Shown here: positions 1-64,000 of the stretch, piece after piece | Position numbering within the stretch: position 1 is the first letter of the stretch | How the letters are laid out: each line of letters starts with the position of its first letter | Source: Lentisphaerae bacterium GWF2_49_21 | GTDB taxonomy: Bacteria > Verrucomicrobiota > Lentisphaeria > Victivallales > GWF2-50-93 | DNA length: 64,000 nt | Assembly: GCA_001804805.1 (NCBI GenBank) | Contig: MHBH01000033.1 | Coordinates: 62,882-126,881, forward strand | Direction: 5' to 3' | Notes under the pieces: generated by a model | What the model saw: the letters and a program-made list of their open reading frames with translations, nothing else | The model's database searches: none | Told to the model about the DNA's origin: nothing | Position numbers and translations under genes: made by a program

Positions 1-1123
1 GATCGACGAAGCAGAAACGGGCCCTGAGGAAGCATGGACTGTCTTCTGGAAGTTTCGGAATTGCCAGCTTGACGGATGCCTTTGGTTCAAGTGAATAAGG
101 GAAATCCTTCGGGGAGGAATTGAGAGGAATGGCTTTTGACTGTCCTTCCTTTATAGGATCGCCCAGTTCAGCGCATGATCCGTCGAACATACCCCATCTG
201 GCGACCGGCTTGGCCCCCTCAGGTTCGACGCTTCCGCTTGGCATCATTGATCTCATTGGCGTAGGCGCAGGAGTCTTGTCGCTTATCTCTATAGGAGTCT
301 CCTTGGAAAGATCAATTTTCCTGTCTTTCAGATCCTTTGCGATCTTCGCAAACGCGACCACGAGCTCCTTTGAGGAATTCCAATGTTTCGGATTGCTTCC
401 ATCAGTAAACCATTCATTCAGGCAGAAGATCGCATTTTTGGAACCGTTCTTTGCGATGAATATCTGTGGTGTGGTGTCCAGACCATCCAGCCTTTTGCTG
501 CGGATCAGGGGATAGACTCCACTGTCCGCATTCTCATTTATCGGGATTATCCACCAGCCACGGATATTGCCTTTTATCTCCTTGGCATCGTGCAGATATT
601 TCCTGAGAAGATCCGTTGAGCGATGATCAACCCCCTTGTCATGCATGGCTTCATTGTAGGAATACTTCATATTGTAAAGCTTGAGGACTTCCACGTTCTG
701 CCAGGCGAAGGCTGGTGTCTTCGGGCTCATGGTCCAGAAACCGTCGGGTTCCTTGGCGGCTGCGATCAGGAAAGGGATTTTTGCTCCGAGTGACACAAGT
801 ACGCCGCCTTTTTCCGCGAAGGTCTTGTATGCCTGTATGTTTATTTTCGGGAATGCGTCACCTTGGATCATGAGCGCATCGAAGCTGTCGGCATTGAATA
901 TTTTCGGATCGTTTATCTGTTCGGCGGTCAGGAGTTCCGCCTTACATCCCGACTCCTTGAGCCAGCCAGCGGCCTTGTCAATCGCCTTAAGATCAATTGA
1001 GAAACGGCTCTCATTCGTCCCTTTTTCAGGATTCCAGACGGCCACCTTCGGTGGAGCGGATTCTTCTGCAAATGTTTCAAACGTATACAAGGTCAGGACA
1101 GCAACAAGAGCCAGGATTTTCAT
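1..1123 (-). CDS. secreted hypothetical protein (C-terminal part runs off the window)
   Basis: Absent from the ORF track because it has no stop inside the window. My manual translation from ATG 1123-1121 gives MKILALVAVLTLYTFETFAEESAPPKVAVWNPEKG... with no stop down to nt 1 and a signal-peptide-like N-terminus. The + strand track ORFs 120-515, 383-619 and 681-1538 look like shadows of it. Confidence 0.6.
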   Translation of the reverse strand, partial: MKILALVAVLTLYTFETFAEESAPPKVAVWNPEKGTNESRFSIDLKAIDKAAGWLKESGCKAELLTAEQINDPKIFNADSFDALMIQGDAFPKINIQAYKTFAEKGGVLVSLGAKIPFLIAAAKEPDGFWTMSPKTPAFAWQNVEVLKLYNMKYSYNEAMHDKGVDHRSTDLLRKYLHDAKEIKGNIRGWWIIPINENADSGVYPLIRSKRLDGLDTTPQIFIAKNGSKNAIFCLNEWFTDGSNPKHWNSSKELVVAFAKIAKDLKDRKIDLSKETPIEISDKTPAPTPMRSMMPSGSVEPEGAKPVARWGMFDGSCAELGDPIKEGQSKAIPLNSSPKDFPYSLEPKASVKLAIPKLPEDSPCFLRARFCFVD

Positions 1124-1144
1124 TTGTCTTTCCTTAAATTTCTA

Positions 1145-1972
1145 TTATGGCAGGTTGTTAAAATATTTTTGTTCGAAAGGCGGATCTGTCCATGAAAGCG
1201 GCACATGGTTGAAAGAGAAGAACTCCGCATGTCCATCGAAGAAAATTGCGTTTGTGCCCTTGTGGGGTACGCCGACCTGGGTACTGACGGACGTGGAACC
1301 GTATCGTGCCGGGAACATATACCAGCCGGTGTCGGGTGTGTCGAGAATCATGAACCATGAAGGCGATTTCGTATCAAGTTTCTCCCTCCAGTCGGTTGCT
1401 ACTGCAGGATACCAGCGCGAGAACCAATGTGAAACCCCGTATGTCACATGGTTGGAGGGTGTGTTGTTAATGGCATTTTTAAAAACTGTATCATACATGG
1501 GATGGGAAGGGCATATGGCAAATCGGACAGGCTGGTAATAGCTCCAGAAGCAGTTGCTCGAATTGTTTTGGAACCAACGTATGATGGTCGCGTCAACCAG
1601 GCTTGAATCAGGGAAAAGTTCATCCTCATGTCCTGCAGCCTTTCCTCCCAATGTGATTGGAGGGAGATATCCGTTGAAGTCCTGCGCGAAACTCGGTACG
1701 CATAGTCCCAGCTGACGCATGTTGCTCTTGCAGGAAAGAGTCTGTGCCTGGTCCTTGGCGTTCTTCAATGAAGGTAGGAGCAGCGCGGCAAGTATCGCGA
1801 TGATCGCAATTACGACGAGTAATTCAATCAATGTAAAAATTGAAAAAGTTACTCGTCGCCCTGAGCTTGTCGAACGGGCAACTCGAAGCAGCTCTATAAG
1901 GATAGAAGGATTTGCGATGCGTGAAGTTTTAAATGCAGAGGAAGTTTTTCCTGCGGGATTGAAATCGTTCAT
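1145..1972 (-). CDS. DUF1559-type pseudopilin-like protein (prepilin-type N-terminal helix, H-X9-DG-like C-terminus)
   Basis: I prefer ATG 1972 because a GGGGAGG Shine-Dalgarno sits just upstream. Motifs: [24 protein letters not shown] helix with Glu at +5, then CKSNMRQLG, and C-terminal [13 protein letters not shown]. Confidence 0.85.
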
Positions 1973-2178
1973 TTTCCGGAGCCTCCCCTGACTGAATTCA
2001 CAATGAAATATCAAGCGCTTGATATTACAGTTACCGCCTCAGCTGAAACTTGTCAAGAAGATTTTAATAATATTTATAATAATTCTTATTTTTTATATCT
2101 TTCTCTATTGACAAAGTGTTTAATTGATATAAACTTAAGTTGTATAGATAACTAACTAACCGTGTGTTTGGAGCGGGC

Positions 2179-3261
2179 ATGATAGAAAGCAAGTCAATTA
2201 TACCTCCCTACATGAGAATCGGCATGATTCTCAAGAAAAGAATTTCCGACGGAGAATATACAAGCACGTTCCCCTCCACAAACGATCTCGTAAGAGAACT
2301 TGGCGTCTCCCCTATGACAATAAATAAAGCCGTCGGCGAGCTTGTACGTGAAGGTCTGATCTACAGGAAAATCGGTTCGGGGACTTTTATCAATACAAGG
2401 AAAAAGGAAAAGAAAAAGACAGGAAGGATCATCTATTTCGTCCCCGACAAGGCCTATGGGCTCCGTCATCCGTTCCACGCCGGAGTTTTTCTGGGCATGA
2501 CTGCTGCCGCAATGGATGCCGGCTGCGAGGCGATCTTCCAGGACAGCGAAGCAAACCTTCTCGACATGATCTTCAAAAGATCAAAGGAGCTCAGCTTCGA
2601 CGGCATCATCTTCAGCCGCTGGGACAACAGGAAGATGATCGATGAAATATCGAAGGTCATTCCCATGCTTGAAATAGGAATAAGCGATGTCAGCGAAAGA
2701 ATACCTTCGGTTCACTTTGATGATGAGAACGGAGCATGCAAGGCAGTCAGATATCTTATCGGACTCGGACACAGGAGGATTGCTTTCATTACAGGATATA
2801 TGACTTGGAAGGAAGGTGAACGCAGGTTCGAAGGATATAAGAAGGCACTCAGGGAAGCAGGTATGATATTTGACGGCAGCCTTGTCTTTGAGGACGAATG
2901 GAATGATCCCGCCGGATACAGGTGCGCATCCAGGATGTTCCAGCTCGCAGAAAGGCCCACGGCAATATTTTTCACAAGCGATCATATGGCGTTTGGCGCC
3001 ATGCCCTGCATCAGGGAGAAGGGATTGACAATACCCGGCGATATCAGCATCATAGGCTTCAACAATGTGGAGGCGTCGGCCTATGTCGAGCCGGCGCTGA
3101 CGACGGTGGAGATCCCGTTCCAGAACACGGGAGCCAGGGCTTTCAAATGCATGTGTGCCATGGCCTGCGGTGTCCGGCCTTCGGAGGAGGAGCTGATGCT
3201 TGAGACAAGATTCATAATACGCAATTCGTGCTGCAGCCCAAAAACATGGAGGGAGACGTGA
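2179..3261 (+). CDS. transcriptional regulator, GntR-type winged HTH fused to a LacI/PBP1-type sugar-binding domain
   Basis: N-terminus [38 protein letters not shown] is GntR-like. The core has [12 protein letters not shown] and [10 protein letters not shown], typical of periplasmic-binding-protein-type effector domains. ATG 2179 is preceded by GGAG. The gene is divergent from the 1145-1972 gene. Confidence 0.8.
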
Positions 3262-3404
3262 GGAACATTTTCAAATGTCGATTGTCAATTGCCGATTTTA
3301 ATACAAGGATAGAAATCGGAAATCGGAAATTGGAAATCAAAAATCATTTTACTTTAATTGAATTGCTTGCTGTGCCAGCCGTAGCTGTCGGACAGTTCTG
3401 GCCG

Positions 3405-4124
3405 ATGCGAAGGCAAGTTCGAACAATGTTTACATTGATCGAACTGTTGGTCGTAATTGCGATCATCGCAATCCTTGCTGCGCTTCTCCTTCCCGCATTG
3501 CAGAACGCAAAGGATCAGGCCAAGTGTATTTCCTGCAAGAGCAATATCCGGCAGGTAGGTCTGAACTTGCTCAGCTTCACAAATGATTATGATGGATTTC
3601 TGCCTCCGTGGACCGGAGACAAAAAGAATGCAGGACATGAAGGTGAACTCTTTCCGGATAACGCGAACATGACGGCTGTAGTGGCATACAGGTGGTTCAC
3701 CGATGAGAGCTATAACTGTTTCTGGGATTACTATCAGCCTGTCAGTCTGCTTATCTGTCCATCCAATCCAAGATATGATGCGATTTACGCGAATGCAAAG
3801 GCAGGAGGCTGGGATGGCAACAGCTATGTCGCCTCGGAACGTCTTTCGAGATGGCAGGTGACGAATGGAAAATGGAAAACTCTGATTACCAAGATGGATC
3901 CGGCGAAATTCATGTTGCTTGAAAGGACGGGAAATTCAACTGGCTCCACCTATTTCTTCAGGGCTACGAACGTTGGCAGCGCCGGAAACACTCTCACCGA
4001 CCAGATCGGCATACATCACAGGGGGATAAATTCCGTATCCTATGACGGGCATGTCGACTTTTATTCTTTCAGGCATGTCCCCCTTGGATGGAACGATCCG
4101 CCATTCACGACAAATCTGTTCTGA
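3405..4124 (+). CDS. DUF1559-type pseudopilin-like protein
   Basis: Motifs: [45 protein letters not shown] and [15 protein letters not shown] (H-X9-DG). The start is ambiguous among ATG 3228, 3405 and 3426, none with a strong SD. The stop lies 13 nt upstream of the GH10 start. Confidence 0.8.
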
Positions 4125-4137
4125 AAGGCGATACTGC

Positions 4138-6111
4138 ATGCATAGAATCTTGAAAGGCATATTACTTCTTATGGCAGTTTCAAATATTGTATCTGCCGAA
4201 CAGAACTCAACAAGGAAACAGGATGCGTCTCCTGATTCCTATTTCGGAAAGCTCAAGCAGGAGTTCAAGGAGATCGGCGAGGCGTATTTCATTGGCGGTC
4301 TCAGCGAAGATGAGATCCTCGGCGGGATCGAGACCGGCGGCGGGATGGAGAAGTTCTTCGAGTCAACGGAAAAGGTGTCAAAGGAGATTATCCCTGCAGA
4401 AGGTATGCCATTCACAAAGGCGTGCAAATTCACAATATCCACGAAACCCAAGGTCTTCTGGGATGTCAGTTTCCAGCTGCTGAACAGGGAACCGGTGAAA
4501 AAAGGCGAAGCGATTCTGGTTGTTTTCTGGGCCAGGGGCAAGAAGGTTCCTCAAATAGTCGATGACGGCGCCGGCGCCACCTTCCAGTCTTATATCCAGT
4601 CAAGTATCGGAAAATTCCCCAAGGGCCGCGTAAACAACTTCTATGACTGCAAGATGCTCTCCGATAAATGGGAAAGATATTATATCAAAACAACTCCCCT
4701 GGCAATGGATTTCCCCGCAGGCAAGCTCGCACTGATCGGCATGATGGGGCATAAGGAGCAGACTGTCGAGGTAGGCGGTATCGCCTGGATGGCGTTCCCT
4801 GAAGGTGCGAATCTCGCAAAAATGCCGAAGCAGAGCTGGAATTATGAAGGACGCGCAGCCGACGCCCCTTGGCGCAAGGAGGCGGCGGAGCGGATAGGGA
4901 AGATCCGCAAGGGGAATATGTCAATAGAGGTTGTCGACGAAAAAGGACAGGCGGTAAATGATGCAGACGTCAAGATCCGGATGAAACAGCATGAATTTCG
5001 GTTCGGAGTCGCTGTCTCTGTGTCGGCTTTCACCGGCGGAAAGAAAAGTACGCCTGAAGATATTGCAAAATATCGCGAGACATCAACGGGATTCTTCAAC
5101 TCAATTGTCCTCGACAATCATCTCAAATGGGCATTTTTCGAAGGTGACCGGAAGAATGGATGGAAAGACACGAAGGAATGCCTGAAGTTCTACCATGACA
5201 ACGGAAAATATATTCGCGGGCATGTCCTGGTCTGGCCGACGGTATACAGGACGCCCGAATCCCTGAGGGACAAGTTCAAGGGGAACAAGGATCTCCTTGG
5301 AGAAACCGTGAGGAAACATGTCATCGAGGAAGTGTCTGAGTTCAAGGAATGGATCTCCGACTGGGATGTCACAAATGAAACCTCCGTAAACCGCGATTTC
5401 ATGGATACGCTGGGGCCTGAATCAATGCTTGATTGGTACAGGATCGCCCATGAGGCCGACCCGAAAACCGCCCTCACCTTCAATGAACCGGCTTTCGGAG
5501 CAGATGGAATGGAACTTGGAAGCTTCCCGGAAAAGATGCTCAGCGACAAATGCCGCGGTTGGGTGGACTACCTGATCCAGAAGAAAGCTCCTCTCTACTA
5601 TATAGGAAGCCAGTGCCATGGAGGATCGGTTGGCAAGGAATTCGGTGGCAAGACAGGTCCGGAGGGACTGTGGAAATATTTCGACCATCTATCCTCATAC
5701 TATGGAAAGAAACTGCAATACACGGAACTAGACGTAGGAATCGGGGATCCATCCGATCCGGACCAGCTCGCATATCAGGCGGATCTCCTGCGCGACACGA
5801 TGATCATCGCGTTCGCCCATCCTGCATTCGATGCGATCACTCAGTGGGGGTTCTGGGAAGGCTCACATTACGCTCCCGCCGCCGCCCTTTGGACGAAGGA
5901 TTGGAAGCTCAGGCCTGTCGGAGATGCTTATCTCAATCTGGTCTACAAGGACTGGTGGACGGATGCGGACCTGAAATCCGGCAAGGATGGGAAATGTTTG
6001 GCAAATGCATTTTTCGGAGATTACGAGATAACGGTCAATGGCAGGCCAAGGCCTGTTAAATATTCCGCCTTGGAAAAAGACAAGACCATCAGGATTGAAT
6101 TAAAACAGTAA
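4138..6111 (+). CDS. glycoside hydrolase family 10 (endo-beta-1,4-xylanase-like) with N-terminal CBM4_9-like module
   Basis: Signal peptide MHRILKGILLLMAVSNIVSAEQ from ATG 4138. GH10-type motifs NHLKWAFFE, RGHVLVWP, WDVTNE (acid/base Glu), YTELDV (nucleophile Glu) and TQWGFWE. Confidence 0.85.
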   Translation: MHRILKGILLLMAVSNIVSAEQNSTRKQDASPDSYFGKLKQEFKEIGEAYFIGGLSEDEILGGIETGGGMEKFFESTEKVSKEIIPAEGMPFTKACKFTISTKPKVFWDVSFQLLNREPVKKGEAILVVFWARGKKVPQIVDDGAGATFQSYIQSSIGKFPKGRVNNFYDCKMLSDKWERYYIKTTPLAMDFPAGKLALIGMMGHKEQTVEVGGIAWMAFPEGANLAKMPKQSWNYEGRAADAPWRKEAAERIGKIRKGNMSIEVVDEKGQAVNDADVKIRMKQHEFRFGVAVSVSAFTGGKKSTPEDIAKYRETSTGFFNSIVLDNHLKWAFFEGDRKNGWKDTKECLKFYHDNGKYIRGHVLVWPTVYRTPESLRDKFKGNKDLLGETVRKHVIEEVSEFKEWISDWDVTNETSVNRDFMDTLGPESMLDWYRIAHEADPKTALTFNEPAFGADGMELGSFPEKMLSDKCRGWVDYLIQKKAPLYYIGSQCHGGSVGKEFGGKTGPEGLWKYFDHLSSYYGKKLQYTELDVGIGDPSDPDQLAYQADLLRDTMIIAFAHPAFDAITQWGFWEGSHYAPAAALWTKDWKLRPVGDAYLNLVYKDWWTDADLKSGKDGKCLANAFFGDYEITVNGRPRPVKYSALEKDKTIRIELKQ

Positions 6112-6165
6112 GTCGGTTTTCAAACCGACATTTGAATTGTCGGGTTGAAACCCGACATACTTAAG
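6112..6165 (-). repeat. REP family 1 (two-hairpin element), inverted orientation
   Basis: Hairpins GTCGGTTT-TC-AAACCGAC (6112-6129) and GTCGGGTT-GA-AACCCGAC (6139-6156), followed by ATACTTAAG. The reverse complement matches the copies at 10867 and 37239. Confidence 0.85.
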
Positions 6166-6172
6166 AGGAAAT

Positions 6173-7504
6173 ATGAAAACAATATTTTTAACCATGTTCG
6201 TCCTATATGCTGCAATGGTTTGTTCCGCTGGAAATCCAAATCCCCTCCCAAATCCCGGATTCGAGGATGGCGACAGGATGTGGTCGTTCGGAGATTCTAC
6301 CTCGAAGCTGGTGCACGAAGCCGCCCATGAAGGGAAAAGCGGACTGCGCGTAGGGGACGAGGAATACAATGCTGATCCGGGATCAGTGACCAGCGCAAGG
6401 CTTCCGGTGAATCCCGGACAGGAAGTGACTCTGTCATTCTGGGCAAGAGGAAAGAACAAGAGCAGCGGTGCCTACATTTACTTCTATGATTCGGGCGGAA
6501 AAGTCATTTCGAAGCCCCAGCCAGCCCTCTGGCCTGCCAATGAGGATGGAGAGTGGCATCAGTATTCCCTTAAGGAAAAAGCTCCGGTAAATGGAACCTC
6601 GGTCGCGGTCTGGGTTCATTTTTCACCGGGCAACATCGGCATTACCGACTATGACGATTTCGCTTTTGAAGGAATAGATTCCGGAGTGACTGCCATTCCT
6701 CCACAGGCGTCCAGGGACAGGGTGAAGCCGAAGGAGGCTGTAAAGGATCTCCCACCTCGCAAGGAGCCGGCAGTGATAATCCTCAAGCTGGACGATCTTT
6801 CACAGAAAAACGGAAAAGTGCATCCATCCTGGCAGAAAATTTCGGATTTCCTCGAATCACGCAAGATAAAGGGATCCTTCGGTGTGGTATGTGAAAGCAT
6901 GCAGGATGCAAAGCCCGAATATGCGAACTGGATCAAGACGCGCCATGACTCAGGAGCCATTGAGTTCTGGTTCCATGGATGGGATCATGCTTCTCACAAT
7001 GAAGGCGGAAAATCATTGAGCGAATTCGACACGAGATCCTATGAGGAGCAGAAGAGCCGGTTCGACAGGTCGCAGAAGCTTGCGCTTGAGAAATTAGGTT
7101 TTGCATTCGAGACATTCGGTCCTGGCGGAGGCGGCTCGGGGCAGCATTTCGACGCCAATACATGCAAAGTGATGCAGGATGATCCATACATGAAGGCATG
7201 GCTTTACAACAAGCCAATCGACGATGATGGGAAAAAACTCCAGGAGGCCGGCAAGATAACGATTCTTGATCGCGTCTGGGAAGTGAACATTGAAGGTGCG
7301 GTAGGGGTTCCTGATTCAAAGAAGCTGATTGCAGGATACAAGAGCCATCCCGACAGGAAATATTTTGTGCTGCAGGGCCACCCTCAGATGTGGGCTGGAG
7401 CAAGGTTTGATGAGTTTGTAAAGATCATCGATTTCCTGACAGAGCAGAAATGCGTTTTCGTGACACCGATGGGATATGTGAATTCAATTAAGGGGGTAAA
7501 GTGA
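6173..7504 (+). CDS. secreted CBM4_9-like + polysaccharide-deacetylase-like (CE4/DUF2334-like) protein
   Basis: Signal peptide, then an NPGFEDG...DYDDFAF beta-sandwich-like module. The C-terminal domain has ILKLDDL and FHGWDHASH, resembling the NodB-type DD and H-x3-H metal motifs. It is paralogous to 8307-9101. Confidence 0.65.
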
Positions 7505-8265
7505 TTATGAGATTTATTGATTCTAGTTTTTTATTTTTTGGTGCAAAAAATAAAAAATATGTAATAGCCTTTACGCTTATCGAGCTCCTGGTCGTGATCG
7601 CGATCATCGCAATCCTTGCTGCGCTCCTTCTTCCGGCGTTGAAAGGCGCCAAGGACCAGGCGCAGGCGGTCATCTGCAAGAGCAACATGCGGCAGATCGG
7701 GATGAACGTCATAAGCTTTACAATCGACCGTGAAGGATATCTGCCGGTCTTCACCGGCGACGGCAAGACTGCAGGACACCGCGATGAAATATTTCCAGAT
7801 GATGCCAACATGACCAGCATGACTAACTTCTACAGGTGGTTCACGAATTTCACGAACAACGACAATTGTTTCTGGGATTATTATCAGCCGCTCAGCAAGA
7901 TGGTATGCCCGTCACACCCGCGGCATGATGCAATCCTCGCACAGGCCGGCTCCTGGGACGGCAATTCTTATGTGGTCAATGAAAGATTCTCCAGATGGCA
8001 GGTCGGTTACAAGCGCCAGACCATGATACATACTGTCGGTACTGAGAAGTTCATGCTGCTCGAAAGGACGGCCCTGACAGGTACGACATCGTATTCGTTC
8101 AGGTCGCTTTCCACCGGTACTCCGGGGAACATGATCCCTGACCAGATCGGGATACATCACAAGGGGACGAACGCCGTGTTTTTCGACGGGCATGTGGACT
8201 TTTTCCGGTTCACCCACATTCCACAATCCTGGAGCGATGCCCCGTTTGAGACGAAGTATTTCTGA
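7501..8265 (+). CDS. DUF1559-type pseudopilin-like protein
   Basis: Motifs: [45 protein letters not shown] and [18 protein letters not shown] 7501 overlaps the upstream stop; ATG 7507 is an alternative start. Confidence 0.85.
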
Positions 8266-8283
8266 AGGAAAATTTAAAATAAA

Positions 8284-8305
8284 GGAGCGCCGGCGTCTCG
8301 CCGGC
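8284..8305 (+). repeat. REP family 2 hairpin 22-mer GGAGCGCCGGCGTCTCGCCGGC
   Basis: Hairpin GCCGGCG-TCT-CGCCGGC. The identical 22-mer occurs in reverse orientation at 47945-47966. Confidence 0.9.
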
Positions 8306-8306
8306 A

Positions 8307-9101
8307 ATGATAAAAATGAAAATCTTTCGAATGCTATCGATTGCGATCGCTTCCGTATCGGTTGGTTTTGCAGCCTTTTCCGAGGATGCGACAAAAAAAC
8401 CGCAGGTCGTCATCCTGAAACTGGACGACCTTACTACGAAATTCCCGAGCAAGGACTGTCCTGCCGGCGCAAGATGGAAGAAGGTCGTCGACACCGTGGA
8501 GAAAAAGAAGATTAAGGCGTCTTTCGGGATAATCCTCAATTCCCTTGAGAAGGACAACCAGTCTTATTTCGACTGGATTAAAGAGCAGAATAAAAAGGGA
8601 AACATTGAATTTTGGAACCATGGAATGACGCATGCGGAAAACAAAGAGACCAAGGCACAGGAGTTCAACAAGGGTTCATCATACGAGGAACAGAAGGCGA
8701 CAATTGAAAAAGGGCAGAAGCTGGCGAAGGAGAAGCTCGGGATAACTCTTGCAACTATAGGAACGCCGTTCAACTCCTTCAGCGAAGACACTGAGAAGGC
8801 GCTCGAGGATTTTCCGGAGATAAAGATATGGTTCTTCGGTCCTGGGAAACCAAAGATCAGCAAGAAACTTATACTTGGAAGGGTGGTCAACCTTGAAAGT
8901 TCCGTCGGGAATCCCGATTTCGACAAGTTCAAGGAGTCTTATGAAGCTAAGGGTAAGGACAAGGAATACATCGTCCTGCAGGGCCATCCTCCGGCGTGGG
9001 ACGACAAGAAATACGAGAACTTCGAGAAGGTGATCGACTACCTGCTTGAAAAGGGCTGCGTATTCATGACTCCATCGGAATACGCCGCGGCGAAGAAATG
9101 A
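8307..9101 (+). CDS. secreted polysaccharide-deacetylase-like (CE4/DUF2334-like) protein
   Basis: Signal peptide MIKMKIFRMLSIAIASVSVGFAAFS. VVILKLDDL and FWNHGMTHA motifs parallel the C-terminal domain of 6173-7504. Confidence 0.65.
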   Translation: MIKMKIFRMLSIAIASVSVGFAAFSEDATKKPQVVILKLDDLTTKFPSKDCPAGARWKKVVDTVEKKKIKASFGIILNSLEKDNQSYFDWIKEQNKKGNIEFWNHGMTHAENKETKAQEFNKGSSYEEQKATIEKGQKLAKEKLGITLATIGTPFNSFSEDTEKALEDFPEIKIWFFGPGKPKISKKLILGRVVNLESSVGNPDFDKFKESYEAKGKDKEYIVLQGHPPAWDDKKYENFEKVIDYLLEKGCVFMTPSEYAAAKK

Positions 9102-9176
9102 AGATATTGTGTTGCCTGTAAATGATGAGAAAGAAATCACAGGCAAGATGCCTGTGCTACATTGTGACCATGGAAT

Positions 9177-9249
9177 TGGGCCCGGCAGGAATCGAACCTG
9201 CGACCAAGTGATTATGAGTCACCTGCTCTAACCGCTGAGCTACGGACCC
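9177..9249 (-). tRNA. tRNA with CAT anticodon (elongator Met, or Ile2 if lysidine-modified); CCA not encoded
   Basis: The reverse complement reads GGGTCCG-TAGCTCAGCGGTTAGAGCA-GGTGA-CTCATAA-TCACT...GCAGGTTCGATTCCTGC-CGGGCCC-A. It has a 7-bp acceptor stem (one G-U), D arm, anticodon loop CTCATAA and a GGTTCGATTCC T arm. The anticodon stem lacks the three G-C pairs of initiator tRNA. Confidence 0.85.
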
Positions 9250-9431
9250 GTGTCTGGAGTGATTTGACAGCCTGTAAAGTACACAAAAGGGCGTCAAAGG
9301 CAAGTTCAAAGCGCTGTTTTTCCTCCGAAATCATTATCAAAATACCGACTGGTGGTATACATTACCGGACAGACATTGCGCCATTGGAACCGGGGTGGAA
9401 TTCAAAAATGATAAACAAGGGGGAAACAACA

Positions 9432-9504
9432 GCCCTTGCGGGCTTAACTACGGACAAAATTCCAGTTTTGGATTAATTCGTTTGTAGTTAATGTCGCAAG
9501 ACAT
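9432..9504. repeat. REP family 4, inverted pair of units
   Basis: 9432-9458 is the reverse complement of TTTGTCCGTAGTTAA plus hairpin GCCC-GCAA-GGGC. 9477-9504 is TTCGTTTGTAGTTAA plus hairpin ATGTC-GCAA-GACAT. Confidence 0.75.
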
Positions 9505-9515
9505 GTTCTTGAATT

Positions 9516-10283
9516 ATGAGGATCTGCCATCTAATTCTTTGCGCTTTGCTGGTATTGTTTTTCAGTTCCTGTGATCAGGGGACTTCGGACGATATCAGGC
9601 ATCCTGTCTTTAAAAAGGGACGGAACAAGAAGGAGGACGGCAAATTTGCTGAGTCGGCCAAGGCCTTTGAGGATTACCTGAAGATAAATCCTTATTCCGC
9701 CAAGTGCCATCTTGAACTCGCCTCGCTTTATTCCGACAACCTTGATGATCCATTGGTTGCCATATACCATTTCAGGAAATATCTCGAAATGGAGCCGGAT
9801 TCCCCTGACAGGAAGAAGATTGAAACTTGGATACAGGCTGCTGAAAAGGAATATTATACCCAGTTGAAGTCCAGATATCCGGACGACGAAACGAAAAAAC
9901 AGCTTGAGATCCTAAAGGAGAGGGAGAAGAGATATATCCTGCACCTGACTCGGCTCAGGAACGAGAACGAATACCTGAAAAGTCAGCTTGGACAGAAGCT
10001 TAATACTCAGATCTTTACCGAACAGCCTCCTGCTGCAGAAAATGTCGCGGTGAAGCCGGCTCCAGCTTCCGTAAGCGATTCCACCCCGAAAAAGAAGGAA
10101 ATACCGGAGTTCTATGTGGTCAGGAACGGTGACACGCTTTCCAGGATATCAAAGGAGATGTATGGCGACATTAAATATTACAAGCTCATATTTGAAGCAA
10201 ACAAGGATACTCTTTCTTCTGAAAACCTGCAGATCGGACAGAAACTGCGGATCCCGAAGCTTCCGGAAAAACCGCAGGAATGA
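9516..10283 (+). CDS. lipoprotein with TPR-like region and C-terminal LysM domain
   Basis: Lipobox LVLFFSSC; coiled/TPR-like middle. C-terminal YVVRNGDTLSRISKEMYGDIKYYKLIFEANKDTLSSENLQIGQKLRIP is a LysM pattern. Confidence 0.8.
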   Translation: MRICHLILCALLVLFFSSCDQGTSDDIRHPVFKKGRNKKEDGKFAESAKAFEDYLKINPYSAKCHLELASLYSDNLDDPLVAIYHFRKYLEMEPDSPDRKKIETWIQAAEKEYYTQLKSRYPDDETKKQLEILKEREKRYILHLTRLRNENEYLKSQLGQKLNTQIFTEQPPAAENVAVKPAPASVSDSTPKKKEIPEFYVVRNGDTLSRISKEMYGDIKYYKLIFEANKDTLSSENLQIGQKLRIPKLPEKPQE

Positions 10284-10801
10284 AAACACCAAGGCACAAA
10301 ACACTTATCACCGAGAAAAGAATCCGCAGGCGCGTGGCGGATCTTGCGGAACAGATAAATTCCGACTACAAGGGCAGGGAGCTGGCCTTGATCTTCATTT
10401 CAAGAGGAGCATTTGTTTTCACGGCTGATCTGGCGAGGAAGATAAGACTGCCTGTACGAATCGACTGTGTCAGTGCAAATTCCTACAGGGGGCTGAAGAG
10501 TTCGGGAAAAGTTGAAATTGACGCCAATCTCAAGATTGACATCAAACGGAAGCATGTGCTTCTTGTAGATGACATCCTCGACAGCGGCATTACTTTGAAC
10601 AAGGTGATCCGCAGGCTGGAAAAACTCGGCCCCGCCGATATCAGGACATGCGTCCTTCTTGACAAGACGTCAAAGAGGAAAGTGCCGTTGAAGGCCGATT
10701 ATGTGGGATTCGAAATACCGGATGTCTTCGTATACGGATATGGGCTTGACTACGACGAATACTGCCGCAACCTTCCTTATGTGGCATGTCTGAAGAAGTA
10801 A
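10280..10801 (+). CDS. hpt: hypoxanthine phosphoribosyltransferase
   Basis: PRPP-binding motif VLLVDDILDSGITL and C-terminal GFEIPDVFVYGYGLDYDEYCRNLPYV. ATGA overlap with the upstream gene. Confidence 0.9.
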   Translation: MKTPRHKTLITEKRIRRRVADLAEQINSDYKGRELALIFISRGAFVFTADLARKIRLPVRIDCVSANSYRGLKSSGKVEIDANLKIDIKRKHVLLVDDILDSGITLNKVIRRLEKLGPADIRTCVLLDKTSKRKVPLKADYVGFEIPDVFVYGYGLDYDEYCRNLPYVACLKK

Positions 10802-10866
10802 TTCATACTTAGGATGGAATAAAATGTAATCGTTAAGCTGGATAAGATAGGGCTGTTTGTCATTGA

Positions 10867-10924
10867 AAGTATGTCGGGTTTTAACCCGACACGGGGTTGG
10901 CGGTTTAAAAACCGCCCTACTTAT
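10867..10924 (+). repeat. REP family 1 (two-hairpin element)
   Basis: AAGTATGTCGGGTTTTAACCCGAC-ACGGGG-TTGGCGGTTTAAAAACCGCCCTACTTAT; 58 nt, collinear with 37239-37296. Confidence 0.9.
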
Positions 10925-11023
10925 GGAGGCATAATAAAAATCTGGAAGAATAGCCTTCGGATGTATGCAATGATGATGAAAAACAGCGTATATTACTGTA
11001 AATTTAAAAAAGGACATACGGCC

Positions 11024-11599
11024 ATGGAAAAATCTTTAGTGATTGCGGTTTTAGCTTTTACGGCAGTGTTCTCTGTCACGGCGGCTGACGAAGGGGCGAA
11101 ACCTGATAAACCGGCAGTTGCACCAACGTCGACGCCACCCTCATCGATGGCGAATGCGAGGAAATCTGAAATGTTTGAGGCGCAGGTGCTCAAGGTTTAT
11201 TCCGCCGAAGACGACGGTGCCAAGTTCAAGGCGTATGTGGTGAAGTGGAAGGATGCCGAGGTTGTCGTGGCGGATCCGATTGGGACTTCCGACAAGAAGG
11301 AAGGCGACACGATTAAAATTATGATTCTCCGCATGGATGTGCCGAACAGGGGCAAGATGTTCCGGTTCATGCTCGTGGATTTTACCGGATTCCCTTTGTT
11401 AAAAAAGCTTGAATCAAATGAGCCTCCGCCAAAAGCTCCGGAAGCCGCCCTGGAGGCAAAGCCTGACGCCGTCCCGGAAGCAAAAGCCGCAGAGCCAGAA
11501 GACAATCCAGCCGTTCAAGAGGATAGGCCTGCAAATCCTGAAGAAAAGCCCGTGGTCCAGGAGGAAAAGGTGGAAATGCCAGAAGATCTGAAGGAGTAA
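11024..11599 (+). CDS. secreted hypothetical protein with Pro/Glu/Ala-rich C-terminal tail
   Basis: I prefer ATG 11024 (MEKSLVIAVLAFTAVFSVTAADEG, a signal peptide). The longer track ORF start at 10871 lies inside the REP element. Confidence 0.55.
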   Translation: MEKSLVIAVLAFTAVFSVTAADEGAKPDKPAVAPTSTPPSSMANARKSEMFEAQVLKVYSAEDDGAKFKAYVVKWKDAEVVVADPIGTSDKKEGDTIKIMILRMDVPNRGKMFRFMLVDFTGFPLLKKLESNEPPPKAPEAALEAKPDAVPEAKAAEPEDNPAVQEDRPANPEEKPVVQEEKVEMPEDLKE

Positions 11600-11792
11600 G
11601 ATGATGAACTTCGAACATTCAACTTTGAACTTCCAACATCGAATGGATTAAGAAGCTTCAAGGGAAGATGAAGACAGGCTAAAACCGCAATTTTTCAATC
11701 AGCTCGGTTAAACTGAGTCTGGCAACTTTACTTTTCCTACACTGAAACTATATTAGCAGCTCAACAATCAAGTTTCATCAGGGGTTGGTAAA

Positions 11793-12629
11793 ATGGAAGA
11801 AAAAGCAAACGGTGGAAAAGCTGTCGCCGATGGACAGAAGGAAGAAATTCCCCCATATGTGATAGAGCTGTTTTTCGAGAAGAAGCCGGATCTTAACAAG
11901 GACAGCCTCCTCGAAGCTTTGAAAAAATACACTTCGAATCCGGAGATAGACACTTTTTCCGAGACGGAGAAGACCGTCCTTTCGGCCGGTGATTCCGGAA
12001 ATCCCTCGAAACGGATCAAGATCAACATCGAGCAGAGGAGCTTCGACAGGGAAGGCCTGCTTGAATATGCATCATCCTTCAGGCAGAGCTGGAACTGGCG
12101 TACCGCGAAGGAGACGATACAGAACTGCAACATGATAATCAGGATCAGCGATGAATATTCGGCCAAGATCCCTTATAACTTAAGAGTCGACCTCCTCCGG
12201 AACATCCTGAGGGCGATCGTGGAGAAGATCGGATGCAGCGCAGTCCATTTCCAGATGACCCAGCAGTTCACGAAGCCTGAAAACTATGTCTATTCGTTCT
12301 GCGATCCGTCCCCGGACAAGCTTTTCGGATTCATCAATGTCCGGTTCTTCAAGATACATGACAGCGACGACATGGTGATGGACACCCTTGGCCTGAACGC
12401 ATTAGGCCTCAATGATGTCCAGTGCAGCTTCAAGAGATACAATCCCAAGGACATATCCAACATCCTGTATAACACCGCCTATTATCTCTTCGACAGTGGA
12501 AACATCATCATCGACGGCGACACCGTCCAGGGGCTAAAGAGGACAGACAAATGGGTCTGCAAGAAGGAAACGTCGCTTGTCGCCCCGAAGAGGAAGGTCA
12601 TAGACATTGCACCTGGGCTGTACAAGTAA
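11793..12629 (+). CDS. hypothetical cytoplasmic protein (possibly DUF4261-like; recalled from memory, unverified)
   Basis: 278-aa ORF with coding-like composition and no signal peptide. The segment MDTLGLNALGLNDVQCSF recalls DUF4261-type proteins. Confidence 0.55.
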   Translation: MEEKANGGKAVADGQKEEIPPYVIELFFEKKPDLNKDSLLEALKKYTSNPEIDTFSETEKTVLSAGDSGNPSKRIKINIEQRSFDREGLLEYASSFRQSWNWRTAKETIQNCNMIIRISDEYSAKIPYNLRVDLLRNILRAIVEKIGCSAVHFQMTQQFTKPENYVYSFCDPSPDKLFGFINVRFFKIHDSDDMVMDTLGLNALGLNDVQCSFKRYNPKDISNILYNTAYYLFDSGNIIIDGDTVQGLKRTDKWVCKKETSLVAPKRKVIDIAPGLYK

Positions 12630-12692
12630 AACCTGTTGGGAAATAAAAAACCTCACCGGAAATCTGCAAGGTGTCTTAAATTATTTGTATTT

Positions 12693-12783
12693 GATGCGTA
12701 GCATCTTTGGAGTGCGAAGCCCCTGCTTCGCTTTTTAACCCAAAGCGGCACGGGGGTGCCGCAGTCCAAAGACGCTTTGCGTC
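12693..12783. repeat. REP family 3, inverted pair (BIME-like)
   Basis: Left unit CTTTGGAGT-GCGAAGC-CCCT-GCTTCGC-TTT. Right unit AAA-GCGGCAC-GGGG-GTGCCGC-AGTCCAAAG. Sits between convergent genes. Confidence 0.85.
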
Positions 12784-12856
12784 AAAATTTTAAAAATACG
12801 GTAACGTTTTAATGTTGTCGTAAATATTTTCGATAAGATTTTTAATTTCCTGAATA

Positions 12857-15667
12857 TCAGAGTTTGAATTCTACTGTGACTATCTTCCCTTTGCCAGCTT
12901 TTAGTTTGATGGCTCCGCCCTGCAGGGACAGCTTTTCAAGTCTCTCCTCGCTGAGTTTCGCCATATATGCGCTCTGGAATTTGAATCCGGGCTTGATAAG
13001 GCAGTCCTTCGGTTCCTCAGTCGGATTGTAGAATCTTACGATGACGCTGTTCCTGTCCTCGGCCTTCTTCACCGAGCTCAGGATGATATTGTCGCCTTCG
13101 ATCTCGAGGAAGCTGTTTTGAACCGGCAGGATTCCATGCTGTTTCCCGAACTGGCAGGCCTTCATTGGAGCATTGAATGAGAGAGACTGGTTGTAGAGTC
13201 CGGCCTTCTCCCATGTTCCCTTGTGGGGCATTACGGCGTATCTGAAACTGTAGCTGCCGAGTGACTGCGAACTTTCATCCCCGGGATATTCCATCCAGAG
13301 GCGGTTGTCGCAGGGGATCCTGAGCCTGACGCCCCTGATAAGCCCCATCGCCATCGTGCCGTTTGTGTCGTTCTCGAGGATCTCATAGTCCTTTGCGGCG
13401 TCCGAAAGGATCGCGAGCCCGTCCTTGCCGTCGCTCAGATCGAACCAGAGCTGGGCAGGATGGCGTGCAAGTTCGTTGCCTCTCATTTCGCCGGTGACTG
13501 TCGGCCTGACCGGGAATTCCGTCACCGAGAATGAACCTTCTGCCCAAGTCTTTTCCGCCTTGAGTCCTGTCGGGAAACATACTTTCAGGTAATGATCCCT
13601 GATGGTGTTTGTGATGGAAGTCTCGACTTCGAGATACGGGCTTCCCTTCTTCAGGAGGAGTTTTACGGTGACAGGCATATCCTTCAGGCATTCGGAGCGG
13701 CGTTGCTTGATCCAGTCGAGTTCGGAAGGAAGCTGGAGCGTCTGCTCGATCGTGAAGGAGACGGCCAGGGGGCCGTTCACGTTGACGGATATCCTTGCTG
13801 ATGCATTCAGGCTGTTGACCATGCTGTCGTTGCCGGGATTGCTGGACATCCACATGTTCCCCTTGTCGCCATGATCAAGGAAATAATTGAGGTTCCCGTA
13901 GGAACGTCCGGTCTTCTTGTCTGTGACGTTGAAGGTTCCATTGGCGTTGATATTCACGCGGATGAATTCATTTTCCGCCTCGCAGGGTCCGCTGAGGAGG
14001 TTCAGCGCATGTATGCGCGGGGCATCCCAGCCCTCGTGAGGGTAGGGGTATTCGTTCTTTTCAGTCCATTTGATCTTGTAGGTCTTGTAGCCGAGTGCGG
14101 GTACGTTCTGCGCCAGGAAATACAGATGGACATTGGTGCAGTAGAAAGGCATGTTGCGGCTGCGCGGGTGATAGATGCCTGCGCGTGTCTCATGCCGTTC
14201 GACTTCCTGCATCTGTACCGGTTTGCCGGACATGTCCTCTATTATGAGGTAATTGAGCCTTGCGTCGCGCGGAACGTCGACATAGGCTTCGACGACTTCG
14301 CTGCGCGGGAAGGATGACGGATTATTTACGCTGAGGAAGAATTCCGTGTCTGAAACTCCGCTGGTGTTGATCTCCTTCGTCAAGTTCTGGAGACCGCGGC
14401 GTTCAATGCCCTGTGCGATGACATGCGCCTGCTTGAGCCTGCTCATTTCGCCCTCGCCGAGGGTTTTCGGACCGAGTCCGTGCATGGAATCATGTGCGTG
14501 GCTCTGGAACATCAGCTTCCATATCTTTTCAAGATAGGTTGTAGGATATCTTTCAATTCCGAGGAGCCAGGAGAGCGTAGAGAGCGGCTCCGACCAGCGC
14601 ATGATCCTGTTTTCAGCATGGCTGTTTTCTATCATGATCTCGGGATGGATCGTGAATACGTCGGTGTGGATGGCGCCGACAGGACCGTCGCGCATCGGAC
14701 CCTTTACGACTGCAAGATCCTTGCGGTCCTTCAGGATTCCCTTGATCTCGTCCAGATAATCCTTGAGGGTGCTGTGCACGACATCATATTCGTCCTTGAA
14801 CTCCTCCTTGAAGGCCTTTATCATGTCGGCCATCAGGGGATGAGGCTCGGTGAAATCGGTGCCGTCGAAGAAGAGCACGGCTTCCGGCGCGGCAGTGCCT
14901 TCGACTGTCTTCAGGGTGCGTTCCATCGCCATCCGCAGATTGTCCTTGTTGAAGGATGTCTCCGGATCAAGTATGTCGTAGAACCATCCGTGTCCTTCAG
15001 GATCCGCGGTATGGAAGACCTTTCCGAGTTCGCCCCATTTGAACTGCCAGTCCTTGTGCCAGGCATCCTTGTCGTATACGAGCGGGATATGTCCTGCAAA
15101 GAAGAAGTTCCAGCGGGCTTCGCGCCCGAGCCTGGAAGCGAGTGCGCGCGTGCCGTCGGGCGCCTCCCATATGAATTCATGGTATTTGGACTTCTTTGGA
15201 TCCATGTGCTTATAGAATAGGATTGTATCGATGCCGAAGTTGGCGTAGATCTGCGGAAGCTGGGCGATCTGGCCGAAGGAGAAGACATTGTATCCGCATT
15301 TCAGTACATGTCCGTATTCCTTGGATTTCCTGACGCCGTAGAGGATGTTGCGGACGACGGATTCGCCCTGGATCGGGGCGCAGTCGGCGAGGGTGTACCA
15401 GGGGCCGAGTTCGAGGCGGCCGTCTTTTGCAAGCTTCTTGATCTCTTCGGTCTTTTCAGGCCTGATCTCGAGGTAGTCGTCGAGCATGGTGACCTGTCCG
15501 TCGAAGAGGAAGGACCTGTAGTCTTTTTTCTTCTTTATGATCTCGAGAAGCTTGTCGACACAGTCCACCAGACGCATGCGCGTCCTTTCAAATTCCCAGC
15601 GGAATTCCCTGTCCCAGTGAGTGTAGCTGACGATATGGATTCTCTTTTTCCCGGTCAAATTCTTCAT
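12857..15667 (-). CDS. glycoside hydrolase family 38 (alpha-mannosidase / mannosylglycerate-hydrolase-like)
   Basis: 936 aa. N-terminal IHIVSYTHWDREFRWEF is the GH38 metal-site motif; size and remaining architecture fit GH38. Confidence 0.88.
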   Translation of the reverse strand: MKNLTGKKRIHIVSYTHWDREFRWEFERTRMRLVDCVDKLLEIIKKKKDYRSFLFDGQVTMLDDYLEIRPEKTEEIKKLAKDGRLELGPWYTLADCAPIQGESVVRNILYGVRKSKEYGHVLKCGYNVFSFGQIAQLPQIYANFGIDTILFYKHMDPKKSKYHEFIWEAPDGTRALASRLGREARWNFFFAGHIPLVYDKDAWHKDWQFKWGELGKVFHTADPEGHGWFYDILDPETSFNKDNLRMAMERTLKTVEGTAAPEAVLFFDGTDFTEPHPLMADMIKAFKEEFKDEYDVVHSTLKDYLDEIKGILKDRKDLAVVKGPMRDGPVGAIHTDVFTIHPEIMIENSHAENRIMRWSEPLSTLSWLLGIERYPTTYLEKIWKLMFQSHAHDSMHGLGPKTLGEGEMSRLKQAHVIAQGIERRGLQNLTKEINTSGVSDTEFFLSVNNPSSFPRSEVVEAYVDVPRDARLNYLIIEDMSGKPVQMQEVERHETRAGIYHPRSRNMPFYCTNVHLYFLAQNVPALGYKTYKIKWTEKNEYPYPHEGWDAPRIHALNLLSGPCEAENEFIRVNINANGTFNVTDKKTGRSYGNLNYFLDHGDKGNMWMSSNPGNDSMVNSLNASARISVNVNGPLAVSFTIEQTLQLPSELDWIKQRRSECLKDMPVTVKLLLKKGSPYLEVETSITNTIRDHYLKVCFPTGLKAEKTWAEGSFSVTEFPVRPTVTGEMRGNELARHPAQLWFDLSDGKDGLAILSDAAKDYEILENDTNGTMAMGLIRGVRLRIPCDNRLWMEYPGDESSQSLGSYSFRYAVMPHKGTWEKAGLYNQSLSFNAPMKACQFGKQHGILPVQNSFLEIEGDNIILSSVKKAEDRNSVIVRFYNPTEEPKDCLIKPGFKFQSAYMAKLSEERLEKLSLQGGAIKLKAGKGKIVTVEFKL

Positions 15668-15771
15668 TGTCAGAGGCTCCTTTTTATGTGAAATAATTTT
15701 TTAGGTTCCTTTTATTTTCCTGATAAACATATCCGAAACAGGAATAAAATCAATACAATAACTATAAATAA

Positions 15772-15787
15772 ATACAATATTGTATTG
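15772..15787. promoter_or_regulatory. perfect 16-bp palindrome AATACAATATTGTATT (candidate operator)
   Basis: Lies in the AT-rich divergent GH38/LacI spacer. Further TACAAT/ATTGTA words flank it (CAATACAAT at about 15751, ATTGTATT at about 15792). Confidence 0.35.
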
Positions 15788-15903
15788 ATTATTGTATTTA
15801 TAGTCTGCTTGATGAGGACAACTGCAGGATAAATGAAAATATGAACATGGTTTATAAAATATTAATACAATAGGGAAATATATAAAATAGTTTTAAAATA
15901 GTC

Positions 15904-15932
15904 TTGACAATAACAAGTGATAATGTTATAAA
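15904..15932 (+). promoter_or_regulatory. sigma70-like promoter for the LacI gene
   Basis: TTGACA (15904-15909), 17-nt spacer, TATAAA (15927-15932). Followed immediately by palindrome ATTACAT-N5-ATGTAAT (15932-15950). Confidence 0.5.
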
Positions 15933-15974
15933 TTACATAATTAATGTAATATACGACATTCATATGGGGATGCT

Positions 15975-16994
15975 ATGGTTAAAGTAACAAATATAAATGG
16001 AATTGCGAAGCTCGCAGGGGTTTCAACTGCGACTGTCTCCCGCGTGATGAACAACAAGAGCATTGTCCACGAGGATACCAGACGGAAGATCCTCCAGATC
16101 GCGAGGGATATGAACTACCGGCCAGGACTTGCCGGCGGGAAAAAAGATGGCGGGATCAGGACCATCGGGCTGATCATGCCCAGCAATATCAGCGATTTCT
16201 TCTACGGAATTGAAAATGAAATCAAAAGAATGAAGCACAGGCTGCTGTTTTCAACTTATCATGGAAGCGAGGAGTCTCTGAGGGATATTATGGAATACAT
16301 GGAATCACTCTGTGTCGATGGAATAATCCTCATGGTTCCGCAGGCGGAGATAAATGTCAGAGATCTCCTTTCCGATACGCTTGTCCCCGTCGTGACTTTC
16401 AGCACTCCGTCCGGAATCGGCTGCTGCACTTCGATAAGAATTGACAATGCCCAGGGCGCATATGTGGCCGTAGAGCATCTGATCAAGAACCACAGGCATA
16501 AAAAAATTGCGATGATAAAAGGCCCTGGAAGGAATATTGATTCGGAAGAACGCCTGCAGGGCTTCATGGACGCGCATGGGAAGAATGGGATTCCGGTGAA
16601 GTCAAATTTCATAGTCGAAGGCGACTTCACCTACCAGTCGGGCTTCTACGCGTTCTCCCGTCTCGTCTCGCTTCCGGAGAGGCCGGATGCGGTATTTGCC
16701 GCGAATGACGTCATGGCCGCCGGTGCATATGAGGCCGCGAAGGCGAGGGGGCTTGTGATTGGCAGGGATATTGCGATCGTCGGATTTGACGACATCCAGC
16801 TGTCCGGACTGATCAAGCCGTCGCTGACGACAGTGCACGTGCATTTCAACGAGCTCGGAGTCAAGGCCCTCTCCCATCTTGTCAATATAATAGAAGGCAG
16901 GACCGACCGGAACGAGATGCATGACGAGAGGATTTCCTCCGGCCTTATCATCAGGGAATCGTGCGGCTGCAAGGTGGAGAACAGGATTTTGTGA
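15975..16994 (+). CDS. LacI family transcriptional regulator
   Basis: HTH IAKLAGVSTATVSRVMNNKSIVHEDTRRKILQIARDMNYRP, plus a PBP1 core with AVFAANDVMAAGAY and DIAIVGFDD. Confidence 0.9.
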   Translation: MVKVTNINGIAKLAGVSTATVSRVMNNKSIVHEDTRRKILQIARDMNYRPGLAGGKKDGGIRTIGLIMPSNISDFFYGIENEIKRMKHRLLFSTYHGSEESLRDIMEYMESLCVDGIILMVPQAEINVRDLLSDTLVPVVTFSTPSGIGCCTSIRIDNAQGAYVAVEHLIKNHRHKKIAMIKGPGRNIDSEERLQGFMDAHGKNGIPVKSNFIVEGDFTYQSGFYAFSRLVSLPERPDAVFAANDVMAAGAYEAAKARGLVIGRDIAIVGFDDIQLSGLIKPSLTTVHVHFNELGVKALSHLVNIIEGRTDRNEMHDERISSGLIIRESCGCKVENRIL

Positions 16995-17024
16995 ATATCG
17001 AATAATGAACAACTAATATCGAAT
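16994..17024 (+). promoter_or_regulatory. direct repeat AATATCGAAT x2, 21 bp apart
   Basis: 16994-17003 and 17015-17024, in the 52-nt spacer between LacI and the DUF1559 gene. Confidence 0.3.
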
Positions 17025-17046
17025 GACAAAAGAATAAAGGTGCCCC

Positions 17047-17763
17047 ATGCTTATCATCACGAAAAAATTTAAAAAGGAGTTTACTTTAATCGAACTTCTA
17101 GTCGTGATCGCGATCATTTCGATTCTCGCCGCCCTTCTCCTGCCTGCGCTCAAGCAGGCGAAGGAGACCGCCTGGGCCACGGTCTGCAAGTCGAACCTGA
17201 AACAGCAATTTACGGGTTTTCTCATATATGCAACAGACAACAGGGATTACCTCCCTCCTAGCATGATAAACTATCCGGATTTCTGGTATGATGGAGTCGA
17301 TTGGAACAACCAGTGGGTCAAATGGTACTTCGCTCCATTTGTCGGCCAGTATATCGGCATTGCAAAATATGGCGCAATTCCTGAAAGCAGTGTTGCCTAC
17401 TGTCCCAAGGGATATACCAAATACAATCAGAACAAGGACTGGTGGAACCGGGGCTCAACTCTGGGATATAACTGCAAATGGCCCAACAACGGCAATGGAT
17501 ACGAGACCAGCGAGCTGAGGAAATATCCATATCTGAATTTCAGGAACCCCTCCAAGCTCTACATTGTCGTCGATGTGGACGGAGGAGACTTCTTTGCCAG
17601 TTTCGGCGTGAACGATCCGGGCGGGTACTGGTCCGGACAAGGTGTTGAATACCGGCATCTCAATTCCGCAAACATGCTTTTCCTTGATGGACATGTCGAT
17701 ATATCCAAGAACCTCCAGAACGACTACCAGAACGGTGAAAACACATATAAGATCCAGCGGTGA
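17047..17763 (+). CDS. DUF1559-type pseudopilin-like protein
   Basis: Motifs: [45 protein letters not shown] and [15 protein letters not shown] (H-X9-DG). Confidence 0.85.
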
Positions 17764-17783
17764 CATCAGCTGTCCACCGCAAT

Positions 17784-18025
17784 TCAGCCACAGACTTGCA
17801 CAGACTAAAGATGCAGACTCATATTTTCTCGCACGGAGGCACAAAGCTCACGAAGAAACAACTTTCCCATAAGGAGGAATCGGCAAGGAGGAATACGGAA
17901 CGTGTCTGAGCCGATTAATTATTTATTTCATCTGAGCGATCCGTGGGCAAGGGAATTTCCCTTCGTAAACTTCTGGTATTCTTCGTGGTGATGTCTGAGT
18001 TAAGTCTGTGAGAGTCTGTGGCTGA
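17784..18025. mobile_element. MITE/REP-like element (family 5) with 23-bp terminal inverted repeats
   Basis: TCAGCCACAGACTTGCACAGACT (17784-17806) against the reverse complement of AGTCTGTGAGAGTCTGTGGCTGA (18003-18025): 21/23 match. Inner inverted 9-mer CACGAAGAA/TTCTTCGTG. No ORF inside. Confidence 0.6.
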
Positions 18026-18105
18026 TTTTGCTTCCGAGTTGCTGTATCTTCTCAGGATGGCTATATTATTGAAAGCACAATATTTTCGAGGGATGCTGAC
18101 TGAGC

Positions 18106-19404
18106 ATGAATAAAAAATGGCTTTTGCAGGAAATTGAAACCTGGATCAGTGCCGGGATAATCGACCGTGCCCAGGCCGACAGGATTTCCGCGATTTACCC
18201 GGAGACAAAGCCTTCCCGGAACTGGGGAGCCCTGATATTCTCCGTAATAGGAGCGATCATCTTCGGCCTTGGCATAATCCTCCTTTTCGCCTATAACTGG
18301 GATGCTATCCCGAAATTTGCGAAGCTCGCAATTATTTTTTCCGCCCTGGCCGGTGCGCACGGCGCAGGCTTCTATTTCAGGACTAGGGGTGAAAAATTCT
18401 CCGCACTTTCCGAAGCGATGTTCGCACTTGGCACCATGCTTTTCGGATCAGGCATCTGGCTCATTGCCCAGATCTACAACATCGATGAACATTACCCGAA
18501 CGCCTTCATCGTGTGGGGTGCTGGCGCGCTCCTCCTCGCCTGGAGCCTGCCGTCGGTTGTCCAGGGGACGATGGCGTCAATCCTATTCGTCCTGTGGAAC
18601 TCCTTCGAGAATTTCGACTTCGACTCGAAGACCAATATTGCACCTTTCCTGATCCTGATCTGCATATTTCCGCTGGCCTGGAAAATGCGTTCAAAGATCC
18701 TGATGGCGGTTGCAATACCCGCATTCGTACTGTCCATCCTGTTCAACTGCCACTGGTTCTTTGAGCGGGTCGGTCCCTCAATATTCATATCTGTCGCCGG
18801 GCTTCTCATAGGACTTTCCATAATAGTCAGGAAAAGGGAATGGTTCCCCGAGACCTCCGGGCTTTTCACATTCTATGGGAACATTCTTTACTGGTCCTCC
18901 CTCTACGTATTCACCTTCCCGGCTGCCGACAGTCACATTTTCAGGAATTACTGGTATCATGATATATATGCGACGTTTTATGTCCTTGCTTTTGCGGCTG
19001 CGGCAATCGTCGCATGGTCGATGGTGATACTGCCTCTCGGAAAAATCAAGGAGGACCTTGGCAAGCTCTACCGCGTGGACCATTTTGCAGTTCCCGTGAC
19101 AGTTCTGGCGGTGACGCTGAATTTCGGCTGGCTGTCAGAATTTGGAGGATGGGGAGGGGCTGCTGTCTTCAACCTGGTTTTCCTGTTCCAGAGCGTTATG
19201 CTCATCGCGTTCGGATGCAGGAACCTGAATTCCAAGCTGACCGCAGCCGGCACTATCATGCTCGCATTCCTGGCGTTCGCGAGATACGCGGATCTCTTCG
19301 ACAGCCTTCTCGTCCGGGGAATTGTCTTTCTCGGAGTAGGGGCGGGGATCTTCATTGTCGGAATGCTCTATGCGAGAAGGAAGAAAGAAGCGGTGAAGAC
19401 ATGA
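18106..19404 (+). CDS. polytopic membrane protein, DUF2157-like
   Basis: Soluble N-terminal WLLQEIETWISAGIIDRAQADRISAIY, then about 11 hydrophobic helices. Pairing with a GDYXXLXY protein is characteristic of this family. Confidence 0.7.
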   Translation: MNKKWLLQEIETWISAGIIDRAQADRISAIYPETKPSRNWGALIFSVIGAIIFGLGIILLFAYNWDAIPKFAKLAIIFSALAGAHGAGFYFRTRGEKFSALSEAMFALGTMLFGSGIWLIAQIYNIDEHYPNAFIVWGAGALLLAWSLPSVVQGTMASILFVLWNSFENFDFDSKTNIAPFLILICIFPLAWKMRSKILMAVAIPAFVLSILFNCHWFFERVGPSIFISVAGLLIGLSIIVRKREWFPETSGLFTFYGNILYWSSLYVFTFPAADSHIFRNYWYHDIYATFYVLAFAAAAIVAWSMVILPLGKIKEDLGKLYRVDHFAVPVTVLAVTLNFGWLSEFGGWGGAAVFNLVFLFQSVMLIAFGCRNLNSKLTAAGTIMLAFLAFARYADLFDSLLVRGIVFLGVGAGIFIVGMLYARRKKEAVKT

Positions 19405-20444
19405 GGAACATATTCATAGCGGTTTCATTGATTCTCCAGCTGGCCGTACTTCTCTACATGGCCGGATACAGGGAGATGATAATAATGACCGGCAAGACTG
19501 TGTTCCTGCGGACCATGCCCGTCGATCCGAGGGATCCTTTCCGCGGCGACTACGTCAGCCTGAACTATGAGATTTCCCTGGTTTCAAGGAAAGATGTGAA
19601 AGGATTATATTCAGATGAAAAAGGGGGGAAGTTCTACGTCCGGTTAAAGAAAGAAGATAACGGCCTGTACTCATTTGACGGCTGTTCTGCGGAGATGCCG
19701 GCAAAGGATTCTGTCTTCATAAAAGGAAGGAATGTCGATTGGTGGGGATGGGGGAATAAGAGCAGGATACTGCATCTGAAGTATGGGATCGAGAAATATT
19801 TCGTCCAGCAGAAGAGAGGACTGGAGATAGAGAGGAAAGCCGGATGGATGAACGAAATACACATTCCGCTCGAGATGGAAGTGTCACTTGGAAGCGATGG
19901 TACTGCCGTTGCCAGGGGATATCGCTGGAGTCCTCTCGGGATAGGCCTCCAGGTAATTGAAAGCCCGGTGCGGACTGGCTGGCAGGACGGTACGGTGCAA
20001 AATCCCGCGTTGGCCAAGGACAGCAAGATACGCAAAAGCCCAAAGATCAGGATTACGCTCCAGAATGTCTCCGGCAAGCCGCTTGCAATTGTGAACCTTC
20101 CGGACTTCAGATCCTTTGCCATTGAGACATCAGAACCATCTATGAAGGAATGGAAGTTCACCGGTACTCCTGTAGCTCCGGTCCTGCCTGCAAATGAAAA
20201 TGTGATTGTTCTCAAGCCCGATGAGAAGTCGACATTCGACTTTGATTTTGCCGAACCACGCTGGTTCGTAGAAGGTAAGAACGGGCCGGAAGAGATCGGC
20301 ACCGCCACCAACCAGTGGAGCGACATGTTCAGGTTCATCTATGCTCCTCCTGCTGCCGAGGAATGCAAGAGCCTCGATCGCAGGGACATAATCTGGCATG
20401 GGAAGCTCCAGTCCCGCCGCTTCAGCTCCGGAAGAATGGATTGA
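19401..20444 (+). CDS. GDYXXLXY-domain protein with extended C-terminal beta-rich domain
   Basis: ATG 19401 overlaps the upstream stop (ATGA). N-terminal TM helix, then PVDPRDPFRGDYVSLNYEI, the GDYXXLXY signature. Confidence 0.75.
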   Translation: MRNIFIAVSLILQLAVLLYMAGYREMIIMTGKTVFLRTMPVDPRDPFRGDYVSLNYEISLVSRKDVKGLYSDEKGGKFYVRLKKEDNGLYSFDGCSAEMPAKDSVFIKGRNVDWWGWGNKSRILHLKYGIEKYFVQQKRGLEIERKAGWMNEIHIPLEMEVSLGSDGTAVARGYRWSPLGIGLQVIESPVRTGWQDGTVQNPALAKDSKIRKSPKIRITLQNVSGKPLAIVNLPDFRSFAIETSEPSMKEWKFTGTPVAPVLPANENVIVLKPDEKSTFDFDFAEPRWFVEGKNGPEEIGTATNQWSDMFRFIYAPPAAEECKSLDRRDIIWHGKLQSRRFSSGRMD

Positions 20445-20470
20445 ATCCGATTGCCTGGATAGAGAACAAA

Positions 20471-21484
20471 ATGACCAGAAAAGAATCCTTTAAAATGTCA
20501 TTGGCCCGGAAAATAGCCGCTCCGGTGCCTTTTTCTGTGAAATTCACTGTGGAAGCCAGAAAGAGATATTCTTGTTACATAGGCAGGACTTTCAATGAAG
20601 TCGAGGATTCTGGCACCTACGTTGTCGTTTCCCATACCAACAACGGCTGGTGGGAACTAAGGCCCGGTTATTTCAGGGACTATTTTGGCGTGGTATGGAA
20701 CAAGACCGTTGACAGGACTCTCGGTGTCGTTGAAGAGCCTCTCATAGTGGAGCCATCGATCGACTCCTATGACTTTCCATCTCCTGGAAATCTGCCGGTC
20801 TACAGGTTCATTGAGGAGAACAACCGGAAATATCCGGAACATTTTCACATGCTGTCGATCGGATTCACACTGTTCGAAAGGGCATGGTCGTTGACCGGCA
20901 TGGAACAGCTGATGATATGGATGATTTCCGAACCCGGATTCATACATGAATTGTTGGACGAGATCACCAAATACAATATAGGAGTCATAGAAAAGGCTGC
21001 CGGGATGGGTGGTATCGACTGCGTTCATTTCGGTGATGACTGGGGTTCCCAGCATGGTCCTCTGATCGCTCCGGAAATGTGGAGGGAATTCATCAAGCCA
21101 CGCTTTAAAAGGACCTGCGATGCTGCTCGGAGGCATGGATTGTATGTAAGCCTCCACAGCTGCGGAAACGTAGAGGCGCTGATTCCCGATATGATTGACT
21201 GCGGAGTTGACGTCTTTGATCCTTTCCAGCCCGAGGCTATGGACATATGGAAATTGTACAGGGAATACAGGGAGCGGATAGCGTTCTGGGGCGGACTCAG
21301 TGTGCAGAAGACGTTTCCCTATGGAAGCCCTGATGATGTCAGGAACGAAGGTATCCGCCTTCTGAAGGAAATGGGCGGAAAGGGCGGCTACATACTCGCC
21401 CCTTCCCACTCGTTGAGCGGGGATGTGCCTCCTGAGAATATAAAAGCCTTCCTTGACCTGGCGAATAATCAAGGAAACCTCTGA
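20471..21484 (+). CDS. uroporphyrinogen decarboxylase (URO-D) family protein, MtaA/CmuA-like
   Basis: HFGDDWGSQHGPLIAPEMWREFIKPRFKRTCDAARRHGLYVSLHSCGNVEALIPDMIDCGVDVFDPFQPEAMD is typical of the URO-D TIM-barrel family. I prefer start ATG 20471. Confidence 0.75.
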   Translation: MTRKESFKMSLARKIAAPVPFSVKFTVEARKRYSCYIGRTFNEVEDSGTYVVVSHTNNGWWELRPGYFRDYFGVVWNKTVDRTLGVVEEPLIVEPSIDSYDFPSPGNLPVYRFIEENNRKYPEHFHMLSIGFTLFERAWSLTGMEQLMIWMISEPGFIHELLDEITKYNIGVIEKAAGMGGIDCVHFGDDWGSQHGPLIAPEMWREFIKPRFKRTCDAARRHGLYVSLHSCGNVEALIPDMIDCGVDVFDPFQPEAMDIWKLYREYRERIAFWGGLSVQKTFPYGSPDDVRNEGIRLLKEMGGKGGYILAPSHSLSGDVPPENIKAFLDLANNQGNL

Positions 21485-21605
21485 GCTTCCCTCTGAGGCT
21501 GCCTTAAAAATTCATTATTTCGCATAATCCCGTTTGCATTGGATTGCTGGGTCATTAAATTAAGGTGCGTGCACCCGAGTGCATGAACGGGACTAGGGAT
21601 GACCC

Positions 21606-21730
21606 GTCTTCGCCTCAGAGGCTACGCCGAGGCAGGATGGGTGGTTGGAAATTTGAAATTGAAAAAAGAATGTGGAACAGGCGTCTCGCCTGTGTTAAGG
21701 AAGAAGGAAAATTACAGGCGGGACGCCTGT
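21606..21730 (+). repeat. REP family 2 composite element
   Basis: CTTCGCCTCAGAGGCTACGCCGAGGCAGG...TTGGAAATTTGAAATT...AGAATGTGGA-ACAGGCG-TCT-CGCCTGT (hairpin 21678-21694), plus a second hairpin ACAGGCG-GGA-CGCCTGT (21714-21730). Confidence 0.85.
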
Positions 21731-21803
21731 ACCACGTTATAAAATACAAATCACAGACAAGACCTGTCCTGAGCATGTCGAAGGATGCCTGTGTTACATT
21801 AAA

Positions 21804-22814
21804 ATGAAAAACCTTACAAGAAAAGATATTGCGAAAGCCGCGGGAGTCTCCCCTTCAACGGTGTCGCGTGCGCTTTCAGGAAGTCCGCTTCTGCCGAAGA
21901 AGACCATCGAGCATGTCACCAGAATCGCTGCAAAACTCGGTTACAGGCCGAACATCCTGGCAAGGCGCCTCGCTTCAAACAGGAGTTTCCAGATCGCGTT
22001 CGCGGTCGAGTTGTGGACAGGCACCCGAAGAGGTCCGATCCAGATGTCATACTATTCCGCGATCCTCGATGCGATGGTCTCGGAGGCCTTCAAAAGGAAC
22101 TACAGCGTGCTTGTACAGCCCTACACAAAGGATGAAGAGTCTTTTGTGGAGCATTTTACGAATCTAATACAGACGAAGCATGCCGACGGACTTGTATTCG
22201 CCGGGCTTGCAATTAAAAGTGGAATTCCCGCCGAACTCACCAGAAGACAGCTCCCGTTCGTGGTCATAGGATCAAAACCCGGGAAGGATAAATTTGTGTC
22301 TGTCAATGCCGATCCTTATCCGGCAATGGTGGAAATGTTCGAGGTGCTGATGGCAAAGAAATACAAGAGGATCTTCTTCGTCGAAGGCGACATGAACTTC
22401 TATCATGCCATTTCACACAGGGACGCGTTCATGAAAGCCCTGAAGAAGAGCTCGCTGAAGCTGGCCGGATTCATCGAAGGTGACTATTCGAGGAGGCGCG
22501 GCTACAGCATGGCACCGGAAATCATCGTCGATAAAAGGAAAGGTGACTGTGTTTTTTTCTCAAATGACAGGATGGCCACCGGATTCTACAGGTACTGTTA
22601 TGAGAACAAGGTCTCCATTCCTGATGAGATAGGGGTGGTCGGCAGCGACGACGATGAATCGGCGCTGGTGCTTTATCCTGAGCTCAGCACGATCCGCCAG
22701 CCGCGTGTCGAAATGGGCGCGGCGGCAGTGAACCTGCTGGTTGACGTGCTTGAGAAGAAGAAGCCGGAGCCGGTGGTCATCCCGAACAGTTTCATTGCAA
22801 GAAGATCAATTTAA
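21804..22814 (+). CDS. LacI family transcriptional regulator
   Basis: HTH IAKAAGVSPSTVSRALSGSPLLPKKTIEHVTRIAAKLGYRPN plus a PBP1 core (VFFSNDRMATGFY, EIGVVGSDD). Confidence 0.9.
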   Translation: MKNLTRKDIAKAAGVSPSTVSRALSGSPLLPKKTIEHVTRIAAKLGYRPNILARRLASNRSFQIAFAVELWTGTRRGPIQMSYYSAILDAMVSEAFKRNYSVLVQPYTKDEESFVEHFTNLIQTKHADGLVFAGLAIKSGIPAELTRRQLPFVVIGSKPGKDKFVSVNADPYPAMVEMFEVLMAKKYKRIFFVEGDMNFYHAISHRDAFMKALKKSSLKLAGFIEGDYSRRRGYSMAPEIIVDKRKGDCVFFSNDRMATGFYRYCYENKVSIPDEIGVVGSDDDESALVLYPELSTIRQPRVEMGAAAVNLLVDVLEKKKPEPVVIPNSFIARRSI

Positions 22815-22827
22815 AAGAAAGAAAAGT

Positions 22828-22945
22828 TGACAGGATAACAGGATTGGCAGGATTGTTCAAAAGGATTAAGAATGGAATTTATTGATATGTCGAGATTGAT
22901 GATTGTATTGTTTTAAAAACATCCAGTAAATCCTGTTATCCTGTC
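22828..22945. repeat. 118-bp element bounded by perfect 17-bp inverted repeats
   Basis: GACAGGATAACAGGATT (22828-22844) and AATCCTGTTATCCTGTC (22929-22945). Sits between LacI and the oxidoreductase. Confidence 0.9.
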
Positions 22946-22975
22946 CATGTAAAATAATTTAATTAAGAGGTAAAA

Positions 22976-24073
22976 ATGAAAGAGAAGATGAAAGTTGGAC
23001 TGATAGGTTGCGGCAATATCAGCGGCGCCTATCTGAAAGCGGCGAAGACGTTTGAATTCATGGAGATCTCGAAATGCGCGGACCTTAATCCCGCGGCAGC
23101 AGAAGCCAAGGCCAGGGAATTCGGAATGCAGGCTGTATCAGTGGAAAAGCTGCTCGCAGATCCTGAGATCAGGATCATCCTCAATCTCACAATCCCAAAA
23201 GCCCACACGGAAGTTAATCTCAAGGCTCTAAATGCCGGAAAGCATGTCCATTGCGAAAAGCCTCTCGCGATCACACGCGCAGACGGGGCGAAGGTTGTGG
23301 AGCTTGCAAAAAAGAAGAAGCTCCTCGTCGGATGCGCACCCGACACGTTCCTCGGCGCAGGAATCCAGACCTGCAGGAAGCTGATTGACGACGGCTGGAT
23401 CGGCAGGCCTGTCGCAGGCACAGCGTTCATGATGTGCCACGGACATGAGAGCTGGCATCCGAACGCAGGTTTCTACTACCAGACAGGAGGCGGACCGACT
23501 CTTGACATGGGGCCGTATTACATCACCGCGCTCGTGAACCTTCTCGGTCCGGTGAAAAGAATATGCGCCTGTACTTCCAGGGCGTATGACAAAAGATTTG
23601 CGACATGCAAGGAACTTTACGGACAGAAACTTCCCGTGGAAGTCGAGACGCACCAGGCAGGTGTCCTTGAGTTCGCCAATGGAGCTGTCATTACGGTCGT
23701 CATGAGCTTCGATGTGTGGAAACATGATCACTCGAACATTGAAATCTATGGGACTGAAGGAAGTATGAGGGTTCCGGATCCGAACGGCTTCGGCGGCCCA
23801 GTGAAGCTTTCCAAGCCTGGAGCTGACTGGCAGGAGATCCCCCTTTCACACTGCTATGCCGACAACATGCGGAGCATCGGTGTTGCAGACATGGTGAAGG
23901 CGATCCAGGACAGGAGGATCAACCGTTGCAGCGGAGACCTGGCGTTCCACGTGCTCGATGTCATGCTGGCGTTCGAGGAGTCATCAAAGAGCGGGAAGCA
24001 TATTGTCCTGAAAAGCAGCTGCAAGAAACCTGCGGCCCTGCCGCTCGGACTGCATAAGGGGGAGCTTGATTAA
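22976..24073 (+). CDS. Gfo/Idh/MocA family oxidoreductase
   Basis: Rossmann N-terminus KVGLIGCGNISGAYL, and the EKP motif (HVHCEKPLA). Confidence 0.9.
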   Translation: MKEKMKVGLIGCGNISGAYLKAAKTFEFMEISKCADLNPAAAEAKAREFGMQAVSVEKLLADPEIRIILNLTIPKAHTEVNLKALNAGKHVHCEKPLAITRADGAKVVELAKKKKLLVGCAPDTFLGAGIQTCRKLIDDGWIGRPVAGTAFMMCHGHESWHPNAGFYYQTGGGPTLDMGPYYITALVNLLGPVKRICACTSRAYDKRFATCKELYGQKLPVEVETHQAGVLEFANGAVITVVMSFDVWKHDHSNIEIYGTEGSMRVPDPNGFGGPVKLSKPGADWQEIPLSHCYADNMRSIGVADMVKAIQDRRINRCSGDLAFHVLDVMLAFEESSKSGKHIVLKSSCKKPAALPLGLHKGELD

Positions 24074-24106
24074 AGACCGAACCGGAGAATCGGAGTATCG
24101 GAGAAG

Positions 24107-24216
24107 GGGATTTGAAATTAGAATGTAACACAGGCGTCTCGCCTGTGGATATTAAAAAATAGGAGCGCCGGCATCTTGCCGGCAATAAATTAATGCCAGC
24201 GAGACGCTGGCGCTCC
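24107..24216 (+). repeat. REP family 2 composite element (three hairpins)
   Basis: GATTTGAAATTAGAATGTAAC-ACAGGCG-TCT-CGCCTGT (24130-24146), then GGAGCGCC-GCCGGCA-TCT-TGCCGGC ... GCCAGCG-AGA-CGCTGGC-GCTCC (24162-24216). Confidence 0.85.
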
Positions 24217-24236
24217 ATAAAGAAAAGGAAATTAAA

Positions 24237-24896
24237 ATGAGCAAGAAAGCTTTGATCGTGTGGGGCGGCTGGAATGGCCATGAGCCCGAACAGTGTGGAA
24301 AGGTTGTCGCAGAAATCCTGAAAAAGGAAGGTTTCGAAGTTGAAGTGTCAGCTACCCTCGACAGCTATCTCGATGAGAAGAAAATGATGGCTCTAGATCT
24401 TGTCGTTCCTGTCTGGACAATGGGGCAGATAACAGGAGACCAGGAAAAGGGTCTCATGAATGCCGTGAAGAGCGGCGTTGGAATCGCCGGCTGGCACGGT
24501 GGAATGTGTGACTCCTTCAGGAACAACACGGGATATCAGTTCATGACTGGCGGGCAGTGGGTCGCCCATCCCGGCGGAATAGTTGAATACGAAGTAAACA
24601 TTGTCAAGGCGAAACAGAATGATCCTATAGTCAAGGGGATCGCGGATTTCAAAATGAAGTCCGAGCAGTATTATATGCATACCGATCCGGGCAATGAAGT
24701 TCTTGCCACGACGACTTTTTCAGGTGCGCATGAGGACATCGGCTGGATCAAGGGCACGGTGATGCCGGTGGTCTGGAAACGCATGTTCGGGAAAGGGAAG
24801 GTGTTCTATACATCGCTCGGACATGTCGCCAAGGACTTCGATGTCCCCGAGGCGAAGGAGATTGTCAGGAGAGGCTGCCTGTGGGCGACGAGATAA
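24237..24896 (+). CDS. ThuA-domain (trehalose-utilisation-like) protein
   Basis: [13 protein letters not shown] ... [18 protein letters not shown] fits the ThuA-like class-I amidotransferase-fold family. Flanked by two Gfo/Idh/MocA genes. Confidence 0.8.
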
Positions 24897-24903
24897 GCGA
24901 ACC

Positions 24904-25002
24904 CGCCTTCGCTGAGATGCTACGGCGTGGCAGGCCGGTGATTGGATTGTAATTTGGAATTGGAAATTTAATTAAGAATGTAGAACAGGCGTCTCGCCTG
25001 TG
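24904..25002 (+). repeat. REP family 2 composite element
   Basis: CGCCTTCGCTGAGATGCTACGGCGTGGCAGG...TTTGGAATTGGAAATTTAATTAAGAATGTAGA-ACAGGCG-TCT-CGCCTGT (hairpin 24985-25001). Collinear with 21606-21695. Confidence 0.85.
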
Positions 25003-25023
25003 ACATTTATTAAGAAGGAGAAC

Positions 25024-26058
25024 ATGAAAAAATTCAAGAGTGCTTCTGAGATCAAGGTCGGCGTGATTGGCTACGGCGGTGCTTTCAACATGGGGCGCGC
25101 CCATCTGAACGAGATGAAGAAGGCGGGAATGACCCCGACAGCTGTTGCGGAAATCGACGAGGAGCGTCTGAAGGTCGCTGAGGCGGAGTTTCCAGGAATT
25201 GAGACATACACGTCTGTTTCTGAAATGCTGAAGAAGTCCAAGGTGAATCTTCTCGCGATCATCACTCCTCACAATACACATGCGAAACTCGCACTCCAGT
25301 GCCTGAAGGCTGGAAGGCATATAGTCTGTGAGAAACCTCTCGCGATAACTACCGCCGAATGCGATGCGATGATCGCAGAAGCGAAAAAGAGGAAACTCGT
25401 GGCAAGCACGTACCATAACCGTCACTGGGATGGCTGCATCCTTGATGCGGTCAGGAAAGTCCGCAGTGGTGCCATAGGGGAAGTTGTCAGGATCGAAGCT
25501 CACATGGGCGGCTGGGGAAAGCCGGGTGACTGGTGGCGTACGAGCCGCACGATCTCCGGAGGAATCATGTATGACTGGGGAGTTCATCTTCTTGAGTATT
25601 CGCTCCAGATATTGAAGGATGAGAAGATCAAGGAGGTATCAGGTTTTGCAAAAACAGGCTTCTGGGCCCCGAAGACGAAATGGAAGAACGATTCGAACGA
25701 GGATGAAGGTTTTGCAGTTGTCCGTTTCAAGTCCGGAAAATGGCTGACATTGATCATTTCTTCAATTGAGTCAAAGCCTAAAGAGGGAACTGTCGAGATA
25801 ACGGGTACCAAAGGCACTCTGGTGATGAACCATGGCGACTGGAAGCTCATCACGCACAAGGATGGAGTGACTGTCACTGAAACAGGCAAGAATCCCCAGA
25901 GCGAAGGATGGAAGCTGTATCAGAATGTCGCGGACCATATTGTAAAGGGCGAAAAGCTCATCATCACTCCCGAATGGGCGCGCCGTCCGATACACATACT
26001 TGAACTTGCCTCCAGGAGTGCGAAGGCCGGAACGGTCCTCAAGGCGAAATACGAATAA
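25024..26058 (+). CDS. Gfo/Idh/MocA family oxidoreductase
   Basis: KVGVIGYGGAFNMG Rossmann motif, HIVCEKPLA. ATG 25024 is preceded by AAGGAG. Confidence 0.9.
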   Translation: MKKFKSASEIKVGVIGYGGAFNMGRAHLNEMKKAGMTPTAVAEIDEERLKVAEAEFPGIETYTSVSEMLKKSKVNLLAIITPHNTHAKLALQCLKAGRHIVCEKPLAITTAECDAMIAEAKKRKLVASTYHNRHWDGCILDAVRKVRSGAIGEVVRIEAHMGGWGKPGDWWRTSRTISGGIMYDWGVHLLEYSLQILKDEKIKEVSGFAKTGFWAPKTKWKNDSNEDEGFAVVRFKSGKWLTLIISSIESKPKEGTVEITGTKGTLVMNHGDWKLITHKDGVTVTETGKNPQSEGWKLYQNVADHIVKGEKLIITPEWARRPIHILELASRSAKAGTVLKAKYE

Positions 26059-26085
26059 ATTCAGGCGACAGCCTGAATTTATGAT

Positions 26086-26961
26086 ATGAAATCTTCTGAT
26101 ATCCAGATACGGGATCCTTTCATCCTTCCGGTCCCGGAGGAGGGGTGCTATTATCTTTTCGGGACGACTGACAAGAACGCGTGGGGCGGACCGGGAACAG
26201 GATTTGACTGTTATCGTGGAAAGGATCTGGAGAACTGGGAAGGGCCGATAACTGCGTTCAGGCCTCCAAAGGATTTTTGGGCGACTACCCAGTTCTGGGC
26301 GCCGGAGGTGCATCGGTATGAAGGCAAATATTATATGTTCGCATCATTCAAGGCGGACGGAGTCTGCCGTGGGACACAGATACTTGTCTCTGAAAAGCCG
26401 GAAGGCCCATATATGCCATTGACATCCGGACCTGTGACGCCACGCGACTGGGAATGTCTTGATGGGACGCTTTTTGTCGATGATGGGGATGATTCGTGGA
26501 TCGTGTTCTGCCACGAATGGCTCCAAGTTGGGGACGGCACAATCTGCGCCATGAGGATTTCAAAGGATTTGAAACGGGCGGCTGACGAGCCGCTTCTTCT
26601 CTTCCATGGTTCAGAAGCGCCTTGGGGAAGGGCTAATCATGAAAAAAAATACGTGACTGACGGTCCGTTCATCTATCATACTGCGAGCTCCGGTCTCCTG
26701 ATGCTCTGGTCGAGCGACGGCAAGGACGGATATGCGATGGGAATTGCGAAATCCGCAAACGGGAAGATAACGGGTCCATGGACGCATGAACCGGAGCCGA
26801 TATACGGCAAGGACGGTGGGCACGGAATGATCTTCAGGACTTTTGAGGGCCAGCTGATGATGACGCTTCACCGTCCGAACAAGACGCCGGAAGAAAGGCC
26901 AATTATCATGAGGATAAATGATCAAGATGGAGTTTTGAGTGTTTTTCAGACATGTTCATGA
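26086..26961 (+). CDS. glycoside hydrolase family 43 (beta-xylosidase / alpha-L-arabinofuranosidase-like), no signal peptide
   Basis: IRDPFILPVPEEGCYYLFGT (catalytic Asp region), FWAPEVHRYEGKYYMF and DGTLFVD are five-bladed-propeller GH43 patterns. Confidence 0.85.
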   Translation: MKSSDIQIRDPFILPVPEEGCYYLFGTTDKNAWGGPGTGFDCYRGKDLENWEGPITAFRPPKDFWATTQFWAPEVHRYEGKYYMFASFKADGVCRGTQILVSEKPEGPYMPLTSGPVTPRDWECLDGTLFVDDGDDSWIVFCHEWLQVGDGTICAMRISKDLKRAADEPLLLFHGSEAPWGRANHEKKYVTDGPFIYHTASSGLLMLWSSDGKDGYAMGIAKSANGKITGPWTHEPEPIYGKDGGHGMIFRTFEGQLMMTLHRPNKTPEERPIIMRINDQDGVLSVFQTCS

Positions 26962-27029
26962 TTCCATATCATTTCTTGCCTTTAAGTGATGGGAGCATTA
27001 CGTTATCTCCGTGAATAAACGGGGGTATT

Positions 27030-30000
27030 ATGAGAAACTTTCACTGTCATTTGATTTGCATCCTGCTTTTACAGTTCCTGTTCTTTTTGATCCCGTCAAA
27101 TGCTGAAGATTATTACGAGCCATTCAGCAAGGCGGAAGTGCTTGAGAGTGAAGGAAAGGCCGAAGAAGCCTTTTTAAGTTACTGCAAAATTCCGGGAGCC
27201 CAGCATAAGGCGCTGAAGATTGCCCTTGTAAAACCGGAAAAATATCTTGAACTCCTGCAAAAGAACCGTCAAGGAATTTCCTTTCCTATATCTAATGCAT
27301 TGGAAGGCGACTTGCTTCTGAAACTTGGCCGCAAAAATGAAGCTTTGATGTCATATCGGGCCGCCAGCAGTAAAATTGGAACCAAGCCCGATGAAACCTG
27401 GGAGAAAGGTTTTATTCCCGAATATGAATACATCACAGACTGTCCTATAAAAGTGGAGCAGGCCGGGGATTCCGGCTTTGATTTCATAAATGAGAACAGC
27501 CTGTTAAAACCGTTTGTCACTGGCTGCGGCAGTCATTCTGACAACTGGCTCATCCGCCGTTTTATCGCCCTGGAAGCATGGGAGGATGCTGAAAGGGAGT
27601 TTGACAGGATATGGAATATTCACCGGAAATTGAGCCGGCCTTATATTGCCAGAAATATCCATTCCGGAGCCCAGCAAAAAGATACGATACGGAAATTTAT
27701 TGTCCAACCTTATGGTTTTGACGGACAGGGATTGAGGTTTTCAATTGATTACGCATTTTTTGAGAAGCAGTGCAAACGGCCGGAAAAAGAATTAAAGATA
27801 CTATTGGAACCTGTTCTACTGATTGACATGGACAGGAATCCTCTGCTTGTCAGGCCGACGGTACTTGCTGAAAAAGACGCAAATACTGCTCTTCCAGAGA
27901 TAGAAAATGCCGCAATAATCGATCATTCGCACATTTTTGAGGGATATGGCGGTCTTTCCCGCGTGGAATTCATACGTCTCGCCTATGGCGCGTTCAAGGA
28001 ACTGGGGAAGGAAGACGAACTCATAAAACCTCTTGAAGAACAAGTCCATAAGGGGGAGAACAGGAGCTTGCGTGTCCTTGCGCAAATACGGTCATGCCAG
28101 AAAAGAAATGATGAGGCTCTCAAGCTTGAAAAAGAATATATTGAAAAAATGAAGTTCGATGGGCTCAGTGCGGCATATCGTCTTGGAACCGTCTATGAAT
28201 GTTATGGGAAGACACGGGAAGCCGCAGGAGAATATGAAAAGGCTTTGAATATGCCGTTCGCGGAGACGGATCTGCCAGACAAGAATGAGGACTATTTCAT
28301 GTCTTCGAGATTTTCCCAGCAGGCGAGGCCGAGGTTTCGCGGGCTGGAGGAGAGGGACAAGCTGTTGTTCCAGAAAAAGCTTTTGGAAAAGCTGATTTCG
28401 CTTTATAATGCCGCCGGTACGCCGGAAAAGATATTGGATTATTCCTTGAAGCTGTTCGACGCGAATCCTGATCTGCTGGATGATTTTGAGCTGGTTGAAA
28501 GCATATCGAAGAAGTTTTTGGCCGTAGAAAGGGAAGCAGAATTCAGGAAATGGGGGGGTGAAAAAACTTCGAGCCTTAAAAGCCCTGAGGCCAGGGCCAA
28601 TCTCCTTTGGCTTTCCGGTGACATCAGGATGTGTGCGAAAGCCGTTGCAGAAAACCCGGTCGGCATGGACAGCTGGATTAGCCGTATTGATAAAGAGCCG
28701 GCAGAAAAGAAAATGATGTTCCTTTCTGAAATTTCCAAGGCGGGATCCCGGAATTCGCTGGCGCTTTTGGAACTTCTGGATTCAATGGCGGATTCAGGCT
28801 CGGACACCGGAAAGGAAGCCGTCGTTATCATGGAAATCCTCCTTCAGCCAAACGAAAAGGATGTCTTCTGGAGAGGCAAGGGAGGTGCTTATAACCGGAC
28901 GCAGTTCAAAAGTTATTTTGATCTTGCCTACAGGTTATTGCGCATTTATCTGAAAAACAAGGAGGATGAGAAGTTCTTCAGCCTTGGAATGAAGATGGCT
29001 TCCGGCGACAAGCCTTTTGGAAAATGGTGGGAGAAGGATTTCCAATCCTCCTATGAGTCAGGAGGTGCGATTGGCTACAGGTCATATCTGAACTCATCCA
29101 TGGGGCTTCTGATAGATCGCGCCGACGAGAAGCTGCTCGTGGAACTTGGGAAGCTTTGGGACAAGATCCCCGATTGCCCGTCGAAACGCCAGTATCTGCG
29201 ACGAATGGACAAGTCGATTGGCGGAAAAGCTGGTGAAACACCATGCATATGGCGTGATATTCCCGATGGCGTGAGTATTATCACCTCATCGGACAATATT
29301 CTGAGTCTTGCAGGAAATAAAAGCTATTTCTTCACCGGACATCCCTGGGGGATAACTGTGTATGGAACTGATCTCAAGGTAAAATTCAAAATACCCCTTG
29401 AAGCCGCGGTGATTTGTCTGGAATCAGATAACAGCAGTCTCTGGGCCGGAACACCTTCAGGTCTTTTCAGGATAGGCTTGAGTGATTGGAACATAAAGCA
29501 TGTTTTCCTGGACAAGGATGTAAGTGAAAAGGATCGCAAAAACGAGGATATCAGCCGTCTTAACAGGGTCGAATCCCTGGTGCTTTGCAAAAATGAACTT
29601 TGGATAGGGACGTGCAGGAACATCCAACTCTTGAACACAGACAATATGCAGCTCAAAGTTTTTTCTTTAGACGAGCTTGGAGTGCAGAACAATCAGGAAT
29701 GGAAAATTCTTCATGTGGACGGGAATCATGTCTGGGCAAACGACAGGAGGTTTGTAAGGAAAACTGGCAAATGGCAGAAGCTTGTTTATAAAAGTTCTCC
29801 GGTATTTCCGATTTCATTTTCCAAGAACAAGATATACGGTCATGTCAATCTTGGAGAACCTCTCCGTGATCGTCCATGCATAATCAATCCTGACACTCTG
29901 GAAGTAACGCCTTTCCTTATTGAGGATCAATCGCGAGGCGAATCCTGTATCAACGGCCCGTTTTCATATTATGGGGAGCTTGACGGACAACCTGTGTTCG

Positions 30001-32564
30001 GTCCGGGTTATGGCAGATATGTCCTTAATGGCGAGACTGGTAAATTGAGAATGCTCAGTGATTCCGCCGAGGTTGCGATCAAGGGGGATATGCCCGGTTT
30101 TCTCATGTATGGAACTGTCTTCCAGAAGCAGGACAATATACTCGAATGCGATAATTTAAGCCATGAGTGCAAGCTGAAGAACATAGTTGTACATGCGACA
30201 AGATGGTATCTCATGAAAACTTCGGACGGCAGGTCCGTCCTGGCGGCACAGCCTTCAGACTCATATGATTATAAATATGGACAAAACGACAATTCCCATG
30301 GATATAGCCAGATGAAAGATTATCCTGGAGGCCTGTATCTTATATCCAAGGATGGAGATGCTGAGAAGATTTCCGGTGGTGACGGATCCATTCCAGGTAT
30401 CCATGTATATTCCATATTGAATGAAAGTCCTTCCGGAAGAAAATGGATATGCACGGACTACGGCCTCTCGGTTGTCAATAAGGCTGACAGGCTGATCGGC
30501 AATTTCACGGTTAGCGACGGACTTCCGGCAAATATCTTTTTTTCAGGCTGCAGTTTCAAGGAAAGGCTTTATTTTGCGACCGGATTTGGAGACCATGGCG
30601 GTGGACTGCTGGTATTCAATCCTGAAACCTTTGTTTTCCATTCATATTTCGACAGTGACGGATTGGCTACCAACAAACTTGCCGATGTGAAAGTTTCCGA
30701 GGGCGGGCAGGGGCTTAAAGTAAAGTATGGCCCGGAATATATGAGGGAGGCCGATTTCAGATACAGGCTTTATCCTGAATCAGTTTTCAATCCCGGAAAT
30801 GCTCCGTATTGGGCGAACGCAAAACCCAAGTATATTTCACGGGAGGAAGCGGAGGACGGCAATGGATTGAAGAAGGCCAAATATGAAAAGATGCCCTATA
30901 TCGGTGGAGCAAAAATCTCACAACAGGAGTTTGACGGTAAGATTTATATCTGCGGGACAAGAGGGCTTGTTGTCGCGGAGAAGGGCGCCAGCCTGGTAGG
31001 TTGCAGATATTCCGAGCTGAATCCAAAACTGACAGGTTCTGAAGACAGGAAATTCCTTGAGGAAGCGAAATCGATAAGATGGAAGGATTCGCAAAGTCTG
31101 AAAAAATACTTGGACAGCGGCAATCCATATTTGAAGGCTGAAGCCATTATTGCATCCCAGGGAGATGCAGAAGGCAATCCCAAGGCCTTCATTCCTGTGT
31201 TGTCGGCCGCCCTTGACGATCCAAATCAATATGTCAGAGGCTCCGCTCTTATTGTGCTTATGAGGATGAAGGATAAAAATGCGATTGATCCGCTGAGGAA
31301 GTGTTTGAAGAGCGAAGACGAGTATTTCCGGTCTGTTGCAGCAATATCGCTTGCAAGACTCGGAAGTCCCGTGGAACTTCCGGTCTATGAAGGTATCCTG
31401 AAACAGAAAAATTCCGGATGTCTGTATTATGGGGCGGGAATGACAGGTGGCGGGGGCACGAACAAGCAGGATGTATTCGAGGCGCTTGCATCCTGCGCGG
31501 ACAAGGAAGTCTTCAAGATGCTGATGAAGTATCCGTTAGGCAGCGATGATTATGAGCCCAGGCAGAAGGTTTTTGTTGAACTTGGAAAATCTCTTTTGAA
31601 ACATCCAGACGCGGCTCCGGTCCTGCTTGAGGCATATCCGGAAAGCGATCCTGGCCCAGATTCGAATTACGGCGAGGCGATCTTTTCGCAGAAGGTGTTC
31701 AAATATGCGGGGAAGGACATTCTTCCTATCCTGCACAAGGCGCTTGAAAGCGAGAACCGGGTGGTCCGTTCGAATGCCGCGCGCGCCTGCGGTGAAATAA
31801 GGGACAACTCATCAATTCCCTATCTCATAAAGGCTCTTGATTTTGAAAGCGGGCTTTCACAGGCGTCGATAATATGGGCACTGGGGAAATTGAAGTCAAA
31901 GGAAGCTCTTCCTATTATAATCAGCGCGTATCCTGAAATTAAAAAGGAGAAGGAGTCCAGAAGCAATCAAGGCTATCTCTTCGCACAGGCTGTTTCAGAG
32001 GCTAGGACCCGCTATGACTATTTGAGGGATATAAAAGCCATTGGGAAGGAATGGGGTGAAATAATGGTTTCAAATACAAAACTCCCGATCAATCCGGCTA
32101 AGAATGAATTTCTTATCAGTACAAAGGTTCTTGTTGGAGCTGTCAGGGACATAGGTCCTGAATTGTCACAGGACTTTTTCAGGGGATTGGCGGCTGACAG
32201 CGATAGCGATGCCAGGGAGGAAGCGGCGGAATGTCTTTCCATGTGTAATCCGGGTGACATCCAGCAGAATATAAAAACACTTCAAAACATGCTGGACGAC
32301 AATATTTATGTTTCAAGCAAGGCGGCTGGCAGCCTTCTTCTGCTTGGGGATACCAAGGTGCAGGGATTTGTTCTGAAATGTTTGAGTTCTCAGGATAAAA
32401 ATACTGTTGACAGGATGATGTTTCAGCTGGAAGATGTCAATGATAAGGATCCTGCAAAGCTTTCCTTTGCGCATGGAAGGCTGGAAGAGATATCCAAGGA
32501 TGGCCGGATGAGCGATCATTGTCAAAAGATGTCGATAAAGATCATTAAGAAGAACCTCAAATAA
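27030..32564 (+). CDS. giant secreted protein: TPR-like N-terminal region, beta-propeller (two-component-regulator-propeller-like) middle, HEAT/PBS-lyase-like repeats at the C-terminus
   Basis: Uninterrupted 1844-aa ORF with signal peptide MRNFHCHLICILLLQFLFFLIPSNAED. Propeller-like repeats include SSLWAGTPSGLFRI, NELWIGTCRNIQLL and KWICTDYGLSVVNK. HEAT-like repeats include DPNQYVRGSALIVLMRM, SEDEYFRSVAAISLARLG and SENRVVRSNAARACGEI. Confidence 0.8.
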   Translation: MRNFHCHLICILLLQFLFFLIPSNAEDYYEPFSKAEVLESEGKAEEAFLSYCKIPGAQHKALKIALVKPEKYLELLQKNRQGISFPISNALEGDLLLKLGRKNEALMSYRAASSKIGTKPDETWEKGFIPEYEYITDCPIKVEQAGDSGFDFINENSLLKPFVTGCGSHSDNWLIRRFIALEAWEDAEREFDRIWNIHRKLSRPYIARNIHSGAQQKDTIRKFIVQPYGFDGQGLRFSIDYAFFEKQCKRPEKELKILLEPVLLIDMDRNPLLVRPTVLAEKDANTALPEIENAAIIDHSHIFEGYGGLSRVEFIRLAYGAFKELGKEDELIKPLEEQVHKGENRSLRVLAQIRSCQKRNDEALKLEKEYIEKMKFDGLSAAYRLGTVYECYGKTREAAGEYEKALNMPFAETDLPDKNEDYFMSSRFSQQARPRFRGLEERDKLLFQKKLLEKLISLYNAAGTPEKILDYSLKLFDANPDLLDDFELVESISKKFLAVEREAEFRKWGGEKTSSLKSPEARANLLWLSGDIRMCAKAVAENPVGMDSWISRIDKEPAEKKMMFLSEISKAGSRNSLALLELLDSMADSGSDTGKEAVVIMEILLQPNEKDVFWRGKGGAYNRTQFKSYFDLAYRLLRIYLKNKEDEKFFSLGMKMASGDKPFGKWWEKDFQSSYESGGAIGYRSYLNSSMGLLIDRADEKLLVELGKLWDKIPDCPSKRQYLRRMDKSIGGKAGETPCIWRDIPDGVSIITSSDNILSLAGNKSYFFTGHPWGITVYGTDLKVKFKIPLEAAVICLESDNSSLWAGTPSGLFRIGLSDWNIKHVFLDKDVSEKDRKNEDISRLNRVESLVLCKNELWIGTCRNIQLLNTDNMQLKVFSLDELGVQNNQEWKILHVDGNHVWANDRRFVRKTGKWQKLVYKSSPVFPISFSKNKIYGHVNLGEPLRDRPCIINPDTLEVTPFLIEDQSRGESCINGPFSYYGELDGQPVFGPGYGRYVLNGETGKLRMLSDSAEVAIKGDMPGFLMYGTVFQKQDNILECDNLSHECKLKNIVVHATRWYLMKTSDGRSVLAAQPSDSYDYKYGQNDNSHGYSQMKDYPGGLYLISKDGDAEKISGGDGSIPGIHVYSILNESPSGRKWICTDYGLSVVNKADRLIGNFTVSDGLPANIFFSGCSFKERLYFATGFGDHGGGLLVFNPETFVFHSYFDSDGLATNKLADVKVSEGGQGLKVKYGPEYMREADFRYRLYPESVFNPGNAPYWANAKPKYISREEAEDGNGLKKAKYEKMPYIGGAKISQQEFDGKIYICGTRGLVVAEKGASLVGCRYSELNPKLTGSEDRKFLEEAKSIRWKDSQSLKKYLDSGNPYLKAEAIIASQGDAEGNPKAFIPVLSAALDDPNQYVRGSALIVLMRMKDKNAIDPLRKCLKSEDEYFRSVAAISLARLGSPVELPVYEGILKQKNSGCLYYGAGMTGGGGTNKQDVFEALASCADKEVFKMLMKYPLGSDDYEPRQKVFVELGKSLLKHPDAAPVLLEAYPESDPGPDSNYGEAIFSQKVFKYAGKDILPILHKALESENRVVRSNAARACGEIRDNSSIPYLIKALDFESGLSQASIIWALGKLKSKEALPIIISAYPEIKKEKESRSNQGYLFAQAVSEARTRYDYLRDIKAIGKEWGEIMVSNTKLPINPAKNEFLISTKVLVGAVRDIGPELSQDFFRGLAADSDSDAREEAAECLSMCNPGDIQQNIKTLQNMLDDNIYVSSKAAGSLLLLGDTKVQGFVLKCLSSQDKNTVDRMMFQLEDVNDKDPAKLSFAHGRLEEISKDGRMSDHCQKMSIKIIKKNLK

Positions 32565-32603
32565 CAGAGCCTCAAAAAAATCGTTTTTTTTATTGTAGAA
32601 CTA

Positions 32604-32632
32604 TTGACATTGCCCGTGTAATCGGTTATACT
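32604..32632 (+). promoter_or_regulatory. sigma70-like promoter for the LacI gene at 32667
   Basis: TTGACA (32604-32609), 17-nt spacer, TATACT (32627-32632). Confidence 0.5.
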
Positions 32633-32666
32633 AATGTGAAATCGATTATACAACTGGAGTGGTTCT

Positions 32667-33602
32667 ATGAGTGTAACTCTCAGAGATGTGGCGAAGAAAG
32701 CAGGCGTGTCAATAGTGACCGCCAGCAGGGTTTTCAATGGAAAGGAATCCGTAAAGCCCGCTTTCAAAAAGAAGGTCTTTGATGCTGCAAAGTCTCTCAA
32801 CTATACTCCTAATCTGCTTGCCAGAGGCCTGGCAAAAAGCAATCTCAAGATTATTTCCGTCTACATGGGCGAACTTGAAAATCCATATTTCGGCAGCCTC
32901 GCCACCAACCTCGCAAAAGAATTCACGAAATACTCATATGAGCTCATAATCTGCGACTCCATCAGCAAGACTCTCGAACTGAACCGAAGCCTCGCCACTT
33001 CAGGAAGCGTACTCGTGTCATTCGGCAAAAAAGAAGTCCTCGAGAAAATCACTGAAACGCATCCGGTCGTCGGCATCTCCTGCACCATGACCGACAATGC
33101 GAACATACCCAACATTGATCTGGACTTCAAAGATGCATATACGGAGCTTTATGAGAGGGCGGTTTATTCCGACAAGGACAAGATCGCATTTTATTCACCT
33201 TTGCTGAGGCAGTATCCGCATCTTTCCGGGAGCAAGTTCATCCATGTCTATTCGGCAATGAAGAGAAAAGGGCATACGCCGGCCGGAGACCAGATCTTTG
33301 CGGATGATGATGCTGTCATCTCCTTCATGGAGCTCAGCCCCGGCTCGATTAACTGCGTTTTCTGCGAGAATGACATGCAGGCGGCCAGGCTCCATGGAAA
33401 ACTTATCAAAAAAGGATACAAGGTTCCCGAAGATGTAATCGTCATCGGATGCGACGGGACCTTAGTCCTTGATGGAATGTGGTCCGTAAAGATAGACACG
33501 GCGAAGATTGCGGCTAAGGCGGCCGAACTTTTCAGGGATCATGCGATAAACGGTGCAAGCAATGGAACTCATACAATAAAGCCTGAGCCGATTTACAAAT
33601 GA
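32667..33602 (+). CDS. LacI family transcriptional regulator
   Basis: HTH LRDVAKKAGVSIVTASRVFNGKESVKPAFKKKVFDAAKSLNYTPN plus a PBP1-like core (VFCENDMQAARLHG, DVIVIGCDG). Confidence 0.85.
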   Translation: MSVTLRDVAKKAGVSIVTASRVFNGKESVKPAFKKKVFDAAKSLNYTPNLLARGLAKSNLKIISVYMGELENPYFGSLATNLAKEFTKYSYELIICDSISKTLELNRSLATSGSVLVSFGKKEVLEKITETHPVVGISCTMTDNANIPNIDLDFKDAYTELYERAVYSDKDKIAFYSPLLRQYPHLSGSKFIHVYSAMKRKGHTPAGDQIFADDDAVISFMELSPGSINCVFCENDMQAARLHGKLIKKGYKVPEDVIVIGCDGTLVLDGMWSVKIDTAKIAAKAAELFRDHAINGASNGTHTIKPEPIYK

Positions 33603-33629
33603 GGAGAAGAAGCTGGATTGCTATTTGAC

Positions 33630-33866
33630 GACCCCCCAAGTATGTCCGGGGGTCTAGGTGTAACAGCCTTGCCCCCGGGCGTACTTCTTAAATTAGGAAG
33701 TGGCGAATGGAAAAGATGATGGATATAATTTTCAACGACCCCCCAAGTATGTCCGGGGATTTAGGTGTAACAGCCTTATCCCCGGGCGTACTTCTTAAAT
33801 TAGACCCCCCAAGCATGTCCGGGGATTTGGGTGTAACAGCCCTGTCCCCGGGCATGCTTTTTATTG
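33630..33866 (+). repeat. three copies of a 66-nt stem-loop unit (33630-33695, 33737-33802, 33803-about 33866)
   Basis: Unit: GACCCCCCAAGTATGTCCGGGGAT-TTAGGTGTAACAGCCTT-ATCCCCGGGCGTACTTCTTAAATTA. It forms a 16-bp stem with a conserved loop, and paired positions change together between copies (see findings). Confidence 0.9.
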
Positions 33867-33902
33867 AAGCATTACAGATGAGCTGACATACTTGAGAGAA
33901 GA

Positions 33903-33992
33903 GCGGATGCATGGATTGTTGGATGATTGAGTAATTAGAGGTTCGACTCCTTGTTTACTTTCCCGCAATCATCCAACACTCCAGTCATCCGC
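33903..33992 (+). other. 90-nt interrupted long hairpin (candidate structured RNA or MITE)
   Basis: Three helices: GCGGATG (33903-09) with CATCCGC (33986-92); TGGA with TCCA; and TGTTGGATGATTG (33917-29) with CAATCATCCAACA (33966-78). They enclose a 36-nt loop. Confidence 0.7.
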
Positions 33993-34007
33993 GACAAAAA
34001 TGAAAAA

Positions 34008-34040
34008 GGGCGTGCGAATTTCGCACGCCCTTTTCTTTTT
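34008..34040 (+). terminator. intrinsic terminator (usable on both strands)
   Basis: Perfect GGGCGTGCGAA-T-TTCGCACGCCC stem followed by TTTTCTTTTT; an A-run precedes it. Confidence 0.7.
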
Positions 34041-34154
34041 CCACCCCGGTCATCAGGTAGGGTTAAACCCCATGGCAGAAAACCGTTTGAAGATCTATAC
34101 TTCTACATTAACATTCCAGTTAATATTAAAATTCGGATCAACAAGGAGGGTATC

Positions 34155-34517
34155 ATGATCGAGCAGCTGAAGAAAAACATGTTTATCGGGATCGGCCTGA
34201 TGGCAATGACACGGACCAAAGTCATGGAATTCGGGAAAAAACTTGCCGAAGAGAGCAAGCTTTCAGAAGACGAGGGCGAGAAGCTTGTGAACGATCTGCT
34301 GAAACAGGCGGATGACATGAAAAATTATTTTGAGAAAAACTTTTCCAGTATCGTCGAAGAAAAAATGAAGAATGTCAAACTCCCGTGCAATGTCGGGTTC
34401 GAGAAGATGGGAAAGGAGATTAATGAGCTCAAAAGGACTCTCGCCAGGATTGAATCAAAATTAAATAAAAAGGATGCCCGGCCTAAGGCTGGGTCTGCCT
34501 GCAGCCCAAAAAAATAA
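34155..34517 (+). CDS. phasin-like small coiled-coil protein
   Basis: ATG 34155 with AAGGAGGG SD. MIEQLKKNMFIGIGLMAMTRTKVMEFGKKLAEESKLSEDEGEKLVNDLLKQ resembles phasin/PHA-granule regulator family proteins, which often precede UbiB-type kinases. The track ORF start at 33951 is an extension. Confidence 0.65.
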   Translation: MIEQLKKNMFIGIGLMAMTRTKVMEFGKKLAEESKLSEDEGEKLVNDLLKQADDMKNYFEKNFSSIVEEKMKNVKLPCNVGFEKMGKEINELKRTLARIESKLNKKDARPKAGSACSPKK

Positions 34518-34566
34518 ACACCAAACATGATCGTGTAGAACATGGAGCTGTGAAACAAAGGCATCG

Positions 34567-36264
34567 ATGTATTTCCGCAAAAGAAAATCAGGATGGCGAC
34601 ACCATCAGTACAAACGCTACCAAACGGTCGTCGGCGTTCTAGTCAAGCACGGATTCTATGATTTTGTCGACAACAGCAACCTCCTCAGATTCATCCCGTT
34701 CAGGCACAGATACGTATCCGGAGGCAGATTGCTGGATGATGAGGAAGAGAAGCTCAACCACTGGCAGAGAATCAGGCTCGTACTTGAGGAGCTTGGACCC
34801 GCCTATGTCAAACTCGGACAGTTTGTAAGCAACAGACCAGATCTCCTCCCGCAGGAACTGTGCATTGAACTTGAATCGCTTCTTGACGAAGTGCCACCTT
34901 TTGACAACGCCGAGGCTGTAGCTATAATAGAGAAGGAGTTCAAGGCTCCAATCAGCAAGATTTTCAAGCAGTTCACCGAAAAACCGTTCTCATCGGCTTC
35001 AATCTCCCAGGTCCATAAGGCAAAGCTCCATGATGGGACCAAAGTGGCCGTCAAGATACAACGTCCCGGCATAAAGGAAGTGATCGAGGCGGATCTTGAA
35101 ATAATGGGGGAAGTTGCAGGGCTGCTGGAAAAATACGTTTCCGGCATGGATGTCATAAATCCCGCCGGGATTGTCGAGGAATTCAAGGTCTGCATCAACG
35201 AAGAACTCGACTTCATCAACGAGGCGGACAATATTGAAAAGTTCACCAGGAAATTCAACGGGGACAAACGGGTATGTTTCCCGAGGGTGTATAAGGAGTA
35301 TACGACTACGCGCATACTTACAATGGAGATGATTGAAGGAGTGTCCCTCGCCACAATAAAGGAAGGCAACAATCCGGATTACAATCTGGATCTGATTGCA
35401 ACAACGCTGAGCGACCTCCTGATGGATCAGATATTTGAGCATGGCTATTTCCACGGGGATCCGCATCAGGGGAACATCATAATCCGTGAAAACAATGTCA
35501 TCTGTTTTGTCGATTTCGGCCAGGTTGGAATACTTTCACCGAGAAACAGGCAAGTTCTCCGTGAAATCATTATTGGACTTGTTCAAAAGGATCCCAGGAG
35601 AGTCGCAAATGCTACAATGAAACTTTCCACGAATTCTGAAATCATCAACAGGGAACAGTTTGAGAACAAGGTATTCAAAATCATTGATAAATATGCCGGC
35701 GTAACGTTGCACAACCTCAACCTCAGCAAATTTTTCAACGATCTTTTCAAGCTGGTTATCAGCAGCAAGCTCATGATCCCGTCGGATCTTTATCTCCTCG
35801 GAAAGGCAATAACATCGCTTGAAGGAACACTCAGAAAGTTAAAACCGGACTTCAATATCATAGAGCACATCGAACCATTCGTCAGGAAAATGATTTTAGA
35901 GAACATGAGCCCGTATAACATTTTCAAGGACGTATACACCAGCCTTTCCGATTACTCAGATCTGTTCCGCAATCTTCCCGGAGGGCTCAGGGACATACTC
36001 AACCAGTTCAAAAACAGGAATATCAAGATCCAGTTCGAGCACCGAGGGCTGGAGCCGATGCTGCACAAGCATGACCAGATCAGCAACAGGATTGCTTTTT
36101 CCATAATCTCCTCGGCAATGATAGTCGGCTCCTCCCTTATAATGCATGCAAAGATTCCGCCTCTTTTATTCGGAATCTCCTTCCTCGGATTCGCCACATT
36201 CGTCTTTTCATTGCTCTTAGGGAGCTTCCTTCTCCTGTCCATCCTGCGCCATGGAAAGATGTGA
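34567..36264 (+). CDS. ABC1/UbiB family atypical kinase
   Basis: ASISQVHKAKLHDGTKVAVKIQRPGI, HGDPHQGNI and VDFGQVG motifs; two C-terminal TM helices. Confidence 0.9.
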   Translation: MYFRKRKSGWRHHQYKRYQTVVGVLVKHGFYDFVDNSNLLRFIPFRHRYVSGGRLLDDEEEKLNHWQRIRLVLEELGPAYVKLGQFVSNRPDLLPQELCIELESLLDEVPPFDNAEAVAIIEKEFKAPISKIFKQFTEKPFSSASISQVHKAKLHDGTKVAVKIQRPGIKEVIEADLEIMGEVAGLLEKYVSGMDVINPAGIVEEFKVCINEELDFINEADNIEKFTRKFNGDKRVCFPRVYKEYTTTRILTMEMIEGVSLATIKEGNNPDYNLDLIATTLSDLLMDQIFEHGYFHGDPHQGNIIIRENNVICFVDFGQVGILSPRNRQVLREIIIGLVQKDPRRVANATMKLSTNSEIINREQFENKVFKIIDKYAGVTLHNLNLSKFFNDLFKLVISSKLMIPSDLYLLGKAITSLEGTLRKLKPDFNIIEHIEPFVRKMILENMSPYNIFKDVYTSLSDYSDLFRNLPGGLRDILNQFKNRNIKIQFEHRGLEPMLHKHDQISNRIAFSIISSAMIVGSSLIMHAKIPPLLFGISFLGFATFVFSLLLGSFLLLSILRHGKM

Positions 36265-36357
36265 ATGTATCGTTCTTGAAAATTATCCCTTGATTCTTCC
36301 CCCATCCGTAGTAATTTCACATGAAATTAAATTAGGCATTGGACAGGGAGAATTATA

Positions 36358-37146
36358 ATGTCAACGGCAAAAGATATTGTCAGGAAGATTGAAGAATGGT
36401 CCAGACACCGGCTGAACAAGGACGAAGGAATATTCCATGGAAAGGACACTATTCCGCTTACAGGAGTTACCGTATGCTGGATGGCGACTCCTAACGCCAT
36501 CAATGCGGCAGGAAAAAAGAAGAACCAGCTTCTCATCGTACACGAAAGCCTCTACTATCCATATGATGTCCAGAAATCGGACAATCCTCCTGCGGGCTGG
36601 GAAAAATGGGAAGTAAACAGGAAACGCAGGGAACTTCTTGACAAACATGGCCTGGGCTGCCTCCGCATCCATGGTTCCGCCGATGAGATCTGCATACTGG
36701 ATGATTTTGCCACGCTTCTCGGACTTGGCAAGGCAGTGGTCTCCGACGGAGTCCTGAAAGTGTATGAGATAGAACCTTGTTCGCTGGGAGAGCTTGTATC
36801 AAGGGTCAAGGAACGCATGAACATGAAATCTCTTCGGATCGCAGACGGCGGGGATCCGAGGAAAATAGTGAGCAGGGTGGGGCTCCCGTGGGGAGGACTC
36901 GGTCTCTTTGTCAATGTCGGATACCAGCAGAGGCTGGTGGAACAGGACTGTGATGTGTTCATAGCCGGTGAGTCCGACAACTACGGTTTCCGCTTTGCGG
37001 TCGAGTCAGGAATCCCTATGATCGAGACCGGACATGAACTGAGTGAAAATCCGGGGCTCCACCATCTGACGGAAATGCTTGCAGACGAGTTTTCCGATAT
37101 TGAATGGCAGTTCCATCTGAACAGGAACGTCTGGAAGATCAAGTAG
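36358..37146 (+). CDS. Nif3-family dinuclear metal-centre protein
   Basis: Nif3-like patterns VHESLYYPYD ... IAGESDNYGFRFAVESGIPMIETGHELSENPGL. Confidence 0.8.
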   Translation: MSTAKDIVRKIEEWSRHRLNKDEGIFHGKDTIPLTGVTVCWMATPNAINAAGKKKNQLLIVHESLYYPYDVQKSDNPPAGWEKWEVNRKRRELLDKHGLGCLRIHGSADEICILDDFATLLGLGKAVVSDGVLKVYEIEPCSLGELVSRVKERMNMKSLRIADGGDPRKIVSRVGLPWGGLGLFVNVGYQQRLVEQDCDVFIAGESDNYGFRFAVESGIPMIETGHELSENPGLHHLTEMLADEFSDIEWQFHLNRNVWKIK

Positions 37147-37238
37147 CAAATTGCCGGCTCCGTCAATTTGCGGTGTTCAGGTGTCGGGTGTAAGTGACCT
37201 TTGGAAAGAAAGACTTCATTGATATTGCAATTTGAATA

Positions 37239-37296
37239 AAGTATGTCGGGTTTCAACCCGACGTTTAATTGGTGGTTTAAAAACCACCTTACTTAT
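37239..37296 (+). repeat. REP family 1 (two-hairpin element)
   Basis: AAGTATGTCGGGTTTCAACCCGAC-GTTTAA-TTGGTGGTTTAAAAACCACCTTACTTAT. Confidence 0.9.
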
Positions 37297-37300
37297 CAAT

Positions 37301-37333
37301 AAAAAAAGGCGTGCAGTTTCCTGCACGCCTTTT
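37301..37333. terminator. bidirectional intrinsic terminator between Nif3 (+) and groEL (-)
   Basis: AAAAAAA-GGCGTGCAG-TTTC-CTGCACGCC-TTTT. Confidence 0.75.
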
Positions 37334-37403
37334 GATTTTCTGAGATTCGGTATCTGTCCCAGGTATTTACTGACACCTGAAACCCGACACCTGGTCTACT
37401 GAC

Positions 37404-39047
37404 TTAGTAGTCCATTCCTCCCATTCCACCCATTCCGCCGCCGCCGTGAGGCATCGGCATCGGTTTTTCCTTCTCAGGAATTTCCGTGACCATGCACTCG
37501 GTCGTCAGGAGGAGTCCTGCGATGGACGAGGCGTTCTGGAGGGCTGAACGTGTCACCTTGGTCGGATCGATGATACCGGCCTTGAGCATGTCCACGTATG
37601 TTCCTGTCTCAACATCGAATCCTTCGTTGACCTTGCGGTCAAGGACTTCGCGGACGACGATCGAACCTTCATACCCGCCGTTTGCGGCAAGCTGCCTGAG
37701 AGGTTCCTCTGTCGACCTTAGGACGATGTCGGCGCCGATGGATTCGTCACCTTCGAGCTTGAGGGCCCTTACGGCCTTTGCAGCACGGAGAATGGCTACG
37801 CCGCCTCCGGGGACAATGCCTTCCTCGACCGCAGCGCGTGTTGCGTGGAGGGCGTCTTCGACGCGGGCTTTCTTTTCCTTCATTTCAGTTTCAGTCGCGG
37901 CTCCGACGTTGATGACTGCCACGCCGCCTGCGAGTTTCGCAAGGCGTTCCTGGAGCTTTTCGCGGTCGTAGTCGGACGTCGTCTCCTCGATCTGCTTGCG
38001 GATGAGATTCACTCTTCCGATGATGGACGACTGTTTGCCAGCGCCTTCGACGATCGTGGTGTTTTCCTTGTCGATAGTGACCTTCTTGGCCTTGCCGAGG
38101 TCGTCGATCTTGACGTTCTCGAGCTTGACACCGAGGTCTTCAGTGATGCATTTTCCACCGGTGAGGATTGCGATATCCTCGAGCATGGACTTGCGGCGGT
38201 CGCCGAATCCGGGAGCCTTGACTGCGCATACCTGGAGGGTGCCGCGGATCTTGTTCACGACGAGTGTCGCGAGGGCTTCGCCTTCGACTTCCTCTGCGAT
38301 GATCAGCATGGGTTTGCCTGTCTTGGCGACGGACTGGAGAAGAGGAAGCATGTCGTTGAGACTGCTGATCTTCTTCTCATATACAAGGATGTAGCATTCT
38401 TCGAGAACTGCTTCCATCGTCTCTGCGCTGGTCACGAAGTACGGGGAAAGATATCCCTTGTCGAACTGCATTCCTTCGACGACGTCGAGGGTTGTCTCGA
38501 TTGACTTGGCTTCTTCGACGGTGATTGTCCCGTCCTTGCCGACCTTGTCCATCGCGTCCGCGATCTTGCTTCCGATTTCCCTGTCGCCGTTCGCTGAAAT
38601 AGTGGCTACCTGGGCGATCTGCTCGCGGTCACCGACCTTCTTGCTGATGTTCTTGAGTTCCTTGACGAGTGCTTCGACGGCCTTGTCGATTCCGCGCTTA
38701 AGGGCCATCGGATTCGCACCTGCGGTTACATTCTTGAGACCCTGGCGGTAAATCGCCTCGGCAAGAACTGTCGCCGTGGTTGTCCCGTCGCCTGCGATAT
38801 CGGATGTCTTGCTTGCGACTTCACGGACCATCTGTGCGCCCATGTTTTCAAAGGGGTCCTGGAGTTCGATTTCCTTTGCGACGGTCACGCCGTCCTTTGT
38901 CACGAGAGGCGAACCGAATTTCTTGTCAAGAACTACGTTGCGGCCTTTCGGTCCGAGTGTGGCCTTCACGGCCCTGCTGAGCTGTTCGATGCCGAGGAGG
39001 ATCTTCTTGCGGCCCTCTTCGCTGAACAAAAGTTGTTTCGCTGCCAT
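37404..39047 (-). CDS. groL: chaperonin GroEL (Cpn60)
   Basis: [42 protein letters not shown]..., [12 protein letters not shown], and C-terminal GGMGGMGGM tail. Confidence 0.98.
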
Positions 39048-39078
39048 ATTATTCTATCTCCTTTTATTGATTTTCTGG

Positions 39079-39378
39079 TTATTTCTCGATTACGGCGAGA
39101 ATGTCGCTCTGGCTGAGAATCTTGTATTCCTTGTCGTCATACTTGACTTCAGTACCGCCGTATTTGCTGGTAAGCACGATGTCTCCGACCTTCACGTCGA
39201 ATGCAATCCTCTTTCCATCTTCATCGACCTTGCCTGTCCCGAGTGCGATGATTTTCGCCTCAAGTGGCTTTTCCTTCGCTGAATCCGGGATGACGATTCC
39301 ACCCTTCATCTGCTCCATGTCTTCGATCGCTTCCACCAGGATACGATCTCCAATTGGCTTGATCCTCGATTTGCTCAT
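39079..39378 (-). CDS. groS: co-chaperonin GroES (Cpn10)
   Basis: [33 protein letters not shown]...; 99 aa; 31 nt upstream of groEL. Confidence 0.97.
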
Positions 39379-39430
39379 TCTTCTACTCCTTCTTTATTGG
39401 TTAATGGTTATCTTTTGTCTTATAATTATA

Positions 39431-39450
39431 AAAATGCCGTCCGGCATTTT
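39431..39450 (-). terminator. probable terminator hairpin right after the dnaK stop
   Basis: On the minus strand, AAAATGCC-GGAC-GGCATTTT followed by TATAATT. The U-tract is partly inside the stem, so the call is weak. Confidence 0.45.
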
Positions 39451-41417
39451 TATTTGTCGTCGTCTACAACTTCAGCATCTACCACTTTTTCGTCGGATGA
39501 AGAGCCTTTCTTCTTCGAGGACTTCTGTTCCGATTCGTCCGGCCCCGAGGATCCTGGCTGTCCGCCCGCAGCCCCGGCTTGACCGCCTGCTGCACCGGCT
39601 CCTGCCTGGTTCGCTCCTGCCTGCTTGTAGATCTCCTCGCCGAACTTCATCAGATGCTCCTCGATTTTCTTCATCGTACCCTTCATCTTCTCGATGTCGT
39701 CGGCCTCCTTGGCCTTCTTGAGCTCCTCAATCCCTTCCTCGACCGGTTTCTTCACGTTGTCAGGAAGCTTCTCGCCGAACTCCTTCATCTGCTTTTCAGT
39801 ATGGTATATCATGGATTCGGCCTTGTTGCGGGTCTCGATCTTGTCCTTTTCGCCCTTGTCCTGCTCTGCGAACTTCTCTGCGTCCTTCACCATCTTCTCG
39901 ATGTCCTTGTCGCTGAGTCCCGAGCTAGCAGTGATCGTGATCTTCTGCACCTTGCCGGTGCCGAGATCCTTGGCCGTCACGTTGAGTATTCCGTTCGCAT
40001 CGATGTCGAATGTGACTTCAATTTGCGGAACGCCGCGCGGTGCGGGAGGAAGTCCTTCAAGACGGAACCTGCCGATGCTCTTGTTGTCGCGCGCCATTTC
40101 GCGTTCGCCCTGGAGGACGTGTATATCGACTGACGGCTGGTTGTCCGACGCCGTGCTGAATATCTCGCTCTTCCTGGTCGGGATCGTGGTGTTGCGTTCG
40201 ATAAGCCTGGTGGAGACTCCGCCGAGGGTCTCGATTCCGAGGGAGAGAGGTGTGACGTCGAGAAGAACAATGTCCTCGACGTGTCCAGTGAGGACTCCGC
40301 CCTGGATTCCAGCTCCGACAGCCACGACTTCGTCGGGATTTACACCCTGGTGCGGTTGCTTCCCGTCGAAAAGCTTTTTCGCGATCTCAACGACCTTCGG
40401 CATCCTGGTCTGTCCGCCGACCATTATGACTTCGTTTATCTTCGAGGCGTCAAATCCGGAATCTTTCAGGCAGTTCTTGACCGGAGTGAAAGTCCTGTTG
40501 AGCAGGCTGTCGCAGAGCTGTTCAAGTTTTGCTCTTGTCAGCGTCTGTGTAAGATGCTTGGGTCCGCTCGCGTCCGCCGTTATGAACGGCAGGTTGATGT
40601 CGGTGCTCTGGTTGGATGAAAGTTCGCATTTGGCCTTTTCAGCGCCTTCCTTGAGCCTCTGTAGGGCCTGGGGATCCTTTGTCAGATCCATCCCGTTTTC
40701 CTTCTTGAACTCATCGACGAGCCAGTTGATTATTGCGCGGTCGAGATCGTCGCCGCCGAGATGCGTGTCGCCGTTGGTGGATTTGACTTCGAACACGCCT
40801 TCGCCGAGCTCGAGTATCGAGATATCGAATGTTCCGCCGCCAAGATCATATACTGCGACGATCTCATCTTTTTTCTTGTCGAGACCATAGGCCAGGGATG
40901 CGGCGGTCGGCTCATTGATGATTCGTTTCACATCGAGACCGGCGATCTTTCCGGCATCCTTCGTCGCCTGGCGCTGGCTGTCGTTGAAATATGCGGGGAC
41001 AGTTATGACAGCCTCCTTGATCTCCTCTCCGAGATAGGCTTCGGCATCGGTTTTGAGCTTCTGCAGTATCATCGCCGAAATTTCCGGCGGAGAATAAATC
41101 TTGTCGCCGACCTTTACTGCGGCGTCGCCGTTCTTGGCCTCGACTATGTTGTAGGGCACGAGCTTGATCTCGTCCTTCACTTCGCTGTATTTGCGGCCCA
41201 TGAAACGCTTGATCGAGAAGATCGTGTTTTGAGGATTGGTGATGGCCTGGCGTTTTGCGGTCTGGCCCACAAGCCTTTCCCCGTTCTTCGTGAAAGCCAC
41301 GACCGAGGGGGTTGTGCGCATGCCCTCTGCGTTGGCTATGACTTTGGGTTCACCGTGGTCCATGACAGCCATACAGCTGTTGGTGGTGCCCAGATCTATT
41401 CCAAGTATTTTTCCCAT
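39450..41417 (-). CDS. dnaK: molecular chaperone DnaK (Hsp70)
   Basis: [18 protein letters not shown]..., [12 protein letters not shown], and an acidic C-terminal tail. Confidence 0.98.
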
Positions 41418-41662
41418 TGTATGATTCCTTTCATTTGTTTCGAAGTCTGTGTTTTCATGTCAGTGCAGACTCCAAGACTTGTTTTTGGTCATAGTATTAG
41501 CAATACCTATGCCAAGTAAATTTACTTAGTTGCAAGTTTATAATGATGAATAAGATATAAATTCAATATTCAAAACGCTTTTGCGAAATTCGCACGGCAT
41601 TATGTCGCTGACTGTGCCAATATGCGACAAAATGGCGCAGTAATGTGGCACAGGCAAATTCC

Positions 41663-41693
41663 CCGACCCTTGGGTCGGCTTTGATTTTCTTTT
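41663..41693 (+). terminator. terminator-like hairpin with no annotated upstream + strand gene
   Basis: CCGACC-CTTG-GGTCGG followed by CTTTGATTTTCTTTT. Confidence 0.4.
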
Positions 41694-41698
41694 GTTAT

Positions 41699-41790
41699 AA
41701 AGAATCTCCGGCCCGCCGTGAGGCGAGGGAGGGCGTCCGTAATACCCCGTTGCTTGCGGCGGAGATAGGATGGGCGTCAGGAGATTCTTT
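41699..41790 (+). other. structured leader candidate upstream of the DEAD-box helicase
   Basis: Perfect 11-bp long-range pairing of AAAGAATCTCC (41699-41709) with GGAGATTCTTT (41780-41790). Inner pairing CCGCCG/CGGCGG. Confidence 0.5.
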
Positions 41791-41860
41791 ATTCATCCTC
41801 TTGGTAATAAGTGGAAAACGCTGTCTATTAGGAGCTGAAAAATAAATAATAAAAGTACCT

Positions 41861-43144
<1,284 letters not shown>

Positions 43145-43224
43145 TCGCTGGTTTGGACGGAAGAATTATTTCTGGAAGATTATGCGTAGGGGAAAAGTAT
43201 GCGCATCCCACTTGACATGGATGT

Positions 43225-43293
43225 TTATTTCTTTTTCTTGGAACCGCATTTGCCCTTTGTGCATTTCTTTACTGCCTTTTTCTTTGTTGCCAT
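43225..43293 (-). CDS. 22-aa lysine-rich peptide MATKKKAVKKCTKGKCGSKKKK
   Basis: Too short for the ORF track. On the minus strand, ATG 43293 is preceded by GAAGGAGGTGA at a suitable distance; TAA at 43227-43225. Confidence 0.4.
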   Translation of the reverse strand: MATKKKAVKKCTKGKCGSKKKK

Positions 43294-43638
43294 TTGCTTG
43301 CTCACCTCCTTCAAATTTTTGAATTTTTACTTTCTACCGTGTGCTTTCTCAACAGATATTATCTATCGTGCATGACAAATTTAAGTCTTGATTTCCCACA
43401 TAATCCGCCTGAAAGCTATAACATATCATATTCTGAATACAAAGCAAGTTGTTTATCCTGAAGGACAAGGATTAAACGCGGTATTCTGCTGTACTGGAAA
43501 ACGCAAATATTCGTCGATGACATCATGATTTTACGGGCGATATTTAAAAGCTTTACTTGACTCAATAGGCTTTACTATTTGACGGATGAAATTCCAGATA
43601 TAATAAGTAAAGGATAAATATGAAGTAAAGGACAGTCA

Positions 43639-43878
43639 ATGTTTATTTCAACTGTATCAAGCAAGGGGCAGATAACCCTTCCGGTGTCGGCACGGGCAGT
43701 TCTTGGCATAAGGAAGCACGACAAGGTCTGCATAGAGACCGGCAAAGACAGGATAACAATCAAACCGGTTTTCAACATCCTGTCGTTTTCTGGTTCCTCA
43801 GGCAGGGCATTCTCTTCAGCAGACGAGAAAAAAGCTGTTAAAGGACATGTTTCCGCGAGGCATTTAGCAAGGAAATAA
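43639..43878 (+). CDS. AbrB/MazE/SpoVT-type DNA-binding protein (antitoxin-like), no adjacent toxin
   Basis: MFISTVSSKGQITLPVSARAVLGIRKHDKVCIETGKDRITIKPV is a SpoVT-AbrB swapped-hairpin pattern. Confidence 0.75.
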   Translation: MFISTVSSKGQITLPVSARAVLGIRKHDKVCIETGKDRITIKPVFNILSFSGSSGRAFSSADEKKAVKGHVSARHLARK

Positions 43879-44020
43879 CTTTTAAGAACACGCTAAAGCT
43901 GTGAACTCCAACTTAAGAAATCAGCCAAATTGCCGGCAGATAAAATCATTCCCAGTTTCGACAATCTCCTACGACGGACTGTTGTGAGCCACATCTCAAT
44001 ATTCTCAGGTTCTCTTTGTT

Positions 44021-46651
44021 CTATACCGAGCCCTGGAACTGATATTTCCCTGAGACTATCTTGAAAACGGCGCGATCATTTTCCATTTTCAGGAATTCAA
44101 CTCCGGAGGAATTGCTGGCAGGTTTTCCGCCTTCGAGAACTGAAGCGGAATCTTTTGCCGGGACATGGATCGTGGCAGTTGAACCTGCAGGAACCGCAAT
44201 GCCCCAGATGAATTTTCCGTTTTCAATTTTCCAGGAGCTTGAGATTTTTCCGCGGACGGACTCCAATGAAGCTTCAGCTTGAGTCAATCCTCCTCCGGGA
44301 AGGGGCCGCATTATTATATTTTTATATCCTGCGGAAGAAATGTCGATGTCGATTCCGGCAACTGTCTGATAAAGCCATTCACCAACTGCTCCATAGGCGT
44401 AGTGGTTGAAGCTGTTCATGCCCGGATCCTGGAACCCCTTGTCATGGCGCCAGCCGTCCCATCTTTCCCACATCGTGGTCGCACCATGCTTTATGGGATA
44501 GCCCCAGGAAGGGAAGTCATCATTAAGCAGCAGTTTGTATGCGAGATCCGCATGTCCGGTCTTGAGCAGCGCGAAAAGCAGGTATGGCGTGCCGAGGAAT
44601 CCTGTCGAAAGATGATTGTTGCATTCACCGATGCGCTGCACGAGATTTTCTCCGGCAACCTTGGTGCGTTCTTCTGAGAGCAGATCAAAGTGTATCGCCA
44701 GCACGTAGGAAGTCTGTGAACCGTTCACAATCCTCCCGCTGGGAGTAACGAATTCATGGTTGAAAGCCTTCTTGATTTTTCCAAACAGCGAACAGTAGCG
44801 TTTTGCATCCCCCTTTTTCTCCAGGACATCTGCGACATTCGCCATTATCTTCACGCAATAGGCATGGAATGCAGTGCCAATGAGTTCTTTCGGGGTATTG
44901 TCATTTATATTCAGCCAGTCGCCGAAGCAATGGCGTTTTTTCAAGTCGACAGTCGAAAGATAGTCGAGATAACTGGTCATTTTTTTGTAATGCGTCGCGA
45001 GAATCCTCTTGTCTCCGTAGCAAAGATAGATTGTCCACGGGCATATGATTGCCGCATCCGCCCAGCCTGCTCCACCATCACCCTCCCTCTTTCCAAGAAC
45101 ATCAGGGGCGACCATGGGGAAGGCGCCGTTCGGTGACTGTGAATCGGCTAGATCTGTCAGCCATTTGGTGAAGAAGGCAGACACGTCCATGTTGAAGCAG
45201 GCGGTCCTGACGAATGCCTGCGCGTCGCCTGTCCATCCGAGTCGCTCGTTCCGCTGAGGACAATCCGTCGGCACTTCCAGGAAATTGCCTTTCTGTCCCC
45301 ACTGGATATTATGCTGGAGCTGGTTCAGCATCGGATTTGAACAGCTGAACGAACCGGTGGGAGGAGTGTCTGAATGCAATACGACCGCAGTTAGGGTTTC
45401 CGCTGAAGGCTTGCCGGGGAAACCTGTGATCTCGGCGTAGCGGAAGCCGTGGAATGTGAAGCGTGGCTCGTATGTCTCGACGCCTTCACCCTTCAGTATG
45501 TATTCATCCGTGCATCTGGCGCTCCTGAGGTTTGTCGTGTAGAGGGTGCCGTCGGGATTCAGGATTTCGGCAAAACGAAGTTTGACAGTAGTTCCCTTGT
45601 CCCCTTGGACTTTCAATCTTGTCCAGCCGACAAGGTTCTGCCCGAAATCGAAGATGAAAGTTCCCGGCGTCTGTTCAGTTTGCAGGGAAGATTTCAGTTC
45701 CTGGATCTTATGGACACGCGGCGAAGGCGAGGCGTTCAATGTGGCTGATGTCGCAGGATGTACTTCCACGGATTTCCACTGGGAGTCATCGAATTCCGGA
45801 CAGCTCCATCCTTTCATTTCGAGGCGTGCGTCATAGATCTCGCCGTTGTATATGTCGGACTCAAGGATGGGGCCGGTCGAACTTTTCCAGGAATCATCCG
45901 AGACAATCAGCTCCCTTCCTCCATCAGAATATTCGATTTCAAGCTGGGAGAACAGGCGAGGGGGATGACCATATGTGTTGCGGTTGTTTTCCCACACGAG
46001 GAAACCGCAGAACCATCCATCGCCCAGGATTCCACCGATGGCATTGTCTCCTTCCCATATGAGAGGAGTCACATCATAAGTCTGATATTGGACGCGCAGG
46101 TTGTAGTCGGTCCATCCAGGGGTGAAAAGGTCGGTTCCGACACGTCTCCCGTTTATTTCCATCTCATAGAGACCGAGAGCCGAAACATAAAGGCGGGCCT
46201 TTTTTACAGACTTCTTCAGCTTGAACTTTTTGCGCAGATAAGGAGCAGGCGAACTTTTGTCCACGGCTGCCTTGATTCCGCTGGCGATCCATTTTGCCTT
46301 CCAGTCGGCAGGCTTGAGCAGTCCCATCTCCCAGCTCGCAGTCTCGCTCCAGGCGGATTCCTTTCCGTCCTTGTCCCATATTTTGACCTTCCAGAAACAG
46401 ACGTCGCGTGATTTCAGGTTTTTACCGGAATATTCAACATGGGATGACTGATCAGTTTCCATTTTTCCGCTGTCCCACAAGTCCCCCTTGTCCTGGGAAA
46501 GCAGTTCGGATGATGATGCAACCAATATCTGACAAGAGGATTGTCCCTGTCCGCGCACATCGGATCCAACGATCCATCCCAGGCGCGGTTTGACCACATC
46601 TACTCCGACTGGATTCTTCAAATATTCACAGCGTAATTTGCCTATGTTCAT
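44021..46651 (-). CDS. glycoside hydrolase family 78 (alpha-L-rhamnosidase)
   Basis: N-terminal LRCEYLKNPVGVDVVKPRLGW is typical of bacterial rhamnosidases. 876 aa. The central (alpha/alpha)6 region has DCPQRNERLGWTGD. Confidence 0.9.
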   Translation of the reverse strand: MNIGKLRCEYLKNPVGVDVVKPRLGWIVGSDVRGQGQSSCQILVASSSELLSQDKGDLWDSGKMETDQSSHVEYSGKNLKSRDVCFWKVKIWDKDGKESAWSETASWEMGLLKPADWKAKWIASGIKAAVDKSSPAPYLRKKFKLKKSVKKARLYVSALGLYEMEINGRRVGTDLFTPGWTDYNLRVQYQTYDVTPLIWEGDNAIGGILGDGWFCGFLVWENNRNTYGHPPRLFSQLEIEYSDGGRELIVSDDSWKSSTGPILESDIYNGEIYDARLEMKGWSCPEFDDSQWKSVEVHPATSATLNASPSPRVHKIQELKSSLQTEQTPGTFIFDFGQNLVGWTRLKVQGDKGTTVKLRFAEILNPDGTLYTTNLRSARCTDEYILKGEGVETYEPRFTFHGFRYAEITGFPGKPSAETLTAVVLHSDTPPTGSFSCSNPMLNQLQHNIQWGQKGNFLEVPTDCPQRNERLGWTGDAQAFVRTACFNMDVSAFFTKWLTDLADSQSPNGAFPMVAPDVLGKREGDGGAGWADAAIICPWTIYLCYGDKRILATHYKKMTSYLDYLSTVDLKKRHCFGDWLNINDNTPKELIGTAFHAYCVKIMANVADVLEKKGDAKRYCSLFGKIKKAFNHEFVTPSGRIVNGSQTSYVLAIHFDLLSEERTKVAGENLVQRIGECNNHLSTGFLGTPYLLFALLKTGHADLAYKLLLNDDFPSWGYPIKHGATTMWERWDGWRHDKGFQDPGMNSFNHYAYGAVGEWLYQTVAGIDIDISSAGYKNIIMRPLPGGGLTQAEASLESVRGKISSSWKIENGKFIWGIAVPAGSTATIHVPAKDSASVLEGGKPASNSSGVEFLKMENDRAVFKIVSGKYQFQGSV

Positions 46652-46855
46652 GATAATCTCCTTATGTTCAATTATATTTTTTATATCAATGCCCCTTATC
46701 TTAACTTGCGGCAGCAGGCATTCCTTGACTCAAGTATCATTTTATAGCACAATAATCCCATGGGGTCAAGCATGGGCTAGGTGTATATCCCCTTGTTCTC
46801 GGCCATTCAGGAAATATATTGTCAGATTGAGCATAATATTAAAGGAGGACTGATC

Positions 46856-47938
46856 ATGGGAAACGTATATTTCGCAAGTTCTGCGTTCAAGAGGCTTGAA
46901 GCCGAAGCGACTCTTCCAGCAAAATTCAACAGGATGCTGAAGAAATCACTGCCACAGGACAGATTCAAGAACAAGAAAATCTGTATCAAGATGCATCTCG
47001 GTGGGAATCTCGGTTACACTACAATCCATCCGTTCTTCATCAGGCAGCTCGTAGAGCACATCAAGAAGGGGAATCCGAAATCCGTCTTCGTATGCGATGG
47101 AGACGCCAACAACTGCGAATGGCGCGGTTACACCGAGAAATCCCTTGGAGCTCCGATCGTAGGCCTCTTCAGGAAAAATCATCCTCCGCTGAAAACATTT
47201 AAAATCGGCTTCCAGACCCTAAACGAGGCAAAGGTGTCGCAGGAAGTCCTTGACGCCGACATGATGATCGTGCTGAGCCATGTCAAGGGGCACGGAGACT
47301 GCGGATTCGGCGGGGCATGCAAGAACATCGCGATGGGTGTCGTCCCTGGAGAGACTAGGGCGAAGATCCACAAGCTCGAAGGAGGAATAAAATGGGACAA
47401 GTCAAAATGCATCCATTGCGGGAAATGCATTAAGGAATGCAGGAACAAAGCCAACAAATTCACCAAGGACGGCAACTACGAGATCTTCTACCACCACTGC
47501 ACATATTGCTGGCACTGCGTGATGTCCTGTCCGGTGAAGTCCCTGACCCGCACTGGAAACTCCTTCCAGCCTTTCCAGGAAGGGTTGGCGCTTGTTACCA
47601 AGGCTGTGGTCGACGATATGGGCGCGAAGAACATCTTCTACATAAATGTCCTCATGAACATAACGATCTTCTGCGACTGCTGGGGCATGAGTACGCCGTC
47701 GCTGGTTCCCGACATCGGGATCCTTGCATCGGACAATCTTGCCGGCATCGAGAAGGCGACCCTTGATCTGATCAAGACGGAGGACTTGCTGAAATCAGGA
47801 CTTCCCGTCGGGCGCAAACTTCTTTCCGGGAAACATCTCTTCGAGAAGATCCACAGGAAGGATCCATATCTTATAACTGGGATACTTGAGAAGAAGAAGC
47901 TTGGATCGAGGAAGTATAAGATGCTGGAGATAGGATGA
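46856..47938 (+). CDS. DUF362-domain protein with 2x[4Fe-4S] ferredoxin insert
   Basis: ATG 46856 with AAAGGAGG SD. Cys clusters CIHCGKCIKEC and CTYCWHCVMSCP. Confidence 0.8.
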   Translation: MGNVYFASSAFKRLEAEATLPAKFNRMLKKSLPQDRFKNKKICIKMHLGGNLGYTTIHPFFIRQLVEHIKKGNPKSVFVCDGDANNCEWRGYTEKSLGAPIVGLFRKNHPPLKTFKIGFQTLNEAKVSQEVLDADMMIVLSHVKGHGDCGFGGACKNIAMGVVPGETRAKIHKLEGGIKWDKSKCIHCGKCIKECRNKANKFTKDGNYEIFYHHCTYCWHCVMSCPVKSLTRTGNSFQPFQEGLALVTKAVVDDMGAKNIFYINVLMNITIFCDCWGMSTPSLVPDIGILASDNLAGIEKATLDLIKTEDLLKSGLPVGRKLLSGKHLFEKIHRKDPYLITGILEKKKLGSRKYKMLEIG

Positions 47939-47944
47939 AGAACT

Positions 47945-47966
47945 GCCGGCGAGACGCCGGCGCTCC
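47945..47966 (-). repeat. REP family 2 22-mer (reverse complement identical to 8284-8305)
   Basis: GCCGGCGAGACGCCGGCGCTCC, between convergent genes. Confidence 0.9.
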
Positions 47967-47972
47967 TTTAGA

Positions 47973-49007
47973 TCACTTGACTGTCAGCAGGTGGCTGAAT
48001 ACAAAATAGGCTATAGCGGCGAAAGTCGCTGATGCAGGAATTGTTATTATCCAGGCCCAGATGATCTTCCGGGCTGTGATCCATCTCACCGGTGCACGCT
48101 GCGTGGTGCCGACGCCCATGATTGATCCGGCTATGACGTGGGTAGTGCTGACCGGAATTCCGAAATGCTGCGTTCCGAGGAGTACCACAGCAGCGGATGT
48201 TTCGGCGCAGAAGCCTTCAGTCGCATGAATCTTGGTTATGCTTGTTCCCATTGTCTTCACTATACGCCATCCTCCGCAGATAGTGCCGAGTGCAAGGGCG
48301 GAATAGCAGGCCAGTATGACCCATTTATCGAGTGTAAATTCCTTGTTTATCCCCCCTGCGAAAAGGACCAGTGCGATTATTCCCATTGTCTTCTGGGAGT
48401 CGTTGGTGCCATGTCCGATGCCGTAGCATGCTGCAGATACAAGCTGCAGCTTCTTGAAGAGGGAAGCTGATTTCTTGTGGTCCGTCTTTCTGAACAGCCA
48501 CAGTACAATTGCTGTGAATATCATTGCTCCGAGCATGCCCAGGAAAGGAGCGACCAGTATGAAGGAGACAATCTTCAATACTCCGCCCCATATCACTATC
48601 TTTGTGCCGACTGCGACCAGTCCGCTTCCTACCAGACCTCCGATAAGAGCATGGCTGCTTGAAGTCGGAAGTCCGAGAAGCCAGGTGATGATGTTCCATA
48701 TTATCGCGCCGACAAGGGCTCCAAGGAGGATATGAAGACCAAGACCAGCGTCGAATCCCTGCCCGCCTGGTTTCAATATCGCGGATTCTATCACGCCCGT
48801 GCCGACCATTTTGGCGACGGCTGTTCCGAAAAGGAAATAACCGACGAAATCGGCGCAGCCTGCGAGAAGGACCGCCTGGAACGGAGTGAGGGTCTTTGAC
48901 ACCACGACGGTGGCGATGGCGTTCGCGGCATCATGGAATCCGTTGAGGAAGTCGAACATGATGGCGAGGGCTATGACAATTACAACTAGAGTGAAAGTCG
49001 TTACCAT
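47973..49007 (-). CDS. inorganic phosphate transporter, PiT family
   Basis: N-terminal FDFLNGFHDAANAIATVV and second-half GHGTNDSQKTMGII are PiT signature repeats. Confidence 0.9.
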   Translation of the reverse strand: MVTTFTLVVIVIALAIMFDFLNGFHDAANAIATVVVSKTLTPFQAVLLAGCADFVGYFLFGTAVAKMVGTGVIESAILKPGGQGFDAGLGLHILLGALVGAIIWNIITWLLGLPTSSSHALIGGLVGSGLVAVGTKIVIWGGVLKIVSFILVAPFLGMLGAMIFTAIVLWLFRKTDHKKSASLFKKLQLVSAACYGIGHGTNDSQKTMGIIALVLFAGGINKEFTLDKWVILACYSALALGTICGGWRIVKTMGTSITKIHATEGFCAETSAAVVLLGTQHFGIPVSTTHVIAGSIMGVGTTQRAPVRWITARKIIWAWIITIPASATFAAIAYFVFSHLLTVK

Positions 49008-49010
49008 GGA

Positions 49011-49655
49011 TTAGCCCTGTTTTACTACTATTCCCCTGACTATCTTGCCGATGAAGTCGACGGAGTCGACGACGGCCTCGAGATGTTCATATATTTCCTT
49101 ATACTTGATGATATCGACAGGAGAATGATTCCCATGGAAGAGTTCTGCCATGCTTGTATGGAAGAGTTCATCAGCCTTGTTCTCAAGCTCATGTATCTTC
49201 CTGACTATCAAATTCAGGTCGTTCTTTGATTCAAGTGCGGCGAACAGCCTCCTGAGTTCGACGGCGATCTCGGTGATGAGGTCGGCGAACCGGCATATGT
49301 TCACCGGCACCTTGTCCACACCGTATATCTCGAATTTCCTGGCGATGCTGTTTAGGATGTCGAGGGATTTGTCGACGTTCAGGACTATCATGTGTATGTC
49401 CTCGCGGTCGAGGGGGGTGATGAAGGTCTTGTGGAGTTCGTCGATTATGTGATGCTCGAGATCGTCTCCCTTCTGCTCCAGCTCGTTTATCCTCTTGATA
49501 AGATTGTTCCTGTCGGCCACGCTCATGCTCTCTATGTTGGAGACGAGTTTCTTGAAGGCTTCACAGCCTTCTATGAAGATCTCCGCCTGCTCGGTCAGAT
49601 ACTTGAAGAATTTAATCTCCCTTGGCAGAAGGAGATCAAAAATGTTGAACTTCAT
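49011..49655 (-). CDS. DUF47/PhoU-like phosphate-transport accessory protein
   Basis: FLLPREIKFFKYLTEQAE..., a four-helix PhoU-like protein immediately upstream of PiT (the conserved pair). Confidence 0.85.
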   Translation of the reverse strand: MKFNIFDLLLPREIKFFKYLTEQAEIFIEGCEAFKKLVSNIESMSVADRNNLIKRINELEQKGDDLEHHIIDELHKTFITPLDREDIHMIVLNVDKSLDILNSIARKFEIYGVDKVPVNICRFADLITEIAVELRRLFAALESKNDLNLIVRKIHELENKADELFHTSMAELFHGNHSPVDIIKYKEIYEHLEAVVDSVDFIGKIVRGIVVKQG

Positions 49656-49754
49656 GTTTTACCTCGTTATAGTAAGAGTTTTGGAAAATAATAAAATGGA
49701 TTACCATATCCTGACAATTTTTTAACAATACATTATAAGAATTATTTTAAAAGC

Positions 49755-51017
49755 ATGAAATACGAAAAATATATTTTAAAGAACAGGGGCGGACACAGAC
49801 TGGAGGGGCAGCCCTGCCGGAAGTATAAAAACGCCGTTGTAATTCCCGCCTACGCCGAAATGGAATTCCTCCCGCATGCGCTCAAGGCGCTTTCGGAGAA
49901 CAATCCCGCAGAGTTGGAAGAGACGATGATCGTGGTCGTTGTCAACAACCCCCCGCCCGGGGCCGCGGACCCCGCAAAGGTCCGGGAGAACACTGAAAAG
50001 CTCGAAGCGATGCGGAATTCGCAGTTCCCGTACCAGTACAGGCTCCAGTTCTTCTGGATCGACGCTTCAAGCCACGGACTGGAGATCAATCCGAAGGAGG
50101 GGGTCGGTGCCGCGAGGAAGATCGGTATGGACGCGGCACTGGAATTCCTTGATTTGGACCGGGGAGCTCCGCTTATAATTTCCCTCGACGCAGATACCAT
50201 GGTCGAGAAAAATTATCTGGAAACGATACATGGCTATTTCATCTCGAATCCGGGAATGGCCGGAGCGACGGTCAATTTCAGACATCAGCCCGGCAGGACT
50301 CCAGAGGAAGACGCAGCCATCACACAATATGAGCTTTTCATGAGATATTATGTCGAAGGACTGCGGATTTCGCAGTCTCCCTATGCCTACAACGTTCTTG
50401 GTTCGGCGATGGTATGCAAGGCCGAGGATTATGTCAGATCAGGGGGCATGCGCAGGCGCAACGGCGGAGAGGACTTCTATTTCATGCAGGCGCTCAGGAA
50501 ACTCGGAGGGATCGGACAGATAACGGGAACGACAGTCCATCCTTCGCCGCGGCCTTCAGACCGCGTCCCCTTCGGTACCGGCCCGCGGATTTCGCAGATT
50601 TTGAACGGGCGTCAGGAGCTCATGTTCTATAATCCGGAAATATTCTTCATATTAAAAAAATTATTTTCAATTGTCGACGGTCTGGATATTGCATGTCCAG
50701 TTTTTGATATAGAGATGCTTGATTCCATGGTCAGGGAATATCTTATAGGAAATAAATTTTTTGATGAATGGAAGAAGATCCTGCTGAACACGCCGAGGGA
50801 GAAGGGGAAGATACCCTTCGCCTTCCATACCTGGTTCGATGCATTCAGGACCTTGAAGTTCGTGCATTTCTGCGAGAGCAGATATCCGAGGATGCATCTT
50901 ATGGAGGCATATGTCGGGATATATGAAAAATCTGGCAGGCGCCTGCCAGACCATGTGAGATCTTCTGAGAAGAATCTCCTTGGGTTTATGAGGAATAAAA
51001 AACGGAGGGTCTTATGA
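49755..51017 (+). CDS. glycosyltransferase family 2-like protein
   Basis: VVIPAYAEMEFLPHALKALS ... ISLDADTMVEKNYL, a GT-A fold with a DxD-like DAD. The assignment is tentative. Confidence 0.55.
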   Translation: MKYEKYILKNRGGHRLEGQPCRKYKNAVVIPAYAEMEFLPHALKALSENNPAELEETMIVVVVNNPPPGAADPAKVRENTEKLEAMRNSQFPYQYRLQFFWIDASSHGLEINPKEGVGAARKIGMDAALEFLDLDRGAPLIISLDADTMVEKNYLETIHGYFISNPGMAGATVNFRHQPGRTPEEDAAITQYELFMRYYVEGLRISQSPYAYNVLGSAMVCKAEDYVRSGGMRRRNGGEDFYFMQALRKLGGIGQITGTTVHPSPRPSDRVPFGTGPRISQILNGRQELMFYNPEIFFILKKLFSIVDGLDIACPVFDIEMLDSMVREYLIGNKFFDEWKKILLNTPREKGKIPFAFHTWFDAFRTLKFVHFCESRYPRMHLMEAYVGIYEKSGRRLPDHVRSSEKNLLGFMRNKKRRVL

Positions 51018-51673
51018 GGAAAAATGTTTTGATTGCGGTTGCCGCTGTGTTTTCACTGATTGCATATGGAGATGGGGCCGGGTTGATTGAACAACCAAAG
51101 CTTCCGTATGAGGAAAACGCGCTTGAGCCTGTGATAACTGCAAAGACCATGGGATTTCATTATGGCAAGCACCACAAGGCCTATGTCGACAAGCTGAACT
51201 CCCTTCTAAAGGACTCGCCGCTTAAAGGCAAAAACCTTGAAGAAATAATTCTTGCGAGTGCGGGCAAGGATGACATGACGGCAATTTTTAATAATGCGGC
51301 CCAGGCCTGGAACCATACGTTCTTCTGGAAGTCGATGAAGCCGTCCGGCGGTGGTGAACCCAAGGGGAAAATGCTTGAACTTATAAATAAATCATTCGGT
51401 TCATATGCTGAATTCAAGAAACAGTTCGCCGATTCCGGAATGGCGCAGTTCGGCAGCGGCTGGGCATGGCTCGTACAGGACGGAGACAAGCTCAGGATCG
51501 TAAAGACGTCAAACGCAGACACCCCGATCGCTCACAAGCTGAATCCCCTGATGACATGCGATGTCTGGGAGCACGCATATTATCTTGACTACCAGAACCG
51601 CAGGGGAGATTTCATAAACGCATTTTTGGACAAGCTGGTGAACTGGGAGTTTGCGGAAGCCAATTTGAAATAA
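51014..51673 (+). CDS. Fe/Mn superoxide dismutase with N-terminal signal peptide
   Basis: LPYEENALEPVITAKTMGFHYGKHHKAYV and DVWEHAYYLDYQNRR. Leader MRKNVLIAVAAVFSLIAYG. ATGA overlap with the upstream gene. Confidence 0.92.
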   Translation: MRKNVLIAVAAVFSLIAYGDGAGLIEQPKLPYEENALEPVITAKTMGFHYGKHHKAYVDKLNSLLKDSPLKGKNLEEIILASAGKDDMTAIFNNAAQAWNHTFFWKSMKPSGGGEPKGKMLELINKSFGSYAEFKKQFADSGMAQFGSGWAWLVQDGDKLRIVKTSNADTPIAHKLNPLMTCDVWEHAYYLDYQNRRGDFINAFLDKLVNWEFAEANLK

Positions 51674-51674
51674 T

Positions 51675-51706
51675 TTTGTTCGGTAGTAGCGCAATTTATT
51701 GCGCGT
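51675..51706 (+). repeat. REP family 4-like single unit
   Basis: TTTTGTTCGGTAGTAGCGCAATTTATTGCGCG (flank plus hairpin GCGCAAT-TT-ATTGCGC). Confidence 0.6.
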
Positions 51707-51712
51707 TGAGTA

Positions 51713-51745
51713 GGTACGTGCTTTAGCATGTACCATCTTTGTTTT
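51713..51745 (+). terminator. probable intrinsic terminator after sod
   Basis: GGTACGTGC-TTTA-GCATGTACC (one G-U) followed by ATCTTTGTTTT. Confidence 0.55.
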
Positions 51746-51834
51746 AAGAATGGGACAGGCTAAAGCCCGTCCCTACTTCAAGAACGCTCGAACACGAGAT
51801 ACTACAAACGAAAGAATTAACATAAAAGGGAAAA

Positions 51835-52893
51835 ATGAAAAGATTTTGTTGTCTTATTGTAATCTTCCTCATCTCATTTTCTGCGTCCGCGCAGAAAATG
51901 ATGCCGAAGAACATCATCTTCATGGTCGGAGACGGCATGGGGCCTGAGCAGGTGAAGGCCGCAGGCATGTATCTCACCGGACAGGAAGGGACGCTTAGTT
52001 TTGAATTAATGCCTGTAAAAGGTGAAGTTACGACAAAATCCGCAGACAGCTCTGTCACCGATTCCGCCGCTGCCGCTACCGCTCTGGCTACCGGAGTGAA
52101 AGTCAACAACAAGGTCGTCAGCGTCGCCTTGCCCGGAGACGGCAAGGACTTGAAGAACATGGTCGAAGTTTTCAAGGAGCAGGGGAAGCTTACCGGAGTT
52201 CTAACCACCAGCTACATGAATGATGCGACTCCCTCCTGTTTCAGCACGCATGGGCGGAAGCGCGACGACTACGTCGAACTGAGCAATAATATGATGAAGG
52301 TCAGCCACCCGAATTTGCTTTTCGGCGGCGGTTGCAAGGGGATGTCTCCGGATCTGCTCAAGGAGGCCGGGTATTCCGTCTCCACAGACCTTGAATCGAT
52401 GGAAAAGCTTTCTGTGGAATCCAAATACTGGGCTGGGCTTTTCGGTGCCTCTCCCATGCCATTTGAGAAAGGTGGTGATTTTTCAAGACTGCCCCACCTC
52501 TCGCAGATGGTTAAAAAGGCCCTTGCACTCCTCGAGAACGATAAAGGATTCTTCATAATGATCGAAGGCGGCCGTATTGACCATGCGGGACATTCTAACA
52601 AGATAGGGGAGAATGTCGCCGAAACTATTGAGTTTGCGAATGCCGTCAAGATGGTTGTCGACTGGGCTAAGGACCGCAAGGATACTTTGATAATTGTGAC
52701 TGCAGACCATGAGACCGGCGGACTGAGTGTCGTCAAGAACAACGGCAAGGGCGTCTATCCTGAAGTGACATGGAAGAGCAAAGGGCATTCAGGTGTGAAT
52801 GTCCCGTTCTACGCCTGGGGCATGAACTCCGAAGCCTTCGGTAAGACGCTTGACAACACCGACTTCTTCAAGATAATCACTTCGTGGAAATAG
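51835..52893 (+). CDS. alkaline phosphatase (PhoA family), secreted
   Basis: FMVGDGMGPEQV, DSAAAATALATGVK (active-site Ser), DHAGHSN, and TADHETGG. Confidence 0.9.
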   Translation: MKRFCCLIVIFLISFSASAQKMMPKNIIFMVGDGMGPEQVKAAGMYLTGQEGTLSFELMPVKGEVTTKSADSSVTDSAAAATALATGVKVNNKVVSVALPGDGKDLKNMVEVFKEQGKLTGVLTTSYMNDATPSCFSTHGRKRDDYVELSNNMMKVSHPNLLFGGGCKGMSPDLLKEAGYSVSTDLESMEKLSVESKYWAGLFGASPMPFEKGGDFSRLPHLSQMVKKALALLENDKGFFIMIEGGRIDHAGHSNKIGENVAETIEFANAVKMVVDWAKDRKDTLIIVTADHETGGLSVVKNNGKGVYPEVTWKSKGHSGVNVPFYAWGMNSEAFGKTLDNTDFFKIITSWK

Positions 52894-52910
52894 GGCAATC
52901 CTCGGCGAGG

Positions 52911-52956
52911 GTAAATATTCACTGAATCCGCCGCGGCGGATTCAGTGAATATTTAC
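52911..52956. repeat. perfect 46-bp palindrome
   Basis: GTAAATATTCACTGAATCCGCCG|CGGCGGATTCAGTGAATATTTAC. 23-bp arms with no mismatch, no spacer and no flanking U-tract. Confidence 0.95.
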
Positions 52957-53107
52957 ATCTAATAAAATGCGAAATCAATACTTTTTTCATGACAAAACGG
53001 ATTTCAACGTGAAAGACATGGTGTACCAAGCCAATTTTTGCATTTTCTTTTTAGTACGGATTAAGTAAACGACATAGTTTACTGAATACGTACCATCGAG
53101 ACCTGGC

Positions 53108-53773
53108 CTACTTCTGGAGTTCTATGTATAACATGCGGCCGACCCATGCATCTGTGGCGGCGTACCGTATCTGGGCCTCCGTAAGGTCACTCCTGCTCCA
53201 GTTTGTTGTCTTGGCGGATTTTGTGATTCGGAATCCAAGCAGGACGGCAGCAAGCCCGCGCAAACCGTGGTTCTGTATTCCTTTTTTCTTTGCAAGATCC
53301 CCGATATCCACAAACCCCGCAGGTTCGAACTGGACCAGGCTTCTGAGCTCGTTGATGTCATGGTTCAGGGAAACTCCCGCTTTGATAATATTTGGATTGG
53401 CAAGAATATCGAGGAGGGGGCGCGGCAAACCTGTAAATTTAAGCTGGAAGAGAAATACTTCATTGGCCCCGGCAAGTTGCAGGAGCGCTGGCGGATATTT
53501 CTCGCCTTTCTGATAAGCCGGTCTTGTTTCCGTGTCAAAACCTAGAAGGCTTTCCTTTTCAAGAAGTCTGACCGCATCAGGCAGTTCGATTTCGGAACGA
53601 ATCAAATGGACTTTCCCTTCATATCTTCCGATGGGACGCTCATTTATTTCATCCTTCTCCATTCTCTTCCATCCGGAATTGACCTGCTGGGCCAATCCTC
53701 CGGAACCGCTGTTGTTTTCCATTATATTGTCCACGATCCATAGGGGTTTAGTTTTGATGTTGACATGATACAA
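53108..53773 (-). CDS. 3'-5' exonuclease domain protein (RNase D/WRN-exonuclease-like)
   Basis: LLGFDTETRP (ExoI), NHDINEL, and YAATDAWV (ExoIII). The start is uncertain: internal Met codons at MENNSG and MEKDE are alternatives. Confidence 0.8.
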   Translation of the reverse strand: MYHVNIKTKPLWIVDNIMENNSGSGGLAQQVNSGWKRMEKDEINERPIGRYEGKVHLIRSEIELPDAVRLLEKESLLGFDTETRPAYQKGEKYPPALLQLAGANEVFLFQLKFTGLPRPLLDILANPNIIKAGVSLNHDINELRSLVQFEPAGFVDIGDLAKKKGIQNHGLRGLAAVLLGFRITKSAKTTNWSRSDLTEAQIRYAATDAWVGRMLYIELQK

Positions 53774-54002
53774 GGTGACACTTTCCAGAAGAAAGGCAAA
53801 TATCGGATTGGAGCACTATGGGGAAACAATCATAGAAAACTCCTGGACCGACTTTTCCTGAATAGGGAAAACACCGGAATGGGCCACGGAGGCAGCGCCT
53901 ATGAATACTGTAAAATCAAGATGATGGTATGTTTCATGTCTCTGCCGAACGCGCAGGCATCATGACGGCGTACTCACCGTTATATGAATGCCATAGTTCG
54001 CA

Positions 54003-54212
54003 TTATTTCAAATTATATTTTTGAACACCAACTGCTAAATAGTTCTCAGGTATATTACAATATTGCTTAAAATCAGCCAAAGACACCTCTTTTCCGTTTA
54101 TATAGGAGTCTCCTTTTTCATTCTTAGTGAATGAAGAAAAAGCCCCATTCCACGGTTTCCCATCCTTGTATCCATCATTTCTTCGATTCTTAACTGTCGC
54201 TTCGCGTGACAT
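54003..54212 (-). CDS. small hypothetical protein in an AT-rich islet
   Basis: 69-aa ORF MSREATVKNRRNDGYKDGKPWNG.... The local composition is visibly more AT-rich than its neighbours. Confidence 0.4.
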   Translation of the reverse strand: MSREATVKNRRNDGYKDGKPWNGAFSSFTKNEKGDSYINGKEVSLADFKQYCNIPENYLAVGVQKYNLK

Positions 54213-54281
54213 GTAAATTTTGAATTCAGGGATTAACTCGGCGGCTTAGTGCCTTTGTGCGAGGATATCCTTCCTGATTTC

Positions 54282-55397
54282 TTAAACACCTGTGATAGCC
54301 GGCTCCTGTTTCAGTCCTTTCGGATGCAGATGGTTTAAAGTCTCCTCGCGGATGAGCGCGCCCATCTCGGAGGTAGAGACCCTGCGGTAGCCCTCGTGCC
54401 AAAGATCGCCTGTACGGGAATTCCCGCCCATTGCCGATGCAACTCCATGTCGCACAGCTGCTGCGGCATGCGCTTCACCGAGTTCCTCCAGCATCATGGC
54501 TGCCGAGAGGATCATTGCCGTCGGATTGGCCTTGCCTTGTCCGGCGATATCCGGAGCAGAGCCATGTACGGGCTCGAAGAGGCCAACTCTTCCACCGATG
54601 CTTGCCGAGGGTAGGAGGCCAAGGGATCCACCGAGGGTGGCGGAGACATCTGATAAGATGTCCCCGAAAAGATTTTCCGTAAGGATCACATCGAACTGCC
54701 GTGGCCTGATCACCATCTGCATGGCGGCGTTGTCGATATACATGTGGCCCAGTTCTACATCCGGGAACTCGGTTGCATGGAGCCTTTTTACGGTGTCGCG
54801 CCATAGGCGTGAGACCTCCAGGACATTTGCCTTGTCCACCGATGTCACCTTGTTGCGCCGCTTGCGCGCCTTGTCGAATGCAACACGGGACACCCGTTCT
54901 ATTTCTCCGACTGAATATCGCATGGTGTTGAAAGCCTCGTTGCCATCGTTGCCCACCGGCTGTCCAAAATAGATTCCGCCTGTCAGTTCGCGTACCGTGA
55001 GCAGATCAATCCCGATGACCTCGGAGGGACGCAGTGGCGATGATTCCGCAAGCGAGGGTGAGACCGAGACAGGGCGCAAGTTGGCGAAAACACCGAGTTC
55101 CTTGCGGATTTTCAGGAGACCGGATTCCGGGCGCATGGCACCGGTCAAATCGTCCCATTTCGGACCGCCGACGGCAGCAAGGAGGACGGCGTCGGAGGAT
55201 TTACACAGCTCGAGTGTCTTTTGCGGCATTGGATCGCCTGCCTTGTCGATTGCGGCCCCGCCGGCGAGTGCTTCCGTATAATTGAATTCCAGATCTGTCT
55301 GTGCTGCTATCGCATCAAGCAGTTTGACGCTCTCCGCTATCACCTCAGGTCCGATTCCGTCGCCTGGAAGCAAAGCTATCCGATATTGTTTTTTCAT
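54282..55397 (-). CDS. leuB: 3-isopropylmalate dehydrogenase
   Basis: IALLPGDGIGPEV, NLFGDILSD, and GSAPDIAGQGKANP motifs. Confidence 0.95.
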   Translation of the reverse strand: MKKQYRIALLPGDGIGPEVIAESVKLLDAIAAQTDLEFNYTEALAGGAAIDKAGDPMPQKTLELCKSSDAVLLAAVGGPKWDDLTGAMRPESGLLKIRKELGVFANLRPVSVSPSLAESSPLRPSEVIGIDLLTVRELTGGIYFGQPVGNDGNEAFNTMRYSVGEIERVSRVAFDKARKRRNKVTSVDKANVLEVSRLWRDTVKRLHATEFPDVELGHMYIDNAAMQMVIRPRQFDVILTENLFGDILSDVSATLGGSLGLLPSASIGGRVGLFEPVHGSAPDIAGQGKANPTAMILSAAMMLEELGEAHAAAAVRHGVASAMGGNSRTGDLWHEGYRRVSTSEMGALIREETLNHLHPKGLKQEPAITGV

Positions 55398-55402
55398 CTG
55401 GA

Positions 55403-55954
55403 TTATTTTCCGCCTGTCGGAGGCTTGAGTTCGAAGTCATTGACCGGTTCGGCCTTCTTTTCGGCTTCAGGTTTCTTTTCTCCCTCAGCTCCTGCTGCAG
55501 GACGCTGCGGGCGGAGTTCGTCCATGGCGAGCTTCCCGTCACCGTTCGTGTCAAGTTTCTTCAATGACGCTGCAGATGCTGCGATTTCTTTTTCGTCAAT
55601 TGTCATGTCGCCGTTTGTATCAAGAGTGGAGCTCATGCGAGACGGACGTTTCACTTCGGCGCCTTCAGTGGCTCCGGGGCGCTGGAAACGATATTCTTCA
55701 TAAGAGAGTTTGCCGTCTTTGTCCTTGTCGAGTTTCTTGAGAGCTGCCGGAGCGCCGGCGATTTCCTTGTCGTCGATTGTCATGTCGCTATTTGCATCAA
55801 GGGCTGAAATCAGCGGTGGCATCGGTCGTTTGACTTCAGTACCGGGCGCACCACCTCCGCCATGCTGTTTTGCCTGGCCGCCGCCGTCCTGTGCGAAAGT
55901 GGACAGTGACGAAATGAGCAGGCCCGATATGGCGAGAACGAGAATCTTCTTCAT
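55403..55954 (-). CDS. secreted EF-hand calcium-binding protein (two EF-hand pairs)
   Basis: I prefer ATG 55954 (AAAGGAG SD; MKKILVLAISGLLISSLSTFAQ). Loops DANSDMTIDDKE, DKDKDGKLSYEE, DTNGDMTIDEKE and DTNGDGKLAMDE. The longer track ORF start at 56293 is rejected. Confidence 0.8.
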   Translation of the reverse strand: MKKILVLAISGLLISSLSTFAQDGGGQAKQHGGGGAPGTEVKRPMPPLISALDANSDMTIDDKEIAGAPAALKKLDKDKDGKLSYEEYRFQRPGATEGAEVKRPSRMSSTLDTNGDMTIDEKEIAASAASLKKLDTNGDGKLAMDELRPQRPAAGAEGEKKPEAEKKAEPVNDFELKPPTGGK

Positions 55955-56168
55955 AAGCAGCTCCTTTCCGATGTTTTGAATATATGATTGCCCTGAAATC
56001 GAGCTTTTCAAGTGCAAATCACAACTGCAGCTTATACACGGACACGGAACTTCCTTAGGGAGTGGTCCAGTTTCCGGAGGATGTCCTTTGCGAAGCTTGA
56101 TGAAGCAGCCCTTCCGCACTACTTTATAATTGATTATGTGCGGGTATGGCAAAAGGAGGAATGAATAT

Positions 56169-57590
56169 ATGGAACGAAGGGATTTCCTGAGATTGATGGG
56201 ATACGGTGCGGCTTTGGGAATGCTACCGACGCTTGTTTCAGCGCAGGAGAAGATAGCAAAACGTCCGAACATACTCTTTGTCTTTTCCGACATGCAGAGG
56301 GCGTATTCGATGGGTTGCTATGGTGACAAAAACGCCAGAACTCCGAATCTGGACAAGTTTGCGAAGGAAGGGATCCGTATGGATTCCGCCATTTCAAACA
56401 CCCCCGTGTGCTGTCCTTTCCGTGCCTGCCTGATGAGCGGGCAGTATGCGCACAACCACGGCATGATCAGCAACGGCACCGACTTCTATCCGAAAGTAAA
56501 ATGCATTGCCGAAACATTCCGTGACGCCGGATATGAGACCGGATATGCGGGCAAATGGCATCTCGAATTTCCAAAGAAAGCCGCCGACCGCCGATTCGGT
56601 TTTCCAGCCGAGGGAACCGAATACGGAAAATATACGCATGAGAGGGAGCCTGTTCCAGACACTGAACTTGCAATGAAATTCATCCGCGAAAAAAGCAAGG
56701 CTGAAAAGCCCTGGATGTTCTTTGTCTCCTGGATAATGCCGCATACTCCTTATAAGGCGTCTGCGGGATTTGCTGAACATTTCTCCAAGATTGAAATTCC
56801 GCCGAACGTTCCCGAAGGAGCCGCCCGGGAGCATGCGGAAAAGGCCTTGCCGGAATATTATGGGATGATTGAGGGCATTGATGTGCAGTTTGGAAGGCTA
56901 ATGCAGGAGCTTGAGAAGGCGGGCGCCGCCGAGGACACGATCGTGGTTTTCACGTCCGACCACGGCGACATGATTGGTTCTCATGGCTACAAGGTCAAAC
57001 GCTGGCCGCATGAGGAATCCGCCCGCATCCCGTTCCTGATCCGATATCCGCGCTCATTGCCGGCGGGACGAACCATAGAGGATCCGTTCGGAGCTCCGGA
57101 CATTTATCCGACGCTTGCCGGACTTGCCGGAGTAGAGGTGCCCAAAGGTCTCGACGGAATGGACTATTCACAGCTGCTCATTGGGAAATCTGACAAGCCT
57201 CCGCGCGACTACGTCTACATGGAGATGCATTATGCGTATGTGCCGTGGCCGGGATGGCGTGCAATCCGCACACGCGACATGATGTATGCGCGTACTGTCG
57301 ACAAGCCATGGCTGCTCTTCGATCTGAAAAAGGATCCATGGGAGATGAAAAACCTGGTCGATGATCCGGCTCAGCAGGAACTCGTCAGGAAAATGGACGA
57401 CAGGCTCCAGTCGATCATGAAGGAGACCGGCGATTCCTGGGAGCTCAAGGCCACCAGCGGAGATCTGGAAAACTGGGTTCCGGGAGGGAGCAAGCAGGAT
57501 TCGCAGAATCTTGGGCATTCATATCCCGGAGAGATCAAGTCAAAGGAACCGGCTGGCAAGAAAAAGAAGAAAGGTGACAACGGAGAATAA
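56169..57590 (+). CDS. sulfatase (formylglycine-dependent), Tat-type signal
   Basis: MERRDFLRLMGYGAALGMLPTLVSAQE twin-Arg leader, and the CCPFRACLMSG (C-x-P-x-R) formylglycine motif. Confidence 0.9.
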   Translation: MERRDFLRLMGYGAALGMLPTLVSAQEKIAKRPNILFVFSDMQRAYSMGCYGDKNARTPNLDKFAKEGIRMDSAISNTPVCCPFRACLMSGQYAHNHGMISNGTDFYPKVKCIAETFRDAGYETGYAGKWHLEFPKKAADRRFGFPAEGTEYGKYTHEREPVPDTELAMKFIREKSKAEKPWMFFVSWIMPHTPYKASAGFAEHFSKIEIPPNVPEGAAREHAEKALPEYYGMIEGIDVQFGRLMQELEKAGAAEDTIVVFTSDHGDMIGSHGYKVKRWPHEESARIPFLIRYPRSLPAGRTIEDPFGAPDIYPTLAGLAGVEVPKGLDGMDYSQLLIGKSDKPPRDYVYMEMHYAYVPWPGWRAIRTRDMMYARTVDKPWLLFDLKKDPWEMKNLVDDPAQQELVRKMDDRLQSIMKETGDSWELKATSGDLENWVPGGSKQDSQNLGHSYPGEIKSKEPAGKKKKKGDNGE

Positions 57591-59047
57591 TGACGAATCT
57601 ACTATTCATATATACTGATGAGCAGGCGTTCAACACGCTTGCAACCTATGGCAACAGTAAAATCCAGATGCCCAATCTCAACCGTCTCGCCGGTGAAAGC
57701 GTTGTCTTCGACCAGGCATATGTGACACAGCCCGTGTGTACGCCTTCGCGTTCGACTTTGCTGACCGGACAGTATCCTCACACCAATGGATGCACTGAGA
57801 ACAACCTTACGCTCCGTCAGGATACATGCTGTCTTCCTGAGATGCTTTCAAAGGGGAAATATTCCACAGGACATTACGGCAAATGGCATCTCGGAGATGA
57901 ACTGTTTGCTCAGCACGGATTTGATGAATGGATCAGCATCGAGGACAACTACAATGAATATTTTACCGTGGGAAGGGATCGCACGGTAAAATCTTCATAC
58001 CATGATTTCCTTATTGCAAACGGTTTCAAGCCACGTAAAAGGGACCGCTTTGGACGCGACGAGGCCGCGCGACTTCCGGAGGAATTCGGGAAGCCGGCAT
58101 TCCTCGCTCAGAAGTCTTCTGAATTCCTGAGGAACCACCGCAAGGATCCGTTCATGCTTTTTGTGAATTTCCTCGAGCCGCACATGCCGTTCTTCGGGCC
58201 GCGCGACAACCAGTATGTCCAGGATGAAATTCCTCTTCCTGCGAATTTCGCACATGAACTCACGGAACTGAATCCCACAAAGGCGAGACTGCTCAGGGAG
58301 AATTACGTATGGCATGGACACAGCGGTCTGCCGCTCAAGACCGAGGCCGACTGGCGCCGTATGATAGCTCACTACTGGGGGCTGTGCAGTCTCATCGACA
58401 CCCATGTCGGAACTATATTGAACACACTCGACGACTGTGGACTTCGCGACAATACGATAGTTGTCTTTACATCCGACCATGGCGACATGATGGGCTCCCA
58501 CAGGCTGATCGCGAAATGCCTGATGTTCCAGGAAGCCGTGCGCGTCCCCATGATGATCCGTTTGCCCGGACAGCGGAAATCCTGTCGCGCAACTGGACCT
58601 GTGAGCCAGGTGGACGTTGTCCCAACGCTTCTTGATCTTATGGGTCAGGAAATTCCAGATTATCTCCAAGGGAAAAGCCTGCGGAAAAAGATCGAATCAG
58701 GGAAACCAATTTCTGAAGACGACGTCTTCATCGAATGGAACGGTCCGAACAACGGACTTGGGGATGTAAAGGGTGACGTAAGCCTTCCCGACTGGATGAA
58801 GCAATTTGCCAGTCCTGAGCGGATCCGTGCCGCCACGATTGATCCGGTCCGGACTGTCATTACTCCTGACGGCTGGAAATTCAACTGCAGCCCTCTTGGG
58901 GAACACGAGCTTTACAATCTCTCCCAGGATCCACTTGAGACACGGAACATATTCAAGGAGAACAGGGAGCTTGCAGGAAAACTCCGCGACAAAATTCTCA
59001 ATTGGCAGGAGCAGACAGGAGATAAGATCAAACTGCCGAAAATATAA
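57590..59047 (+). CDS. sulfatase (formylglycine-dependent), no recognisable signal peptide
   Basis: LLFIYTDEQ, CTPSRSTLLTG (C-x-P-x-R), and FTSDHGDMMG. The start overlaps the upstream stop (TAATG). Confidence 0.9.
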   Translation: MTNLLFIYTDEQAFNTLATYGNSKIQMPNLNRLAGESVVFDQAYVTQPVCTPSRSTLLTGQYPHTNGCTENNLTLRQDTCCLPEMLSKGKYSTGHYGKWHLGDELFAQHGFDEWISIEDNYNEYFTVGRDRTVKSSYHDFLIANGFKPRKRDRFGRDEAARLPEEFGKPAFLAQKSSEFLRNHRKDPFMLFVNFLEPHMPFFGPRDNQYVQDEIPLPANFAHELTELNPTKARLLRENYVWHGHSGLPLKTEADWRRMIAHYWGLCSLIDTHVGTILNTLDDCGLRDNTIVVFTSDHGDMMGSHRLIAKCLMFQEAVRVPMMIRLPGQRKSCRATGPVSQVDVVPTLLDLMGQEIPDYLQGKSLRKKIESGKPISEDDVFIEWNGPNNGLGDVKGDVSLPDWMKQFASPERIRAATIDPVRTVITPDGWKFNCSPLGEHELYNLSQDPLETRNIFKENRELAGKLRDKILNWQEQTGDKIKLPKI

Positions 59048-59099
59048 AACCGATAGGAATTTGTCTGCAATCTGACATTGAACGGGTATTTTTAGCAGA

Positions 59100-59180
59100 T
59101 TTGTTTGTAGTTAAGCCATTATTGGCTGTGATTTTGGGAGGATTAAGAAGACACGCAATAATGCGTTGACTACGAACGAA
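59100..59180 (+). repeat. REP family 4, inverted pair
   Basis: TTTGTTTGTAGTTAA (59100-14) pairs with TTGACTACGAACGAA (59166-80) over 15 bp, 3 of them G-U on the + strand. Internal hairpins are AGCC-ATTATT-GGCT and ACGCA-ATAA-TGCGT. Confidence 0.85.
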
Positions 59181-59272
59181 AATGAAAACCACGTTTAAAT
59201 GAGAGCACTATGGAAATGTGAAAGATATTGGTCAATCCTTCATTTTGAGAGGTAACCTCTAGCCAAAACTTA

Positions 59273-59671
59273 TCACCAGAGAGTTCTCAGTCCGAACTTC
59301 CCGTAGCTTTCGAAGGCTTTGTCGCGGCTCACCAGGATCATTCCTGATTTTATTGCCTCCCAGGCGATAAGACGGTCAAATGGATCCTTGTTGTCGGTCT
59401 TTGGAAGCTTATAGAATGTTGAAACGGTTTCGGGCGACAGTTCCTGGATTGAAAAGCCCATTTCCATGGAGATTCTCGGGAAGTCGTCCGGAAGGATACC
59501 TTTGAGCTCGAGCCTTCCCATTGAATATTTGAGTGATATCTCGAAAAAGGAGACTACGCTGACATGTATATTGTTTTTCCGGTCGATGATGCTTGTCCTC
59601 GCGGTCTCGCTTAACTTGCCAGTGTCCATCGCTGCCCAGATGAGGGCATGGGTGTCGAGGATGAGGTTCAT
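59273..59671 (-). CDS. vapC: PIN-domain toxin, VapC family
   Basis: MNLILDTHALIWAAMD (first acidic PIN residue) ... DPFDRLIAWEA ... SRD. Confidence 0.9.
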   Translation of the reverse strand: MNLILDTHALIWAAMDTGKLSETARTSIIDRKNNIHVSVVSFFEISLKYSMGRLELKGILPDDFPRISMEMGFSIQELSPETVSTFYKLPKTDNKDPFDRLIAWEAIKSGMILVSRDKAFESYGKFGLRTLW

Positions 59672-59907
59672 GAGTTCAGCATATCCTCATCTGAGATTTT
59701 GAAGTTGTCCTTGATCCTGTAGGAGGCGCTTTTTTCCTTGACGCCAAGAGTGCGCTTCTTTGTACCTGCATAATCAGAATACGGGACAATCACGGCGACC
59801 TTCTCCTTCTTCCTGCCATAATTGATAGTGACCTTCTCTCCTTTGATCACCTCTTCGATGACATCCGAGAAGTGCGTCTTCAAATATCCTACCTGCATGT
59901 TCTTCAT
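59668..59907 (-). CDS. antitoxin (Phd/YefM-like) of the vapC pair
   Basis: 79 aa, 4-nt overlap with vapC. VGYLKTHFSDVIEEVIKGEKVTINYGRKKEKVAVIVPY is Phd/YefM-like. Confidence 0.8.
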   Translation of the reverse strand: MKNMQVGYLKTHFSDVIEEVIKGEKVTINYGRKKEKVAVIVPYSDYAGTKKRTLGVKEKSASYRIKDNFKISDEDMLNS

Positions 59908-59929
59908 TGCAATACTCCCTTAAACTTAA

Positions 59930-60064
59930 CCACAGAGGACACAGAGAGCACAAGATCCTGAATAATACCGGGGAAATGCAATATGCTCTGAGCCCTCAAA
60001 ATACTATAAATTCTTATTCTTGTCTTTGAGAACACAGAGCAAGAAATCTCTGTGAACTCTGTGG
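59930..60064. repeat. REP/MITE family 5 element with 18-bp inverted termini
   Basis: CCACAGAGGACACAGAGA (59930-47) against the reverse complement of TCTCTGTGAACTCTGTGG (60047-64): 16/18 match. Same CACAGAS word family as 17784-18025. Confidence 0.75.
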
Positions 60065-60169
60065 TAGTATAGTATCTTCGTAATACTTGTCAAGTTGTCA
60101 AGATAAAATCAGCCATGAAAATTCCGGCAAAGGCTTGCAAAAGGAGGCTCCGGATATTCTTTTGACGGG

Positions 60170-61027
60170 ATGAATAAATGGATCACAAAAGAAATATGCA
60201 CGCTCCTCGCAGAATGCGGCGACATTGCGCTGAAGCACTATGAAAAACGCTCCTGGAAATTCAAGAGCGACCGTTCGCTGATTACTGCCGCCGATTCCGA
60301 GATAGAGAACCTTCTCAAGCAGGAGTTCGACAGGCCTGATGAATCTGCCTATCTGATCGGCGAGGAGACTGTCGGGACAAAAAGCGAGAAATATATCGCT
60401 TCGGCTATGAAGGAGACTTCCTGGATAGTCGATCCTATAGACGGCACCGCACCTTATGCACATCACGTTCCGACCTGGGGGATTTCAATAGGATTCATGC
60501 GGGGCGGGGTGCTCAGGGAAGGCGCTGTCTTCCTTCCTGCCACCTGCGAACTTTTCATCACCGAAGGTGAGAAAGTCCTCTATGCCCGTACGGAAATTAA
60601 GAACGGAAAGACTAGGATTCTTCCATTGAAAAAGCTTTGCTCAAAAAAAATGGCCCTGACCGACGGTGGTCTGATAAGTGTGAGCCAGGACGTCGCAAAG
60701 AGGGGCCATCTTGCACTTCCCAATCCTGTGCAGGCAGTCTGCTGCACTGTCTTTTCCGGGGCATATCTCACCATGGGCAGGTATCTGGCGTATATCGGCT
60801 GTGTCAGGCTCTGGGACATAGGAGGGATTCTGCCGGTTTTGTTCAAGTCCGGTTTCAAGGGCAGGCTCATCAGCGGGCAGGAACTCACCTTGAAGATCGA
60901 CGAGAAGATCTACCATCTCGGCAAGGGCCATCCCGAACGCTGGCGCATGAGGAACCAGATGATCCTCGCGCCGGATTCCAGGACAATCAGATATATCGCC
61001 GGGAAACTGAAGGATCCAGGGAAATGA
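60170..61027 (+). CDS. inositol monophosphatase family protein
   Basis: LIGEE ... WIVDPIDGTAPYAHHVPTWGISIGF metal-binding motifs. Confidence 0.85.
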   Translation: MNKWITKEICTLLAECGDIALKHYEKRSWKFKSDRSLITAADSEIENLLKQEFDRPDESAYLIGEETVGTKSEKYIASAMKETSWIVDPIDGTAPYAHHVPTWGISIGFMRGGVLREGAVFLPATCELFITEGEKVLYARTEIKNGKTRILPLKKLCSKKMALTDGGLISVSQDVAKRGHLALPNPVQAVCCTVFSGAYLTMGRYLAYIGCVRLWDIGGILPVLFKSGFKGRLISGQELTLKIDEKIYHLGKGHPERWRMRNQMILAPDSRTIRYIAGKLKDPGK

Positions 61028-61085
61028 GTTCGGCGTATTTGCTGGTGGCGTATGAGCGGTTTTCAATTCTGAATACGGAGGAACT

Positions 61086-62114
61086 ATGGGTAAAATCCAT
61101 CTATTTCTGCTAGTAGCTTTCATGTTCATGTTCTGCACTTCCTGCATCGAGTTCGAACGCCAGGACTTATGGTTCCGCTATGATCAAAAGTCAGATGTCC
61201 TGCGCATTTTCAGCCTCTACAAAGGAATATTCGCAGAAGGGGAGGAGTTTGATGGGACTGAGAAACAGGAGCTTTCCAGTGTGATGGTGGGCGGGCGGAC
61301 ATTCTTCTTTTCCAACTGGATTACTGAATATCATGCAAGCAAATTTAAAGAAATGTTGGACGAGTTGTCATCTAATGTTAAAGATGAACAGGAAATAGCT
61401 GCAGATTATGATAAGTCCGCTAAAGCCATTCCGCTTGAAGAATACCGCAAGAATTGGCTTGCTGCCAAGGAGTCTTGTTCGGGTTTACTGAAGTTGCTCC
61501 TGGATAATGTTTCAATCCAAAATGGCAAGTTCTTTATTAAAGAGGAGGGAAAGCTGTCTGGATGGCAGTTTGTAGAAATCAAAAATGCTTCGGAACTCGC
61601 CAAGGCTTCCAATCGGGCAATCAACCAGACTATGGGTATTCTTCCAGATGTGGATAAACTAACGGAGTTAAGCCCTGAATCAATTGCCCTATGGCTGAAG
61701 GCTGGAAAGGAGAATCACCAGTGGCTGAGTTTTGAAAACGGTGTGCTGATTGTCAGGATTCCTTTGTCACAGGATGATTTTGTCAAGTTCAAACATGCAA
61801 AAGGGCGGGAAATTGCCAGTTCACAAAAGGAGTCGGAAGGCTTGGGTAAGCTTGGCTCAATATTGGAAAGCGACTGGTGGGTGGGCTGGCGGAATGATGA
61901 GGCGGTTTTTAATATTGGTTTCTCCAGCCAGGAATTCAACCATCTTGGGATGCCGGTCTTCTCCGGATACAAGCCGAATGTGATCGAATGGGTGAAGAGC
62001 GAATACGGGCTGCTGGAACAACAACCGGACATTAAAACGCTTCGCGAGAACTTCCTGAAATCAGGCTCTGTGCCGGATGAAGTTGTGACTCCGCTGATTC
62101 CGGAGCGACGTTAG
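61086..62114 (+). CDS. hypothetical lipoprotein
   Basis: Lipobox FMFCTSC. 342 aa; I recognise no family motif. Confidence 0.6.
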   Translation: MGKIHLFLLVAFMFMFCTSCIEFERQDLWFRYDQKSDVLRIFSLYKGIFAEGEEFDGTEKQELSSVMVGGRTFFFSNWITEYHASKFKEMLDELSSNVKDEQEIAADYDKSAKAIPLEEYRKNWLAAKESCSGLLKLLLDNVSIQNGKFFIKEEGKLSGWQFVEIKNASELAKASNRAINQTMGILPDVDKLTELSPESIALWLKAGKENHQWLSFENGVLIVRIPLSQDDFVKFKHAKGREIASSQKESEGLGKLGSILESDWWVGWRNDEAVFNIGFSSQEFNHLGMPVFSGYKPNVIEWVKSEYGLLEQQPDIKTLRENFLKSGSVPDEVVTPLIPERR

Positions 62115-62307
62115 CGCATTGCAGTTCCGCCAGGCAAGGATGCCCGCGCTTCGTTGAAGATGAGACGCATCGGGACTCCTTGTTAATTAAATGCAAAAGG
62201 CGCTCTTCTCAGCCCTATAATGTCGGATTTGGACATCGCAATTTGCGATCTCCATTTTTCCTCATTGCCCACGTGAAATGTACAACTGACATCAGAATTA
62301 TCAAATT

Positions 62308-62337
62308 ATTGTTTGTAGTCAAGCCATTATTGGCTGT
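62308..62337 (+). repeat. REP family 4 single unit
   Basis: ATTGTTTGTAGTCAAGCCATTATTGGCTGT, near-identical to 59100-59129. Confidence 0.8.
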
Positions 62338-62416
62338 TGCCTGGAGAAGCAAAGAGGTTTATGATTATTTTGGTCTCAAAAGGGTTTTACGATGAGTCCT
62401 CAAAATGAGGACGAAT

Positions 62417-62510
62417 CCGTTGGAGTGCGCAGACGGGATTTAAAAAGTCTGCGCTTTTGATTAAAATATGAGGGGGGGGAGCGGTGACTTTGTCACCCGC
62501 ACTCCAACGG
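62417..62510. repeat. REP family 3, inverted pair
   Basis: CCGTTGGAGT-GCGCAGAC...GTCTGCGC-TTTT ... GCGGTGAC-TTT-GTCACCCGC-ACTCCAACGG. Confidence 0.85.
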
Positions 62511-62675
62511 TCAGGCCAGGGTGCCTGACGTAAATGCAAAAATGAAAACAAAATTATATTTCCAGTTCGCGGAAAAATAATTGACATAATCCTGCTTGGA
62601 GATACTTTACCAGTGATTTTTACATGTGATGAAAAAATAAATAATATAATACAGTAAAGAAAAGGCGGGGCAAGT

Positions 62676-64000
62676 ATGAAGAACGTATTGATTCCGACAA
62701 AGCTTGAAAGCGTGGCGAAGGAGATCCTTGTCGCCAGGAACTACAAGGTCACACAGGATACAAAACCTCTCGAGGAGCTCGTCAAGGCTTATCCTGAGAC
62801 AGAAGTCCTCATAGTCCGCAGCGAAAAGGTCACACCTCAGATCATCGACGCCTTGCCGGGCCTCAGGCTTGTCGTAAGGGCCGGAGCCGGCTATGACACG
62901 ATCGACATCAAGTATGCGCGCCGCAAGAACGTCGATGTGATGAACACTCCCGGTGCGAACGCCAATGCGGTTGCCGAGGAAGTTGTCGCGATGATGCTTG
63001 CCGCGGCCCGTCATGTCGTCCAGGGCGACGTCACCACCCGTGAGGGCAAATGGGAGAAGAACAAGTTCATGGGCACCGAGCTCACCGGAAAGACCGTCGG
63101 CATCCTTGGCATGGGAAACATCGGAAGGCTTGTAGCGAAGAGGCTTGAGGGGTTCGAGATGAAGTTCCTCGTATATGATCCTATTCTTTCCGCGGATCTT
63201 GCAGAGAAGATTGGCGTGAAGATGGCTACCATCGAAGAAATATTCTCCAAGTCCGACTATGTATCATTGCATATTCCGCAGACGAACGAAACCAAGGGGA
63301 TGGTGAACAAGAAGCTTCTCGGCCTCATGAAGCCCGGCGCCTGCCTCATCAACTGCGCGAGGGCCGGAATCATCAACGAAAATGATCTTCGCGAAATCCG
63401 CAAGGAGAAGAAGATATTATTCTGCAACGACGTCTATCCGAAGGACGAGGCCGGTGCGAAGACAGTCGCCGACATCGCCGATCTCATGCTCCCCCATCTC
63501 GGTGCGAGCACCGTTGAGGCCAACACGACGGCTGCAAAACGCGCCGCCGAGCAGACCATCGCCTATTTTGAAAAGGGCATTACGAACTTCGTCGTCAACA
63601 AAGGCGTGCCAGACGGCCTTGATGAGAAGTTCCAGGAACTGGCATTCGTGCTCACGCGCCTTGCACGCTGTTATCTCGGTCCGACGACCGCTCCGCACCA
63701 GGTGGAGACCAGCTTCTACGGCAAGCTCAGGCAGTTTGGCAAATGGATGCAGGGGCCGATCGTCGCCGGAATCGCCCCGGAATTTGATCTTTATCTCGAT
63801 GCAGCCGACGCCGAAGCTTTCCTGAAGGACAGGGGAATTGTCTTTGTGAACAGGGAGCCTGATGACACGAAGCAGTATGGCGAGGCTATGACCATTGATC
63901 TCTTCGAAGGGACTTCCACGATCAAAAAGGTGAGTGTCCGCGGGACGATTGCGGAAAACAACCTCATGATTTCAAGGGTGAATGATTTTGAAAAGCTCTA
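62676..64000 (+). CDS. serA: D-3-phosphoglycerate dehydrogenase-like 2-hydroxyacid dehydrogenase (3' end outside window)
   Basis: Absent from the track because it has no stop. My manual translation from ATG 62676 gives MKNVLIPTKLESVAKEIL...GKTVGILGMGNIGRLVAKRL (NAD site)...LINCARAGII...HLGAST with no stop to nt 64000. Confidence 0.85.
   Translation, partial: MKNVLIPTKLESVAKEILVARNYKVTQDTKPLEELVKAYPETEVLIVRSEKVTPQIIDALPGLRLVVRAGAGYDTIDIKYARRKNVDVMNTPGANANAVAEEVVAMMLAAARHVVQGDVTTREGKWEKNKFMGTELTGKTVGILGMGNIGRLVAKRLEGFEMKFLVYDPILSADLAEKIGVKMATIEEIFSKSDYVSLHIPQTNETKGMVNKKLLGLMKPGACLINCARAGIINENDLREIRKEKKILFCNDVYPKDEAGAKTVADIADLMLPHLGASTVEANTTAAKRAAEQTIAYFEKGITNFVVNKGVPDGLDEKFQELAFVLTRLARCYLGPTTAPHQVETSFYGKLRQFGKWMQGPIVAGIAPEFDLYLDAADAEAFLKDRGIVFVNREPDDTKQYGEAMTIDLFEGTSTIKKVSVRGTIAENNLMISRVNDFEKL

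Follow-up and report, generated by a model that had tools for sequence, protein, structure and literature searches.

The present analysis reveals that genes for pilin-like proteins (PPs) are integral, conserved members of operons that combine a sugar-responsive regulator with CAZymes, and not scattered neighbours of them. An uncultured Lentisphaeria bacterium carries, at the left end of the 64,000-nucleotide stretch of DNA analysed (the window), a conserved xylan/xyloglucan (hemicellulose) utilisation cluster, presumably under the control of the adjoining regulator. In this regulator, Pfam recognises a winged-helix DNA-binding domain of the GntR type and a sugar-binding domain of the LacI type. 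Our best reading is that the PPs are sugar-induced, operon-specific pilin-like subunits for a T2SS/T4P-type machine encoded elsewhere.

The first 9,101 nucleotides of the window hold the regulator, PP1 to PP3, a GH10 gene, and two DUF2334/CE4-like esterase genes in operon-like packing (Table 1), and the transcription units for exported enzymes carry a PP at the head or interleaved. All seven genes that the initial annotation had reported at 1145-9101 are present to within a few bases, and the tight spacing it described is correct: 13 nt (4125-4137) separate PP2 from GH10, and a GTGA stop/start overlap at 7501-7504 joins the CBM4_9-DUF2334 gene to PP3. Gaps between a PP and the exported-enzyme gene after it are 13 to 41 nt. 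The regulator frame is open from GTG 2164, with the conserved start at ATG 2179. The truncated gene lying 21 nt after PP1 extends the locus leftward; it has no Pfam match, its orthologues are about 876 aa long, and the next gene in orthologous loci encodes a GH74 xyloglucanase. In locus L005, the 876-aa orthologue contains a weak GH39-like stretch (6yyh, 2.6e-5), and GH74 follows (2cn2, 1e-90). The best solved-structure match of the GH10 protein is the beta-xylanase 7d88 (3e-27), and its N-terminal region of about 280 aa belongs to no known family.

Table 1. Features of the window, in order of position.
Feature	Position	Strand	Evidence
Exported protein, N-terminal 374 aa	2-1123	-	Signal-peptide-like N-terminus MKILALVAVLTLYTFETFAEE; runs off window start
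PP1, pilin-like, heads divergent operon	1145-1972	-	TIGR02532 20.8 bits; N-terminal GspG match
Perfect 20-bp palindrome AATATCAAGCGCTTGATATT	2007-2026		35-54 nt upstream of PP1 start codon
Promoter-proximal block of regulator	2108-2153	+	TTGACA -35-like hexamer at 2108; promoter-like match 10/12
Hybrid regulator	2179-3261	+	PF00392 6e-11 (GntR HTH); PF13377 2e-33 (Peripla_BP_3); PF00532 2e-17
PP2, pilin-like, first gene of GH10 operon	3405-4124	+	TIGR02532 26.3 bits
GH10 xylanase-like exported enzyme	4138-6111	+	PF00331 2e-29; signal peptide MHRILKGILLLMAVSNIVSA
CBM4_9 + DUF2334 (CE4-like) putative glycan deacetylase	6173-7504	+	PF02018 7e-7; PF10096 6e-7; signal peptide
PP3, pilin-like	7507-8265	+	PF07963 25.1 bits (cut-off 21.2); TIGR02532 22.7 bits
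DUF2334/CE4-like exported esterase, last gene of cluster	8307-9101	+	PF10096 3e-12; PF01522 (Polysacc_deac_1) 3e-8; signal peptide
LacI regulator-PP4 module	15975-17763	+	LacI 15975-16994; 52-nt gap; PP4 17047-17763

The palindrome upstream of PP1 is a candidate LacI/cre-type operator. It is unique in the window (0.01 occurrences expected by chance) and, apart from two changes, is also present between the orthologous genes of L001, L005, and L008. The promoter-proximal block of the regulator is invariant between the window and these three loci, occurs once in the window, and includes the imperfect palindrome AGTTGTATAGATAACT at 2138-2153. Like the PULs of Bacteroidota (SusC/SusD plus surface glycan-binding proteins), the cluster brings a regulator and glycan-active enzymes together with accessory proteins that are not catalytic, with presumed co-regulation and one set per substrate. 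In contrast to them, its accessory proteins are pilin-like, and the locus has no transporter of any kind, TonB-dependent receptor (SusC), or SusD. By definition, the locus is not a PUL.

PP1 to PP3 each bear the 22-residue pilin N-terminal segment and a C-terminal H-X8-DG motif, and all exceed the TIGR02532 cut-off of 16.3 bits. They had previously been assigned to DUF1559/H-X9-DG proteins. Relatives found by homology search are annotated as DUF1559 or "prepilin-type processing-associated H-X9-DG protein", and the PPs belong to the superfamily of DUF1559 (PF07596) and TIGR04294 proteins of Planctomycetes, Verrucomicrobia, and Lentisphaerae. However, both family models stay below threshold (DUF1559, cut-off 23.3 bits: PP1 16.5, PP2 20.8, PP3 no match; TIGR04294: PP4 18.0 bits against 19), and the spacing, counted from the family-invariant His, is X8 instead of X9. 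The window PPs form a narrow clade, which at E <= 1e-30 comprises only 11 cluster representatives. PP1 to PP3 are mutual closest paralogues (50-62% identical), and PP4 is 33-34% identical to them.

The N-terminal 50-58 residues match GspG (TIGR01710), the T2SS major pseudopilin, better than any other family, at 32-35 bits against a cut-off of 88.85; this N-terminus is homologous to GspG and solved pilins, and its helix is almost invariant (F1, E5, P22). In pilins, the N-terminal helix is recognised by the prepilin peptidase, the platform protein, and neighbouring filament subunits. The AlphaFold2 model of PP3 (pLDDT 82.6) combines a 51-residue alpha-1 helix with a beta-sheet. The head of about 175 residues has a conserved disulfide (C59-C136) and an H...N...DGH beta-hairpin and is variable elsewhere; family-invariant positions in the alignment include Cys, Asn, Pro, Cys, His, and Asp-Gly-His. 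Although the head is modelled confidently (pLDDT 84), Foldseek returned no lectin, CBM, SBP, or solved pilin-head match and none in the PDB, and as modelled it appears to be an elaborated pilin globule outside known fold families. The PPs resemble GspG and type IV pilins (TIGR02532, PF07963) in their short basic leader, in residues F1, E5, and P22, in a hydrophobic alpha-1 of about 50 residues, and in a small head that contains a beta-sheet and a disulfide. They differ in matching GspG at the N-terminus only, in their non-conserved -1 Gly, in a head without PDB counterpart, in lying in catabolic operons away from gsp/pil machinery genes, and in forming large paralogue families rather than one set per machine.

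The arrangement of LacI-type regulators, CAZymes, and PPs is beyond chance, as synteny and a permutation test demonstrate. The same locus occurs in at least six related Lentisphaeria contigs, where orthologous PP positions are kept though the proteins are only 47-85% identical, PPs stay interleaved with exported enzymes despite enzyme gain or loss, and a rearranged version retains the order LacI-PP-DUF2334-GH10. Among 80 quasi-random PP-family loci from PVC genomes, 12 of the 17 LacI-type genes touch a PP gene against 5.5 ± 1.7 expected (reached in 1 of 10,000 permutations), and the regulator precedes the PP in 10 of these 12 pairs (P = 4e-5). LacI-PP adjacency is enriched in this family-wide sample, and the permutation and orientation tests reject random placement, the objection that the initial annotation had raised. 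The Lentisphaerota genes at +1/+2 after PPs are mostly glycan-active (four CBM9, two heparinase II/III, two DUF4838, and a sulfatase, GH78, polysaccharide lyase, and esterase), with SSF sugar symporters appearing twice, whereas the control genes are housekeeping. By a crude predictor, 18 of 32 downstream proteins have signal peptides (14 do not) versus 6 of 32 controls (P = 0.002). In other PVC phyla, PP neighbours are heterogeneous and include non-glycan genes.

In a genome rich in CAZymes, duplication and gene conversion might nevertheless place members of a huge recombining paralogue family (about 3% of genes) at operon heads, with no function in the adjacency. The family is indeed very large, with 17,110 representatives at E <= 1e-10 after clustering at 50% identity and more than 7,699 matches in the homology search; extra PPs make up 3.2% of flanking genes, and degenerate FTLIELL copies, i.e., partial 5' duplications, upstream of PP1, PP2, P0003, and P0093 point to paralogue recombination. 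The retention of PP positions at such modest identity, the non-random placement, and a neighbour content unlike that of controls speak against this explanation, which is largely rejected and which we consider highly improbable.

Whether the PPs enter a filament depends on their processing. PP1 (ATG 1972, preceded by a GGGGAGG ribosome-binding site) has a long leader with a degenerate second ILIELL copy and a hairpin (z = -4.2), its mature part beginning at the Phe codon 1837-1835. PP2 has the leader MRRQVRTM, a mature Phe codon at 3429, an AUG at 3426 enclosed by a hairpin, and its in-frame FTLIELL copy at about 3348-3368. PP3 starts at GTG 7501 or ATG 7507, overlapping or abutting the preceding stop, with a perfect 14-bp A/U hairpin at 7527-7557 and the mature Phe codon at 7570. 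The residue at -1 is M, I, A, and E in the four window PPs and Gly in 1 of 54 Lentisphaerota PPs, Pro, Arg, and Ile being found as well; of 70 PPs from other PVC phyla, 66 have G or A there. Characterised prepilin peptidases require the canonical -1 Gly. For the PPs, in which this Gly is missing, cleavage and hence filament assembly are putative.

The hydrophobic N-terminus may instead be an uncleaved signal-anchor, the PPs being bitopic inner-membrane proteins whose periplasmic heads bind oligosaccharides near an importer, scaffold periplasmic enzymes, or act as sensors. Besides the -1 residues, the Pfam name of DUF1559 (SBP_bac_10) and the SSF symporters are in keeping with this possibility, as is the lack of machinery genes near the window PPs and among the 25 most frequent neighbour families. 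In agreement with the initial annotation, Pfam matched no secretin, GspE/PilB, GspF/PilC, or prepilin peptidase in the scanned window ORFs (nearly all non-overlapping ORFs of at least 150 aa; the end-truncated ORF 62676-63998 was inspected by eye only). However, the 22-residue segment, invariant across thousands of paralogues and including E5 and P22, is constrained far beyond the needs of a membrane anchor and matches the requirements of filament packing and machine recognition. Furthermore, short basic leaders (MKKx, MRRQVRTM) resemble class III signal peptides, and a periplasmic-binding-protein fold would not fit into so small a head, nor does any such fold match it structurally. We consider a signal-anchor role distinctly unlikely.

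Our best reading would proceed as follows. A sugar effector would release the regulator, and the PP would be co-produced with the enzymes, enter the inner membrane, undergo processing, and be taken up as an operon-specific subunit by the shared machine, so that a common fibre or pseudopilus would gain a substrate-specific surface. In the version that we narrowly favour, the variable head would bind the target glycan or its fragments and keep it at the envelope for the exported enzymes expressed alongside. The PP would then be a surface glycan-binding protein built on a pilin, unrelated to SusD/SGBPs but analogous to them in function. Gene content, tight spacing, synteny, LacI-PP adjacency and order, the downstream glycan-active and signal-peptide genes, the pilin-like N-terminus and model, and the absence of a transporter or TonB-dependent receptor are consistent with this reading, as are the units of PP1 to PP3, which encode exported enzymes, unlike the PP-less regulon at 21804 (GFO/IDH, ThuA, GH43), whose enzymes lack signal peptides and are cytoplasmic. 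On the other hand, only two of the window's four LacI regulons include a PP, those at 21804 and 32667 lacking one, contrary to the previous claim that each sugar-responsive regulon carries its own, and PP4, in a module divergent from a cytoplasmic GH38 gene (12857-15667, -), has no exported enzyme after it. The unmatched head model also speaks against glycan binding, which we infer, as the initial annotation did in placing pseudopilins "instead of SusC/D" for capture or uptake. With the atypical -1 residue, the machinery-free window, and the non-glycan neighbours across PVC phyla, the whole explanation, from regulated cluster to operon-specific subunits with glycan-binding heads, is plausible but tentative. 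The interpretation given in the initial annotation is thus borne out in part.

That the PPs couple to the exported enzymes of the same operons, or to the secretion of these enzymes, suits the data about equally well. Here, GspG-like PPs would recognise through their heads the exported enzyme encoded just downstream, recruiting it to a T2SS pseudopilus for outer-membrane secretion or tethering it at the surface, i.e., as operon-specific secretion or display adaptors and not glycan binders. The GspG match, the short PP-to-enzyme gaps, the downstream signal peptides, and the cytoplasmic enzymes of the PP-less regulon fit this, and the non-CAZyme partners across PVC suggest partner rather than glycan specificity. 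L090 has four successive pairs (PP-876aa, PP-GH74, PP-CBM/CE4, PP-DUF2334), a near one-to-one alternation that suits an enzyme-partner role at least as well as glycan binding. Yet, L090 keeps the PP2 orthologue after losing GH10, and L089 has two tandem PPs ahead of GH10; therefore, the pairing is not strictly one-to-one. In addition, the closest paralogues PP1 to PP3 precede unrelated enzyme folds, and many downstream proteins lack a predicted signal peptide. We know of no T2SS with cargo-specific pseudopilins; in known systems, one set secretes dozens of proteins. Laminarin up-regulates T2SS genes in cultured Lentisphaerae, according to supplements of PMC11361711, which agrees with this alternative as well as with our best reading. 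Overall, we rate enzyme coupling as somewhat unlikely.

Precedents exist for the preferred pilin-borne glycan binding. The Caldicellulosiruptor bescii pilin CbPilA is xylan-induced; it binds directly to both xylan and cellulose and mediates attachment of the cells (10.1101/614800). Both cases would tie a pilin to xylan, induction and binding being inferred for the PPs; CbPilA, however, comes from a monoderm, where it is the only major pilin of a complete T4P locus, whereas the PPs are paralogues among enzymes and a LacI-type regulator, and the sequence relationship is confined to the pilin N-terminus. In Streptococcus sanguinis, PilC is a lectin-bearing modular pilin. The concept is the same, a functional head giving the filament its binding specificity, as outlined for the modular adhesive pilin PilB (PMC8179133), but the heads there are grafted domains that can be recognised as such (vWA, lectin), while the PP head is an elaborated pilin globule and a putative binder.

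The fibre/crateriform model of Planctomycetes (Boedeker et al. 2017, as summarised in PMC12673574) envisages whole-polysaccharide uptake and periplasmic digestion. There, too, PVC bacteria without SusC/D are considered, pili are proposed to capture high-molecular-weight sugars, and the organisms have many DUF1559 paralogues. However, no gene is known to be linked to those fibres, uptake is a feature of that model only, and the cell biology of Lentisphaeria may differ. According to a passing mention (PMC10632474), no paralogue group of Planctopirus limnophila is larger than the DUF1559 family, two members of which are essential; as the initial annotation had stated, no function of the family is reported in the searchable literature. 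The conserved, non-random placement of PPs at the heads of sugar-regulated xylan/xyloglucan operons gives a large family of unreported function a testable role in polysaccharide use.

The pilin-like proteins studied here (PPs) are embedded, non-randomly and conservedly, in operons that are linked to a regulator and encode exported glycan enzymes. Three of the four encoded in the window (PP1 to PP3) lie in a gene cluster at its start, and the fourth (PP4) lies apart. All genes named by the initial annotation were recovered by ORF listing and domain scans, and 4/4 enzyme-like proteins of the cluster have signal-peptide-like N-termini. The initial observation is upheld and extended, and its interpretation is borne out in part. 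The GH10, two CE4/DUF2334 enzymes and the GntR/LacI regulator fall within 7 kb, so that the locus is a CAZyme gene cluster with a transcription factor in the dbCAN sense; no transporter is present in this cluster. The regulator shares the sugar sensor of LacI-family members (PF13377, 2e-33) but not their PF00356 helix-turn-helix, its own being of the GntR type (PF00392, 6e-11). It is therefore a hybrid of a GntR-type DNA-binding domain and a LacI-type sensor.

Positions of the PP genes, their neighbours and conserved intergenic elements in the window
Feature	Position (nt)	Strand	Remark
Exported protein, orthologue of the 876-aa protein	2-1123	-	After PP1 in the same unit; runs off the window
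PP1	1145-1972	-	Heads the minus-strand unit
Perfect 20-bp palindrome AATATCAAGCGCTTGATATT	2007-2026		Upstream of PP1, PP1/regulator intergenic; candidate LacI/cre-type operator
Second conserved block	2138-2153		PP1/regulator intergenic, beside a TTGACA hexamer
Regulator, GntR HTH with LacI-type Peripla_BP_3 sensor	2179-3261	+	Pfam
PP2	3405-4124	+	13 nt before GH10
Exported GH10	4138-6111	+	Domain scan
Exported CBM4_9-DUF2334 protein	6173-7504	+	Domain scan
PP3	7501/7507-8265	+	Start overlaps or abuts the preceding stop codon
Exported DUF2334/CE4-like esterase	8307-9101	+	Domain scan
Cytoplasmic GH38	12857-15667		Divergent from the LacI-PP4 pair
Canonical LacI regulator	15975-16994	+	52 nt before PP4
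PP4	17047-17763	+	Fourth paralogue, not in the initial annotation; six-frame motif scan
Further LacI regulons without PP	21804-26961 and 32667-33602
GH78 alpha-L-rhamnosidase and two tandem sulfatases (one with a Tat-like RRDFLR leader)	44021-46651 and 56130-59047	- and +

The remainder of the window holds housekeeping genes (GroEL, DnaK, IDH, SOD, PHO4) and glycan genes (GH38, GH43, GH78, two sulfatases); GH78 and the sulfatases show that glycan-degradation genes are abundant in this genome also outside PP-linked operons. The gene 340 nt after PP4 encodes a DUF2157 membrane protein, and PP4 has no exported enzyme downstream. The earlier proposal that every sugar regulon carries its own pseudopilin is wrong in this window, since the LacI regulators at 21804 and 32667 have no PP in the window. 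The former is followed by GFO/IDH/MocA, ThuA, GFO/IDH/MocA and GH43 enzymes (up to 26961), all without signal peptides, in contrast to the PP-containing units, which encode exported enzymes. Between this GH43 cluster and the next LacI regulator lies a gene for a giant exported protein of 1,844 aa (27030-32564) with HEAT/PBS-lyase repeats and a TPR-like region. Sequence inspection also revealed a toxin-antitoxin-like pair on the minus strand (59273-59907), in which the gene for a 79-aa protein precedes that for a PIN-like protein of 132 aa (MNLILDTHALIWAAMD...).

The arrangement recurs in related Lentisphaeria. Orthologous loci were taken from exact-protein look-ups; a genome contig scan gave no close orthologues and returned a quasi-random family sample instead. 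Three orthologous loci (L001, L005, L008) share a common layout, in which a leftward unit of PP, an 876-aa protein and a GH74 xyloglucanase faces away from a rightward unit of GntR/LacI regulator, PP, GH10, CBM4_9/DUF2334, PP, (AXE1) and DUF2334. The GH74 of this layout is a 739-aa protein (2cn2, 1e-90), and the 876-aa protein shows only a weak GH39-like stretch. Other loci vary the theme. L089 has two tandem PPs ahead of GH10; L090 has lost GH10, keeps the PP after the regulator and places a PP ahead of each of four successive exported enzymes; L002-4 read LacI, PP, DUF2334, GH10 and, further on, GH2; and in L006 and L091 a GntR/LacI regulator diverges from a tandem pair of PPs, with GH2, DUF2334 and GH16 on the flanks. 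Thus, PPs are retained while enzymes come and go. No Pfam match to a TonB-dependent receptor or SusD was found in the scanned window ORFs, nor do the precomputed Pfam annotations of the syntenic loci include one. The adjacent SusC-like and SusD-like genes of a Bacteroidota-type PUL are accordingly missing here; whereas a Bacteroidota PUL has SusC/SusD, the PP locus is without either. The initial annotation had described a PUL-like locus with pseudopilins instead of SusC/D, and this substitution we treat as a hypothesis.

The initial annotation had also called for weighing the adjacency against a permutation expectation. We did so in a quasi-random sample of 80 family loci (Verrucomicrobia, Planctomycetes and Lentisphaerota), with ORFs called in this analysis and LacI-type genes marked by an HMM of the four regulators in the window. 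Twelve of 17 LacI-type genes lie directly beside a PP, against 5.5 ± 1.7 in within-locus permutations, where 12 was reached in 1 of 10,000. The order is LacI then PP on the same strand in 10/12 (binomial P = 4e-5 vs 1/4), and in the window itself a PP comes directly after two of the four regulators (simulation P = 0.03). Chance adjacency is therefore largely excluded and, in our judgment, very improbable.

In Lentisphaerota, gene strings recurrently read LacI, PP, large protein, all in one direction. The first and second genes after Lentisphaerota PPs (n = 32) include CBM9 (four), DUF4838 (two), heparinase II/III (two), a sulfatase, GH78, a polysaccharide lyase, an esterase and SSF symporters (two), while the 32 controls taken from these loci are mainly housekeeping genes. 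Signal peptides, called with a crude predictor, occur in 18/32 downstream proteins vs 6/32 controls (P = 0.002). Across PVC bacteria, the first downstream genes are mixed (TPR, aconitase, ECF sigma, PepSY, also CAZymes), and a CAZyme link for the whole family was dropped because this downstream Pfam census is too heterogeneous. The CAZyme link is thus a Lentisphaerota feature. In the non-Lentisphaerota loci (L009-L088, Verrucomicrobia and Planctomycetes), the PP is often followed by a small protein (110-200 aa) that matches no Pfam family, which suggests a different, possibly general, two-gene module of a PP plus partner.

Both conserved blocks between PP1 and the regulator are kept in the orthologous loci and occur once each in the window; no extra copies were found upstream of PP2, PP3 or GH10 at up to 3 mismatches. 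The cognate protein of the palindrome is uncertain, as the palindrome is of the LacI/cre type and the neighbouring regulator has a GntR helix-turn-helix. Scans for sigma-70 promoters (12 vs 10.4 in shuffled sequence) and intrinsic terminators (10 vs 8.9) gave no excess; therefore, the operon boundaries are drawn from spacing and synteny only. The PP leaders contain several local features. In PP1 (1813-1858) and PP2 (3415-3445), strong hairpins (PP1 z = -4.2) form between the TLIEL(LVV) codons and leader codons that are their reverse complement, the PP2 stem containing the AUG at 3426. PP3 has a perfect 14-bp A/U hairpin (7527-7557), which explains the conserved leader peptide 'FLFFG.KNKK' of its orthologues. 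A hairpin between leader and FTLIELL, the start of the mature pilin-like N-terminus, was rejected as a regulatory element of the whole family: PP1 and PP2 have it in strong form, and it is not general (P = 0.07 and 0.8 vs controls). A degenerate second in-frame FTLIELL copy precedes the real one by 20-30 codons in PP2 (3348-3368), PP1 (~1890-1915) and the relatives P0003 and P0093; these copies are best read as a putative partial 5′ duplication, a mark left where paralogues recombined within the conserved sequence coding for the N-terminus. Downstream of the regulator, the spacer that separates it from PP2 (3311-3345) carries tandem heptamers (AAATCGG, AAATCGG, AAATTGG, AAATCAA ...) and the inverted repeat CCGATTT / AAATCGG, and similar translated leaders, 'NIF(D/K)C(R/Q).SI.DF', are found in the relatives P0003, P0007 and P0014. 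Judged from sequence, the repeats and leaders suggest a possible conserved DNA or RNA element.

The N-terminus identifies the PPs as pilin-like. The model TIGR02532 matches PP1 (20.8 bits), PP2 (26.3) and PP3 (22.7) above its cut-off of 16.3, and PF07963 matches PP3 (25.1 bits, cut-off 21.2), with PP1, PP2 and PP4 slightly under (18.9-20.6). Glu at +5, a hydrophobic helix of ~20 residues and Pro22 are present, the 22-residue stretch being found in 4/4 PPs and invariant in 38 aligned relatives. The first ~50 residues align best with the T2SS major pseudopilin GspG, far under the cut-off of its equivalog model (TIGR01710; 32.4-34.5 bits vs 88.85 required, model positions 3-56 only), and a profile search of solved structures matched pilins and GspG at the N-terminus only.

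The DUF1559/H-X9-DG label given initially holds at the superfamily level by homology search; the curated models do not endorse it, and the X9 spacing is confined to PP4. For DUF1559 (PF07596, threshold 23.3 bits), PP1 and PP2 score 16.5 and 20.8 over the first ~45 profile positions only, and PP3 and PP4 have no match. For H-X9-DG (TIGR04294, cut-off 19 bits), PP3 and PP4 score 15.2 and 18.0, and PP1 and PP2 have no match; counted from the invariant His, the C-terminal motif is H-X8-DG in PP1-3 and H-X9-DG in PP4. Relatives 47-72% identical to the PPs carry precomputed PF07596 matches, so kinship with the DUF1559 superfamily is likely. A homology search gave at least 7,699 matches, the close ones being Lentisphaeria MAG proteins and the distant ones being named 'prepilin-type ... 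H-X9-DG protein' or 'DUF1559'. An exhaustive HMMER search returned 17,110 representatives of 50%-identity clusters at E ≤ 1e-10 and 11 at E ≤ 1e-30; therefore, PP1-3, which are 50-62% identical to one another and 33-34% to PP4, form a narrow clade in a very large diversified family.

The pilin/pseudopilin N-terminus is under extreme constraint, and the head is variable. Among the 38 relatives (PP3 numbering), the 22-residue N-terminus including E5 and P22 is invariant, as are C59, N62, P82, C136 (CPS motif), H220 and D229; G230-H231 is nearly so, and the remaining positions vary, with many indels. AlphaFold2 gave confident models (full-length PP3, pLDDT 82.6; head only, 84.4), which show a 51-residue alpha-1 helix (26-76) followed by six strands. 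In Foldseek comparisons of both models with the PDB, the helix was matched (6xxd) and the head found nothing at E < 1; hence, no lectin, CBM or SBP assignment can be made. A 'solute-binding protein' reading suggested by the Pfam name was rejected, the head having no Foldseek match. According to the models, the architecture looks pilin-like, and the head is an unclassified elaboration rather than a periplasmic-binding-protein fold.

The prepilin peptidases characterised so far need Gly (rarely Ala) at -1, the residue before the first mature residue. The -1 residue is I in PP1, M in PP2, A in PP3 and E in PP4, behind short basic leaders (MKKx, MRRQVRTM). Gly is found in 1/54 Lentisphaerota PPs (loci L010-L083, the window and L001-L008), where Ala, Ser, Arg, Pro and Ile are common; in Verrucomicrobia and Planctomycetes, Gly accounts for 39/70 and Ala for 27/70 (66/70 together). 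Either the peptidase of this lineage has relaxed -1 specificity or the PPs are uncleaved. The missing Gly speaks for a non-filament, membrane-anchored role of the PPs, which we consider improbable.

We regard it as probable that PPs are filament subunits, induced by sugar and specific to their operon, which a shared T2SS/T4P-type machine encoded elsewhere would use. In line with the initial remark, no assembly machinery was found in the window: a Pfam scan of nearly all non-overlapping ORFs of at least 150 aa (the end-truncated ORF 62676-63998 being judged by eye) gave no match to secretin, GspE/PilB, GspF/PilC or prepilin peptidase. What the head would do is a matter of two main readings. PPs could couple the co-encoded exported enzymes to T2SS secretion or display, as would be suggested by the GspG-like N-terminus, by the alternation of PPs and enzymes in L090 and by the partners unrelated to glycans that PPs have in other phyla; we consider this main rival rather unlikely. 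Our tentative and narrow preference over enzyme coupling is that the head of such a filament subunit may bind glycan, because xylan-induced, xylan-binding pilins exist, because the locus is without a transporter or outer-membrane receptor, and because the PP clade follows the locus and its substrate, not any single enzyme: the PP2 orthologue persists despite the loss of GH10, and PP1-3 are mutual closest paralogues yet precede unrelated enzymes. The xylan-induced, xylan-binding pilin is CbPilA of Caldicellulosiruptor bescii (10.1101/614800). Two further papers lend support that is indirect only: laminarin raises T2SS gene expression in cultured Lentisphaerae (PMC11361711), and Planctomycete fibres are proposed for polysaccharide uptake (PMC12673574).

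A bolder extension, to which we give little credence, is that PPs lend substrate specificity, as subunits, to a dynamic pilus or pseudopilus that is inducible by sugar. It would catch hemicellulose chains and, retracting through a secretin, pull them into the periplasm for digestion by the Sec-exported enzymes that the PP operons encode. Such SusC/D-independent 'selfish' import would mechanistically resemble DNA uptake by competence pili.

Planctomycetes, Verrucomicrobia and Lentisphaerae are major degraders of complex glycans, and DUF1559/H-X9-DG proteins are among their largest paralogue families. To our knowledge, these phyla lack SusC/D, the system that explains glycan capture in Bacteroidota. 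Literature searches on DUF1559, H-X9-DG and pseudopilin or prepilin with PVC taxa returned no functional study, in agreement with the initial remark that DUF1559 proteins have no settled function, and the searchable literature yielded no paper on the function or operon context of DUF1559/H-X9-DG proteins. The link of PPs to LacI-controlled operons for exported glycan-degrading enzymes, conserved and backed by statistics, is the first concrete lead to their role that can be tested, and it points to defined substrates (xylan, xyloglucan), partner enzymes and a regulator. Furthermore, the loss of the -1 Gly in Lentisphaerota predicts that their prepilin peptidase has an unusual specificity or that the pilin N-terminus is used in a non-canonical way. 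Import of hemicellulose by a PP fibre, if true, would explain why DUF1559/H-X9-DG proteins have expanded so much in PVC bacteria and how these take up whole polymers. The link of PPs to these operons casts pilin-like proteins as modular components of catabolic operons and suggests that type IV filament machines can be re-equipped, regulon by regulon, with interchangeable subunits.

Follow-up and report, generated by a model that had tools for sequence, protein, structure and literature searches.

The locus described here lies within a 64,000-nucleotide stretch of DNA, analyzed as a whole and hereafter called the window, which matches the groundwater-metagenome contig ENA ERZ909592 and whose UbiB homologues point to the Lentisphaeria/Victivallales. 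On its + strand, a gene encoding a LacI-family regulator of 311 amino acids (lacI311; 32667..33602) is followed by three hairpin units at 33630..33695, 33737..33802, and 33803..33868, which form an array in the presumed 3′ UTR of the gene. The lacI311 stop codon is located 27 nt upstream of unit 1, and 35 nt upstream of the first hairpin foot. Three further features follow the array, namely the short sequence GACATACTT (33885..33893, + strand), which is perfectly complementary to AAGTATGTC, the foot of units 1 and 2, a long hairpin with 27-nt arms and a T-loop-like apex (33903..33992, + strand; −44.7 kcal/mol, z −7.2), and a bidirectional intrinsic terminator, AAAAGGGCGTGCGAATTTCGCACGCCCTTTT (34004..34034), of a type that recurs in the lineage and that would end the lacI311-array transcript. 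The next gene (34155..34517, + strand) encodes a weakly phasin-like protein of 120 amino acids, whose match to the Phasin family falls under the cut-off (E 0.0016). This gene lies outside the repeat, has its own conserved upstream box, and is the first of a pair with ubiB, which is followed by a NIF3-family gene and then by groEL/groES/dnaK on the opposite strand. The units are extragenic, being placed between the lacI311 stop (33602) and the start of the phasin-like gene (34155) with no conserved ORF overlapping them. Two assemblies made independently (ENA ERZ909592 and Logan SRR3309375) contain the array sequence without a single difference, which rules out an assembly artefact.

In a 69-nt register, the direct copies occupy positions 33628-33696, 33735-33803, and 33801-33869, with copies 2 and 3 being 94% and 78% identical to copy 1, respectively. 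In the 64-kb window, GGTGTAACAGCC (loop) and GACCCCCCAAGYATGTCCGGGG (5′ arm) are each present three times, in the array only, against expected counts of 0.18 and 0.00. In each unit, a short, variable spacer separates the arm AAG(T/C)ATGTCCGGGG(G/A) from a second arm that is inverted and imperfectly complementary to it, and a 5′ flank (GACCCCC) and a 3′ flank (CTTCTTA...) are repeated together with each hairpin. Folding of the + strand yielded, for every copy, a 16-bp stem, a 2-nt bulge, a 4-bp stem, and a 6-nt loop, with energies of −32.9 to −37.6 kcal/mol (z −5.9 to −6.4) that were matched by none of 200 shuffled sequences; the − strand fold is much weaker (z −0.9 to −2.5). The hairpin of unit 1 (33638-33686) is bounded by the 5′ flank GACCCCCC and the 3′ tail CTTAAATTAG, and the unit scores 85.7 bits with the covariance model R1 (see below). 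Unit 2 (hairpin 33745-33793) belongs to a 107-nt duplication with unit 1. Unit 3 (hairpin 33811-33859) directly adjoins unit 2 and ends in a tail, CTTTTTATTG, that resembles a terminator U-tract; it reads CUUUUUAUU, and the tails of the remaining units read CUUCUU(A/U)AUU. None of the units was listed on the + strand by an intrinsic-terminator scan, because the scanning tool is unable to score bulged stems. A preliminary description of this DNA had proposed three tandem 66-nt stem-loops, the second and third abutting, each with a 16-bp stem. The repeat and fold analyses confirmed the arrangement, + strand folding reproduced the stem, and the four co-varying pairs that had been named proved correct when read base by base (12:54, T-A/C-G; 23:43, G-C/A-T; 27:40, A-T/G-C; 14:52, T-G/T-A).

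Two related MAGs of the Victivallales/Lentisphaeria carry, at the corresponding locus, a total of five homologous units. These array-bearing relatives were identified by synteny, as contigs that encode a UbiB 91-92% identical to that of the window and that also encode lacI311. One relative (L008/L009/L010, represented by GCA_003516325.1 and two metagenomes, and referred to below as L008) carries three units with a period of 113-114 nt, and the other (L011, GCA_049297395.1) carries two units 127 nt apart. The eight distinct units from the three genomes align without gaps. The outer 16-bp stem is paired in 128 of 128 cells of this alignment, and across all 21 modelled pairs 94% of the cells are paired. 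Changes on both sides of the pair occurred at six of the 21 modelled pairs, four of them in the outer stem. Neither the observed paired fraction nor the covariation score was attained by any of 500 column shuffles, sliding the 3′ partners by 1-3 columns left only 29-51% pairing, and RNAalifold independently yielded the same stem. The stem columns have accumulated approximately 16 substitutions with no broken pair, an outcome that is very unlikely in the absence of selection for pairing. Wobbles are found at seven pair positions, and all are G·U on the + strand, with no A·C, indicating that the + strand, which is the sense strand for both flanking genes, is the one that matters. G·U-only wobbles fit an RNA, and are compatible with a single-stranded DNA form as well. 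Pairing is thus kept by selection on the fold of one strand. Selection on the fold had been put forward from the three window copies; it is strengthened here by the compensatory changes in the five homologous units and by the + strand G·U wobbles, and the homologues do co-vary, where a lack of covariation among them had been named beforehand as an argument against it.

Conservation is distributed very unevenly along the unit. Between the window and its relatives, identity is 84% in the stem arms and 79% in the short flanks, but it drops to 36%, essentially the random level, in the apical 17 nt. The corresponding nucleotide identities of the lacI311 and ubiB genes are 73.6% and 89.5%, and no alignment was possible for the spacers between units. 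The apex reads AGGU-GUAACA-GCCU in the window and (A)GCC-G(A/C/U)AA-GGC, with a GNRA tetraloop, in the relatives, in the same register. The loop that had been described as invariant is therefore fixed within this genome only, and the features kept across genomes are the stem, a small cap at its tip, and the flanking single-stranded stretches, of which GACCCCC and CUUCUUA are invariant or nearly so in all eight units. The number of copies is three in the window (periods of 107 and 66 nt), three in L008, and two in L011, and units from one genome resemble each other more closely than units from different genomes. Such variation in copy number and period, together with within-genome likeness, is typical of the turnover seen in repeats.

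The array is syntenic in all three genomes, beginning 15-27 nt past the lacI311 stop and co-oriented with the gene. A covariance model (R1) built from the eight units was used to scan the 64-kb window, about 43 kb of the L008 genome, and about 160 kb of DNA from further relatives, and it matched the syntenic units only. The scan of this genome and its relatives that the preliminary description had proposed thus recovered the syntenic locus alone, within the contigs covered. In relatives whose UbiB is 80-89% identical, dnaJ rather than lacI311 lies upstream of the phasin-like gene, and the array is absent. Conversely, lacI311 orthologues at 57-65% identity have an N_methyl-domain gene directly downstream and no array, and one of these orthologues shares its genome with a dnaJ-type ubiB locus. 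No further array-bearing lineages were found among the lower-identity UbiB and lacI311 homologues examined. From these gene orders, the array appears to be restricted to a narrow Victivallales clade, and to sit exactly at the junction that joins lacI311 to the phasin-like/ubiB pair. More distant scans gave no indication of a wider family. A search for the window loop with GGGG/CCCC flanks returned two matches in genome_contigs and three in metagenome_contigs, all of them single hairpins in unrelated taxa and chance-like, so that this is not a widespread motif, and a scan of viral_contigs with the 5′ arm gave no match.

In the window, but not in its relatives, unit 3 is separated from the terminator by a 135-nt insertion that includes the 33903-33992 hairpin. 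Since this hairpin is missing at the syntenic site in both L008 and L011, the insertion is specific to the window genome. The hairpin tip, GAGG-UUCGACU-CCUU, resembles a tRNA T-arm, and a stretch partly similar to the hairpin is located upstream of the phasin-like gene in another relative (L015). A tRNA or tmRNA origin was considered and rejected, as neither ARAGORN nor Rfam identified one. In the minimum free energy fold of the whole 3′ UTR, GACATACTT pairs with the 5′ arm of unit 1 and encloses units 2 and 3; GACATACTT represents either what is left of a REP-like end or an alternative pairing partner at long range.

The array is probably co-transcribed with lacI311, because it begins 15-27 nt past the stop codon, with no promoter-like site and no terminator in between, and is followed by a canonical terminator. 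The promoter search, for sigma-70-like sites between the lacI311 stop and unit 1, is to be read with the caveat that promoter types are poorly known in this phylum. In the two relatives, the standard terminator of the lineage, GGCGTGCG..CGCACGCC, lies within about 20 nt after the array. Terminators of this type (an A-run, GGCGTGCG, a loop, CGCACGCC, and a T-run) recur at many unrelated gene ends in the clade, including window positions 34009-34029 and 37308-37329, L008 9481 and 12282, L011 579 and 3892, and, in other relatives, L014 1122 and 7310 and L020 601. The units share with intrinsic terminators a G+C-rich stem followed by a U-rich tail. However, the stem of a unit, at 16 + 4 bp and −33 to −38 kcal/mol, is much longer than that of a terminator and contains an internal loop, and the units are present in three copies, beyond which there is a canonical terminator in any case. 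Upstream of the phasin-like/ubiB pair, a box, AAGGTAGGGTTATACCCCAT (window 34053-34078), is conserved in nearly all relatives regardless of which gene lies upstream, with syntenic sites in L008, L011, L013, L014, L020, and L022. The box contains CCCCAT, which is reminiscent of a −10 element of the heat-shock sigma-32 type, and its locus adjoins dnaJ, dnaK, and groESL.

The preliminary description stated that the unit resembles no other repeat family in the window. This did not hold, since the ends of the units share AAGTATGTC with a dispersed family. Units 1 and 2 have the 9-mer AAGTATGTC at their foot; it is present in seven copies in the window, where chance would give 0.29, and the units and the dispersed elements have a terminal AAGTATGTC...TACTT in common. 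Members of the dispersed family, 55-60 nt in length, consist of AAGTATGTCGGGTTTYAACCCGAC, a linker, and GGYGGTTTAAAAACCRCC, followed by YTACTT. They form doublets of two small hairpins with AAGTA heads facing outward, and in this respect are REPIN-doublet-like. Copies were located in the window at 6107-6162 (−), 10867-10922 (+), and 37239-37294 (+), and in relatives at L008 6443-6498 (−) and L026 ~7400-7462 (−) and ~14085-14144 (−), that is, in both orientations relative to neighboring genes and at about one copy per 15-20 kb. The doublet at 37239, like the array, is followed by a GGCGTGC...GCACGCC terminator. The second hairpin of the doublets co-varies (GGCGG/CCGCC vs GGTGG/CCACC). Units and doublets are alike in the 5′ end AAGTATGTC(C)GGG, the 3′ end TACTT(A/C)T, and an intergenic position. 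They differ in that the doublets form two small AAGTA/TACTT-closed hairpins rather than one long stem, are found in both orientations, are not flanked by GACCCCC, and stand singly instead of in tandem. Moreover, unit 3 and the relatives carry AAGCATGTC (AAGCAT) rather than AAGTATGTC, and the GTA of the head is not conserved, so the shared 9-mer may be derived, or a product of gene conversion. The link between the array and the dispersed doublets, as read from these terminal sequences, is suggestive.

Other repeats in the same genomes have AGTAG, AGTAA, or AGTAT heads followed by a palindrome. At window positions 51680-51778, three REP-like hairpins are clustered in an intergenic region; all have (G/A)AGTAG heads and TTTA loops, and two are arranged as a heads-out doublet. 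In relative L017, at least eight tandem copies of a GAGTAG-headed REP of about 30 nt, ATGAGTAG-GGCGGGC-TTTCCA-GCCCGTC, are found at 15711-15925, at the contig end, and a single copy of the ATGAGTAG REP adjoins a long 9-nt tandem repeat, (TTCAACGMY)n, at 7340-7550. The palindromes CAGGCGTCTCGCCTG and GCCGGCGTCTCGCCGGC form the core of other short repeats in the window (24107-24165, 21654-21712, 24962-25020, 8274-8308, and 47930-47964), which are probably further terminator or REP-like hairpins. The doublets, the GTAG-headed hairpins, and the L017 array together indicate that these genomes are rich in REP/REPIN-like elements, tandem arrays included. A scan for AGTA-headed hairpins as such found 10, compared with a shuffled mean of 7.6, which is no excess; the informative features are therefore only the heads-out doublet organization and the excess of the 9-mer.

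REPINs have been defined as two inverted REPs that form a hairpin (Bertels & Rainey 2011; PMC3116915, PMC3337134). In tandem REPIN clusters, nearly identical REPINs are repeated together with their 5′ and 3′ flanks, with unrepeated DNA between them and up to 4-5 units per cluster, and some doublets with A/T flanks have apparently been co-opted as terminators (PMC3116915, PMC3337134). The array corresponds to the REPIN clusters and BIMEs of Pseudomonas fluorescens SBW25 and E. coli in several respects: it is extragenic, two inverted arms form a long hairpin (a 16-bp imperfect stem in all eight units), and the units stand in direct tandem with a 5′ flank and a shorter 3′ flank, 2-5 per cluster, sometimes with unrepeated DNA between them. 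The GACCCCC and CTTCTTA flanks are repeated with the hairpin in the manner described in PMC3116915, and likeness is higher within a genome than between genomes. Some members of the REPIN and BIME groups have likewise been co-opted as terminators or mRNA stabilizers. On the other hand, the array arms, AAG(T/C)ATGTCCGGGGG, have no hairpin or palindromic core of their own and begin with AAGTAT or AAGCAT rather than GTAG. The exact unit is found at one locus, and its host, a Lentisphaeria MAG, is not a proteobacterium. Because the scanned contigs yielded a single locus, high-copy dispersal, one of the defining traits of REPs, is unsupported for the exact unit. An ordinary REP/MITE, dispersed over the genome, had been named at the outset as the reading opposed to a structured RNA. 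This is partly borne out, by the terminal 9-mer and the tandem-REPIN anatomy, and partly not, since the exact unit occurs at one locus only. By analogy, the array has the appearance of a tandem REPIN cluster and probably behaves as one, although membership of that class is not claimed as established, and overall it looks like an extragenic palindromic tandem cluster of an already known kind in an uncultured lineage.

The reading that we favor, to which we give an even chance, is that of a tandem REPIN-like extragenic palindrome cluster located in a co-transcribed 3′ UTR, the stem-loops of which act in cis. The cluster would have arisen by local tandem duplication at the rearrangement junction between lacI311 and the phasin-like/ubiB pair. 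It would be transcribed on the + strand with lacI311 as part of the 3′ UTR, between the stop codon and the canonical terminator. The hairpins may have been kept as stable cis stem-loops that block 3′-to-5′ exonucleases, they may add partial termination, for which unit 3 has a proper U-tract, and they may insulate lacI311 from the newly joined downstream operon. Both the transcription of the array and its function in cis are inferred from this arrangement. Roles of this kind for REP/BIME elements in enterobacteria were reportedly described by Newbury and co-workers in 1987 and by Espeli and co-workers in 2001 (the latter as cited in PMC3337134). A simple barrier role does not account for the single-stranded GACCCCC flank, which is invariant.

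A different account of the same hairpins, possible but on balance improbable, is that they act as DNA only. The unit would then be a selfish element whose single-stranded DNA hairpin is recognized by a Y1 (RAYT/IS200-like) transposase, the RNA would have no function, and pairing and flanks would be maintained by the transposition mechanism or by homogenization from master copies. The wobbles are compatible with such an element, as G·T pairs form in single-stranded DNA too and Y1 transposases act on a single strand. Recognition of IS200/IS605 and REP elements typically involves conserved flanks beside the hairpin foot, and such flanks speak for it as well, as do the occurrence of the related doublet family in both orientations relative to flanking genes and the position of the array at a rearrangement junction. 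However, mobility fits poorly with a single known locus, and with units that are all co-oriented with the flanking genes. The array is, in addition, syntenic in three genomes that have diverged to 73.6% nucleotide identity in lacI311, with pairing intact throughout the units, which points to selection acting on these very copies.

The preliminary description had suggested, as a candidate, a protein-sequestering decoy with a conserved loop. In its general form, this reading holds that the array yields an independent, trans-acting sRNA or protein sponge, in which the hairpins or the C-rich flanks either sequester an RNA-binding protein or engage targets by base pairing. The selected + strand fold, the (nearly) invariant single-stranded GACCCCC and CUUCUUA flanks in all eight units, and the terminator downstream of the array would all suit such an RNA, and the repeated-hairpin architecture is reminiscent of CsrB/RsmZ, in which several like hairpins also stand in a row on one strand and are followed by a terminator. 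The pattern of conservation points the other way. The apex is the least conserved part of the unit (36% identity, compared with 84% in the stems), with GUAACA as the loop in the window versus G(A/C/U)AA in the relatives, and replacement of the apical loop while stem and flanks are kept is the opposite of what a loop-reading sponge predicts. Unlike CsrB/RsmZ, the array shows no conserved loop motif, no GGA, no detectable promoter between the lacI311 stop and unit 1, and no Rfam match, and its phyletic range is very narrow, the array being missing in close relatives that keep both flanking genes. The decoy proposal is therefore not sustained, and a trans-acting sponge is unlikely. Lower still in our estimate is a lineage-specific regulatory RNA, in which modules made up of the GACCCCC run, the 16-bp stem, and the GNRA-like tip would be released in three copies from the lacI311 3′ UTR and, by way of the invariant C-rich flank, bind target RNAs or a protein.

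At the Rfam gathering and E-value thresholds, no family matches the array, and a tRNA elsewhere in the window is the only match that passes; within 33400-34250, every match scores far under the threshold and coincides with the terminator or with the hairpin with 27-nt arms.

The possibility that the repeat encodes a repeated peptide was also considered. The unit length is divisible by 3, corresponding to 22 codons, gene callers predict in public assemblies a 59-aa ORF (33707-33886) that covers units 2 and 3 and contains two copies of DPPSMSGDLGVTALSPG, and several of the differences between copies are synonymous in its frame. However, units 2 and 3 are not in frame with unit 1, four of the five units of the relatives have an internal stop codon in the frame of the ORF, and no frame with a start codon is open across all units. 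Among 5.8 billion proteins, no homologue of the ORF other than itself was found, and phmmer against 1.84 billion representatives returned only unrelated long repeat proteins, RCC1-like and HYR-like. The 59-aa ORF is a spurious translation of units 2 and 3, and is effectively refuted as a peptide, which leaves the peptide reading barely credible; the earlier statement that the locus contains no plausible ORF overlooked this gene-caller prediction, and was right in that the ORF is not a real one. Read-through of the lacI311 stop into unit 1 was rejected, being in frame in the window with a frame relation that is not kept in L008. A type III toxin-antitoxin-like system (ToxI/ToxN style) has the same order of tandem direct repeats, terminator, and small gene, with antitoxin RNA repeats preceding a toxin gene, but deserves next to no credence here, since the 120-aa gene has no ToxN, AbiQ, or PADLOC match and is conserved with ubiB in relatives without repeats, and since the units are stable hairpins of 66 nt rather than ~36 nt. 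It was rejected, on anatomy, Pfam/PADLOC, and Rfam, together with integron attC sites (no R″/R′ core sites, RYYYAAC...GTTRRRY), CRISPR (no short repeats with similar-sized unique spacers, and units 2 and 3 abut spacer-free), and group II intron domain V.

At the level of annotation, the array illustrates how gene callers convert a repeat into a spurious 59-aa protein. If the regulatory-RNA reading were true, the array would represent, for the PVC superphylum, a new multi-hairpin sponge that derives from a 3′ UTR and originated as a REP-like element. The reading of a REPIN-like cluster in the lacI311 3′ UTR opens no new class of RNA and addresses no long-standing question, and it helps in understanding the co-option of extragenic repeats. 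If true, it would provide a clean and datable example, from uncultured Lentisphaeria, of a REP/REPIN-like palindrome that settled at a rearrangement junction, was amplified in tandem, and was then retained by selection as a strand-specific stem-loop in the 3′ UTR of a gene.
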